Positions 1-64,000 of a DNA stretch of 64,000 bases are shown piece after piece. Position 1 is the first letter of the stretch. Each line of letters begins with the position of its first letter. The notes under the pieces are model-generated. The model was given only the letters and a program-made list of their open reading frames with translations. It searched no databases and was not told where the DNA came from. Source of the DNA: Malacoraja senta (Eukaryota); contig CM075994.1 in NCBI GenBank assembly GCA_038087875.1, forward strand, positions 9,798,001-9,862,000, given 5' to 3'. Both the position numbers and the translations under genes were made by a program.

Positions 1-90
1 GTGTACACTAAGACCAGCTGTGTGATTACTGAACCAACTGATGTGCTTATTACTTACTCCGCCGAGCTGACACATTTGGAGGTGGAGGAT

Positions 91-3000
91 AAATGCGTGG
101 CTGAGGAACTGGCGCAGCGGGCAGGGATTCAAATCTCTGGATCATTGGAACCTCTTTTGGGGAAGGTGTGACCTGTACAGAAAGGACGGGTTGCACTTGA
201 ACCCGAGGGGGACCAATATCCTGGCGGGGAGATTTGCAAAGGCTACTGGGGAGACTTTAAACTAGAACGGTTGGGGGGAGGGACTCGAATAGAGAAAGCT
301 AGTGGACAATGTGGGAGGCAGGAGGCAGAGAAGGGAAGCACTCGGACCAAACATGTAGGGGAGAAAGAAGAAAAAGATAATAAACAGAGAATAAGTGGTG
401 GTGGGTTTCTTAAATGTATATATTTTAATGCTAGGAGCATTGTAAGAAAGGTGGATGAGCTTAGAGCCTGGATTGACACCTGGAAGTATGATGTTGTGGC
501 GATCAGTGAAACATGGTTGCAGGAGGGCTGTGATTGGAAACTAAATATTCCAGGATTTCGTTCCTTCAGGGGTGATAGAATTGGAGGGGCAAGAGGTGGG
601 GGTGTTGCATTGCCTGTCAAGGAAGATATTACAGCAGTGCTTTGGCAGGATAGATTAGAGGGCTCGTCTAGGGAGGCTATTTGGGTGGAACTGAGAAATG
701 TGAAAGGTGTAGCAATACTTATAGGGGTGTATTATAGACCGCCAAATGGGGAGCGAGAATTGGAAGAGCAAATATGTAAGGAGATAGCAGATATTAGTAG
801 TAAGCACAAGGTAGTGATCGTGGGAGATTTCAATTTTCCACACATAGACTGGGAAACACATGCTGTAAAAGGGCTGGATGGTTTGGAGTTTATAAAATGT
901 GTGCAGGATAGCTTTTTGCAGCAATACATAGAAGGGGCAGTGCTGGACCTCCTGTTAGGAAATGAGACATGGCAGGTGGCGGAGGTAAGCGTCGGGGAGC
1001 ACTTCGGGTCCAGTGATCAGAATACCATTAGTTTCAATATAATTATGGAGAGGGTCAGAACTGGACCTAGGGTTGAGATTTTTGATTGGAGAAAGGCTAA
1101 CTTTGAGGAGATGCGAAAGGATTTAAAAGGAGTGAATTGGGACATGTTGTTTTATGGGAAGGATGTAGAAGAGAAATGGAGGACATTTAAAGGTGACATT
1201 TTAAGAGTACAGAATCTTTATGTCCCTGTTCGGTTGAAAGGATATAGTAAAAATTGGAAAGAGCCATGGTTTTCAAGGGAAATTGGACACTTGGTTCGGA
1301 AAAAGAGAGAGATCTACAATAATTATAGGCAGCATGGAGTAAATGAGGTGCTTGAGGAGTATAAAGAATGTAAAAAGATTATTAAGAAAGAAATTAGAAA
1401 AGCTAAAAGAAGATATGAGGTTGCTTTGGCAAGTAAGGTGAAAGTAAATCCAAAGGGTTTCTACGGCTATATTAATAGCAAAAGGATAACAAGGAATAAA
1501 ATTGGTCCATTAGAGAGTCAGAGTGGACAGCTATCTGCAGAGCGAAAAGAGATGGGGGAGATATTGAACAATTTCTTTTCTTCGGTATTCACCAAGAAGA
1601 AGGATATGGAATTATGTGAGGTAAGGGAAACCAGCAGAGTAGCAATGGAAACTGTGAGATTCAAAGAAGAGGAGGTTCGGTCACTGTTGAAAAATATGAA
1701 AACGGATAAGTCTCCAGGTCCTGACAGGGTATTCCCTAGGACATTGAGGGAAGTTAGTGTAGAAATAGCAGGGGCTATGACAGAAATAGTTCAAATGTCA
1801 TTAGAAACGGGAATAGCCATTTGTGATCAATGTCAATCTCATGAAGCTACTATAGCGCACTCATTTGTTTTCTGTACAAAAATTCAAAAATTTTGGATTG
1901 AAATTTTTGAAATCTTTACAAAATTATTTAAAATAAAACTGATACCCAAAGCAGAATGGATAACCTTCGGAACAACGGAAGATAGTCCAGAACTAAATGT
2001 GTTCCAAAAGAAATTAATAGACTATGGGTTATTAACTGGAAAAAAGTTAATCCTAAAATTCTGGAAAAACGCTCCAATACCAACTATAAACATGTGGATT
2101 TCAAATATGTTCGAAACATTACACCTAAAAGAGATAAGACTCCTCCTGGCAGGTAAACCAGATCATTTCCACCTGACGTGGTCTGCATTTATAGAATTAT
2201 TACAAGTATAGGGTGCAAAAGTACTTAAAAAAAAATAAAACTGAGGTAAGGTAAAGGGGGGGATGAAAGCTGGAGAGTTGGTATATCCCATTTGCGTGAT
2301 GCTTTCAACAAAGTATTTGTTTTTCTCTTTTCCCTCTTTCTCTCTTTTCTTCTTTTTTAGGGTCACTTCTTAATTCTTTTTTTTTTAAATTTCTTTCTTA
2401 TAGGGTCTTTGTTCTTTTTTGTTATCACGTTTTTTACACTTTCACTATTTTCCTTCACTTTCTCCTTTCTCTCAATCTCATCCTTTCCCATTATTAGTGT
2501 AAAAAATGACGGAGTACATTAATTGTAATAAGAGATACGTGACGAGTACTAATGTAATTGGTTGTAATGTAATGTACTTCTAATAAATAAAAAGAAAAAA
2601 AAAGAAGAAGAAAAAAGAAACGGGAATAGTGCCGGAGGATTGGCGTACTGCGCATGTTGTTCCGTTGTTTAAAAAGGGTTCTAAGAGTAAACCTAGCAAT
2701 TATAGACCTGTTAGTTTGACGTCAGTGGTGGGCAAATTAATGGATAAGCAGGGTCTGATTAGGAACAGACAACATGGATTTGTGCCTGGAAGGTCATGCT
2801 TGACTAATCTTCTTGATTTTTTCGAAGAGTTTACTAGGGAAATTGATGAGGGTAAAGCAGTCGATGTTGTCTATATGGACTTCAGTAAGGCCTTTGACAA
2901 GGTTCCTCATGGAAGGTTGGTTAAGAAGATTCAATTGTTGGGTATTAATGGTGGAGTAGCAAGATGGATTCATCAGTGCCTGAATGGGAGATGCCAGAGA

Positions 3001-4090
3001 GTAATGGTGGATGGCTGTTTGTCAGGTTGGAGGCCGGTGACTAGTGGGGTGCCTCAGGGGTCTGTGTTGGGTCCACTGTTGTTTGTCATGTACATCAATG
3101 ATCTGGATGATGGTGTGGAAAATTGGATTAGTAAGTATGCAGATGATACCAAGATATGTGGTGTTGTGGATAATGAAGTAGATTTTCAAAGTCTACAGAG
3201 AGATTTAGGCCATTTGGAAGAGTGGGCTGAAAGATGGCAGATGGAGTTTAATGCTGACAAATGTGAGGTGCTACATCTCGGCAGGACAAATCAAAATAGG
3301 ACGTACATGGTAAATGGTAGCGAATTGAGGAATGCAGTTGAACAGAGGGATCTAGGAATAACTGTGCACAGTTCCCTGAAGGTGGAATCTCATGTAGATA
3401 GGGTGGTAAAGAAAGATTTTGGTGTGCTGGCCTTTATAAATCAGAGCATTGAATATAGAAGTTGGGATGTAATGTTAAAATTGTACAAGGCATTGGTGAG
3501 GCCAATTCTGGAGTATGGAGTACAATTTTGGTCGCCTAATTATAGGAAGGATGTCAACAAAATAGAGAGAGTACAGAGGAGATTTACTAGAATCTTGCCT
3601 GGGTTTCAGCAACTAAGTTACAGAGAAAGGTTGAACAAGTTAGGTCTTTATTCTTTGGAGCGCAGAAGGTTAAGAGGGGACTTGATAGAGGTCTTTAAAA
3701 TTATGAGCGGGTTAGACGGAGTGGACGTGGATAAGCTTTTCCCATTGAGAGTAGGGAAGATTCAAACAAGGGGACATGACTTGAGAATTTAGGGGTAACA
3801 TTAGGGGGAACTTCTTTACTCAGAGAGTGGTAGCTGTGTGGAATGAGCTTCCAGTGGAAGTGGTGGAGGCAGGTTCGATGTTATCCTTTAAAAATAGATT
3901 GGATGGGTATATGGACGGGAAAGGAATGGAGGGTTATGGTCTGAGTGCAGGTAGATGGGACTAAGGGGAAGTAAAAATATAAAAAATAAAAATTAAAAAA
4001 ATAAAAATAAGTGTTCGGCACGGACTTGAATGGCCGAGATGGCATGTTTCCATGCTGTGATGGTTATATGGTTATATGGTTATATGGTTA
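91..4090 (+). mobile_element. CR1-clade LINE (family A), 5'-truncated: ORF1 C-terminus, ORF2 APE endonuclease and RT, (TGGTTATA)n tail; interrupted by an L1 fragment
   Basis: ORF1 end (DGLHLN...ETLN*) at ~91-265. APE motifs YFNARS, SETWL, GVYYRPP, VGDFNFP in 271..2211. RT motifs GVPQGSVLGP, YADD in 2629..3792. 8-mer tail at ~4060-4090. A homologous copy lies at 39838-42779. Confidence 0.95.
1817..2615 (+). mobile_element. 5'-truncated L1-clade LINE 3' end (CCHC C-terminal domain, 3' UTR, poly-A) with 14-bp TSD
   Basis: TSD AGAAACGGGAATAG at 1803-1816 and 2616-2629. Encodes CDQCQSHEATIAHSFVFC. AATAAA and A-rich tail at 2582-2615. Target TT|AGAA resembles the L1 TT|AAAA preference. Confidence 0.92.
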
Positions 4091-4101
4091 TTTGCCAACA
4101 G

Positions 4102-4144
4102 CAACCTGCAAAAACCAACGGCCCAATAACTGCAATGGACAAAC
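4102..4144 (+). CDS. Weak candidate internal exon of an unidentified host gene (QPAKTNGPITAMDK)
   Basis: Unique sequence between repeats, with ccaacag acceptor and gttcgt donor; open frame. No homology recognised. Confidence 0.2.
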
Positions 4145-4221
4145 GTTCGTCGGGAAGGAACTGCAGATGCTGGTTTAAACCGAAGATAGACACAAAATGC
4201 TGGAGTAACTCAGAGGGACAG

Positions 4222-4684
4222 GTACACACACGCAAACACACGCAAACTCACACACACACACACAAAAGATACACACACATATATACACACACACATACAC
4301 ACACATATACACACACATATACGCACACATATATACGCACACATATACACACACACATACACACACATACATACATATACACACACACAGATATACACGC
4401 ACATATACACACAAACACATACACATAAACATACACACATACATACACACACACATACGTACGCACATACATACACACATATACATACACACAGATATAC
4501 ACGCACATATACACACAAACACATACACATAAACATACACACATACATACACACACGTATACACACATACATACATATACACACACGCATACATACATAT
4601 ACACACGCACACATATATATACACACATGCATACACGCATACAAACACGTATGCACGCACACATACATATGCACACACACATAA

Positions 4685-4717
<33 letters not shown>

Positions 4718-4740
4718 TACATATACACACACGTATACAA
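4222..4740. repeat. Compound (CA/TA)n microsatellite
   Basis: Direct inspection; it generates the spurious His/Thr and Cys/Val ORFs. Confidence 0.97.
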
Positions 4741-4844
4741 ATCAAACAATAATAGTGCAAAAAATGACAATATCAATGTTAAAACCTTTGGTTTTAATGC
4801 TAAATGCTAAAACCATTGGCAAAACCAAAACTATATACATTAGT

Positions 4845-5125
4845 AGTTCAGTTAAGAGATACAGTGCAGAGGCAGGCCCTTCGGCCCACTGAGTTCATGC
4901 TGACCCCGCACACTAACACTATCCTATACACACTAGGGACAATTTAAATTTTTACCGAGCCATTTTTAACCTATAAAGCTGCACGTGTTTGGCATGTGGG
5001 TGGCAACCAGAGCATCCGGAGAAACCCCACGCGAAAACTCACGGGGAGAACGTACAAACTCCATACAGACAGCACCCGTAGTCAGGATCGAACCCGGGTC
5101 TCTGGCGCTGTGAGGCAGCAACGCA
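4845..5125 (-). mobile_element. tRNA-derived SINE (antisense)
   Basis: Reverse complement of the SINE at 13775-14085 (B-box-like GGTTCGATCC, CR1-like 3' tail). Confidence 0.85.
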
Positions 5126-5264
5126 TTCATGTATCAATTTGTTACTCTGTATCGTGTTGTTTTAAACCACAATTCAACTCCACATCAAAGGATAGACACA
5201 AAATGCCGGAGTAACTCAGCGAGTCAGGCAGCATCTATGGGGAGAAGGAATGGGTGATGTTTCA

Positions 5265-5297
5265 CAGTCTGAAGAAGGGTCTCGATCCGAAACGTCG
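5265..5297 (+). ncRNA. Minimal hammerhead-ribozyme-like motif (Penelope terminal repeat)
   Basis: CAGT CTGAAGA A GGGTCTCGATCC GAAAC GTC: CUGANGA core, stem II, GAAA, palindromic ACGT in place of helix III. Confidence 0.55.
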
Positions 5298-5473
5298 CCC
5301 ATACCTTCTCTCCGGAGGTGCTGCCTGCCCCGCTGAGTTACTCCAGCTTTTTGTGTCTATCTTCGGTGTAAACCAGCATCTGCAGTTCCTCCCTACGTCA
5401 AAGAAAATGAGGTAGACACAAAATGCTGGTGAAGCTCAGCGGGTGAGGCAGCATCTATGGAGCGAAGGAAAAG

Positions 5474-5507
5474 GTGACGTTTCGGGTCGAGACCCTTCTT
5501 CAGACTG
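5474..5507 (-). ncRNA. Minimal hammerhead-ribozyme-like motif (Penelope terminal repeat)
   Basis: Minus strand CAGT CTGAAGA A GGG TCTCGA CCC GAAAC GTC AC, immediately 3' of the GIY-YIG coding region. Stem I is only ~2 bp. Confidence 0.6.
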
Positions 5508-5944
5508 ATGTGGGCGTGGGGGTGCGGGAAGAAGAAAGGAAGAGGCGGAGACAGTGGGCTGTGGGAGAGCTTGGAAGGGGAGGGGAAGGAGGGAGAAAGC
5601 AAGGACTAACTGAAATTGGAGAAGTCAATGTTCATACCACTGGGGTGTAAACTACCCAAGCGAAATATGAGGTGCTGCTCTTCCAATTTGCGGTGGGACT
5701 CACTCTGGCCATGGAGGAGGCCCAGGACAGAAGGGTCGGATTCGGAATGGGTGGGGGAGTTGAAGTGCTGAGCCACCGGGAGATCAGGTTGGTTAGTGCG
5801 ATAGAACTGAGTGGAGGTGTTGGGCGAAGCGATCGCCAAGCCTGCGCTTGGTCTCACCGGTGTAGAGCAGCTGACACCTAGAGTAGCGGATGCAATAGTT
5901 GAGGTTGGAGGAGGTGCAGGTGAACCTCTGCCTCACCTGGAAAG

Positions 5945-5983
5945 CAAACGAGGACCACTTTAAGAAACTCTTGCACTCCCATT
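5945..5983 (+). CDS. Weak candidate internal exon of an unidentified host gene (NEDHFKKLLHSH)
   Basis: 39-nt unique stretch ending in a strong GTAAGT donor; the acceptor is weak and lies in Penelope sequence. Confidence 0.25.
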
Positions 5984-6344
5984 GTAAGTGTGTGGGTGTG
6001 GCTGCAGTTAATGAGAATGAATTGATCTGGGTTAACACTCACTAACACACACACACTCGCACATAGTGTGAGTTGAGAGCTTCGGTCTGCAATGCTTGTA
6101 AGGAAGATGTTAGGATGTTAAATGTTGTCAGTGCTTCAATTTGTTCCAGCCTACTCTGGAAGTTGTCAAGGGTTTTGAGGTTTCATTTGAAGGGGATTTT
6201 TTATTTCAAGGACTTTATTAGGGGGTCTTTTTTAAAGGGGAGTCTTGAAGTTTTACTTTAACACCGCGAGTCTGTGGCGACCAGCAGTCATTCTTGCAGG
6301 TGTGGTTTTGAATTCTGGATATTTTTGAGAGTTGCAAAGTTTTT

Positions 6345-6875
6345 AATTTTCAAATATTCTGAACTTTTTTTTATTGAAAATTCTGAATTTTAAATTCTGA
6401 ATTTTAAATTCTGAAGTTTAAAACAAAATTCTGAAATTTTAAATGTTTTACATTCTGAAGTCTAAAAAAATGCATTTGTTTAAAACAAAAAACTTTATTT
6501 CATTAGTTTTAACATTTTAAATTCTGAAGTTTTAAATTCTGAAGTTTAGAAAAAAAATTCATTTGTTTAAAACAAAAACAAACAATTAATTCGTTTTAAC
6601 GTTTTAAATGCTGAAGTTTGAAAATAAAAATTCATTTGTTTAAAACAAAAATAAATATTTCATTAGTTTTAACATTTTAAATTCTGAAGTTTGAAATTCT
6701 GAAGTTTGAAAAAGATATATAATTTGTTTAAAACAAAAAACTTCATTAGTTTAACATTCTAAATTCTGGTGTTTAACATTCTAAATTCTGACGTTTTTTT
6801 AAAAAATTTCATTCGTTTAAAACACCAAAAAAAAAATTCATTCATTTTAACATTTTAAATCCTGAGTTTTAAAAT
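6345..6875. repeat. Degenerate AT-rich tandem repeat (AATTCTGAA / TTTGTTTAAAACAAAA units)
   Basis: Recurrent ttttaaattctgaag and atttgtttaaaacaaaaa blocks. Confidence 0.8.
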
Positions 6876-7163
6876 GTGTTTAGTAATCACTAGTTTCCAC
6901 GTGTGCATGAGTTCTAGCCTACATACTCGCTGATACCACAGATTCACAACTCACTGGGTGAAAATGTTTTTCCTCATCTCAGTCCTAAATGGCCGACCCC
7001 TTATACTTTAACTGTGATTGTAAGTAAGCTTTGTGGTGTGAACACTCCTTGTTAGTGTTGCAATTTGCACCACTTACCCTGCAAGCAGATTTCAATCAAA
7101 TCAATTGTGTGAATTATCTGCAGCCTCTCTGGATCCTATTCAATCTCGTTCCTGTCTCCTGAC

Positions 7164-7681
7164 TAGGGTCGCCAACGTTCTCACTCCCAAATAAGGGACA
7201 AAAGGTCAAAATATGGGACAAATTCCTCACGGCAATTTGTTGACCGACTCGGCCGTGGCTGGGTGAATGGTGAGTTGGCCCCGGGTGCTGGACTGCACAC
7301 AAAGCCCAGCCGGCGGGCCAGCTGAGGAGTTTTGGCCCGGGGGCCGCGCGCAAAGACCGGCGCCCCGTCCAACTCACGATGAACCGATGATCAGCCATGA
7401 GGAGGAGGGGTGGTGGTGGTGTCGGCGGTCAGCGAAGGACCGAAGGTCGGACAACTGGCCGGGCTGCCGACCGACCGACGGGGCCACGGGCGAGGCGCTG
7501 CTGTTGCTGCACTCCATGGGCTGCACTACATCGGGACGGGAGAGGCGGGGCCTGGACGTTGCGCTCCGACCCGACAGTCCCCTCGACCCGAGTTGTAGCA
7601 GTCAAATACTGGACAAGGGCGAAACCAATTTAGCCCAATATACGGGATGTCCCGGCTAATACGGGACAGTTGGCAACCCTA
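7164..7681. mobile_element. Non-autonomous DNA transposon, probably hAT (MITE-like)
   Basis: TIRs TAGGGTCGCCAAC / GTTGGCAACCCTA (12/13 match); degenerate 8-bp TSD CTCCTGAC vs CTTCTGAA. Confidence 0.75.
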
Positions 7682-7689
7682 CTTCTGAA

Positions 7690-8400
7690 ACCTATGCCCT
7701 CTGCTTCTTGACTTCCCCTGCCAAGGGCAATGGGGTTTGTACATTCAACCTTTCTATTCCCCTCATGATCTTACACACCTCTATAAGATCACTCCTCAAT
7801 CTCCTGCGCTCCAAGGAATACACAATAGGTGCAGGAGGAGGCCATTCGGCCCTTCGAGCCAGCACCGCCATTCATTGTGATCATGGCTGATCGTCCCCAA
7901 TCAATAACCCGTGCCTGCCTTCTCGCCATATCCCTGGATTCCACTAGCCCCTAGAGCTCTATCTAACTCTTTCTTAAATCAATCCAGTGATTTGGCCTCC
8001 ACTGCCCTCTATGGCATGGAATTCCACAAATTCACAACTCTCTGGTTGAAAAAAAATTCCCACCTCAGTCTTAAATGGCCTCCCCTTTATTCTAAGACTG
8101 TGGCCCCGGGTTCTGGACTCGCCCAATATTGGGAACATTTTTCCTGCACCTAGCTTGTCCAGTCCTTTTATAATTTTATATGTTTCTATAAGATCCCCCC
8201 TCATCCATCTATACGCCCAGCCGCTCCATTCTCTCAGCATATGACAGTCCCGCCATCCCGGGAATTAACCTTGTGAACCTACGCTGCACTCCCTCAATAG
8301 CAAGAATGTCCTTCTTCAAAATAGGAGACCAAAACTGCACACAATACTCCAGGTGTGGTCTCACTCGGGCCCTGTACAACTGCGGCATGTCCAAACCCTT
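7690..8400 (-). mobile_element. Cluster of CR1 3'-end fragments
   Basis: Translations RPHLEYCVQFWSP, RGDLIETYK, SRTRGHSLRI. Confidence 0.85.
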
Positions 8401-11400
8401 AATCTTATATAGAAACATAGAAACATAGAAAATAAGTGCAGGAGTAGGCCATTCGGCGCTTCGAGCCTGCACCGCCATTCAATACGCCTTCTCTCCACAC
8501 CCCCTGATCCCTTTAGCCACAAGAGCCACATCTAACTCCCTCTTAAATATAGCCAATGAACTGGCCTCAACTGCCTTCTGTGGCAGAGAATTCCACAGAT
8601 TCACCACTCTGTGTGTGAAAAATGTTTTTCTCATCTCGGTCCTAAAAGACTTCCCCCTTATCCTTAAACTGTGACCCCTTGTTCTGGACTTCCCCAACAT
8701 CGGGTACAATCTTCCTGCATCTAGCCTGTCTAACCCCTCAAGAATATTGTAAGTTTCTATAAGATCCTCCCTCAATCTTGTAAATTCTAGCCAGTATAAG
8801 CCGAGTCTATCCAATCTTTCTTCATATGAAAGTCCTGCCATCCCAGGAATCAGTCTGGTGAACCTTCTCTGTATTCCCTCTATGGCAAGAATGTATTTCC
8901 TCAGATTAGGAGACCAAAACTGTACGCAATACTCCAGGTGTGGTTTCACCCAGACCCTGTACAACTGCAGTAGAACCTTCCTGCTCATACTCAAATCCTT
9001 CTGCTATGAATGCTAACGTACCATTCGCTTTCTTCACTGCCTGCTGCACCTGCATGCCTATTGTCAATGACTAGTGTACCATGACACCCAGGTCTCGTTG
9101 CATCTCCCCTTTTCATAATCGGCCACCATTCAGATAATAGTCTACTTTCCTGTTTTTGCCACCAAAGTGGATAACCTCACATGCATCTGCCATGCATTTT
9201 CCCACTCACCCAACCTATCCAAGTCACCTTGCAGCCTCCTAGCATCCTCCTCACAGCTAACACTGCCCCCCAGCTTCGTGTCATCCGCAAACTTGGAGAT
9301 GTTGCATTCAATTCCCTCATCCAGATCATTAATATATATTGTAAATAGCTGGGGTCCCAGCAATGAGCCTTGCGGTACCCCACTAGTCACTGCCTGCCAT
9401 TCGGAAAAGGACCCGTTTACTCCTACTCTTAGCTTCTTGTCTGCCAGCCAGTTATCTATCCACATCAATACTGAACCCCCAATACCGTGTGCTTTAAGTT
9501 TGCATACTAATCTCTTATGCGGGACCTTGTCGAAAGCCTTCTGAAAGTCCAGATATAGCACATCCACTGGTTCTCCCTTATCCACTCTACTAGTTACATC
9601 CTCGAAAAATTCATGAGATTCGCCAGACATGATTTACCTTTCATAAATCCATGCTGACTTTGTCCAATCATTTCATCACTTTCCAAATGTGCTGCTATCC
9701 CATCTTTAATAACTGACTCCAGCAGTTTCCCCACTACCGATTTTAGACTAACTGGTCTGTAATTCCCTGTTTTCTCTCTCCCTCCCTTTTTAAAAAGTGG
9801 GGTTACATTAGCTACACTCCAATCCTCTGGAACTACTCCAGAATCTAAAGAGTTTTGAAAAATTATCACTAATACATCCATTATTTCTGGGACTACTTCC
9901 ATAAGTACTCTGGAATGCAGCCTATCTGGCCCTGGGGATTTATCGGCCTTTAATCCATTCAATTTACCTAACACCACTTTCCGGCTAACCTGGATTTCAC
10001 TCAGTTCCTCCATCTCATTTGACCCCCGGTTCCCTGCTATTTCCGGCAGATTATTTGTGTCTTCCTTAGTAAAGACAGAACCAAAGTAGTTATTCAATTG
10101 GTCTGCCATGTCCTTGTTCCCCATGATCAATTCACCTGTTTCTGACTACATGGGACCTACATTTGTTTTAACTAATCTTTTTCTCTTCACATATCTATAA
10201 AAACGTTTGCAGTCAGTTTTTATGTTCCCCGCCAGTTTTCTTTCATAATCTATTTTCCCTTTCCTTAATAAGCCCTTTGTCCTCCTCTGCTGGACTGAAT
10301 TTCTCCCAGTCCTCTAGTAGGCTGCTTTTTCTGGCTAATTTGTATGCGTCATCTTTTGTTTTGATACTATCCCTGATTTCCCTTGTTATCCATGGATGCA
10401 CTACCTTCCCTGATTTATTCTTTTGCCAAACTGGGATGAACATTGTTGTTGTTCATCCATGCAGTCTTTAAATGCCTTCCATTGCATATCCACCGTCAAC
10501 CCTTTAAGAATCAATTGCCAGTCTATCTTGGCCAATTCACATCTCATACCCTCAAAGTTACCTTTCTTTAAGTTCTGAATCATTGTTTCTGAATTAACAA
10601 TTTCACTCTCCATCCTAATGAACTCAACCATATTATGGTCACTCTTGCCCAAGGGGCCACGCACAACAAGACTGCTAACTAACCCGTCCTCATTACTCAA
10701 TACCCAGTCTAGAATAGCCTGCTCTCTCGTTGGTTCCTCTACATGTTGGTTTAGAAAACTATCCCGCATACATTCCAAGAAATCCTCTTCCTCAGCACCC
10801 TTGCCAATTTGATTCACCCAATCTATATGTAGATTGAAGTCACCCGTTATAACTGTTTTACCTTTGTTGCACGCATTTCTAATTTCCTGTTTGATGCCAT
10901 CCCCAACTCCACTACTACTGTTAGGTGGCCTGTACACAACTCCCACTAGCGTTTTCTGCCCCTAGTGTTTCGCAGCTCTACCCATATCAATTCCACATCC
11001 TCCAAGCTAACGTCCTTCCTTTCTATTGCGTTAATCTCCTCTCTAACCAGCAACGCTACCCCACCTCCTTTTCCTTTCTGTCTATCCCTCCTGAATATTG
11101 AATATCCATGGATGTTCAGCTCCCAGCCTTGGTCACCCTGGAGCCATGTCTCCGTGATCCCAACTATATCATATTCATTAATAACCATCTGCGCATTCAA
11201 CTCATCCACCTTATTACGAATGCTCCTTGCATTGAGACACAAAGCCTGCAGGCTTGTTTTTACAACACTCTTACCCTTATATAATTATGTTGAAAAGTGG
11301 CCCTTTTTGATTTTTGCCCTGGATTTGTCTGCCTACCACTTTTACTTTTCACCTTGCTACCTATTGCTTCTACCCTCATTTACACCCCTCTGTCTCTCTG

Positions 11401-11425
11401 TTCTTGCACCCACCCCCCTGCCACA

Positions 11426-12373
11426 TTAGTTTAAATCCTCCCCGACAGCAGTAGCAAACACTCCCCCAAGGACATTGGTTCTATTCCAGCCCAGGTGCAG
11501 ATCGTCCTGTTTGTATTGGTCCCACCTCCCACAGAACTGGTTCCAATGCCCTAGAACTTTTAATCCCTCCCCCTTGCACCATTTTTCAAGCCACGTATTC
11601 ATCTGCATTATCCCCCTATTCCTACTCTGACTAGCACGTGGCACTGGTAGTAATCCAGAAATTATTACCTTTGAGGTCCTACTTTTAAATTTATCTCCTA
11701 GCTCCCTAAATTCACCTTGTTGGACCTCATCCCGTTTTTTACCAATATCGTTGGTGCCAATGTGCACCACGACAACTTGCTGTTCACCCTCCCTCTCCAG
11801 AATGTTGTGCAGCCGTTCAATGACATCCTTGACTCTTGCACCAGGGATGCAACATACCATCCTGGAGTCTCGTTTGCGGCCGCAGAAACGCCTATCTATT
11901 CCCCTTACAATTGAGTCCCCTATTACTATAGCCCTTCCACTCTTTTTCCTTCCCTCCTGTGCCGCAGAGCCACCCATGGTGCCATGAAGTTGGCTGCTGC
12001 TGCCTTCCCCTGATGAGCCATCTCCCCCATCAGTATCCAAAATGGCATATCTATTTAGGAGGGAGATGACCGCAGGGGACTCCTGCACTACCTGCCTATT
12101 GCTACGCTGGCTAATGGCCACCCGTTCCCTTTCTGTCCGCTTAACTTTTACCTGCGGTGTGGCCAACTCACTGTACGTGCTATTCACGACATTCTCAGCA
12201 TCGGGGATGCTCCAGTATGAATCCAACCGCAGCTCCAACCGTTCAATGCGGTCTGCCAGGAGCTGCAGCTGGACACACTTCCTGCAAACGTAGTCACCAG
12301 GGACACCGACCATATCCTTGATCTCCCACATGTTGCAGGATGAGCAAACCATGGGGCCGATCTCAACTGACAT
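11426..12373 (-). CDS. CR1 ORF1p: N-terminal Cys zinc finger / leucine zipper plus SGNH (GDSL-like) esterase domain, 315 aa
   Basis: CSSC...YVCRKC, heptad leucines, GDSIVRG, HIGTND, DDLHL motifs; uninterrupted from ATG to stop. Confidence 0.9.
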   Translation of the reverse strand: MSVEIGPMVCSSCNMWEIKDMVGVPGDYVCRKCVQLQLLADRIERLELRLDSYWSIPDAENVVNSTYSELATPQVKVKRTERERVAISQRSNRQVVQESPAVISLLNRYAILDTDGGDGSSGEGSSSQLHGTMGGSAAQEGRKKSGRAIVIGDSIVRGIDRRFCGRKRDSRMVCCIPGARVKDVIERLHNILEREGEQQVVVVHIGTNDIGKKRDEVQQGEFRELGDKFKSRTSKVIISGLLPVPRASQSRNRGIMQMNTWLEKWCKGEGLKVLGHWNQFCGRWDQYKQDDLHLGWNRTNVLGGVFATAVGEDLN

Positions 12374-12449
12374 GGCTTGCCCCCAAATTAAATCAACTCC
12401 CTCACACTATAAAAATCTTAATCCTTTAAACTGGACCTTCACTAAAAAG

Positions 12450-12738
12450 CACTGTACCTGAACTCACTGTCCCCTTAACTCACTATCCCCTTAACTCACT
12501 GTACCCCTTAACTCACTGTCCCCTTAACTCACTGTCCCCTTAACTCACTGTACCCCTTAACTCACTGTACCCCTTAACTCACTGTCCCCTTAACTCACTG
12601 TACCCCTTAACTCACTGTCCCCTTAAGTCACTGTACCCCTTAACTCACTGTCCCCTTAACTCACTGTCCCCTTAACTCACTGTCCCCTTAACTCACTGTC
12701 CCCTTAACTCACTGTCCCCTTAACTCACTGTACCCTTA
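12450..12738. repeat. 16/17-bp tandem array (TAACTCACTGT(A)CCCCT)n
   Basis: About 17 near-identical head-to-tail units upstream of CR1 ORF1. Confidence 0.95.
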
Positions 12739-13176
12739 ATCAGAAAGCAGAAAAGCAAACCTGGGGTTGCTTCCTCTTGAACGCTTCCAAAAATCAGCGG
12801 CTTCCACCAGACTACTTCCTTTGAAGTGTGCTGGATATTTACAGACTGGGTCCTCCTCTCGCTCCAACGGCTCCTGGGCCTCTGTGGAGCAAAGCCCCGC
12901 GCTCGATTTTTAAACTCACCGCCCGGATAATCCTCCTCTCGCTCCAACGGCTCCTGGGCCTCAATAAGATCCCCTCTCATTCTTCTACATGGATAGGTGG
13001 GAAATGGGTCAAACGCAGGCAAATAGGACTTGGGTAGATGTGGTATCTTGGCCAGAATGGACAAGTAGAGACAGCATCCGTGGTCAGGATCGAACTCAGG
13101 TCTCCGGCGCTGTGAGGCAGCCACTCTACCGCTGCACCACCGTGCCACACCCAAATCGCGTGTTTTTCTGTCCCAA

Positions 13177-13590
13177 CTCTGGAGTTCAGAAGGAAGAGAG
13201 GGCATCTTATTGAAACATATAAGATTATTAAGGGTTTGGGCATGCTAGAGGTAGGAAACATGTTCCCGATGTTGGTGGAGTCCAGAACCAGGGGCCACAG
13301 AGTTTAAGAATAAGGGGTAAGCCATTTAGAACGGAGACGAGGAAACACTTTTTCACACAGAGTTATGAGTCTGTGGAATTCTCTGCCTCAGAGGGTGGTG
13401 GAGGCCGGTTCTCTGGACACTTTTCAAGGGAGAGCTGGATAGGGCTCTTTAAAAAAATAGCGGAGTCAGGGGATATGGGGAGAAGGCAGGAACGGGGTAC
13501 TGATTGGGGATGATCAGCCATGATCACATTGAATGGCGGTGCTGGCTCGAAGGGCCGAATGGCCTACTCATGCACCTATTGTCTATTGTC
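13177..13590 (+). mobile_element. CR1 3' fragment
   Basis: LEFRR..GHLIETYKI; conserved 3' UTR and (CTATTGT)n tail. Confidence 0.85.
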
Positions 13591-13600
13591 TAATCTGCAG

Positions 13601-13693
13601 GGAGACCTGGATCAGATCGAGCAAGTTGGCGCCCTGCCTGAGGAAGGCCATTCTTTGGCTACCAATAGCAACCACAAACACCGCCCTTCCCTG
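13601..13693 (+). CDS. Candidate internal exon of an unidentified host gene (GDLDQIEQVGALPEEGHSLATNSNHKHRPSL), phase 0-0
   Basis: ctgcag acceptor, GTGAGT donor, 93 nt, open, non-repetitive island among TEs. Confidence 0.5.
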
Positions 13694-13774
13694 GTGAGTT
13701 CACCTCCATTTCATTTTGTAGTGGACTAACCACAAAACTTTAAAAAAAAAAAAAATTAAAAAATATATAGTAAG

Positions 13775-14085
13775 GGCCCAGCAGTAGAGTTGCTGCCTTA
13801 CAGCGAATGCAGCGCCGGAGACCCGGGTTCGATCCCGACTACGGGTGCTGTCTGTACGGAGTTTGCACGTTCTCCCCGTGACCTGTGTGGAATTTCTCCG
13901 AGATCTTCTGTTTCCTCCCACACTCCAAAGACGTGCAGGTTTGTAGGTAAATTGGCTTGGTAAATGTAAAAATTGTTCCTAGTGTGTGTAGGATAGTGTT
14001 AATGTGCGGGGATCGCTGGTCGGCGCGGACCCGGTGGGCCGAAGGGCCTGTTTCCGCGCTGTATCTCCAAACTGAATTAAACTAA
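13775..14085 (+). mobile_element. tRNA-derived SINE, near full length
   Basis: tRNA-like head (GTAGAGTTGCTGCC...GGTTCGATCCC), conserved body, GGGCCGAAGGGCCTGTTTCC tail; many further copies in the window. Confidence 0.88.
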
Positions 14086-14399
14086 GTGCTGGAATAACTC
14101 GGCAGGACAGGTAGCGTCTCTGGGTAGAGAGAAAACCGGTCACGGGGAGAACGTGTAAACTCCGTGCCGACAGCACCCGTAGTCGGGATCGAACCCGGGT
14201 CTCTGGCACTGTGAGGCAGCAACTCTGCAGCGTGGAAACCTCAGGCCCGGCGCTGAGTCCAGGCTACAGGTAAGGCGATGGCTGCGGGCTGCTGGAGGAG
14301 GGCGGTGGAGTGGCCAGGATCAGCGGGCAAAGCGTGGGAGGTCCCGGTGGGCGGATGGTTGGTGGAACGGCGAGGTTCGACGGGTCCGGTGAGGCAGCG

Positions 14400-14625
14400 A
14401 GGTGAGTAGGCCCCGGTGCCGTGCGGAGGTGGGTAGGCCAAGGTGTGGCGGGGACGTGGGTAGGCCCCGGTGTGGCGCGGAGGTGGGTAGGCCCCGGTGC
14501 GGCGCGGAGGTGGGTAGGCCCCAGTGTGGCGGGGAGGTGGATAGGCCCCGGTGTGGCGGGGAGGTAGGTAGGCCCCGGTGCGGCGCGGAGGTGGGTAGGC
14601 CCCGGTGTGGCAGGGAGGTGGGTAG
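14400..14625. repeat. GC-rich 30-bp minisatellite (GGTGGGTAGGCCCCGGTGTGGCGCGGA-like)
   Basis: About 8 tandem units; source of the PPPRHTGAY repeat ORF. Confidence 0.85.
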
Positions 14626-14959
14626 GCCCCACCCCCACCCCACCCCACCCCCCCCCCCCACCACCACACCACCAAAGCCTCCGGAATCGCAAGCACAGCG
14701 CCACTGATGTTAGGGTTTGTATCAACGCCACTATGTCAAAAGTTTTATACACCTTGGTGGAGCGAGCCGAGGCCCCCCTAGATCTCGAGGCCTAAGCTTA
14801 AGCTTGTCTAGCTTATACGTAAATCCAGCCCTGCCTCTCATCATTCTAAACTCCAGAGTATACAAGCCCAGCCGCTCCATACTCTCAGCGTATGACAGTC
14901 CCGCCATCCTGGGAATTAACTTTGTATAGAAGCCCAGCCACTTCACTTTAACAGACAAA

Positions 14960-15205
14960 ACATGAAATTAAAGCGACGAGTGGAAAGGATTGGGGATGTG
15001 CAAAGATTGGGATTGGGGAGGGGGGAGCCGGTCTCAGTCTACCCCACGACAGAAGGGGGAGGAGTTGTACGGTCTGATAGCCACAGGGAAGAAGGATCTC
15101 CTGTGGCGTTCTGTGCTGCATCTTGGTGGAACCAGTCTGTTGCTGAAGGTGTTCCTCAGGTTGACCAGTGTGTCACGGAGGGGGGTGAGCTGTATTGTCC
15201 AAAAT
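14960..15205 (-). mobile_element. Rex1/Babar-like LINE 3' fragment
   Basis: Minus-strand translation [40 protein letters not shown]. Confidence 0.65.
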
Positions 15206-15318
15206 GCTATACGATACCACACACAAATATCCATCTCTCCCCGCGTTCGCTTCCGCTTGGAGCCGGCGCTTCTCCCCTCAGACTCCGCCAAACAAACGCA
15301 CACACACACACGCACACC

Positions 15319-15402
15319 ATGTCCGGCAGATCGGTGCGGGCCGAGACCAGGAGCAGGGCGAAGGATGACATCAAACGGGTCATGGCAGCAATGGAAAAAG
15401 TC
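15319..15402 (+). pseudogene. BCL7A: BCL7A N-terminal fragment (28 codons), with putative 5' UTR from ~15225
   Basis: [28 protein letters not shown] matches the conserved BCL7 N-terminus; KRVM favours BCL7A over B or C. It runs directly into repeat sequence and a stop. Confidence 0.85.
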
Positions 15403-15703
15403 GAGCCCAAATATCACCTATTCCTTCTCTCTGGAGATGCTGCCTGATCCGCTGAGTTACTCCAGCCTTTTGTGTCTGTCTTCAGTTTAAACCAGCATCT
15501 GCAGTTCCTCCATGTACAAGGTATGTGCCGTTTTAACTGAATGCATAACTGAAGTCGGGTCGGGTCAAAGATAGGGTCGGGGTTACTAAAATGGCGGAGG
15601 TTACGCTCCGTTGCGTACTACACGTCAGCCCATTGGATTTTGCAGGAGTGGACCATTTTGCTCTGCTCCATGATCTTTGACCTCACCTTCTCCGTTGCTC
15701 TAG

Positions 15704-15769
15704 CGCACTGAGGTCCTCCTTGAAGAGCGGGAAGAGGTCCGTTCAACAGAAGCTGATGATGATGAAGAG
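15704..15769 (+). CDS. Candidate internal exon of an unidentified host gene (RTEVLLEEREEVRSTEADDDEE), phase 0-0
   Basis: Pyrimidine tract plus ctctag acceptor, GAG|GTATGT donor, 66 nt, open. Confidence 0.55.
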
Positions 15770-15809
15770 GTATGTCTGTCTGTCCAGCTGCTAACGAGAT
15801 CCAAGTGTA

Positions 15810-16045
15810 CTTTGACTTCCTTACTTTCTGCCTATTGTGCCTCCTGGCATATAGGGCAGCAAGGAAGGTCCTCCACTCCTTTCTGTTCTGGGCTAGCTTC
15901 TGGACACTACCTCAGGTCAGGTCCATTGTTTTCATTTCCTCCTCTACAGTTCGACGCCAGGTGGTTTTGTGTCTCCCTCTTTTCCTTTTCCCTTCCGGTG
16001 TCCAGTGCAGGGCTATTCTTGGGATGCTGTCTGGTTCTCTTCGGC
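15810..16045 (-). mobile_element. RTE-clade LINE 3' fragment
   Basis: DSIPRIALHWTPEGKRKRGRHKTTWRRTVEEEM, a typical RTE ORF C-terminus. Confidence 0.75.
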
Positions 16046-16135
16046 TATCACCGTTGACATTCGTCCCAGCATCTGTCGATAGCCCTGGAAGTCCATCACG
16101 CCCAGGAGTGTTGAATGCTTCGGTTGCTGTTTCGG

Positions 16136-18280
16136 TAAGGCAAGGCAAGGCAAGTTTATTTGTATAGCACCTTTCAACCACAAGGTAATTCAAAGTGCTT
16201 TACATAAAACATTTAAAGCATTTGAAAGAAACACATATAAAATGACATTTAGATATAAAATGATTATTAGATTATTCAGATAAAATAATTACAAAATTAA
16301 AAGCAATCAAATAAAATATTTAAAATAGAATAAAACCAGGAATAGAAGTTACAGTGCAGTATAGGTAATTAATAAATTGTATTGTTTACTGAAAGGCAGC
16401 GGCAAACAGAAAAGTCTTCAGTCTAGATTTAAAAGAGCTGAGAGTTGCAGCAGACCTGCAGTTTTCTGGGAGTTTGTTCCAGATATGTGGTGCATAAAAA
16501 CTAAATGCTGCCTCTCCATGTTTAGTTCTGACTCTGGGGACACAGAGCAGACCTGTCCCAGACGATCTGAGAGGTCTGGGTGGTTCGTAGCTAAGCAGAA
16601 GATCAGAAATGTATTTTGGCACTAAACCATTCAGTGCTTTGTAAACCAACAGTAGTATTTTGAAATCAATTCTTTGACAGACAGGAAGCCAGTGTAAAGA
16701 CCTCAGAACTGGAGTAATGTGATCTACTTTTTTGCTCTTAGTGAGGACTCGAGCAACAGCGTTCTGAATTAACTGCAGCTGTCTGATCGACTTTTTAGGG
16801 AGACCTGTAATGACACTGTTACAGTAGTCGAGCCTGCTGAAGATAAATGCATGGACAAGTTTTTCAAAATCCTGCTGAGACATAAGTCCTTTAATCCTTG
16901 ATATATTCTTTAGGTGATAGTAGGCTGACTTTGTGACTGTTTTTATGTGGCTGTTGAAGTTCAGGTCTGAGTCCATGACTATTCCTAAGTTTCTGGCTTG
17001 GTTTGTTGTTTTTAGCATTACCATTTGAAGCAGGGTGCTAACTTTTAATCGTTCTTCCTTGGCTCCAAAAATAATTATTTCAGTTTTGTCTTTGTTTAAT
17101 TGGAGAAAATTCTGGTTCATCCAATCGTTGATTTGCTCAATGCATCTACTCAGTGCTTGTATTGGACTACAGTCTCCTGGTGATATTGTTATGTAGATTT
17201 GTGTGTCGTCTGCGTAACTATGGTAACATATTTTGATGTTTTTCATGATCTGAGCCAGTGGAAGCATGTAGATGTTAAACAGAAGAGGCCCCAGAATGGA
17301 GCCCTGGGGAACTCCACATGTAATTTTTGCACGCTCAGATGTGTAATTACGTATAGACACAAATTAGTCCCTGTCCAAGTAGGATTCAAACCATTTTAAT
17401 GCTGTGCCCGAAAGTTCCACCCAGTTTTCCAGACAGTCTAGTAATATGTTGTGATCGACTGTGTCGAATGCAGCACTGAGATCTAGTAATAACTAAGACT
17501 GAAATTTTGCCATTGTCTGTGTTTAAGTGAATGTCATTGAAGACCTTAACAAGAGCCGTCTCGGTGCTGTGGTGTGGTCTAAATCCTGACTGGAAGACAT
17601 CAAAACAGCTGTTCATTAACATGAAATTGTTCAGCTGCTTAAAAACAGCTTTTTCAATGATTTTACTGAGAAATGGGAGGTTTGATATTCGTCTGTAATT
17701 GTTCAGTAGTGAAGTGTCTAAGTTCTTCTTTTTTAAGAGAGGCTTGATAACAGCAGTTTTCAGGGCATGTGGGAAGACACCTGAGAGAAGGGACGTGTTT
17801 ACAATCTGTAGAAGGTCTGAGGTCATGCAGTTTGATACACCTTTGCAAAGGCCTGTTGGTAGAATATCGAGGCAGCAGGAGGAGGATTTCAAATGTTGTA
17901 TAATGCCCTCCAAGGTTTTATGGTTAATAACATTAAATTGTGTCATGGTATTTGAATTGATTATAAGTGGACACATGGACAACACATGTCCTGCACCTGA
18001 TGTGGAGGCACTGACTGCTTGCCTAATTTTCTGAATTTTGTCGGTGAAGAAGGAGGCAAATTCATTACAGGCCCTTGTGGAAAGCAGTCCAGGGGCTACT
18101 GACACAGGAGGGTTTGTTAGCCTGTCGACAGTAGTAAACAAGGCCCGTGCATTATTATTGTTTTTGGCAATGATGTCAGAGAAGAAGGATTGCCTTGCAT
18201 TTCTCAGTTCCAAGTTGTAGATGCGAAGTCTTTCTTTATAGATGTAAAAGTGAACCTGGAGATTTGTTTTCCGCCACCGT
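16136..18280 (-). mobile_element. L2-clade LINE, 5'-truncated RT region with (CTTGC)n tail
   Basis: ORFs 17386-18306 and 16386-17360: [35 protein letters not shown] repeats at 16136-16153. Confidence 0.92.
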
Positions 18281-18874
18281 AACATATTTGTTAGCCCTGT
18301 GCTCAACCCCGAACCTGGAGATCGCTCTTCGTCTCGCCTCTACCCTTCGACCTGTCCGGCATGGGAGACCCTAACAGGAGACGAATCTCCCGCTGGCATA
18401 GCTGCAGGGGTCACTGAGACAGACAAGCTCCCCGACCATGATTCAGATTCAGATTCAGATTCCACTTTATTGTCATTGTACAGTGTACAGTACAGAGACA
18501 ACGAAATGCAGTTAGCATCTCCCTAGAAGAGCGACATAAATATGAGCAATAAATAAATCTAATAAATCCTGGTGGGAGGAGTGTCCTATAGGCCAACTCA
18601 TCGTTGTTGCTGATGAGGCCAATCACCATGACAAGGTTGCAATCCAACAGGGCAGCCAATCCACAAAGTGTCCTTTAAGGATGGACACAAAATACTGGAG
18701 TAACTCAGGCAGCATCTCTGGAGGGAAGGAATGAGTGATCTTTGGATCGAGACCCCTCCTTTCGAAACACTGCTCCTTAGACCCAAGTCATACCTCCATC
18801 TCTTGTTCCACGGAGATTTGAGTCCAGCCAAGTCCACCCTTTGGCCGTTCCAGAGCAGAGGTGAAGCAGTAGAA

Positions 18875-19365
18875 ATAGATAATAGACAACAGGAAATAGA
18901 CAATAGGAAATAAATAATAGGAAATAGACAATAGATAATAGACAATAGATAATAGACAATAGACAATGGGTGGAGGAGTAGGCCATTCGGCCCTTCGAGC
19001 CAGCACCGCCATTCAAGGTGATCATGGCTGATCATCCCCAATCAGTACCCCGTTCCTGCCTTCTCCCCATATCCCCTGACTCCGCTATCTTTAAGAGCCC
19101 TATCTAGTTCTCTCTTGAAAGTATCCAGAGAACCCGGCCTCCACCGCCCTCTGAGGCAGAAAATTTCCACAGACTCACAACTCCCTGTGTGAAAAAGTGG
19201 TTCCTCATCTCCGTTCTAAATGGCTTACTCCTTATTCTTAAACTGTGTGAGCCCTTGGTTCTGGACTCCCCCAACATCGGGAACATGTTTCCTGCCTCTA
19301 GCGTGTCCAAACCCTTAACAATCTTATATGATTCATAAGATACCCTCTCATCCTTCTAAACTCCA
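18875..19365 (-). mobile_element. CR1 3' fragment (copy at ~24435-24925)
   Basis: LEFRRMRGYLIE...SLRIRSKPFRTE; (CTATTGT)n tail. Confidence 0.85.
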
Positions 19366-19464
19366 AATAGCCCGGTTACATCCACTAGTTAGCCACGGGT
19401 GGTGCAGCGGTAGAGTTGCTGCCTCACCACGCCGGAGATCCGGGTTCGATCCCGAGTACTGCTA

Positions 19465-20445
19465 TGAGAATGCAGGGTGACTTGGACAGGTTGGGGGAGT
19501 GGGCAGATGCATGGCGGATGCAGTTTAATGCGGATAAATGTGAGGTTATCCACTTTGGTAGCAAAAACAGGAAAGCAGATTACTATCTACATGGCGTCAA
19601 GTTGGGAAAAGGGGAAGTACAACGGGATCTGGGGGTCTTGTACATCAGTCTATGAAAGTATGCATGCAGGCACAGCAGGAAGTGAAGAAAGCCAATGGCA
19701 TGTTGGCCTTTATAACAAGAGGAATCGAATATAGGAGCAAAGAGGTCCTTCTGCAGTTGTACAGGGCCCTAGTGAGACCACACCTGGAGTATTGTGTGCA
19801 GTTTTGGTCCCCTAATTTGAGGATGGACATTCTTGCTATTGAGGGAGTGCAGCGTAGGTTTACAATGTTAATTCCCGGGATGGTGGGACTGTCATATGCC
19901 GAGAGAATGGAGCAGCTGGGCTTGTACACTCTGGAGTTTAGAAGGTTGAGAGGGGATCTCATTGAAACATATAAGATTGTTAAGGGTTTGGACACGCTAG
20001 AGGCAGAAACATGTTCCCGATGTTTGGGGCGTCCAGAACCAGGGGCCACAGTTTAAGAATAAGGAGTAGCCATTTAGATCTGAGACGAGGAAACACTTTT
20101 TCTCAACAGAGAGTGGTGAGTCTGTGGAATTCTCTGCCTCAGAGGGCGGTGGAGGCCGGTTCTCTGGATACTTTCAAGAGAGAGCTAGATAGGGCTCTTG
20201 AAGATAGCGGTCAGGGGATATGGGAAGAAGGCAGGAACGGGGTGCTGATTGGGGATGATCAGCCATGATCACATTAATGGCGGTGCTGGCTCAAAGGGCC
20301 GAATGCCTACTCCTGCGTCTGTTGTCTGTTGTCTGTTGTCTGTTGTCTGTTGTCTGTTGTCTGTTGCCTGTTGCCTGTTGCCTGTTGCCTGTTGCCTGTT
20401 GCCTGTTGCCTGTTGCCTGTTGCCTGTTGCCTGTTGCCTGTTGCC
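19465..20445 (+). mobile_element. CR1 3' fragment with expanded (TGTTGTC/TGTTGCC)n tail (copy at ~25025-26010)
   Basis: RT C-terminus LDRLGEWADAWRMQFN...RPHLEYCVQFWSP; 7-mer array at ~20320-20445. Confidence 0.88.
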
Positions 20446-20684
20446 TCTGAAACGGTTTCCGCACTGTATCTCAAAATTGAACTAATCTGCCTTTTGACTC
20501 CAACTCTTCCACAGGTTTGTAGGTTAATTGGCTTCTGTAAATTGTCCCGTGTGTGTAGGATATTGTTGGTGTGCGGGGGATCACTGGTGGCGCGGACTCG
20601 ATGGGCCTGTTTCCACGCCCGATCTCGAAAGTCTAAAGTAAGTCTCTAAAGGTCCCTGTCACGGTTTATTTCGAACAGCTCCGA

Positions 20685-20925
20685 CACAGACACTGTGATT
20701 TACAGGACTGTTCCCAGGGACGCATTCAGAGACCGACATCGAGTGCTGCTGGAAGGGTCATCAACTCGGGGAAAGACGCTCTATGGCCTGCCCGAACGTT
20801 GTTCACCACCCAGATGTCCGTCAGGGAATGTTGCCGACTGGCCCGCTGCAGACTGCAGGAGTACGTGCTGATGGACGCACTGAAGCTCGGTGCAGCCAAC
20901 GCCAAGGCTCGATGGGGGGGGGGCA
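20685..20925 (+). mobile_element. Tx1-like (L1-group) ORF2 C-terminal fragment (copy at ~26250-26485)
   Basis: YGLFPGTHSETDIECCWK...ECCRLARCRLQEYVLMDALKLGAANAKARWG. Confidence 0.6.
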
Positions 20926-21054
20926 CAGTCTAGGGTCCTTCCGCTGCAGGACATGGGGGGCAGGGTGTGGTGGAGACACCACTCAAAAAAAGGGAAGTGG
21001 GCCACATGAGTGGCATGGGTGCGGGATAAATTAGTGCAATGTGTGTCAACAGTA

Positions 21055-21810
21055 TTAGAAACATAGAAAATAGTTGCTGGTGGAGGCCATTCGGCCCTTT
21101 GAGCCAGCACCGCCATTCATTGTGATCATGGCTGATCGTCCCCAATCAATAACCCGTGCCTGCTTTCTCCCCATATCCCTTGATTCCACTAGCCCCTAGA
21201 GCTCTATCTAACTCTCTCTTAAATCCATCCAGTGACTTGGCCTCTACTGCCCTCTGTGGCGGGGAATTCCACAATTTCACAACTCTCTGGGTGAAAACTT
21301 TTTTTCACACCTCAGTCTTAAATGGCCTCCCCTTTATTCTAAGACAGTGTGTCCCGTGGTTCTGGGCTCGCCCAACATTGGGAACATCTTTCCTGCATCT
21401 AGCCTTGTCCAGTCCTTTTATAATTGTATATGGTTCTATAAGACCCCCCCCCCCTCCTTCTAAACTCCAGTGAATACAAGCCAAGTATTTTCAATCTCTC
21501 CTCGTATGACAGTCCCGCCATCCCAGGGATAAATTTCGTGAACCTATGCTGCACTGCCTCAATCACAAGGATGTCCTTCCTCAAATGAGGAGACCAAAAC
21601 TGTACACAATACTCCAGGTGTGGTCTCACCGGAGCCCTATACAACTGCAGAAGAACCTCTTTACTCCTATACTGAAATCCTCTTGTTATGAAGGCCAACA
21701 TTCCATTAGCTTTCTTCACTGCCTGCTGTACCTGCACGCCAACTTTCAGTGACTGGTGTACAAGGACACCCAGCTCTCGCTGCACCTCCCCCTTACCTAA
21801 CCTAACCTGA
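21055..21810 (-). mobile_element. CR1 3' fragment (copy at ~26620-27370)
   Basis: VHQSLKVGVQVQQAVKKANGMLAFI...RPHLEYCVQFWSP. Confidence 0.88.
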
Positions 21811-21933
21811 CCATTGAATGTATAGCCTCCGAGAATGTAGGATGAATTATTATTTTTTGCACAGTTCCTGTGTTCTATATATAGATTACTTGAATAAAGT
21901 CTATTTTGAATTAAAGTAACACTATCTCCGCAG

Positions 21934-22053
21934 GTCTCTGTTAACAAGGGACGACACGACAGGCTGGGTGAAGAAGATTTGAACGATACCCTTGAATATC
22001 TAACTGACAACATCCAGGTCGATCGCCCCCCTGTCTCCGAATCCAACCCGTGA
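21934..22053 (+). CDS. Candidate terminal coding exon (VSVNKGRHDRLGEEDLNDTLEYLTDNIQVDRPPVSESNP*)
   Basis: tctccgcag acceptor; phase 0 matches the 15704-15769 exon; TGA at 22051-22053; AATAAA at 22127-22132. Confidence 0.55.
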   Translation, partial: VSVNKGRHDRLGEEDLNDTLEYLTDNIQVDRPPVSESNP

Positions 22054-22262
22054 ATCTCTGTCGGTGAATCCCGTATCAGCGGGAAGAATCCTTCGCCAAT
22101 TTGTCATCACTTCTTTTTGGTAAATTAATAAAAAAATGAGTTGGTGAAAATCTCTCTCATTTGGTTTGGAGGCTTGAATTTCCCAGATGTGAAACCGAGT
22201 TTTTCCCCCACCAGGAGACCAGTTAAAGCTGGGGGTATCGTGATGGTACTATGGTAGTTGAT

Positions 22263-22618
22263 GTTTATACATCGACGAGACCAAGCATAGGCTTGGCGAT
22301 CGCTTCGCCCAACACCTCCGCTCGGTTCGCATTAACCAACCTGATCTCCCGGTGGCTCATCACTTCAACTCCCCCTCCCATTCTGTATCCGACCTTTCTG
22401 TCCTGGGCCTCCTGCAACACCTCATATTTCGCTTGGGTAGTTTACACTCCAGCGGTAAGAACATGGACTTCTTCAATTTCAGGTAGTCCTTGCTTTCTCC
22501 TTCTTTCCCCTCCCCTTCCCAGCTATCCCACAGCCCACTGTCTCCGCCTCTTCCTTTCTTCTTCCCGTCGCCTCCCCCTCCACCATCAGTCTCAAGAAGC
22601 GTCTCGACCCAAAATGAC
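22263..22618 (+). mobile_element. Penelope GIY-YIG fragment with mutated hammerhead core (copy at ~27824-28179)
   Basis: Homologous to 5470-5880; ends in CAGTCTCAAGAAGCGTCTCGACCCAAAATG. Confidence 0.8.
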
Positions 22619-23205
22619 AATAGACAATAGACAATAGGTGCAGGAGTAGGCCATTCGACCCTTCGAGCCAGCACCACCATTCAATGTGATTATGGCTGAT
22701 GACCTCCAATCAGTACCCCGTTCCTGCCTTCTCCCCATATCCCCTGGTCTCCTAATCTGAGGAAAGACATTCTTGCCATAGAGGGAGTACAGAGAAGGTT
22801 CACCAGACTGATTCCTGGGATGTCAGGACTTTCATATGAAGAAAGATTGGATAGACTCGGTTTGTACTCGCTAGAATTTAGACGATTGAGGGGGGATCTT
22901 ATAGAAACGTACAAAACTCTTAAGGGGTTGGAGAGGCTAGATGCAGGAAGATTGTTCCCGATGTTGGGGAAGTCCAGAACAAGGGGTCACAGTTTAAGGA
23001 TAAGGGGGAAATCTTTTAGGACCGAGATGAGGAAAACATTTTTCACACAGAGAGTGTTGAATCTCTGGAATTCTCTGCCACAGAAGGTAGTTGAGGCCAG
23101 TTCATTGGCTATATTTAAGAGGGAGTTAGATGTGGCCCTTGTGGCTAAAGGGATCAGGGGGTATGGAGAGAAAGCAGGTACAGGATACTGAGTTGGATGA
23201 TCAGC

Positions 23206-26200
23206 CAGCTTTTTCAATGATTTTACTGAGAAATGGGAGGTTTGATATTCGTCTGTAATTGTTCAGTAGTGAAGTGTCTAAGTTCTTCTTTTTTAAGAGA
23301 GGCTTGATAACAGCAGTTTTCAGGGCATGTGGGAAGACACCTGAGAGAAGGGACGTGTTTACAATCTGTAGAAGGTCTGAGGTCATGCAGTTTGATACAC
23401 CTTTGCAAAGGCCTGTTGGTAGAATATCGAGGCAGCAGGAGGAGGATTTCAAATGTTGTATAATGCCCTCCAAGGTTTTATGGTTAATAACATTAAATTG
23501 TGTCATGGTATTTGAATTGATTATAAGTGGACACATGGACAACACATGTCCTGCACCTGATGTGGAGGCACTGACTGCTTGCCTAATTTTCTGAATTTTG
23601 TCGGTGAAGAAGGAGGCAAATTCATTACAGGCCCTTGTGGAAAGCAGTCCAGGGGCTACTGACACAGGAGGGTTTGTTAGCCTGTCGACAGTAGTAAACA
23701 AGGCCCGTGCATTATTATTGTTTTTGGCAATGATGTCAGAGAAGAAGGATTGCCTTGCATTTCTCAGTTCCAAGTTGTAGATGCGAAGTCTTTCTTTATA
23801 GATGTAAAAGTGAACCTGGAGATTTGTTTTCCGCCACCGTAACATATTTGTTAGCCCTGTGCTCAACCCCGAACCTGGAGATCGCTCTTCGTCTCGCCTC
23901 TACCCTTCGACCTGTCCGGCATGGGAGACCCTAACAGGAGACGAATCTCCCGCTGGCATAGCTGCAGGGGTCACTGAGACAGACAAGCTCCCCGACCATG
24001 ATTCAGATTCAGATTCAGATTCCACTTTATTGTCATTGTACAGTGTACAGTACAGAGACAACGAAATGCAGTTAGCATCTCCCTAGAAGAGCGACATAAA
24101 TATGAGCAATAAATAAATCTAATAAATCCTGGTGGGAGGAGTGTCCTATAGGCCAACTCATCGTTGTTGCTGATGAGGCCAATCACCATGACAAGGTTGC
24201 AATCCAACAGGGCAGCCAATCCACAAAGTGTCCTTTAAGGATGGACACAAAATACTGGAGTAACTCAGGCAGCATCTCTGGAGGGAAGGAATGAGTGATC
24301 TTTTGGATCGAGACCCCTCCTTTCGAAACACTGCTCCTTAGACCCAAGTCATACCTCCATCTCTTGTTCCACGGAGATTTGAGTCCAGCCAAGTCCACCC
24401 TTTGGCCGTTCCAGAGCAGAGGTGAAGCAGTAGAAATAGATAATAGACAACAGGAAATAGACAATAGGAAATAAATAATAGGAAATAGACAATAGATAAT
24501 AGACAATAGATAATAGACAATAGACAATGGGTGGAGGAGTAGGCCATTCGGCCCTTCGAGCCAGCACCGCCATTCAAGGTGATCATGGCTGATCATCCCC
24601 AATCAGTACCCCGTTCCTGCCTTCTCCCCATATCCCCTGACTCCGCTATCTTTAAGAGCCCTATCTAGTTCTCTCTTGAAAGTATCCAGAGAACCGGCCT
24701 CCACCGCCCTCTGAGGCAGAAAATTCCACAGACTCACAACTCCCTGTGTGAAAAAGTGGTTCCTCATCTCCGTTCTAAATGGCTTACTCCTTATTCTTAA
24801 ACTGTGTGAGCCCTTGGTTCTGGACTCCCCCAACATCGGGAACATGTTTCCTGCCTCTAGCGTGTCCAAACCCTTAACAATCTTATATGATTCAATAAGA
24901 TACCCTCTCATCCTTCTAAACTCCAAATAGCCCGGTTACATCCACTAGTTAGCCACGGGTGGTGCAGCGGTAGAGTTGCTGCCTCACCACGCCGGAGATC
25001 CGGGTTCGATCCCGAGTACTGCTATGAGAATGCAGGGTGACTTGGACAGGTTGGGGGAGTGGGCAGATGCATGGCGGATGCAGTTTAATGCGGATAAATG
25101 TGAGGTTATCCACTTTGGTAGCAAAAACAGGAAAGCAGATTACTATCTACATGGCGTCAAGTTGGGAAAAGGGGAAGTACAACGGGATCTGGGGGTCCTT
25201 GTACATCAGTCTATGAAAGTATGCATGCAGGCACAGCAGGAAGTGAAGAAAGCCAATGGCATGTTGGCCTTTATAACAAGAGGAATCGAATATAGGAGCA
25301 AAGAGGTCCTTCTGCAGTTGTACAGGGCCCTAGTGAGACCACACCTGGAGTATTGTGTGCAGTTTTGGTCCCCTAATTTGAGGATGGACATTCTTGCTAT
25401 TGAGGGAGTGCAGCGTAGGTTTACAATGTTAATTCCCGGGATGGTGGGACTGTCATATGCCGAGAGAATGGAGCAGCTGGGCTTGTACACTCTGGAGTTT
25501 AGAAGGTTGAGAGGGGATCTCATTGAAACATATAAGATTGTTAAGGGTTTGGACACGCTAGAGGCAGGAAACATGTTCCCGATGTTTGGGGCGTCCAGAA
25601 CCAGGGGCCACAGTTTAAGAATAAGGAGTAAGCCATTTAGATCTGAGACGAGGAAACACTTTTTCTCACAGAGAGTGGTGAGTCTGTGGAATTCTCTGCC
25701 TCAGAGGGCGGTGGAGGCCGGTTCTCTGGATACTTTCAAGAGAGAGCTAGATAGGGCTCTTGAAGATAGCGGTCAGGGGATATGGGAAGAAGGCAGGAAC
25801 GGGGTGCTGATTGGGGATGATCAGCCATGATCACATTGAATGGCGGTGCTGGCTCAAAGGGCCGAATGGCCTACTCCTGCGTCTGTTGTCTGTTGTCTGT
25901 TGTCTGTTGTCTGTTGTCTGTTGTCTGTTGCCTGTTGCCTGTTGCCTGTTGCCTGTTGCCTGTTGCCTGTTGCCTGTTGCCTGTTGCCTGTTGCCTGTTG
26001 CCTGTTGCCTCTGAAACGGTTTCCGCACTGTATCTCAAAATTGAACTAATCTGCCTTTTGACTCCAACTCTTCCACAGGTTTGTAGGTTAATTGGCTTCT
26101 GTAAATTGTCCCGTGTGTGTAGGATATTGTTGGTGTGCGGGGGATCACTGGTTGGCGCGGACTCGATGGGCCTGTTTCCACGCCCGATCTCGAAAGTCTA

Positions 26201-28766
26201 AAGTAAGTCTCTAAAGGTCCCTGTCACGGTTTATTTCGAACAGCTCCGACACAGACACTGTGATTTACGGACTGTTCCCAGGGACGCATTCAGAGACCGA
26301 CATCGAGTGCTGCTGGAAGGGTCATCAACTCGGGGAAAGACGCTCTATGGCCTGCCCGAACGTTGTTCACCACCCAGATGTCCGTCAGGGAATGTTGCCG
26401 ACTGGCCCGCTGCAGACTGCAGGAGTACGTGCTGATGGACGCACTGAAGCTCGGTGCAGCCAACGCCAAGGCTCGATGGGGGGGGGCACAGTCTAGGGTC
26501 CTTCCGCTGCAGGACATGGGGGGCAGGGTGTGGTGGAGACACCACTCAAAAAAAGGGAAGTGGGCCACATGAGTGGCATGGGTGCGGGATAAATTAGTGC
26601 AATGTGTGTCAACAGTATTAGAAACATAGAAAATAGTTGCTGGTGGAGGCCATTCGGCCCTTTGAGCCAGCACCGCCATTCATTGTGATCATGGCTGATC
26701 GTCCCCAATCAATAACCCGTGCCTGCTTTCTCCCCATATCCCTTGATTCCACTAGCCCCTAGAGCTCTATCTAACTCTCTCTTAAATCCATCCAGTGACT
26801 TGGCCTCTACTGCCCTCTGTGGCGGGGAATTCCACAATTTCACAACTCTCTGGGTGAAAACTTTTTTTCACACCTCAGTCTTAAATGGCCTCCCCTTTAT
26901 TCTAAGACAGTGTGTCCCGTGGTTCTGGGCTCGCCCAACATTGGGAACATCTTTCCTGCATCTAGCTTGTCCAGTCCTTTTATAATTGTATATGGTTCTA
27001 TAAGACCCCCCCCTCATCCTTCTAAACTCCAGTGAATACAAGCCAAGTATTTTCAATCTCTCCTCGTATGACAGTCCCGCCATCCCAGGGATAAATTTCG
27101 TGAACCTATGCTGCACTGCCTCAATCACAAGGATGTCCTTCCTCAAATGAGGAGACCAAAACTGTACACAATACTCCAGGTGTGGTCTCACCGGAGCCCT
27201 ATACAACTGCAGAAGAACCTCTTTACTCCTATACTGAAATCCTCTTGTTATGAAGGCCAACATTCCATTAGCTTTCTTCACTGCCTGCTGTACCTGCACG
27301 CCAACTTTCAGTGACTGGTGTACAAGGACACCCAGCTCTCGCTGCACCTCCCCCTTACCTAACCTAACCTGACCATTGAATGTATAGCCTCCGAGAATGT
27401 AGGATGAATTATTATTTTTTGCACAGTTCCTGTGTTCTATATATAGATTACTTGAATAAAGTCTATTTTGAATTAAAGTAACACTATCTCCGCAGGTCTC
27501 TGTTAACAAGGGACGACACGACAGGCTGGGTGAAGAAGATTTGAACGATACCCTTGAATATCTAACTGACAACATCCAGGTCGATCGCCCCCCTGTCTCC
27601 GAATCCAACCCGTGAATCTCTGTCGGTGAATCCCGTATCAGCGGAAGAATCCTTCGCCAATTTGTCATCACTTCTTTTTGGTAAATTAATAAAAAAATGA
27701 GTTGGTGAAAATCTCTCTCATTTGGTTTGGAGGCTTGAATTTCCCAGATGTGAAACCGAGTTTTTCCCCCACCAGGAGACCAGTTAAAGCTGGGGGTATC
27801 GTGATGGTACTATGGTAGTTGATGTTTATACATCGACGAGACCAAGCATAGGCTTGGCGATCGCTTCGCCCAACACCTCCGCTCGGTTCGCATTAACCAA
27901 CCTGATCTCCCGGTGGCTCATCACTTCAACTCCCCCTCCCATTCTGTATCCGACCTTTCTGTCCTGGGCCTCCTGCAACACCTCATATTTCGCTTGGGTA
28001 GTTTACACTCCAGCGGTAAGAACATGGACTTCTTCAATTTCAGGTAGTCCTTGCTTTCTCCTTCTTTCCCCTCCCCTTCCCAGCTATCCCACAGCCCACT
28101 GTCTCCGCCTCTTCCTTTCTTCTTCCCGTCGCCTCCCCCTCCACCATCAGTCTCAAGAAGCGTCTCGACCCAAAATGACAATAGACAATAGACAATAGGT
28201 GCAGGAGTAGGCCATTCGACCCTTCGAGCCAGCACCACCATTCAATGTGATTATGGCTGATGACCTCCAATCAGTACCCCGTTCCTGCCTTCTCCCCATA
28301 TCCCCTGGTCTCCTAATCTGAGGAAAGACATTCTTGCCATAGAGGGAGTACAGAGAAGGTTCACCAGACTGATTCCTGGGATGTCAGGACTTTCATATGA
28401 AGAAAGATTGGATAGACTCGGTTTGTACTCGCTAGAATTTAGACGATTGAGGGGGGATCTTATAGAAACGTACAAAACTCTTAAGGGGTTGGAGAGGCTA
28501 GATGCAGGAAGATTGTTCCCGATGTTGGGGAAGTCCAGAACAAGGGGTCACAGTTTAAGGATAAGGGGGAAATCTTTTAGGACCGAGATGAGGAAAACAT
28601 TTTTCACACAGAGAGTGTTGAATCTCTGGAATTCTCTGCCACAGAAGGTAGTTGAGGCCAGTTCATTGGCTATATTTAAGAGGGAGTTAGATGTGGCCCT
28701 TGTGGCTAAAGGGATCAGGGGGTATGGAGAGAAAGCAGGTACAGGATACTGAGTTGGATGATCAGC
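23206..28766. repeat. Tandem segmental duplication, unit 2
   Basis: The junction at ~23206 joins CR1 3' UTR (...GATCAGC) to L2 internal sequence (CAGCTTTTTC) through a CA microhomology. Confidence 0.97.
27496..27615 (+). CDS. Duplicate copy of the candidate terminal exon
   Basis: Same acceptor, frame, stop and downstream AATAAA as 21934-22053. Confidence 0.45.
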   Translation, partial: VSVNKGRHDRLGEEDLNDTLEYLTDNIQVDRPPVSESNP

Positions 28767-28854
28767 CATGATCATATTGAATGGCGGTGCAGGCTCGAAG
28801 GGCCGAATAGCCTACTCCTGCACCTATTTTCTAAGTTTCTATGTTTCTATGACC

Positions 28855-30900
28855 TCACTATCTTTAAGAGCCCTATCTAGCTCTCTCTTGAAAGTATCCA
28901 GAGAACCGGCCTCCACCACCCCCTGAGGCAGAGAATTCCACGGACTCGCAACTCTCTGTGTGAAAAAGTGTTTCCTCGTCTCCATTCTAAATGGCTTACC
29001 CCTTATTCTTAAACTGGGTGGCCCCTGGTTCTGGACTCCCCCCAACATTGGGAACACGCGTGTCCAAACCCTTAATAATCTTTTATGTTTCAATAAGATA
29101 TCCTCTCATCCTTCTAAACTCCAGAGTGTACAAGCCCAGCCGTTCCATTCTCTTAGCATATGACAGTCCCGCCATCCCGGGGATTAACCTGGTGAACCTA
29201 CGCTGAACTCCCTCAATAGCAAGAATGTCCTTCCTGAAATTAGGGGACCAAAACTGCACACAATACTCCAGGTGTGGTCTCACTAGGGGCCTGTACAACT
29301 GCACAAGGACCTCTTTGCTCCTATACTCGACTCCTCTTGGTATTCTTGCTTCAAAGTCGTCTTGTTGAGTCTCATTGTCTGTAACTGGTTTTCACCGAGC
29401 CCGCAGCAAAAACGGCCTGTTTCCTTCATCATCCTTACTTTTCCCGGGGAGAAGGCAGGCACGGGTTATTGATTGGGGACGATCAGCCATGATCACAATG
29501 AAGGGCGGTGCTGGCTCGATGGGCCGAATGGCCTCCTCCATCTATTTTCTATGTTTCTATGAGGTCGTGGGTAGGTCGTGACGCTATTCGTAAGTCAAGT
29601 CAAGTCACATTTATTTATATAGCACATTTAAAAAACAACTCTCGTTGGCCAAAGTGCCTTACATTTGTGATAAGAATAATATAAACAAACAAACTACATA
29701 CATATATACATATAGGCCTCGCTCGTGGCATCGAGTAGGTGGCGCCGTTTTTTCTAGCCTGATGATAAATGTCCGCGAGTAAAAAAGGTTTTGTGCATTC
29801 GGTCGTGAAAGCGGGACAGGCCCTAGTCGTTTAATCGACCCTCTCTGTGTAAATGGTCCCCCAGGGTTTTCTGGAGTGGATGAGAAAGTGTGATCACATA
29901 GAACGAGTGAGAAAGGTGGGGGGGATCACTGGTCGGCGCGGACTCGATGGGCCGAATGGCCTGTGTCCGCGCTGTATCTCTCGACGAAACTAAATGGTGG
30001 CTGATTAATTGGATTTATCTTCGAACGGGGAACGAGCAACGACTGAGAAACAGTGCGAAGGCTCTGCCGGTGGGTGGGGGGCTAGTACTGGCAACGCGGG
30101 GCCGAAGGGCCTCTTTCTGAGCTGCGTCATTGCGATTTTCATTCTGCTTTATTAATCGACTGGGTGCGGTCGTACCGAGCAACACCAGAATTTATTGCCC
30201 AACCTTATTGGCCAGTAAAGTGAGGAAGAAATCTTCAACCCCCTCCACGGTCATAAGATCATAAGAGATACACAATAGACAATAGGTGCAGGAGGAGGCC
30301 ATTCAGACCTTCAAGCCAGCACCGCCATTCAATGTGATCATGGCTGCTCATCCCCAATCAGTACCCCGTTCCTGCCTTTTCCCCATATCCCCTTACTCCG
30401 CAATCTTTAAGAGCCCTATCCAGATCTCTCTTGAAAGTATCCAGAGAACCGGCCTCCGGTTCTCTGGATACTCTGATGCAGAGAATTCCACAGACTCACA
30501 ACTCTCTGTGTGAAAAAGTGTTTCCTCATTTCCGTTCTAAATGGCTTATCCCCTTATTCTTAAACTGTGGCCCCTGGTTCTGGACTCTCCCAACATCGGG
30601 AACATGTTTCCTACCTCTAGCGTGTCCACACCCTTAATAATCTTATGTGTTTCAATAATTTTCCCTCTCATTCTTCTAAACTCCAGGGTGTACAAGCCCA
30701 GCCGCTCCATTCTCTCAGCAAACGTCAGTCCCGCCATCCCAGGAATTAACCTGGTGAACCTGGTGAACCTACACCATTTTGCTACCCACAGGGCCCTAGT
30801 GGAATCAAGGGATATGGGGAGAAGGCAGGAACGGGGTACTGATTGGGGATGATCCGCCATGAACACATTGAATGGCAGTGCTGGCTTGAAGGGCCGAATG
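28855..30900. mobile_element. Mosaic of CR1 3' fragments, an L2 tail and SINE pieces
   Basis: CR1 translations at 29083-29304 and 30546-30866 (minus); (AAGTC)n L2-like tail at ~29590. Confidence 0.75.
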
Positions 30901-31299
30901 GCCTATTTGTTCACCTATTGTCTATTGTGACTATAAACTCAACTAAACCAGGCCAGAGCAACAAGTCAAACACAATCACATCAACCAGCCAACAGTTTAT
31001 AATAGACAATAGTGGCAGGCAGCATTGTTGGGAGCGAGATCCAAGTACACAGCCCCCTGTATGAAGCATCGCAGGGAGATAGGGCGGGGGGGGAAGGGGG
31101 AGGAGGTAAGTGACGGGGGGAGAGAAAGAGGGGAGAGAGAGAGAGGGTAGAGAGAGGGGGGAGAGAGGCAGAGAGAGGGGAGAGAGAGGCGTTTTCTTTT
31201 TGCATGTAAAATCCCACGTGAGAACCATGGGCGATTTTAAAATTTTACAGCCAGATTTATCACTTCTGAAACTTTTTTGATGCCAAAGGAATCAAGAAA

Positions 31300-31540
31300 A
31301 AACACAAATAATGCCTTACTGGTGATGAAATGCAGTGGGTAAACGCGAAAATTCCCAATATTTTCAATCTCGATATCTGCACGGCCAATGTTCGCCAAGC
31401 ACTTTGCCTGTTGTCCCTTCAGCTCCCGTTTCCATCTACTGTCATTTCTCCTCAATTTCGGAATTCTGAAGTATGATAAATGTCTCTCACGCTTATCCCG
31501 ATTTCCATAATTATTTACAGCGCAAATATTGACCATTTCG
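31300..31540 (-). pseudogene. Degenerate THAP-domain coding remnant (DNA transposon-derived)
   Basis: MVNICAVNNYGNR...LSYFRIPK...RVYPLHF resembles the THAP C2CH pattern with two Cys>Tyr changes. Confidence 0.6.
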
Positions 31541-31663
31541 GCGGGTTTTAACGGAAGCAATGGTCATTGCTTACCTGCAGTTCATCGCGTGTACTCCAGT
31601 TGGCGTAGCGTAGCAACAGTACGGGTCACGGGTCGTGACCCGACTGCCGTGCAACCTCCGTAT

Positions 31664-32050
31664 ACGTGTGTGTGAGTCTGTGAGTGTCTGTGTGTGTGTG
31701 TGTGTCTGTGTGTGTGTGTTTGTGTGAGTCTTTGTGTGTGTGTGAAAGTCTGTGTGTGTGTGAGTCTGTGTGTGTGTGTGTGTGTCTGTGTGTGTGTGAA
31801 TCTGTGTGTTTGTGTGTGAGTCTGTGTGTGTGTGTATGTGTGTGTGTGTGTCTGTGTGTGTCTATATATGTGTGTGAGTCTGTGTGTGTGTGTGAGTCTG
31901 TGTATGTGTGTGAGAGTCTGTGTCTGTGTGTGTGTGAGAGTGTGTGTGTATGTGAGTCTGTGTGGGGGAGTCTGTGTGTGTGAGAGAGTCTGTGTGTGTG
32001 TTTGAGAGTCTGTGTGTGAGTGTCTGTGTGAGGTGGAGGGTGTGTGTGTG
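31664..32050. repeat. Compound (TG)n/(TGAGTC) microsatellite
   Basis: Direct inspection. Confidence 0.95.
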
Positions 32051-32584
32051 ATCAACAAATAACAAATATTACAAATAATATAGTTGTTCGTAGTTCAGAG
32101 CTTATTTGTTGTTTAATACCCTTATGGCTATCAGGAAGAAGCTGTTCCTCAATGTGCATGTTACAGATTTCAGTTGAGAAAAGTCGGACGTGATTCCAGA
32201 AGTCGGGCATAATCAGACAATCCACAAGCCGTGATTAAGTCGTCAGTCCAGAGGCGATGAGTGAGTCAGTCAGTCCAGAGACCATGAGTTACTCCCAAGA
32301 GTCATTCACGTTTTAAACTTTAATAAATCCTTTTTCCACATTTCATGCCTCCGTGTTCTTCATCACAATGGGAACCTAATGGCAGGAATGGATGCTCTGT
32401 GGGAGAGACAATAAGAGTGCATGGGGGGAGGTTGTGGGGAGATAGACTGAATGCGTGGGGGGGAGGGGAATGGCAAGGAGCAGAGTGTGGGGGGGGGCGT
32501 GAAGGGAGCAGGGGTGACTGAGTGAACTGCCAGCCCACCAGCCGTGAGTGACTGCACTGCCAGCCCACGAGCCGCGAGGGCGGA

Positions 32585-35500
32585 CTGGCTTGCGATGCGA
32601 ATAGGGCTGTTGAGCCAAAACCAAAAAGGCCTAAGGCAGGCAATGCCATTGTAGTGGAAGACTCGATTGTGAGAGGTACGGACAGGGGTTTCTGTGGCAA
32701 CAGACGGGATGCGAGGATGGTGTGCTGCCTTCCTGGTGCCAGGATCCAGGATGTCACGGACAGAGTGCAGAAAATCCTCGAGGGCGAAGGTGAACATCCG
32801 GAAGTGGTAGTGCATGTCGGCACAAACAATGTCGGAAAGAAGGGGATGAATATTCTGCAGCGTGACTCTAGAGAGCTCGGAAAAATGCTGAAAAGCAGGA
32901 CCTCCAGGGTTGTTATCTCCGGTTTGCTTCCAGTTCCTCGTGCTGGCGAGAGCAGGAACAGGGAGATACGGGACCTGAACGTGTGGCTGAGGAACTGGTG
33001 CACGGGGCAGGGATTTAGATTCTTAGATCATTGGGATCTGTTTTGGAGTAAGGGGGAACTGTACAAAAGGGACGGATTGCATCTTAACAGGTGTGGGACC
33101 AGCATTCTGGCAGGCAGGTTTGCCACTGCTACACGGGTGGTTTTAAACTGAATAAGGGGGGTGGGGTGTCGAATGGGATAGTGGAGGATGGAGTTAAAGG
33201 GAAAGGGTTTCTTAAATGTGTGAGCGTAGAGACAGAGGAGTGTAAAATGAGGGTAGAAGCAATAGGTAGCAAGGTGAAAAGTAAAAGTGGAAGACAGACA
33301 AAACCAGGGCAAAAATCAAAAAGGGCCACTTTTCAACATAATTGTATAAGGGGTAAGAGTGTTGAAAAAACAAGCCTGAAGGCTTTGTGTCTCAATGCAA
33401 GGAGCATTCGTAATAAGGTGGATGAGTTGAATGTGCAGATAGCTATTAATGACTATGATATAGTTGGGATCACGGAGACATGGCTCCAGGGTGACCAAGG
33501 CTGGGAGCTGAACATCCAGGGATATTCAATATTCAGGAGGGATAGAGAGAAAGGAAAAGGAGGTGGGGTAGCATTGATGATTAGAGAGGAGATTAACGCA
33601 ATGGAAAGGAAGGACATTAGGTCCGAGGATGTGGAATCGGTATGGGTAGAGCTGCGAAACACTAAGGGGCAGAAAACGCTGGTGGGTGTTGTGTACAGGC
33701 CACCTAACAGTAGTAGTGAAGTTGGAGATGGTATCAAACAGGAAATTAGAAATGCGTGCGACAAAGTCAAAACAGTTATAATGGGTGACTTCAATCTACA
33801 TATAGATTGGTTGAATCAAATTGGCAGGGGTGCTGAGGAAGAGGATTTCTTGGAATGTATGCGGGATAGTTATCTAAATCAACATGTAGAGGAACCAACG
33901 AGAGAGCAGGCTATTTTAGACTGGGTATTGAGTAATGAGGAAGGGTTAGTTAGCAGTCTTGTTGTACGTGCCCCCTTGGGCAAGAGTGACCATAATATGG
34001 TTGAGTTCTTCATTAGGATGGAGAGTGACATTGTTAATTCAGAAACAATGGTTCTGAACTTAAAGAAAGGTAACTTTGATGGTATGAGACGTGAATTGGC
34101 CATGATTGACTGGCAATTAATTCTAAAAGGGTTGACGGTGGACATGCAATGGAAGACATTTAAAGACTGCATGGATGAACTACAAAAATTGTTCATCCCA
34201 GTTTGGCAAAAGAATAAATCAGGGAAGGTAGTGCATCCGTGGATAACAAGGGAAATCAGGGATGGTATCAAAGCGAAAGATGATGCGTACAAATTAGCCA
34301 GAAAAAGCAGCATACCAGAGGACTGGGAGAAATTCAGAGACCAGCAGAGGAGGACAAAGGGCTTAATTAGGAAAGGAAAAATAGATTATGAAAGATAACT
34401 GGCAGGGAACATAAAAACTGACTGCAAAAGTTTTTATAAATATGTAAAAAGAAAGAGATTAGTTAAAACAAATGTAGGTCCCTTGCAGTCAGAAACAGGT
34501 GAGTTGATCATGGGGAACAAGGATATGGCGGACCAATTGAATAACTACTTTGGTTCCGTCTTCACTAAGGAAGACATAAATAATCTGCCGGAAATAGCAG
34601 GGGACCGCGGGTGGAATTGAGTGAAATCCAGGTTATTCGGGAAGTGGTTTTGGGTAAATTGAATGGATTAAAGGCCGATAAATCCCCAGGGCCAGATAGG
34701 CTGCATCCCAGAGTACTTAAGGAAGTAGCTCCAGAAATAGTGGATGCATTAGTAATAATCTTTCAAAATTCTTTAGATTCTGGAGTAGTTCCTGAGGATT
34801 GGCGGGTAGCAAACGTAACCCCACTTTTTAAGAAGGGAGGGAGAGAGAAAACGGGGAATTACAGACCAGTTAGTCTAACATCGGTAGTGGGGAAACTGCT
34901 AGAGTCAGTTATTAAGGATGGGATAGCAGCACATTTGGAAAGTGGTGAAATCATTGGACAAAGTCAGCATGGATTTACGAAAGGTAAATCATGTCTGACG
35001 AACCTTATAGAATTTTTCGAGGATGTAACTAGTAGCGTGGATAGGGGAGAACCAGTGGATGTGGTGTATCTGGACTTCCAGAAGGCTTTCGACAAGGTCC
35101 CACATAAGAGATTAGTATACAAACTTAAAACACATAGCATTGGGGGTTCAGTATTGATGTGGATAGAGAACTGGCTGGCAAACAGGAAGCAAAGAGTAGG
35201 AGTAAACGGGTCCTTTTCATAATGGCAGGCAGTGACTAGTGGGGTACCGCAAGGCTCAGTGCATATATTAATGACCTGGATGAGGGAATTGAAGGCAATA
35301 TCTCCAAGTTTGTGGATGACACTAAGCTGGGGGGTAGTGTTAGCTGTGAGGAGGATGCTAGGAGACTGCAAGGTGACTTGGATAGGCTGGGTGAGTGGGC
35401 AAATGTTTGGCAGATGCAGTATAATGTGGATAAATGTGAGGTTATCCATTTTGTTGGCAAAAACAGGAAAGCAGCCTATTTTCTAAATGGTGGCCGACTA

Positions 35501-36244
35501 GGAAAAGGGGAGATGCAGCGAGACCTGGGTGTCATGGTACACCAGTCATTGAAAGTAGGCATGCAGGTGCAGCAGGCAGTGAAGAAAGCGAATGGTATGT
35601 TAGCTTTCATAGCAAAAGGATTTGAGTATAAGAGCAGGGAGGTTCTACTGCAGTTGTACAGGGTCTTGGTGAGACCACACCTGGAGTATTGCGTACAGTT
35701 TTGGTCTCCAAATCTGAGGAAGGACATTATTGCCATAGAGGGAGTGCAGAGAAGGTTCACCAGACTGATTCCTGGGATGTCAGGGCTGTCTTATGAAGAA
35801 AGACTGGATAGACTTGGTTTATACTCTCTAGAATTTAGGAGATTGAGAGGGGATCTTATAGAAACTTACAAAATTCTTAAGGGGTTGGACAGGCTAGATG
35901 CAGGAAGATTGCTCCCGATGTTGGGGAAGTCCAGGACAAGGGGTCACAGCTTAAGGATAAGGGGGAAATCCTTTAAAACCGAGATGAGAAGAACATTTTT
36001 CACACAGAGAGTGGTGAATCTCTGGAACTCTCTGCCACAGACGGTAGTCGAGGCCAGTTCATTGGCTATATTTAAGAGGGAGTTAGATGTGGCCCTTGTG
36101 GCTAAAGGGATCAGAGGGTATGGAGAGAAGGCAGGTACGGGATACTGAGTTGGATGATCAGCCATGATCATATTGAATGGCGGTGCAGGCTCGAAGGGCC
36201 GAATGGCCTACTCCTGCACCTAATTTCTATGTCTATGTTTCTAT
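32585..36244 (+). mobile_element. CR1 LINE (partial ORF1 esterase plus near-complete disrupted ORF2) inserted in the Helitron's 30-bp repeat array
   Basis: ORFs 32654-33151, 33091-34398 (premature TAA), 34611-35222, 35312-36148; TTTCTATG tail; GTGACTGAACTGCCAGCCCACCAGCC repeats on both sides. Confidence 0.93.
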
Positions 36245-36723
36245 AAGTGAATTGCCAGCCCACCAGCAGCAAGTGACTGAACTGCCCGCCCACCAGCCAT
36301 GAGTGACTGAACTGCCAGCCCACCAGCCGTGAGTGACTGCAATGCCAGCCCAATAATCAATTCAGTCCACCCTCTCCCCCTTCTCTCTCTCACAGAGTCT
36401 GTCACCTGTTTCGGGCAGAATTTCTGGCAGTTTCTCAGCTGCCAGCCTGCCAGGTCTGAGTGACTGTACTGCCAGGCCTCAGTGACTGCGCTCCCTGCCC
36501 TCCGTGACTGAGCTGCCAGCCCAAGAATCCATTCGGCCCACAATGTCTATACTACCCCTCTGGAAAGCAGACCCTTCGGTCCACAACACCCATACTAGCG
36601 CAAGAGAAAGCCACTGCCATCCCACTGGGCAGCAATATTGGAATTGGTGGAGAGGTGGAATATTGCGTTGGGTGACCAGCCCTCCCGTGTGATGCTGGGA
36701 CCCAACGTCCCACTTAGTCTAGT

Positions 36724-36880
36724 TAGGGATATTTTTTTACATTTACCAAGCCAATTTTTTACATTTACCAAGCCTTGGAGTGTGGGAGGAAACCGAAGAT
36801 TTCCGAGAATACCCACGAGATCACGGGGAGAACATGCAAACTCCGTACAGACAGCACCCGTAGTCAGGATCGAACCCGGG
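36724..36880 (-). mobile_element. tRNA-SINE fragment abutting the truncated TRIM exon
   Basis: CCGTACAGACAGCACCCGTAGTCAGGATCGAACCCGGG is the reverse complement of the SINE head/body. Confidence 0.88.
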
Positions 36881-36888
36881 ACTCGGGC

Positions 36889-37143
36889 CCGGAATGTAGA
36901 GAGGAGTTTACAGACCGCAGCCTCAGGGTGAATCGGGCCTTGGCGAGACTGGCTGAGAAAGCTCGAGCACTGAGCCCGAATCTCAAAGAGAAGGAAAGTA
37001 AACTTCACTGCGAGAAACATCAGGAAGAACTGAAGCTGTTTTGTGAAACGGACAAGAAACTGATCTGTGTGATTTGTGCAGCTGGGCGGGAACACAAGTC
37101 TCACAGCTTCATGCCGGTAGATGAAGCGATTGAATTCTACAAG
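36889..37143 (+). CDS. TRIM (A33/TRIM39-like) exon 1 remnant: end of RING and B-box2
   Basis: PECREEF...LRVNRALARL...HCEKHQEELKLFCETDKKLICVIC...EHKSHSFMP; AAG|GTAAAA donor; RING N-terminus and ATG absent. Confidence 0.9.
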
Positions 37144-37233
37144 GTAAAAGAAAATGAACTTTGATCACATCATTGTGTAATCTTTTCTTTATTATCTGAC
37201 ATACTTATTCTCTGATCTGAAACCCAACCCCAG

Positions 37234-37329
37234 GAACAGGTGAAATCTTCTTTCAACTCTCTCACAGAAAAGAAATCAGAGATCGAGCAAATGGAGCAGA
37301 AACAGAAAGAGAGCATTTCTGGAGTTCAG
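37234..37329 (+). CDS. TRIM exon 2 (96 nt, coiled coil)
   Basis: cccag / GTGAGG; EQVKSSFNSLTEKKSEIEQMEQKQKESISGVQ. Confidence 0.9.
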
Positions 37330-38211
37330 GTGAGGCTTTGTACTATCGATTTAATTATTTTGTATAGATTTGATCCCGATGATGCGTGTAATAATGGGCA
37401 ACTCTAAAGCTCAGTAGTCGAGGACACGAGATCTTGGGAGCGGCTGGGCAGACAAGGACTTTACTCCCTGGAGCGCAGGAGTCTGAAGAATGATCTATTG
37501 CAGGTGTATAATATCACGAAATGTTAGGGTGAATACTCAGTCTTTTACCCTGAGTTGGGCGTCCAGCATGCGAGGGCATAGGTTTAAGGTAAGAGGGTAC
37601 AGATTTAATACGAACATTAAGGGCAACTTTGTTAGTGGGTATATGGAATGAGCTACCAGTGGGAGGTAGTTGATTCAGGTACCATAACAATATATAAAAG
37701 ATATTTGAACAAATTCGTGGAGAGAAAATTTTAGCACCAGGTGGGCCAAATGCGGACAGGTGGAAATAGCGCAGATGGGACGTCTTGGTCGGTATCTAGC
37801 ACCCCTTGCTGTATGACTCTATGAAGTCTGTCATTCTAAGTGGTGCTGCTGTCTGCTAGTTCTGGTGACCTGGTTCTGTCCAGTGAGAATTAACGGACAC
37901 ATGAAATGGAATAGGTTGCAGGGAATTGTACTGGGGAAATGGGAATGATGTGCTTGTACATTACTTTCACCAAATATTTCAGAATTATTAACACGAGCTC
38001 TTGAATTGCCAGGGTAATGAAAGCTATGGATTAAATACAGGTAAATGGAATTAGTGCAGATACGTACAGAGCGCAGCATGGGCATGTTGATCCGAGGGGC
38101 CTATTTCTGCACTTCAGGACTCGGGATTCAGTAGCCAAATGTTATCATCCATGTCATGAGAAAACACAGCAGAGTGACATAATATATTGATTCTCATCTT
38201 TCATCTGACAG

Positions 38212-38445
38212 GAAGCGTCACGCAACCTTCAGTCACAGACCACATTCCAGTTTGCTGAACTGCACCAGATTCTCACTGAGAAAGAGCAGCGCGCACTCGG
38301 AGATATCCTGGAAGATGAGGCGAAGATTGTAAAAACAATGGAGAAAAATCTTCAAGAGATACAAAAGAATTTAAATTCCATTCAGGAGGAACTCTCAAAG
38401 TTACAGGAACAGATAGACCACAAGGACGGCGTGATATTTCTGAAG
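38212..38445 (+). CDS. TRIM exon 3 (234 nt, coiled coil)
   Basis: gacag / GTGAGG; EASRNLQSQTTFQFAELHQILTEKEQ...GVIFLK, open. Confidence 0.92.
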
Positions 38446-39105
38446 GTGAGGGGTTACACTACAGTTTGGTGAAGTGAAAGTGCACAGTCACAAAATGGCA
38501 GGTTAAATTTCTGAAATAAATGCTGCATTTACCAGTAAATCAGTGCTGGGTCAATGTTCCGTCTGTTCCATCTACTCACCACATCCGACAATAATGCCCC
38601 AAATTCCACGAATCCTCATGCATTGATCCCACTTCAACTTAAATTTATCTGCAATATTGTCTTCAGGCCACCCTGTGAGTTCCACATTCTGTTTACTGCA
38701 TTTCTTGTGAAAGTTATTAAAGGCCATCTTATATTTCAGCTTTGATTTTTGGTCTCCCCACAAGTAGTGATAATATTTCCAACCCCCACCCATTTAAATC
38801 CGCCACTGATCTTAAAATATTCCATCCCATTATCTCTGACATCTTCTCCAGATAAAACCCCACGACCTGCCCGGTCTTACTCGTAAGTTGCATACACGCA
38901 GTTACTTTCATCGACATTCCTAATGCTTTCCCCCCGTGTTCGATGTCTCTACGACAATATCCACTTTCTGTCTGTGTGACAGCGGCAAAGAGTTGGGAAA
39001 TGGGAATTATCAGAGGGTTTTTTGTAGCAATTTGGTCAAATATCCGCTGTCGGTATCATGATGATCCATCTCAGTCTATTGAGATTTGTGTTTTATTTAT
39101 TTCAG

Positions 39106-39128
39106 GAGGAAGCTGGTCGCAAGAGGAG
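39106..39128 (+). CDS. TRIM exon 4 (23-nt micro-exon)
   Basis: tttcag / GTAGGA; a 23-nt exon at this position is characteristic of class IV TRIM genes. Confidence 0.85.
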
Positions 39129-39226
39129 GTAGGACATGCTTTTAACTGAAACAATGTATGTTTTTATAGTACAGCTCAGTAAAACAGCTAATGCTCAGTT
39201 TCTAACCAGCTGTTAAATATTTGCAG

Positions 39227-39345
39227 GGTTAGTGATGAATCCAAACCAATGTTGGTTGTAGATGGTGCGATGACCATTGAAAAGTATGATCGCACCTTTT
39301 TCTACAACATGGCATTTAGAGAAACATCTGATCTCATCAACCAAG
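39227..39345 (+). CDS. TRIM exon 5 (119 nt, linker)
   Basis: ttgcag / GTAAAA; phase 2 in and phase 1 out restore the frame with exons 4 and 6. Confidence 0.88.
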
Positions 39346-39837
39346 GTAAAACTAATACCTTTCCCATTGTTCTTTTTTAAGACATCTTTATGCAATACTT
39401 ATATGTGAAGATTAATGGTATTAATGGACCCTGGGGGAAGCATCACAGAGACAGATAGCGAAGTTTGTTTGCACTTGAACGAATCCTTGTTCCTGGGAGA
39501 ATGGGTTTGCTGTGCTGGGTGAAATTGTGTAGACTCGGCCTGTGTAGTCGAGAGTTCAGGTGTATTAGAGGAGATCTCAATGAAACACAAAGTCCTTACA
39601 GGGTTCAGTGGACTGGATGCAGGGAGGATGTTTCTGCACCGGTGGCTGTGGATAATCAGTCATTCAGTGCTCTTGGACCCAGAGAGCCATGGTTGTGCAT
39701 TACAGTCAGGCCCTTCGGCCCATCGCGTCCATGTTCACCTTTTTTCCCAGCCACACAAAACCCATTTTACCACATTAGATCGGTATTATTCTACATCTCA
39801 TTTGCTAAATCGCAATGTCTCTTAGATGTAGTGATTA

Positions 39838-42779
39838 TATAACCATATAACCATAACAGCACGGAAACAGGCCATCTCGGCCCTTCAAGTCCGTGCCGAA
39901 CATTAAATTAAAAATAAATACTTCCCCCTAGTCCCATCTACCTGCACTCGGACCATAACCCTCGATTCCTTTCCCGTCCATATACCCATCCAATCTATTT
40001 TTAAAGGATAACATCGAACCTGCCTCCACCACTTCCACTGGATGCTCATTCCACACAGCTACCACTCTCTGAGTAAAGAAGTTCCCCCTAATGTTCCCCC
40101 TAAACTTCTGTCCCTTAATTCTCAAGTCATGTCCCCTTGTTTGAATCTTCCCTACTCTCAATGGGAAAAGCTTATCCACGTCCACTCTGTCTAACCCGCT
40201 CATAATTTTAAAGACCTCTATCAAGTCCCCTCTTAACCTTCTGCGCTCCAAAGAATAAAGACCTAACTTGTTCAACCTTTCTCTGTAACTTAGTTGCTGA
40301 AACCCAGGCAACATTCCAGTAAATCTCCTCTGTACTCTCTCTATTTTGTTGACATCCTTCCTATAATTAGGCGACCAAAATTGTACTCCATACTCCAGAA
40401 TTGGCCTCACCAATGCCTTGTACAATTTTAACATTACATCCCAACTTCTATATTCAATGCTCTGATTTATAAAGGCCAGCACACCAAAAGCTTTCTTTAC
40501 CACCCTATCTACATGAGATTCCACCTTCAGGGAACTATGCACAGTTATTCCTAGATCCCTCTGTTCAACTGTATTCCTCAATTCGCTACCATTTACCGTG
40601 TACGTCCTATTTTGATTTGTCCTGCCGAGATGTAGCACCTCACATTTGTCAGCATTAAACTCCATCTGCCATCTTTCAGCCCACTCTTCCAAATGGCCTA
40701 AATCTCTCTGTAGACTTTGAAAATCTACTTCATTATCCACAACACCACCTATCTTAGTATCATCTGCATACTTACTAATCCAATTTTCCACACCATCATC
40801 CAGATCATTGATGTACATGACAAACAACAGTGGACCCAACACAGACCCCTGAGGCACCCCACTAGTCACCGGCCTCCAACCTGACAAACGGCCATCCACC
40901 ATTACTCTCTGGCATCTCCCATTCAGCCACTGTTGAATCTTGCTATTCCACCATTAATACCCAACAATTGAATCTTCTTAACCAACCTTCCATGAGGAAC
41001 CTTGTCAAAAGCCTTACTGAAGTCCATATAGACAACATCCACTGCTTTACCCTCATCAATTTCCCTAGTAACCTCTTCGAAAAATTCAAGAAGATTAGTC
41101 AAGCATGACCTTCCAGACACAAATCCATGTTGACTGTTCCTAATCAGACCCTGCTTATCCAGATGCTTATATATATAATCTTTAAGTATCCTTTCCATTA
41201 ATTTGCCCACCACTGACGTCAAACTAACAGGTCTATAATTGCTAGGTTTACTCTTCGAACCCTTTTTAAACAACGGAACAACATGCGCAGTACGCCAATC
41301 CTCCGGCACTATTCCCGTTTCTAATGACATTTGAAATATTTCTGTCATAGCCCCTGCTATTTCTACACTAACTTCCCTCAATGTCCTAGGGAATATCCTG
41401 TCAGGACCTGGAGACTTATCCGTTTTCATATTTTTCAAAAGTGTCCGCACCTCCTCTTCTTTGAATCTCATGGTTTCCATTGCTACTCTGCTTGTTTCCC
41501 TTACCTCACATAATTCCATATCCTTCTCCTTCGTGAATACCGAAGAAAAGTAATTGTTCATTATCTCCCCCAACTCTTTTGGCTCTGCAGATAGCTGTCC
41601 ACTCTGACCCTCTAATGGACCAATTGTATTCCTTGTTATCCTTTTGCTATTAATATAGCTGTAGAAACCCTTTGGATTTACTTTCACCTTACTTGCCAAA
41701 GCAACCTCATATCTTCTTTTAGCTTTTCTAATTTCTTTCTTAATATTATTTTTACATTCTTTATACTCCTCAAGCACCTCATTTACTCCATGCTGCCTAT
41801 AATTATTGTAGATCTCTCCATTTCTCTTCTACATCCTTCCCATAAAACAACATGTCCCAATTCACTCCTTTTAAATCCTTTCGCATCTCCTCAAAGTTAG
41901 CCTTTCTCCAAACAAAAATCTCAACCCTAGGTCCAGTTCTGACCCTCTCCATAATTATATTGAAACTAATGGTATTGTGATCACTGGACCCGAAGTGCTC
42001 CCCGCCGCATACCTCCGCCACCTGCCCCTGTCTCATTTCCTAACAGGAGGTCCAGCACTGCCCCTTCTCTAGTAGGTACCTCTATGTATTGCTTCAAAAA
42101 AGTATCTTGCACACATTTTACAAACTCCAAACCAACCAGCCCTTTTACAGAATGTGTTTCCCAGTCTATGTGTGGAAAATTGAAATCTCCCACAATCACT
42201 ACCTTGTGCTTACTACTAATATCTGCCATCTCCTTACATATTTGCTCTTCCAATTCTCGCTCCCCATTTGGCGGTCTATAATACACCCCTATAAGTGTTG
42301 CTACACCTTTCCCATTTCTCAGTTCCACCCAAATAGCCTCCCTAGACGAGCCCTTTAATCTATCCTGCCAAAGCACTGCTGTAATATCTTCCTTGACAAG
42401 CAATGCAACACGCCCATCTCTTGCCCCTCCAATTCTATCACCCCTGAAGCAACGAAATCCTGGAATATTTATTTGCCAATCACAGCCCTCCTGCAACCAT
42501 GTTTCACTGATCGCCACAACATCATACTTCCAGGTGTCAATCCAGGCTCTAAGCTCATCCACCTTTCTTACAATGCTCCTAGCATTAAAATATACACATT
42601 TAAGAAACCCACCACCACTTATTCTCTGTTTATTATCTTTTTCTTCTTTCTGCCCTACATTTTGGGTCCGAGTGCTTCCCTTCTCTGCCTCCTGCCTCCC
42701 ACATTTTCCACTAGCTTTCTCTATTTGAGTCCCTCCCCGCAACCGCTCTAGTTTAAAGTCTCCCCAGTAGCCTTTGCTA
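39838..42779 (-). mobile_element. CR1 (family A) ORF2 copy in TRIM intron 5
   Basis: ORFs 41981-42742, 41803-42036, 40923-41777, 39928-40902; (TGGTTATA)n tail; highly similar to 271-4090. Confidence 0.95.
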
Positions 42780-43760
42780 CATCTGATTCCACCACCTCCT
42801 CTGGCAAAATATTCCAGGTATTAACAACTCTTTGTGTGAAGAAAACTGCGTCCTCCAGTATTGATATCGTTGCATGACAATAAGGTTTTGATGATCCAGC
42901 CTATATCCTGCTGCAGACTTTGACAGACTACCTTGGTATCCACAACATTACCCGTTCCCCACAAACGTAGTAGTCACACCTCCTACATTCACATCCAAGC
43001 CATGAAAACATAAAATATACCGCAAAGGTTGCAGCACCGATCCCTGCTGCACACCACCAGTCACAAACCTCCAGGCAGCAAAATCATCCTTCTACCGCTA
43101 CCTTCTACCTCCAACCACCAAGCCAATTGTAGGTCCATTTTACCAACTCGTCTTGGATTTCACCTGCCTTCGCTTTCTGGATCAGCCTTACATGCAAAAC
43201 ATTGTCAAGTCACTCAGTGAAGCTCATATATTGCTTCACAATGAGATCAGAATGTTCTTGGTTGTACCGACGCACCAATTCCACTCTCTAGTAAAGAAAG
43301 CAAGTAAACAGTAGCAGATTGCCTCGCCCGTCCAGTCCACTCCCGTTCAGTATGATCACGGCAACCCCACCCCACATCTCTACATCCTCTGTAACCACCT
43401 CTAGTTACAACTCACATCCGTCTCCTCATCTTCCAATCTGCCTCTCCCTCGCCATCTACTGACAAGATATTTAAATACTCGCCTTATTTCTCCATCTCCA
43501 CCCGCAATGTCTCGTTCATCCTCACTTTACGCATTCGTTTTCCCCCGTCCGCACGCCTCGCCCGCTCCCATTCCCGATAACCCGCGGAATTCCCCCTCTC
43601 CTGCCCGGTTGACAAACTCCCGGAAAGATGCCTGTTGTCCATTCGATGTGGTTGGGGTGACACACTGGGTAAGGTGTCAGTTGTCCGCCCGCCTGTGCCC
43701 GAGTCTCCCCCACACCGACCCCCGGGGACTGACTCTCTGATTGTCTGCCTCTCCCCCCAG

Positions 43761-44290
43761 TCTCCGTCACCCTGGATGTGGAAACAGCGCATGCGCAACT
43801 TGAGGTGTCTGAGGATCGGAAGAGGGTGAGATGGACCCGGACCCGGAGGAGTCTCCCTGACACCGGGAAGAGGTTTACATTCAGTCTGTGTGTGTTGGGA
43901 TCGGAGGGATTCACATCGGGGAGACATTACTGGGAGGTGGAGGTGGCGGAGAATCGGATCTGGAGTCTGGGAGTCGTCGCAGAGTCTGTGGATAGGAAAG
44001 GAGAGGACGACCTGACCCCGGAGACTGGTGTCTGGAGCATCTGGCGGCTGGGTGACGGGTTTGTTGCTCTCACCTCCCCTCCATCCCATCTTCCCGCCCG
44101 TCCCATCCCCGGGAGGGTGGGAGTTTATCTCAGTTACGAGTCCGGATCAGTTTCATTTTACGACGCGGACACCAAGTCCCATCTCCACACCTTCACTGGG
44201 AATAAATTCACGGAGAAACTTTATCCTTTCTTCGAGACTTGGGATGTAAACTGGCTGAGAATCTGCTCCGGTTCCGCTCCGGGTGTGTAA
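43761..44290 (+). CDS. TRIM exon 6: PRY/SPRY (B30.2) domain
   Basis: ctccccccag acceptor; VTLDVETAH...LCVLGSEGFTSGRHYWEVEV...RVGVYLSYESGSVSFYD...LYPFF; TAA at 44288-44290; AATAAA at 44437-44442. Confidence 0.95.
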
Positions 44291-44562
44291 AAGGGTCGGG
44301 TCCCGGGACCGGCGTCAGGAGCGGGGCTCAGCCAGGGGCTGTGGGGCAGAAACCCGGTGGACAACAGGTCGGCGCTGAACGGCTCCCATTTAATCCCCAA
44401 ATTCCGCGTCGTGAAACAAACCCCAGTGAGCGCGGAAATAAAACCAGGGGGAATGTAAATGTAGGAAGAGTGAAATAAACAGCAACTGAAATCAGATCTG
44501 TCTGTCGATCCGTTCATTTTAACGCGTTAACCGCGTCCGGCAACGGAACAGAAATTACTTTT

Positions 44563-45025
44563 GTGAACAAGTTAGGTCTTTATTCTTTGGAGCGCAGAAG
44601 GTTAAGAGGGGACTTGATAGAGGTCTTTAAAATTATGAGCGGGTTAGGCAGAGTGGACGTGGATAAGCTTTTCCCATTGAGAGTAGGGAAGATTCAAACA
44701 AGGGGACATGACTTGAGAATTAAGGGACAGAAGTTTAGGGGGAACATTAGGGGGAACTTCTTTACTCAGAGAGTGGTAGCTGTGTGGAATGAGCTTCCAG
44801 TGGAAGTGGTGGAGGCAGGTTCGATGTTATCCTTTAAAAATAGATTGGATGGGTATATGGACGGGAAAGGAATGGAGGGTTATGGTCTGAGTGCAGGTAG
44901 ATGGGACTAGGGGGAGGTATTTTATTTTTAATTTAAAAAATAAATTAAAAAAAATTAAATGTTCGGCACGGACTTGAAGGGCCGAGATGGCCTGTTTCTG
45001 TGCTGTTATGGTTATATGGTTATAT
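44563..45025 (+). mobile_element. CR1 (family A) 3' fragment
   Basis: LGLYSLERRRLRGDLIEVFK...; TGGTTATA tail. Confidence 0.9.
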
Positions 45026-45530
45026 TATATGGCACAATCTCTTGTCTGAACAATATATTACTCTGTGCAACTGGTCAGATTAAGTTTTTAAAGGCAATGC
45101 AGTAAAGAATTTAGTTTAGAGAATAAGCATGGAAACAGACCTATCGGCCTACCGAGTCCATGCTGACCACTGATCTACCGATGTTTGTTCTATGTTACCC
45201 CACATGCTCATTGCCTCCAGTGTGCAGGGTGTCAATTAAAAAAAAAGCAGAAGCCAATTAACCTACAAAAAAGAAATATAAAGATTGAAACAATCTCCCT
45301 TCCCGCGGGTTCAGCAGCAGCCGCGGGCGGCGGGTCCTGAGCTCCGGGCTCCCCCTGGTCCTAAAGTCCGCCGACTCTGACAATTTATAGCGTGTTTGCA
45401 GCATTTGCTCCAAACACAACAGATTTGTTTTCCTCGGAACGGATCTTTGGAAGAATGGGTTCAAACCGAATACCCGGTTCCAGGTGGGAGCCCGTTGTGC
45501 TCAGGCTCTGCCTGTCTCTCTGTAGGATAC

Positions 45531-45703
45531 TGTTGTGTATTTGGTACTTGGAATTGACTTTAAATAACACTCAGACACGGGAGTAAAACTAACAAGCTTC
45601 TTAATTCCAGATCGCCACCTTGAGTCTCTCCTGCACATGCGTACCATTGCACAAGACATCAAATATTTTAATTACATTACATACCTAACATTCCTCCCCC
45701 TTT
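45531..45703 (-). mobile_element. Putative 3' LTR (160 bp, TGTT...AACA) preceded by a polypurine tract
   Basis: Minus strand AAAGGGGGAGGAA (45703-45691) directly followed by TGTTAGG...; ends ...CACAACA at 45531. Confidence 0.65.
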
Positions 45704-45927
45704 AACTTGGAGGCAGGTAACAGCATTTCTATTACATAAACAGCACTCCTCCCCTTTTAACTCAATTTCACCTTCACGGTATATGCTCTTTACCTAACAT
45801 ATAATTGATTAATATCGGTTGCAAAATTGTATTATTACAGTCATCTTACTCATAACTGTAATAATCATATCTAAACTTAGCACATACTTTTTTCATTCCA
45901 CTCATCTTCCTTAAACAAAATACATTA

Positions 45928-47262
45928 TAGATACATAGATACATAGAAAATAGGTGCAGGAGTAGACCATTCGGCCCTTCGAGCCTGCACCACCACTCAA
46001 TATGATCATGGCTGATCATCCAACTCAGTATCCCGTACCTGCCTTCACTCCATACCCCCTGATCCCTTTAGCCACAAGGGCCACGTCTAACTCCCTCTTA
46101 AATATAGCCAATGAACTGGCCTCCACTACCCTCTGTGGCAGAGAGTTCCAGAGATTCACCACTCTCTGTGTGGAAAAGTTTTTTCTCATCTCGGTCTTAA
46201 AGGATTTCCCCCTTATCCTTAAGCTGCGACCCCTTGTCCTGGACTTCCCCAACATCGGGAACAATCTTCCTGCATCTAGCCTGTCCAACCCCATAAGAAT
46301 TTTGTACGTTTCTATAAGATCCCCTCTCAATCTCCTAAATTCTAGCGAGTATAAGCAAAGTCTATCCAGTCTTTCTTCATATGAAAGTCCTCACATTCCA
46401 GGAATCAGTCTGGTGAACTTTCTCTGCACTCCCTCTATGGCTATAATGTCCTTCCTCAGATTTGGAGACCAAAACTGTACGCAATACTCCAAGTGTAGTC
46501 TCACCAAGACCATGTACAACTGCAGTAGAACCTCCCTGCTCCTATACTCAAATCCTTTTGCTAAGAAAGCTAACATACCATTCGCTTTCTTCACTGCCTG
46601 CTGCACCTGCATGCCTACTTTCAATGACTGGTGTACCATGACACCCAGGTCTCGCTGCATCTCCCCTTTTCCTAATCGGCCACCATTTAGATAATAGTCT
46701 GCTTTCCTGTTTTTGCCACCAAAGTGGATAACCTCACATTTATCCACATTATACTGCATCTGCCAAACATTTGCCCACTCACCCAGCCTATCCAAGTCAC
46801 CTTGCAGTCTCCTAGCATCCTCCTCACAGCTAACACTGCCCCCCAGCTTAGTGTCATCCGCAAACTTGGAGATGTTGCCTTCAATTCCCTCATCCAGGTC
46901 ATTAATATAAATTGTAAATAGCTGGGGTCCCAGCACTGAGCCTTGCGGTACCCCACTAGTCACTGCCTGCCATTGTGAAAATGACCCGTTTACTTCTACT
47001 CTTTGCTTCCTGTTAGCCAGCCAGTTCTCTATCCACATCAATACTGAACCCGCAATACCGTGTGCTTTAAGTTTGTATACTAATCTCTTATGTGGGACCT
47101 TCTCGAAAGCCTTCTGAAAGTCCAGATACAACACATCCTCTGGTTCTCCCCTATCCACTCTACTAGTTACATCCTCAAAAAATTCTATAAGATTCGTCAG
47201 ACATGATTTACCTTTCGTAAATCCATGCTGACTTTGTCCAATGATGTCACCACTTTCCAATG
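45928..47262 (-). mobile_element. CR1 (family B) RT and 3' fragment
   Basis: ORFs 46391-47272 and 46025-46330; 8-mer tail. Confidence 0.92.
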
Positions 47263-47610
47263 ATGGCACCATTATCCCTTGCTTTATGTGTTATCCTTTT
47301 CCGTTCCCTTATGTGTAAATTGCGCACTCTTTCGAATCGCCCTATCTCTGCCTGTATCTCTGCCTCTTCCCATTTTTAAATGTCCTAATCTAATTTTGCA
47401 GATTTTTTCCTGTTCCTGTTCATTATTTGTAGGTGGCAGCTGACACATGGCTGCAGGTTTTCGTTTTGCTAGCGGCTTGCTTTGTCGCTCAATTTCCTCG
47501 CGCTGCGTATTTTTCTGCTCTTGCTGTTTAATGAGATTCTGCAATGCATAACCATTTGTCCATTGCTCATTGAAGGAGGCTCAATACTGGACTGTAGTGA
47601 ATTGTCCTAG

Positions 47611-48220
47611 TCACAATCGGTGCTGCATACTTTTGTCTCGACCGACAAGCCTCTCTTCTTTAGACACTTCTATTAGCAGCTTTTTACTCATTATCACACA
47701 TTTATTTAACCGTTCTTTGTATCGTTTAAGCCTTTTCTGTTGTTCATCTATTTGTCTTCTTAAGTCACATTTCTGGTTCTTCATCAAGAAGTAGGATCTA
47801 TATTGTCTTTGCAATACAAGAGTGGCTTTGATTTGTGCTCTGTATAGTTTTCTTGCTTCATAAGCACGGTAGTGAGACTGCACTACAATTCCTGTATAAT
47901 TCAGTTTGAGGAAGTCTTTCCTATATCTTTTAAGCCTTTTGTATACTTTAAGCCTTTTCTGTTGTGCATCTATTTGTCTTCTTAAGTCTTTCCTATACCA
48001 ACTCATACGGAGTACTGACTGTACTTTTATAGTAGCCCCCTTTTGCTTAATCCACTGCCTAACCACCATACCCTTGTAGGCAGCGTGAATGGTAATGGTT
48101 GCATACCCATTGACTGATATTGCACAAACTGGGAATGCCCTATTTTGCATGCTTTGTACCATCTCTGGATCGAAATGACTGCTTGTCGCATAGCTCTATA
48201 GCGTACCCTTGATCGTTTAT
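47611..48220 (-). pseudogene. ASPM-derived IQ array, distal part (frameshifted), followed by a basic coiled-coil tail
   Basis: [10 protein letters not shown] (another frame, ~48150-48185), [33 protein letters not shown]; internal ~40-bp duplication encoding DLRRQIDxQQKRLK. Confidence 0.75.
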
Positions 48221-49508
48221 ATTATTATTATTATTATTTTTTTTTAAAATAATATTTTTATTAGAAGCAGGTACATATCATGTTGAAAACCTTTCATGTA
48301 TTTCATTTCTACATTCCTAATATTATCAAACGTTATTCGTGTTGCCTCCAATAGTTTTTTTTTATATAGATAGAAAATAAGAAAATAGCAGAAAAAGAAA
48401 AAAAAGGGATAATAAAGAAGAATGAACTTACTAAAAGTACATCATTTGAGATATATTCGTACATTTTAAAGTATAACTTTTCATCTAATCCTTGGCTCGA
48501 GTTTTAGTCAGGTTCTCGTGTCGAACCAGTCTGACCCTTCAAGTAGTCAATAAATGGAGACCATGTTCTGATAACTAATTCTTGTTTGTCCATTAGGACA
48601 AGTCTAATTCTTTCCAAATGTAAGGTCTCTGACATTTCTATAATCCACATTTTACTTGTGGGGGTTATAGGAACTTTCCAAAATTTTCATATTAATTTTT
48701 TTCCAGTTATTATACTACAATCAATAAAGTTTCTTTGAGTTGTTGTAAATGTTTGATTTTGTTCTAATATTCCAAGTATTATTAATTTTAAATCAGGATC
48801 CAATTGAATGTTGACAACTACAGATATTATTCTGAAAATATCTGCCCAAAATGTTTTAATTTTTATACAATTCGCAAATGTACGAGTTAGATTAGCATCT
48901 AAATGTTGACATTTATCACAAATAGGGGAGATGTGTGGGAAGATTCTATTTAGTTTTGTTTTAGAATAATGTAATCTGTGTAGTACTTTGAATTGTATTA
49001 GAGTGTATCTGGCATTTAATGAACATTGATGTATATGTTGTAAACTTTCTTCCCAAGTATCTTTCGTTATTGTTTGGTTTAGTTCCTTTTCCCATGTTTG
49101 CCTATATAAATCCGTCGATGGTATCTCACTATCTAATAAGGTGTTATATATATGAGATATTAATTTTTCTCTATTAGGGTGTTTATTCAAACAGTCATCA
49201 ATGATTTCTGGATCTCTAGTTCTAAAGTTTTGAGTGTTTGCTTTGACATAATCTCTAAGTTGTAGATATCTGAAAAAATCATTTAAGTGGAGTCCATAAG
49301 TCTGTTGTAGCTCCTGAAATGAAAGAAAGGTGCCTTTCTTATAAAGTTGTCCCATCATTTTAATTCCATAATTTTTCCATTGTATGAAACCTTTATCTAA
49401 CCTAGAAGGTTTAAATAAAGGGTTATTCACAATGGGAAGAAAGAGTGATAAATTATCCAATTTTAAGGTCTTTTTTAATTGTTTCCAAATTCGCATACCA
49501 CTGTATAT

Positions 49509-50547
49509 AGCAATGTTACAAAATTTTGAGATTTAAAAAATAAAGTCTGCAATTTATCCCATCAGATAAAGCATAAAAAAAAGTTTAATTTGACACTTAA
49601 TTCACTTTCATATCTTCAGTATTAAAAAAGTTATGGCCATTATCATACTCAGAAATTAGCATCTAGTTCCCTATTGCTTTTCCATTGACTTAACACAAAA
49701 GCTGTGATCGAGGACAGTTAAAAGCCCATAACTTTCTTAAAAATTATGATAACTGAAAGAAATTTTCAGTTATTATAGATTGAAGCATTCTGAAACAAAT
49801 ATGAAACAATCTTACTTCGAAGACATGAAAGTAAAGCATATAATTAGTTTGTTACCTAATTGTAGCTAATTACAAAATTCAATTACTAGATCTAAACATC
49901 TATCAATTTCTTAAGAATAGATTAACATTTTTAAATAGCCTAAGTGTCCAAATAACATTCACACAATAATTCACAATATAACATAATTTTTAAATCTAAT
50001 TTTCATGAATTTACAGGCCAAATGGAAGGAATTGAATGTTTAATACCTGTAAATTAATGGGCATTTAATTCATCTTGTGAGTGAGGTTTTCTGGAACGCG
50101 ATCTTTTGGAACGTTGATTTGCGGTGAATTTAACCCCGTATTGGTATGAAAAATACTGCCGTTAATTCGGGGAATAAAATCACCGTGTCGCATGAAAAAA
50201 TGTGAATTAAAGGCTTCTTAAGAAGCACTTTTATACATTTAAAGAAAGCACTTTCGTTTACCTGTCCCATGCGTGAAATCCGTCCCCGTTATCGGCGTTG
50301 ACGCTTCAGGAGCTGATTTTAAAATTATTGTAGCGCTGACATTGACGATTTAATAAAAATAAAAAATTCACTCATCGCCACTAGGAACGATTCATCAGCC
50401 AACGCTTGTACTCCAACACAATATTAACTAGGACAAGGGAGGAGAAACCCGCGTTTTAACCCCGCCCCCCCTTAAAGGCGCCAAAATCGCGCACACGGCC
50501 AGTGGCAGAATTACAGCGCGACTGAAGGTAAGTTTTGTAACATACCT
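49509..50547. mobile_element. Non-autonomous TIR DNA transposon with 9-bp TSD
   Basis: TSD ACTGTATAT at 49500-49508 and 50548-50556; TIRs AGCAATGTTACAAAA / TTTTGTAACATACCT; removal restores L1 NPIIYSGMRIW. Confidence 0.88.
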
Positions 50548-50960
50548 ACTGTATATTATAGGATTTTCCCTGTAAATTTTGTTATTCAATTTTGAGGTAG
50601 CAAACAGTAACGAACCAATTTCAAAGGGTAAACAGTCTTCCTTTTCCATTTTTAACCAATCCGGTTGCTGATCTATTTCTTCCAACCAAAAGTCCATATT
50701 TTTATTGTTAACTGCCCAAAAATAAAACAAAAAATTTGGTAAAACTAAACCTCCATTTATTTTTGATTTGCACAGATGTTTTTTGCTTATCCTATGATTC
50801 TTATAATCCCAGATAAAATCAGTGATAATGGAATCCAACTTATTCAAGACGTTTTTTGGCAAATATATCGGAATTGTTTGAAAAAAGTATAATATTTGCG
50901 GTAAAAAAATCATTTTTATTGCATTAATTTTACCAAACATTGAAATAGGAAGTGTTTTCA

Positions 50961-51540
50961 GACCTAATCTGAGGAAAGACATTCTTGCCATAGAGGGAGT
51001 ACAGAGAAGGTTTACCAGACTGATTCCTGGGATGGCAGGACTTTCATATGAGGAAAGACTGGATAGACTCGGCTTGTACACGTTGGAATTCAGAAGACTG
51101 AGGGGGGATCTTATAGAAACTTACAAAATTCTTAAGGGTTGGACAGGCTAGATGCAGGAAGATTATTCCCGATGTTGGGGATGTCCAGAACTAGGGGTCA
51201 CAGTTTAAGGATAAGAGGGAAGACTTTTAGGACCGAGATGAGGAAATCATTTTTTACACAGAATTCTCTGCCACAAAAGGTAGTTGAGGCCAGTTCATTG
51301 GCTATATTTTTTACACAGAATTCTCTGCCACAGAAGGTAGTTGAGGCCAGTTCATTGGCTATATTTAAGAGGGTTAGATGTGGCCCTTGTGGCTAAAGGG
51401 ATCAGGGGGTATGGAGAGAAGGCAGGGATGGGATACTGAGTTGGATGATCAGCCATGATCATATCAAATGGCGGTGCAGGCTCGAAGGGCCGAATGGCCT
51501 ACTCCTGCACCTATTTTCTATGTTTCTAAGTTTCTATGTT
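50961..51540 (+). mobile_element. CR1 3' fragment nested in L1
   Basis: PNLRKDILAIEGVQRRF...; TTTCTATG tail; flanking TGTTTTC repeat; internal ~57-bp tandem duplication. Confidence 0.9.
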
Positions 51541-51895
51541 TTCCAGTATTGAATATTCTTATGTAGTTTATTCAGTAAAGGGGGAAAATTTTATTTAAAT
51601 AATAATGCATATGTCTTAGTGACATAAATTCCTAGATATTTAAATATTTCATTAACTATTTTAAACGGGAATTGTTGTAATATATGTGTATTATGTTCCG
51701 TTATTGGCATAATTTCACTTTTATTCCAAATGATTCTGTATCCGGAGAGTAAACCAAATTGAGTTATTACATTTAATAAATTTGGAATACTAATTTCTGG
51801 TTTTGTGATGTAAATTAATGCTTCATCTGCGTATAAAGAAATTGTATTCACTGTGTCTTTAGTATTATACCCGTATATTTCTGGGTGGGTCCTAG

Positions 51896-52513
51896 AAGGC
51901 CTGTCTCACGAGTCTGCGGTCATTGGCGGCGAAACAGGAAGAATCTACCGCTCCTGGGCCGCCATAGACCGTGCACTCGGTCAAACGCACAATTCCGGGG
52001 CCGTGCGGCGTTGTTCCCAACACCGCACGGTGCTAAAATAAAACCAACACTGTTCAAAAATATTTTCCTACTGCACAGCCGCCGCCAGTGAGGCACGAGT
52101 GCAGCACGGCCGCCGCCACAGCCGCCGCCAGTGTGGCACAAGCGCCGTGCGTCGAACTTGCACCGCCACAGCCTCTGCCAGTGAGGCACGTGTGCGGCAC
52201 GGCCGCCGCCACAGCCGCCGCTAGTGAGTCACGTGTGCGGAACGGCCGCCGCCACAGCCACCGCCACAGCGCCGCGATCAGCACGGCCGCCGCCACAGCC
52301 CCGCAGATCCAAAATGACGTCATCGCAGTCGGCCCGCCCTTTTTTTTTACTTACCGCAAGCTCGTGGGACCAGCCGCACTTAAATCACTCGGCCCCCGCG
52401 CAGCATCCGTGCGGCGCTCCCGTGGCATAGGCTCGGCGCTCTCGCCGTTGCCGTGCGGTCCCCTCTACAGGCGAATCCGCGCTTCACCGCCGATGACCGC
52501 AACACCGTGAGAC
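51896..52513. mobile_element. GC-rich non-autonomous DNA transposon (possibly PIF/Harbinger-like) nested in L1
   Basis: Inverted ends GTCTCACG...CGTGAGAC; internal GCCGCC repeats; interrupts L1 RT. Confidence 0.55.
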
Positions 52514-53106
52514 TTTCAGCAAGTGGCTCAATAGCGAGTGCAAATAATAACGGAGATAGCGGGCATCCTTGTCTACAACCTCTAGATAAATTCAATTTAG
52601 ATGATAACATTTGATTTGTTAATATTCTAACTGTTGGTTTAGTATATAAAGGTTTTACCCATGTACAGAACTTCTCACCCAATTGCAATTTTTCCATCAC
52701 CGAAAATAAATAGGGCCATTCAACCTGATCAAATGCTTTCTCAGCATCTATTGAGATTATTGCTTGGTCTTCGTTAGTGATTCTCTTTGAATATATTATA
52801 TTAAATAAGCGTCTCAAATTATAGTATGAATACCGTTTCTAAATAAAGCCTGTTTGGTCAGGGTGTATTAATTTATTCATCACTGTACTTAATCTGTGTG
52901 CTAGGAGTTTAGTTAATATTTTCTGATCTGTATTTAAAAGAGCAATTGCTCTGTATGATCCTGGATCTTCGGGATCCTTATCCGCCTTTGGTATAAGTGT
53001 TATTATAGATTCGTTTAAAGTTTCTGGCAATTTCTGTTGAATATAAGTGTACTCATACAGTGTTTGTAAACGTGGGGAGACAAAATCGTAATTTTTTTAA
53101 TAAAAT

Positions 53107-54150
53107 TCAGAACCTAAAGAAGTAGAAGGCCTGAATACAAACCACTGCTTTTCTCAAACTATTATAATGTCGCACTTGGACATCTCTTATCTGGCAAGCT
53201 CTGTATCGTTGCTGTACTGCAATGGCAGACCAGCTTAGTTTCTTGAAATACTGACGCAGTTTATGCATCTGATAATAAGTCTGTATGACTTTGGCAGAAT
53301 GCAATTGCTTTCGAACACCCATTCCTCGGTAGGCAGCCTGAAGCAGCACAACACTGCTGCGTACCTTCATGTAAGTCTTGCGATCACTTTCCATTTGAAG
53401 ATGTGCCCTATAATGGGTTTGTACTATTATAGCTGCCAATCTCATTGCCCTGTATGGACGGTATACTCTGTGCATTCTAAATGCTGCTTGTTTTACCGTT
53501 GCTGCCTTCTGTTTGTTCCGGATCTCTCTCCGTACCTTCATACCCCTGAATGCAGCTTGAATAGTTATGGTTGCCCTCTGGATGACAATTTCTCTTTGCA
53601 CTTGACTTTTGTCCACTTGACTTCTGTCCCTTTGCACTTGACCTTCGTCCACTTGACTTTTGTCCACTTGCCTTTTGTCCCTATGCCCTTGACCTTTTTC
53701 CACTTGACTTTTGTCCCTTTGCACTTGACTTTTGTCCACTTGGCCTTTATCTACTTGACTTTTGTCACTTTGCACTGGACTTTTGTCCACTTGGCCTTTA
53801 TCCACATGACTTTTGTCACTTTGCACTTGACTTTTGTCCTTTGAGGGACTCTCTGCCCTCTTTAGTTCAGGCTCCTTGCCTCTGGATGCCCTTGGAGGTT
53901 TTGGCGAGAAATGAGCCATTAATGCCTCCTTACACTCCTCGTACGTTTTATCCGTGGGCTTTGCTGGCCGCAGCAACGTACGTAAGGTGTGATAACCCTC
54001 TATTCCTGAGCCTAATATGAACCATGCTCTCTTCTTCTCCTCCGCAGTGATATCATTGGAAATGAAAGAAGCCCCCAAGACTTCAGTCCATTTCACAAAA
54101 ATACACCCAGAATCTAGCTGGGGCAACTTTCCTACAATTTGAAAAGCCAT
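53107..54150 (-). CDS. Chimeric ORF: Gypsy-type Gag N-terminus, SQVDK-repeat linker, ASPM-type IQ motifs (347 aa; truncated by L1)
   Basis: ATG start. NDITAEEKKRAW...YHTLRTLLRPAKPTDKTYEE...LMAHFSPKP is Gag-like. Seven IQ-like motifs are spaced 23, 23, 27, 19, 23, 27 aa. Confidence 0.8.
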   Translation of the reverse strand: MAFQIVGKLPQLDSGCIFVKWTEVLGASFISNDITAEEKKRAWFILGSGIEGYHTLRTLLRPAKPTDKTYEECKEALMAHFSPKPPRASRGKEPELKRAESPSKDKSQVQSDKSHVDKGQVDKSPVQSDKSQVDKGQVDKSQVQRDKSQVEKGQGHRDKRQVDKSQVDEGQVQRDRSQVDKSQVQREIVIQRATITIQAAFRGMKVRREIRNKQKAATVKQAAFRMHRVYRPYRAMRLAAIIVQTHYRAHLQMESDRKTYMKVRSSVVLLQAAYRGMGVRKQLHSAKVIQTYYQMHKLRQYFKKLSWSAIAVQQRYRACQIRDVQVRHYNSLRKAVVCIQAFYFFRF

Positions 54151-54319
54151 GTTACCCTGTTGCTATTCAGGTGCACTATATTCTGTTCTCTCACTGTTTT
54201 CTGCCCTGGACGTAATACATTTACATTCTAAGAAATTATCCAGCCCACTGACAATTACTAATTCTTATAATAGATTTATACGAATAAACCAACATTTCAT
54301 GTTAATAGCCAACTAGAAC

Positions 54320-57300
54320 ATTTTTTAAAATGTTTATTTTATTAGAAGCAATTGTACAAGAATAAAGCAATCGGCATAACAATTATACAATTTTCGTAGC
54401 TTCATTTTTTTTGTTTTTTGAAAATATTTTTTATTGGAGATAAGTACACAACCTATTTACATCATTACAGTCTTACATTTTTAAATTGATAATATTGTCA
54501 ATTATTATTACATTGTCTCCAATACCTTTTGCCTTTTTTTTTGTTTAAACTAAATAGAACTAAAGAGATAGATGAAGTAAAGAAAGAAAAGAAAGAGAAG
54601 AAAAACAAAAAAAAACAACAACAACAAAAAAAAAAAAAAAAAAAACAAAAAACAAAACAAAAAACAAAAAAAAAAAAAAAAGGAAAAAGATAGTTAAAGA
54701 AGAATGGAAAAATTTATTAAAATAAAAAACTTCATTCGAGATATATTCGTACATTTCTAAGTATAGCATTTCATCCATTCTTTAGCCCGAGTGCTAGTCA
54801 GGTTCCTGTGCTGAACTGTTCTGACCCTTTAAGTAATCAATAAAAGGAGACCATGTTCCAACGAATAATTCCTGTTTGTCCAACAGGGAGAATCTGATTC
54901 TTTCCACGTTTAAGGTCTCCGTCATTTCTGTAATCCACATTTTGATTGTGGGGGTCGTAGGGCCTTTCCAAAATTTTAGAATTAATTTTTTTCCTGTTAT
55001 TAAACTATAATCAATAAAGTTTCTTTGTGTTGTTCTAAATGTTTGATTTAATTCTAATATTCCGAGTATTATTAATTTTGGATCTGGGTCCAATTGTGTG
55101 CTGGTTACTTTAGATATTATACTGAAAATATTTACCCAGAATTTTTTAATTTTTATACAGTTTGCAAACATATGAGATAAAGTAGCTTCTAAATGTTGAC
55201 ATTTATCACATATAGGTGAGATATGTTGAAAGATTTTATGTAGTTTTGTTTTTGAATAATGTAACCTATGTATTACTTTAAATTGTATTAGAGAATGTCT
55301 GGCGTTTAATGAACATTGATGTATGTGTTGCAAACTTTCTTCCCAAGTATCTTTCGTTATTATTTGATTTAATTCTTTTTCCCGTGTTTGTCTGTGTAAG
55401 TCCGCCGATGGAATGTCACTGTCTAATAAGATATTATATATATAAGATATTAATTTTTCTGTATTAGGATGTTTGTTCCAACATTCATCAAGAATTTCTG
55501 AATTTCTAATTCGAAAATTTTGAGTATTCGATTTTACATACTATCTTTAAGTTGAAGATATCTGAAATAATCATTTCCTCGAAGTCCATAAGTCTGTTGC
55601 AACTCCTGAAATGTCAGAAAAGTGCCTTCCTTGTAAAGTTGTCCCATATTTTTAATTCCATAATTCTTCCATTGTGTAAAGCCCCCATTAAACCATGAAG
55701 GCTTAAACAAAGGGTTATTCACAATTGGAAGAAAAAGTGATAAATTATCTAATTTTAATGTATTTTTTAATTGTTTCCAAATTCGTATAGCACTAAATAT
55801 TATAGGGTTTTCCCTATAAAATTTTTTGTTTAATTTAGACGTAGCAAATAATATCGAACCGATATCAAAAGGTAAACAATCTTCCTTTTCCATTTTTAAC
55901 CAGTCTGGTTGATGATCTATTTCTTCCAACCAGAAATTCATATTTTTAATATTAACTGCCCAGAAATAAAACAAAAAGTTGGGAAAAACCAAGCCTCCAT
56001 TTATTTTTGATTTACACAAATGTCTTTTGTTTATCCTATGATTCTTATAATCCCAGATAAAATCATTAACAATAGAGTCCAGTTTAAAAAAAAAGTTTTT
56101 TGCCAGATATATCGGAATTGTCTGAAAAAGGTATAATATTTGCGGTAAAAAAATCATTTTTATGGCATTAATTTTGCCAACCATTGAGATAGGAAGTGTT
56201 TTCCAGTATTGAATATTCTTATGTAGTTTATTCAGTAATGGTGGAAAATTTGCTTTAAATAATGATGTATATATCTTAGTTACATAAATACCTAGATATT
56301 TAAATTTTTCCTTTACTATTTTAAATGGAAATTGTTGTATTATCTGTTTGTTATGTTCCCTTATTGGCATAATTTCACTTTTATTCCAATTTATTCTGTA
56401 TCCTGAAAGTGAACCAAATTGGGTTATTAGCTTTAATAAGTTTGGAATACTAATTTCTGGTTTTGTAATGTAAATTAATACATCATCTGCGTATAGAGAA
56501 ATTTTATTCACCGTGTCCTTTGTGTTATACCCGTGTATTTCCGGATGCCCCCTGACTCTTTCTGCAAGTGGCTCAATAGCAAGCGCAAATAATAATGGAG
56601 ATAACGGTCATCCTTGTCTACAACCTCTAGATAGGCTAAATTTAGATGACAACCTTTGGTTTGTAAATATTCTAGCCGTGGGATTTGTATATAACAGTTT
56701 TATCCATGTACAGAATTTCTCCCCTAGCTGCATATTTTCCATCACCGAAAATAAATAAGACCATTCGACCTGATCAAATGCTTTTTCAGGGTCAAGTGAG
56801 ATTATTGCTAGATCTTCATTAATAATTCTCTTGGAATATATAATATTAAATAATCTTCTTAGATTATAATATGAGTACCGTTTCTGAATAAAGCCTGTTT
56901 GGTCAGGGTGTATTAATTTATTCATCACTGTACTTAATCTATGCGCTAGTATTTTAGTTAATATTTTCTGATCTGTATTTAAAAGTGCAATTGCTCTATA
57001 TGATCCCGGGTCTTCCGGATCTTTATCAGCTTTAGGAATACGTGTTATTATAGATTCATTTAAAGTGTCTGGAAGTTTCTGTTGAGTATAGATATACTCA
57101 TACAGTCTTTGTAAACGTGGGCAAAGCAAATCATAAATGTTTTTATAAAATTCGGAGCCTAAACCATCTGGTCCTACTGCTTTACCATTTTTTAAAGAGC
57201 CAATAGACTCCTCAATATCTTTTATCGTAATCTCCCTTTCTAATAATTCTCTATCGTTTGAATCTAAACCTTTTAAATTACATTTTAGTAAAAAATCTGC

Positions 57301-59540
57301 TATTCCTTCTGATTGTCCTACGGTTTTAGTTGAATAAAGGTTATGATAGTATTGGAGAAATCTATCATTTATGTCCTTGGGCATTTTTAATAATTCTCCT
57401 GTCTCTGTTCTAATTTTATGAATTATTTTTTCCCCTTCCATTTTTCGTAACTGACGTGCTAATAGTTTTTGTGGTTTGTCTCCAAATTCAAAATGTAATT
57501 GTTTGGTTTTTTGATAAAGTTGTATTACTTGTTCTGAATACATTTTATTTAATTTATATTTCAATACAGCAATTTTATTATGTTTTAAAATAGATGGCAT
57601 TCTCGCATTTTCTATATCTAGTTGCTTGATTTCACTTTCCAATGTTTGTTGCTTAATCCTGTTCTCTTTATTATAAAATGCTTGAGCAGAAATTAATGTA
57701 CCTCGAACAAACGCTTTAAACGTTTAAACGTAGCTTCATTTTTAACATTTTATAAATTGATACATGAAACGGAAAAAAAAGTAAAAAGGAAAGAATGAAG
57801 AAAAAGAAGAAAGATACAAAAAAGAGAGAAGAAAAGACCCCTGAACTGCCAAAGAAGTGCGAGAAGAGGGAAAAAAAGAGGGAAAAAAAACAAAAAACGG
57901 AGATATGTTCCACTGTCCTTCCCTTCCCTGCTCACCAATCCCAAGCATCTGTTTTTAATTTGTGTTCAACCATTCTATTGTTGAAGAAATTCAGTGATCA
58001 AAGAGACCATATTTTGGAGAATTGGTCTGATTTATCAGCCAAAACAAGCCTAATTTTTTCTAAATGTAGTGTCTCGGTCATTTCAGTGTTCCACATCTTC
58101 ACTGTGGGAACTGTTATCTTTTTCCAGAATTTGAGTAAGTTTTTCGCAGTTATTAACCCGTAGTCAAGGAAACATCTTTGGAATGTCCTTAACTTAGAAC
58201 AGCCCTCTGACATTCCTAAAATTATTAGTTTTGCATCTGACTCCAGTTGAATTTTAAGAGTTTTAGAGATGATATCGAATATTCCCATCCAGAAATTTTG
58301 TATTTTTATACAGGATGCGAAGGAATGCCTAAAGGTAGCTTCTTGGAGGTGACATTTATCGCAGATAGAGAGACAGTTGGGAAGATCTTATTCAATTTAG
58401 TCTTTGAATAGTATAGCCTGTGCAATATTTTGAATTGTATCAGGCAATGCCTGACATTTAAAGAACAGTAATGTATGTAAAGTAGGCTTTCCTCCCATAT
58501 ATCTTTTGATATAGATAAACCCAACTCGTCTTCCCAAGCTCACCTACACATCTCAGAAGGTGGGGTATCAACATTTAAAAGAGTGTTATAAATGTAAGTT
58601 ATCAACTTACTTGTATCGGCATGTCTATTCAGACAATCATCTAATATATCTGGATCCGTAAAAGGACAATCTTGTGTGTATGTTTTCACATAATCTCGGA
58701 TTTGAAGGTATCTAAAAAGATTGTTTGCATTCAAATGATATTTCTCCTGTAGTTCTTGAAAAGAAAAGAGAGTCCCCTTCTTATAGAGGTCTCCCACAGT
58801 ATTAATTCCTAGGTGTTTCCATTGAACAAACGCCCTATCTAAAGTAGACGGTTTAAACGAGGGATTGTTAGCAATAGGCAGAAGGAGAGACAAATTTCTC
58901 AGTTTAAGACTTAATTTCAGCTGTTTCCAGATACGCAGGGTACTGTGTATTATCGGATTTTGCTCATAAGTTGACTTATTCAGATGTATTGGAGATAGAA
59001 GAATCGAGCCTATGTTAAAAGGCAAACAATCTTCCCTCTCCATTTTTAACCAATTTACCTGTTGTCATGTGTCGTACAACCAGAAGATTATATTTTTAAT
59101 GTTAGTCGCCCAGTAGTAGAAAAGAAAGTTAGGAAGAGCTAATCCTCCGTTTTCTTTGGATTTGCACAAATGTCTTTTATGTATTCTATGGGTTTTGTAG
59201 TCCCAAATAAAATTAGTGATAGTAGAATCAAATTTTTTTTTTAACTTTTGGGGAGATATATCGGTATTGATTGAAATAAATATAGGAGTTGCGGAAGGAA
59301 GATCATCTTTATGGCATTTACTCTACCTATAAGGGAAATAGGAAGTGTTTCCAAAATTGAATGTTGGCATATAGTTTAGTAAATAATGGTGGGAAATTTG
59401 TTTTAAATAGAGAGGAGTGTTTTCTAGTCATGTAAACACCGAGATATCTAAACTTTCCGGTATCAATTCTGAAAGGAAATTTTTGGAGTTGAGAAGGGTC
59501 TTGAGCTTTTATTGGCATAATTTCACTTTTATTCCAATCT
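54320..59540 (-). mobile_element. L1-clade LINE (outer copy; 3' UTR split by a second L1)
   Basis: ORF2 pieces at 57998-59540; tail at ~54320; 3' UTR resumes at 57729. Confidence 0.88.
54410..57728 (-). mobile_element. L1-clade LINE (inner copy) with ~15-bp TSD
   Basis: TSD CGTAGCTTCATTTTT at 54395-54409 and 57729-57743 (minus-strand target TT|AAAAA); ORFs 56608-57642, 55534-56511, 54794-55333. Confidence 0.93.
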
Positions 59541-60054
59541 ATATTACTAAAACTAAGATCTTGACCATTTTCTGACTTTCTGTTTCGTGGTTTCCGAAAG
59601 AACGCCGCCACTTGCGGCCGTCATTGTTGGCCACCTCCCTGGGGCCATTTACCGACGGTCCCGCCAGCACCTTCGGCTCGTCAACGAGCCGCGTCCTCCT
59701 GCCGCGGACCCCTTTGCTCCCCCACTGCCGGTTTCGCGTCAGGGCGTTGCTCTGCCCGTCCGTCCTGACATGCAACGTTCTGCTCCTCCTCCGCCCCTTC
59801 CGTTCCATCCCACTCCGACCAGTCCTCGCTCGCCTGCCCGCGCTCGTCCCGGTCCCGACCCCGCATCCCCTCCGGGTTCGGTGCCGCGGTCTCTTCTGTC
59901 TCCTCCCGTTTCTCCCTTTCAAGTTCGTCTTTCCCCGCCGGTGCCTCTTCCTCCTGCAGGAAGGGTGGATGGCGAGACGCGAACCCGGGCGGGACGTCTT
60001 GTCAAACCGCCTGACCGCTATGGCGATTTTGTTTAACTATCCTAGCGCATGAGC

Positions 60055-60224
60055 CGTGGTCGCCATGTCACCATTGTATTTGCCTGTTGTTTCGAAGAGG
60101 AAAGATGTAGATGAGATATGCATGTGCCTTTAACATAGTGACCTCATACCTACAAACCACTCCCCATATCACAAGTATATCTACAACCTCCCCACCCACA
60201 GATCGCTCTCTGGTTCCTGTGACA
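60055..60224 (-). mobile_element. Putative 5' LTR (159 bp, TGTCAC...GTGACA) followed by a PBS
   Basis: 6-bp inverted termini at 60066 and 60224; minus-strand TGGCGACCACG immediately after resembles a tRNA-Arg-type PBS; GC-rich leader at 59580-60050. Confidence 0.7.
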
Positions 60225-60676
60225 GACCACGTACAGCTAGTGCTATGTGTAATGCTCCAGTATGAATAAAGATAGTAATGTAACGATGCCTCGTTATGAA
60301 TCTTTTACAAGTCCCCCTCCGCCGGACTGGCCAGAGGATATTTCCCATCGATGAAAAATCAGTGAGTTATTAATGTTTTTTTTTAAATGTCGCCATTCTC
60401 TCTGTGGCCCCCACTGGCGGCAGTGGGGAGGGACTATATACCCGGAAGTGTCGTGCCTCACTCAATCTCTGCGAGATGGAGGAAGCGAGAGGATCACGGC
60501 TCTCTGAGCTGCGAATAACACTGAACGCACGTCTACTCGACGGTGAGTCCCCTCCATGTGCTTGTAAAGTGTTTCCCAAATTGTTTGTCTTGGCTTTTGA
60601 ACGTTTGAATCATTCGGTTTACACACTGTATGTTTACCACGTTCTGAAGTTACTTGGCATTTTGGTATTGGTTGTG

Positions 60677-60715
<39 letters not shown>

Positions 60716-60979
60716 GTGTGTGTGTTTGCAGAAAATGGATTGGTTGTAAAGTGTTTGCCAAATTGCCTTGGCTTTTAAAAAGTTTTCAGAAAATGGATTG
60801 GTTGTAAAGTGTTTGCCAAATTGCCTGTCTTGGTTTTTTAAATCGTTTTCGGATGGATAAAGCGTGAATAAACATTTTATTAGATCAGGACTGTGTTTAA
60901 TTTCAAAATTGGCCTCATTCCGTGACTTCCGCCGTACGGCGGGTTTTAACTGCTCTCTACGCTGGAAACAATGGTAAGT

Positions 60980-63900
60980 GCTTACCTGCAGTTCATCGCA
61001 TGTACTCCTGTTGGCATAGCATATCAACAGTATGGGTCAGGGGTCGTGACCCGACTGCCGTGCAACCTCCCTGTATGTATGTGTGTGTGTGTCTGTGTCT
61101 GTGTGTTTGTGAGTCTCTGTGTGAGTCTCTGTGTGTGTGTGAGTCTGTGTGTGTCTGTATGTGTGTGCGAGTCTGTCTGTGTGTGTGTCTGAAAGTCTGT
61201 TTAAGTGTGAGTCTGAGTGTGTGTCTGTGTGAGTGAGTTTGTGTGTGAGTCTGTGTGTGAGTGTGTGTGTGTCTATGTGTGTGTGTCTGTGCGTATGTGT
61301 GTGTGAGTCTGTGAGTGAGTCTGTGTGTGTGTGTCTGTGTATGAGTCTGTGTGAGTGAGTCTGTGTGTGTGTCTGTCTGTGTGTGAGTGTGTGTGTGTGA
61401 GAGTGTGTCTGAGAGTGTGTTTGTGTGTATATGTCAGAGAGTGTGTGTGTGAGAGTCTGTGTCTGTGTGTGTGTGTGTCTGAGTCTGTGTGAGTGTGTGT
61501 GTGAGTCTGTGTGCGTGTCTGAGTCTGTGTGTGTGTGTATGTGTGTGTGTGTATGTGTGTGAGTCTTTGTATATGTGAGACTGTGTGTGAGTCTTTGTGT
61601 GTGTGTGAGTCTGTGTGCATAAGTGTGTGCGTCTGTGTGTGTGAGTCTGTGTGTGTGTGTGTGCATGAGTGTGCGTCTGTCTGAGTCTGTGTGTGAGTCT
61701 GTGTGTGAGTGTCTGTGTGAGTGTGAGACTGTGTGTGTGGGTCTGTGTGAGTGTGAGACTGTGTGTGTGTGTGTGAGAGAGTGTGAGTGTGTGAGAGTCT
61801 GTGTGTGTGTGTGTGTGTGTGTGTATGTCTGTGTGTGAGTGTGTGTGTGAGAGTCTGTGTGTGTGAGTCTGCGTGTGAGTCTGTGTGCATGAGTGTGTGT
61901 GTCTGTGTGCGTGACAGTCTGTGTGAGTCTGTGTGTGAGTCTGTGTGTGTGTGGCTGCGTGTGTGTGTCTGTGAGTGTGTCTGTGTGTGTCTGTCTGTGT
62001 GTGTGTGTCTGAGAGTGTGTTGGTGTGTATATGTGTGTGTGTTTGTGCGTCTGAGAATCTGTGTGTGTGTGTTTGAGAGTCTGTGTCTGTGTGTGTCTGT
62101 GTGTGTGTGTATATGTGTGTGTATATGTGTGTGTGTGAGAGTCTGTGTGTGAGCGTCTGTGTGAGTGTGTGTGTATGTGTATATGTGTGTGTGTGAGAGT
62201 CTGTGTGAGTGTGAGTGTGTGTGTGTGTGTGTGTGAGTCTGTGTGTGTGAGTCTGTGTGTGTGAGTCTGTGTGTGTGAGTCTGTGTGTGTGAGTCTGTGT
62301 GTGTGAGTCTGTGTGTGTGAGTCTGTGTGTGTGAGTCTGTGTGTGTGAGTCTGTGTGTGTGAGTCTGTGTGTGTGAGTCTGTGTGAGTGAGTGTGTGTGT
62401 CTGTGTGTGTGTGTGAGAGTCTGTGTGTGAGTGTCTCTGTGTGCGAGTGTCTGTGTGATGTGGTGGGTGTGTGTGTGATCAACAAATAACAAATAGTACA
62501 ATAATATAGTATTTCGTAGTTCAGAGCTTATTTGTTGTTTAGTAATAGTAATAGTAATAGTAATTTAATTTTCAATTCACATAATGTAACGAGTAGTTAC
62601 ACAGAGGATTGAAATTGCGTTTCTCCATACTCCAATGTGCAAGTAATATTTATAAAACAGACAGACAGTGTACCAATAAAAGAAGACAATGGACATATAC
62701 ATTATATAAAATATTCATTAATAAAAGGTGCAATATAGCATACTGTGCAAGTAGCATACTGCAGACTGCATTTTTGTTTAATAGCCTGATGGCTGTCACT
62801 CACCGCCCCCCCCCCCCCCCCCCACTGACATCCCCACCTCAAGACGCTGCCCGCCGCCTGGCGATAGGATGCCTCCCCTCCTGAAGCTGCCCCCATCCCC
62901 CGCTGCAGGACACCCCCCCTACCTCATCAGCCCACGAGAGCCCCCGCCTGAAGCCGTCACCCTTCCTCAGCTGCAGGACGCTTGCCACCCCCCAACCCAG
63001 CCCGACAGCTTCCGCCTCAAAAAAGTGTTTTCCACAAATTCTTCAGTGAGTCCAGAGGATTGAGATTTACAACAAGACAATGGAATTTTTAATTTGCCAC
63101 AACCAAGAAATGGAAGGATGCGCCTTGATGATGACAATCCAGAATTGCTGCAGGAATTGCTATAGGATAGAACTGAACAACAGCAATTTGTTGAGGTGAA
63201 TGGGTCTCTGCTGAATGCTGAGCAGAGAGCAGTGTATGCACTCAATTTAACAGAAGGTGAAGACATTCCCCTTCAGCTGATCCAATTCCCCATTCAATCA
63301 AGTTTTGCTATGACGATCCATAAAGCACAAGGACAAACAATGCAGAAGGTGTTGATCTACCTCGACAAACCGGTATTTCAGCATGGAAAACTGTATGTGT
63401 CTCTTAGCCGAGGATAGATGAAGGGAAATGTCAAAGTTTTCCTGAAGGATGGAACATCGACCAAGAATGTTGTCATTAAAAGCGTGCTTCGTTGAATGAT
63501 GACTTCTGAGATATATTCTCAGATTTTCTTTGTTAAAATTTGACTGCTGAGTCTCTCTATATTTAAATTGTCTCTTTTTTTTATCAACAGCAAAGAGACA
63601 TAAAGACGCAGTGAGCAGCAACAAGAGGCACAACAAGAAAGAACTTAATAATTCTCATCTTTAACATTTACATTTTTCTTATATTTTAAGTCATTCACAT
63701 TTTAAACTTTAATAAATCCTTTTTCCACTTTTCATGCCGGCGTGTTCTTCATCGCAATGGGAACCTAATGGGCAGGAATGCCTGGTCTGTGGGAGAGCCA
63801 CTGAGAGTGCATGGGGGGGGGTTGTGGGGAGATGGACTGAATGCGTGGCGGGGAGGGCAATGGCAAGGAGCAGAGTGGGGGGGTGGAGCAGGGTTGAGTG

Positions 63901-64000
63901 AGTGAACTGCCAGCGTACCAGCCGTGAGTGTCTGCACTGTCAGCCCACCAGCTGTGAGTAAGTGAACTGCCAGCCCACCAGCCGTGAGTGACTGCACTGC
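60980..64000 (+). mobile_element. Internally deleted Helitron, copy 2 (runs off the window)
   Basis: LNAEQRAVY joined to [19 protein letters not shown]...[14 protein letters not shown] (PIF1/SF1 helicase motifs, 63196-63497); shares blocks and 30-bp repeats with copy 1. Confidence 0.8.
61075..62477. repeat. 1.4-kb compound (TG)n/(TGTGTGTGAGTC)n microsatellite
   Basis: Direct inspection. Confidence 0.97.

What the first reader, a model, noticed from the sequence alone, without database searches (positions are those of the whole stretch)
47611..54150. Gag-ASPM chimera: a retrotransposon Gag fused in frame to a captured IQ-motif array
Seen: an ATG-initiated 347-aa ORF (53107-54150, minus) with ~87 aa resembling Ty3/Gypsy Gag N-termini, then a repeat linker, then seven IQ-like motifs (IQAAFRG, KQAAFRM, VQTHYRA, LQAAYRG, IQTYYQM, VQQRYRA, IQAFY) spaced 23/23/27/19/23/27 aa. 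The IQ array resumes on the far side of an L1 insertion at ~48220 with about five more motifs, one frameshift and a coiled-coil tail. No pol, no introns and no ASPM ASH/CH domains are visible. Established: a 23/23/27 higher-order IQ repeat is the hallmark of the large IQ exon of ASPM, and IQ motifs bind calmodulin-like proteins. Inference: a non-autonomous LTR element transduced part of ASPM and fused it to Gag. If this is an amplified family, the protein could engage calmodulin or the spindle, for example for chromatin access or transmission bias. This copy is broken, so function is unproven.
Basis: partly seen in the sequence, partly recalled or inferred. Interest (0 to 1): 0.8.

Follow-up and report, generated by a model that had tools for sequence, protein, structure and literature searches.

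The report
Skate retrotransposon fusing Gag, ASPM, TLK2
This is a dead copy of a skate jumping-gene family of well over a hundred copies that captured pieces of two cell-division genes (ASPM and TLK2) and fused them in frame behind its own capsid gene; the copies that spread kept that frame free of stops, so the fusion protein likely helped the element multiply.

Summary
Observation confirmed, and larger than reported. The ORF is part of a ~4.3-kb non-autonomous Ty3/Gypsy LTR element (TG..CA LTRs, tRNA-Ser primer site, polypurine tract, 5-bp target duplications) with roughly 150-190 copies in this skate-like genome. The 'coiled-coil tail' is a second captured gene: TLK2 aa 194-373, spanning five host exons without their four introns, so it came from spliced mRNA. 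Fetched copies preserve a series: gag-pol relative; capsid lobe + zinc knuckles + ASPM + TLK2 in one frame; knuckles lost; linker grown in 21-nt steps. Substitutions shared by five or more copies include 0 stops of 187 (12.9 expected); private ones are neutral (63 of 949, 64.5 expected). Amino-acid constraint is weak (omega-like 0.78; Gag 1.27). None of 61 copies is open from Gag to TLK2. The window copy is broken by L1 and CR1 insertions and was duplicated passively in a local block. The family also occurs in Leucoraja erinacea, annotated as ASPM, and element-specific poly(A) reads exist in one run. The capture mechanism is known (LTR retroposition, maize Bs1); an amplified, frame-selected vertebrate triple fusion was not found in four literature searches. 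Protein function is untested.

The parts
54151..54342 (-). Remnant of the element's 5' leader; everything further 5' (PBS, 5' LTR) is not found in the window, L1 sequence lies there
   Evidence: blastn to full copies L046/L043 ends at 54342/54324
53896..54150 (-). Gag N-terminal part (one capsid-like lobe, aa 1-85), ending at HFSPKP where the gag-pol relatives continue
   Evidence: 470 homologs at E<=0.001, long ones are Gag-Pol polyproteins; stage-1 copy 85-86% nt identical to gag-pol relatives L073-L076; three-helix model pLDDT 83, only weak capsid fold hits, E>=0.72
53590..53895 (-). Linker: short Gag-derived stretch plus expanded 21-nt units (DKSQVQR-like) grown from the first ASPM codons
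   Evidence: TRF; series; in-frame linker lengths mostly 102+21n nt
53122..53589 (-). Captured ASPM IQ array, first part (7 motifs)
48216..53121 (-). L1-type non-LTR insertion with nested fragments; 144 nt of the ASPM part are lost at the site
   Evidence: RVT_1 hit at 52380-52838, poly(A) tail near 48240
47772..48215 (-). Captured ASPM IQ array, second part, with one frameshift and a duplicated piece of the TLK2 start at about 47926-47988
   Evidence: (72-nt insertion in 26 of 60 copies)
47295..47769 (-). Captured TLK2 coiled-coil region (skate TLK2 aa 194-373), intronless; here with two stops, an in-frame deletion and a frameshift
   Evidence: tblastn E=2e-61; host exons in G000 C10
45928..47269 (-). 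CR1-type non-LTR insertion in the element's 3' untranslated part
   Evidence: RVT_1 hit at 46391-47290; gap in alignment to full copies; CR1 label is from recall
45691..45927 (-). 3' untranslated part ending in the polypurine tract (45691-45705)
45531..45690 (-). 3' LTR, TG...CA
   Evidence: 82-86% to LTRs of full copies; sequence

Best explanation
The window holds a dead copy of a non-autonomous Ty3/Gypsy LTR family that carries a Gag capsid lobe fused in frame to captured ASPM IQ repeats and a captured, intronless TLK2 coiled coil, and whose multiplying master copies kept that frame open, likely because the fusion protein helped the element's own RNA get into particles made by an autonomous helper. 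Shown: LTR structure, independent insertions, loss of pol, capture from spliced TLK2 mRNA, short shared sequence at all junctions, stepwise series, stop-free shared changes, neutral decay of single copies. Inferred: template switching inside helper particles; mobilisation in trans; the protein acting in cis as a packaging adaptor (capsid lobe for co-assembly, the very basic IQ array in place of the lost zinc knuckles, possibly calmodulin-regulated, the TLK2 coil for self-association). Confidence in the identity of the element is about 0.95; the number given is for the protein-serves-the-element step.
For: Structure: 19 of 34 two-LTR copies have a perfect 5-bp duplication at TG..CA, all different; 28 of 37 primer sites match tRNA-Ser(GCT) over >=13 nt. 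Capture: five host exons, four introns absent, 89-100% nt; junction microhomologies. Frame: shared non-CpG substitutions N130/S57/stop 0, expected stops 12.9, 0 of 5000 simulations; private N683/S203/stop 63, expected 64.5; holds without the 20 loci picked for long frames. Shared indels in Gag and ASPM parts are 3, 3 and 72 nt, private ones in frame in 31 of 124; frameshifts in the TLK2 tail are compensated in two subfamilies (-30 in 17 and -24 in 5 of 55 copies). Protein level: omega-like 0.78 overall (P=0.016), ASPM 0.76, TLK2 0.61; IQ-core changes 3 observed vs 9.4 expected (P=0.012), net charge moves +7 vs -2 (P=0.021). ASPM part is 20% K+R, 3% D+E. Copies with the old knuckle-ASPM junction number 8 against about 190 ASPM-TLK2 junction matches above control.
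Against: The Gag lobe shows no constraint (32 N, 9 S; omega-like 1.27). N/S significance depends on threshold and CpG handling (P 0.008-0.12 over six settings; P 0.14-0.15 without the ORF-selected loci). The IQ-core and charge tests were post hoc and fade at a threshold of 3 copies (P 0.08, 0.07). With CpG sites included the stop deficit is P 0.01 at thresholds 5 and 10 and 0.11 at threshold 3. Host-lineage synonymous changes may inflate S in the TLK2 part. Most later copies have frameshifts or deletions in the 3' half of the TLK2 piece, and one subfamily shares a stop 14 codons before the end (19 of 36 covered). No copy of 61 is open to TLK2; all four gag-pol relatives are decayed; no protein evidence; no binding was tested.
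Confidence: 0.5

Rival explanations
1. Frame only: the captured pieces are stuffer. Masters had to stay translated to near the 3' LTR so that their RNA escaped nonsense-mediated decay; the protein does nothing.
For: Stop deficit is far stronger than amino-acid constraint; Gag 1.27; arbitrary linker length 102-564 nt; frameshifted tail frames tolerated if they stay open; long 3' UTRs trigger decay of intronless RNAs (PMC5031192, passages).
Against: Overall omega-like 0.78 (P=0.016), IQ-core deficit and charge retention are not predicted.
Confidence: 0.3
2. Camouflage: carrying essential germline mRNA sequence (ASPM, TLK2) made the element costly to silence by piRNA, and this drove amplification; can act together with either frame model.
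For: Proposed for plant elements with captured genes (PMC13317346, passages); both donors are cell-division genes; copies 87-97% identical to host TLK2.
Against: Does not explain in-frame junctions or the stop deficit; no small-RNA data seen.
Confidence: 0.08
3. Host use: one or a few copies are domesticated, e.g. as a truncated-capsid restriction factor or a dominant-negative TLK/ASPM regulator.
For: RefSeq models a 290-aa copy in Leucoraja erinacea (XP_055489032.1); element-specific poly(A) reads in one run; several copies keep 380-480 open codons.
Against: Private changes are neutral (omega 1.07); terminal branches dominate (1.48 of 1.71 tree length); long open frames were partly chosen for; no orthologous conserved locus tested.
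Confidence: 0.07
4. Pure neutral passenger: capture was accidental and nothing selected the frame.
For: Accidental multi-gene capture by LTR elements is documented (PMC5131818, passages).
Against: 0 of 187 shared changes are stops against 12.9 expected; three fusion junctions, two Gag deletions and the shared insertions are all in frame.
Confidence: 0.05

Closest known systems
LTR-mediated retrocopies in animals (Tan et al. 2016, PMC5131818; passages read)
   Same: Partial spliced mRNA replaces internal ORFs between two LTRs, short shared sequence at switch points, two parental genes in one chimera, further rounds of retroposition as a non-autonomous element.
   Different: Those were young, mostly polymorphic retrocopies; here 150+ copies, shared by more than one skate, with a preserved series and selection on the frame.
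Maize Bs1 (review PMC13317346; passages read)
   Same: LTR element with segments of several host genes forming one chimeric, translated ORF.
   Different: Plant; different donors; low copy number is recalled, not checked. Here a vertebrate element with two cell-division donors.
Acutely transforming retroviruses, E26 gag-myb-ets (name seen only in a reference title in PMC2193544; the rest recalled)
   Same: Truncated Gag fused in frame to pieces of two host regulatory genes, pol lost, helper needed.
   Different: No env, Ty3/Gypsy not retrovirus, germline-amplified, selected on an evolutionary timescale rather than by tumour growth.
Mag-like Ty3/Gypsy elements (clade label recalled; relatives L073-L076 in this genome)
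   Same: Gag start, LTR (75-82%), tRNA-Ser primer site, 3' region, 5-bp target duplication.
   Different: Second capsid lobe, later the zinc knuckles, and all of pol are replaced by host sequence.
Host ASPM and TLK2
   Same: IQ 23/23/27 array; TLK2 aa 194-373 at 87-97% nt identity.
   Different: No ASH, CH or C-terminal ASPM domains; no TLK2 N-terminus or kinase domain; the TLK2 piece starts inside the first coil by recall (domain limits are in a supplement I did not open).

Membership tests
Non-autonomous Ty3/Gypsy LTR retrotransposon | Two terminal direct repeats, TG...CA | tested here: met
   34 copies with two LTR hits, 157-178 bp, median K2P 0.032 (n=30 with >=100 aligned); the window keeps only the 3' LTR
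Non-autonomous Ty3/Gypsy LTR retrotransposon | 4-6 bp target-site duplication, different at each insertion | tested here: met
   19 of 34 perfect 5-bp, all different; one 4-bp; two off-end script hits not counted; 12 none
Non-autonomous Ty3/Gypsy LTR retrotransposon | tRNA primer-binding site and polypurine tract | tested here: met
   28 of 37 sites match tRNA-Ser(GCT)+CCA over >=13 nt, 9 over all 18; PPT next to 3' LTR
Non-autonomous Ty3/Gypsy LTR retrotransposon | Lacks pol; related gag-pol element with PR-RT-RH-IN order exists | tested here: met
   No pol hit inside chimeric copies; L076 has PR, RT, RH, IN in that order, decayed; no intact helper was seen
Non-autonomous Ty3/Gypsy LTR retrotransposon | Gag capsid domain by profile or fold | tested here: inconclusive
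   No direct Pfam hit and no fold hit at E<=0.001, though every listed fold row is a capsid domain; homology to Gag-Pol N-termini is clear
LTR-mediated retrocopy (multi-parent) | Host mRNA piece without introns between LTRs | tested here: met
   TLK2: five exons, four introns absent. ASPM piece cannot show this; its host locus was not found in G000
LTR-mediated retrocopy (multi-parent) | Microsimilarity at switch points | tested here: met
   About 7 nt at Gag/ASPM, 4 nt at ASPM/TLK2, about 5 nt at TLK2/3' region, read by eye; the ASPM side rests on contigs of other organisms; no chance control run
ASPM gene or paralog | ASH, CH domains and C-terminal region with the IQ array, intron-containing gene | tested here: not met
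   Only IQ by Pfam; bounded by Gag and TLK2
Domesticated Gag-derived gene | Single orthologous locus, intact ORF, purifying selection on the copy | tested here: not met
   0 of 61 open to TLK2; private omega 1.07; orthology across species not testable here
Calmodulin-binding protein | Binds calmodulin | not tested
   IQ motifs present; a prediction would pass by likeness to solved IQ complexes and was not run

The most novel reading that the evidence does not exclude
A vertebrate retrotransposon rebuilt its Gag from host mitotic proteins: a capsid lobe plus ASPM's calmodulin-binding array plus TLK2's dimerisation coil form a working parasite protein that packages the element and tethers particles to the spindle or to TLK/ASF1 on replicating chromatin in the skate germline, an evolutionary counterpart of gag-onc fusions kept for tens of millions of years.
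Probability: 0.2. Interest if true: 0.9.

Novelty: new variant of a known kind. Interest (0 to 1): 0.72.

Why it matters
Gene capture by LTR elements in animals has been seen mostly as young, rare events. This family shows double capture, in-frame fusion, domain loss and amplification as a readable series, with a built-in neutral control (private decay) for asking why a parasite keeps host coding sequence. It makes protein function versus RNA surveillance versus piRNA camouflage directly testable. Practically, the copies pollute skate annotation (a RefSeq 'ASPM homolog' is one) and can confound ASPM/TLK2 read mapping and assembly.

Tried and rejected
Host ASPM was not found in G000 with four queries (ASH family; two whale-shark pieces; a short pattern): not evidence of absence. 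Pfam gave no direct Gag hit; PDB profile search gave nothing; Foldseek nothing at E<=0.001; the wide structural search could not be started. ESM Atlas top hit DUF7041 0.95 with Retrotrans_gag rows at 0.89-0.90: lead only. Rfam: 0 matches in three copies. The look-up of sequencing runs listed no holder on record as RNA: no RNA holder listed. No earlier scan finding matched. Two apparent shared stops were two-hit codons and vanished with codon context. A DIRS, Helitron or L1-retrocopy origin was rejected on LTR, primer site and target duplications. No complex prediction was run. No absolute age is given: no rate was available from a call.
Full report
Observation. The ORF, its length and the IQ spacing are as described. 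The window lies in G000 C18, a 1.94-Gb genome whose TLK2 exons are 88-100% identical to skate TLK2 in the cleanly aligned exons, so the host is a skate by inference.

The N-terminus is Gag. A HMMER search of aa 1-91 gave 470 homologs at E<=0.001. Of 20 that I chose for length or rank and scanned, 17 had Pfam hits and all 17 carried Gag, protease, RT, RNase H or integrase domains; 3 had none. In G000, four fetched loci (L073-L076) have the same Gag start but continue into the rest of Gag and, in L076, protease, RT, RNase H and integrase; all four are decayed. The oldest chimeric copy is 85-86% identical to them over the Gag start and 88-90% over the zinc-knuckle part. Pfam itself does not hit aa 1-91, and the fold search gave only weak rows, all capsid domains.

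The IQ array is ASPM. Named hits were dominated by ASPM, with whale-shark ASPM highest in identity (60%) and colinear. Contigs from two guessed-RNA runs align to the oldest copy over the ASPM part at about 90-94% and run on into unlike sequence at both junctions, as a host ASPM transcript would. Host ASPM was not found in G000.

The tail is TLK2. A 101-aa tail piece is 83% identical to skate and shark TLK2 and hits PDB 5o0y at E=2.5e-45. It covers TLK2 aa 194-373 and is found in 49 of 60 loci then held. The host gene lies on C10; the captured piece matches five exons at 89-100% and lacks the four introns of about 1.1-3.3 kb. It therefore came from spliced mRNA. TLK2 coiled coils mediate dimerisation, CC1 above all (PMC6023931, section 6 and passages read; supplements not opened, so the exact coil limits are not checked).

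The element. Full copies are about 3.3-4.7 kb without nested insertions, with LTRs, primer site and polypurine tract. Of 34 copies with two LTR hits, 19 have a perfect 5-bp target duplication at TG..CA, each different; LTR pairs differ by a median 3.2% (0.6-12.9%, 30 pairs with >=100 aligned bases). Of 37 primer sites, 28 match the genome's tRNA-Ser(GCT) over at least 13 nt. Copy number: 150 Gag matches in 150 scored of 560 candidates, 140 IQ matches in 139 scored of 442, 223 ASPM-TLK2 junction matches against 29 for the control pattern. Some copies carry the junction twice and some small contigs may be haplotypes, so 150-190 copies is an estimate.

Series. Eight places carry the old knuckle-ASPM junction; seven were read and are Gag lobe + knuckles + ASPM, L108 being the eighth under another id. 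A FastTree tree of 55 copies on the ASPM and TLK2 parts, rooted on host TLK2, is a ladder with the knuckle-bearing copies first, then a short-linker copy, then the window's subfamily, then two large groups (two knuckle-bearing rows are mislabelled there by my motif). Divergence from host TLK2 rises from 2.9% to 12.9% along it. Short shared sequence lies at each junction (read by eye, no control), as described for LTR-mediated retroposition (PMC5131818, passages).

Selection. I fetched 72 element stretches, dropped one refetch, one duplicate and the four gag-pol relatives, and kept copies covering over 40% of each part (61 Gag, 60 ASPM, 55 TLK2). References were real sequences. Non-CpG substitutions shared by five or more copies: 130 N, 57 S, 0 stops, against 12.9 stops expected from their own mutation spectrum; private: 683 N, 203 S, 63 stops against 64.5. 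Twenty loci had been chosen for long frames; without them the stop deficit stays (P 3e-5 to 9e-5) while the N/S effect is not significant (P 0.14-0.15). With CpG sites included the stop deficit weakens (P 0.008-0.11) because CGA>TGA recurs. Omega-like values are 1.27 (Gag), 0.76 (ASPM), 0.61 (TLK2). Post hoc, shared changes avoid IQ cores (3 vs 9.4) and keep charge (+7 vs -2), both fading at a lower threshold. Against a protein role, the 3' half of the TLK2 piece is frameshifted or deleted in most later copies, though compensated in 22 of 55, and one subfamily shares a late stop. None of 61 copies is open from the Gag start into TLK2.

The window copy. It is interrupted by an L1 with loss of 144 nt and by a CR1-type insert, and keeps only the 3' LTR. 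Twelve of 21 loci where the motif could be read share the same L1 junction, two close relatives lack it, and L050 shares the flank beyond the LTR, so this subfamily grew by block duplication, not transposition. Among 19 such close copies only two are open from the start to the L1; the 347-aa frame is likely chance survival.

Other species and expression. The only longer homolog of aa 1-91 returned is Leucoraja erinacea XP_055489032.1, named ASPM homolog, 80% identical and with the expanded linker. DNA-like runs of four coded organisms hold 27-32% of sampled words; one was laid and shows the knuckle-deletion joint. In one poly(A) run, 192 of 7.3 million reads were laid on part of a stage-1 copy, including element-specific ends (8, 6 and 38 reads) and a strand bias consistent with sense RNA in the TLK2 part. 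This is low-level, one study, another organism, with no matched DNA or silent control, and shows no protein.

Mechanism and novelty. Capture by template switching and spread in trans are inferred from structure and from the literature. The open frame was selected in masters; whether for the protein (0.5) or for translation alone (0.3; long 3' UTRs trigger decay, PMC5031192 passages) is open. Closest known cases are LTR retrocopies, maize Bs1 (PMC13317346 passages) and E26 gag-myb-ets (title in a reference list; otherwise recalled). Searches for ASPM+retrotransposon+skate and ASPM+TLK2+retrotransposon returned no papers; two searches listed none on this family (listings only); subscription journals and repeat libraries were not searched. 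That ASPM acts at the spindle with calmodulin is recalled. Verdict: new variant of a known kind, interest 0.72.

Noticed in passing
window 36727-37164 and 43733-44290 (+): B-box and PRY-SPRY exons of a TRIM-like gene next to the element; the duplicated block on C18 may be a TRIM cluster.
   Followed up: partly
window about 17386-28752: A block of about 5.6 kb of nested repeats appears twice in tandem with near-identical ORFs; recent duplication or assembly artefact.
   Followed up: no
window 11426-12406 (-): SGNH/GDSL esterase-type ORF, as in ORF1 of CR1/L2 elements by recall.
   Followed up: no
G000 whole: Host ASPM was not found with four queries although TLK2 and a TLK1-like gene (C6180) were; the locus may be missing from the assembly.
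   Followed up: partly
L077 and L083: Mini derivatives of 1.6-1.8 kb in which the Gag lobe runs almost directly into an LTR, without ASPM or TLK2.
   Followed up: no
L034 5800-5945, L038, L042, L043: The polypurine tract plus the first LTR bases is repeated two to three times before the 3' LTR.
   Followed up: no
G000 copies such as C1:116446060, C2:6973850, C274: About 17 of the listed copies carry the ASPM-TLK2 junction twice, 114-246 nt apart, mostly a multiple of three (read by eye).
   Followed up: partly
protein P0173: Unnamed 622-aa protein with a Gag N-terminus and C2 domains; possibly another Gag-host fusion.
   Followed up: no
protein P0080 (XP_055489032.1): RefSeq 'ASPM homolog isoform X1' of Leucoraja erinacea is a copy of this element, i.e. 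a likely misannotation.
   Followed up: yes
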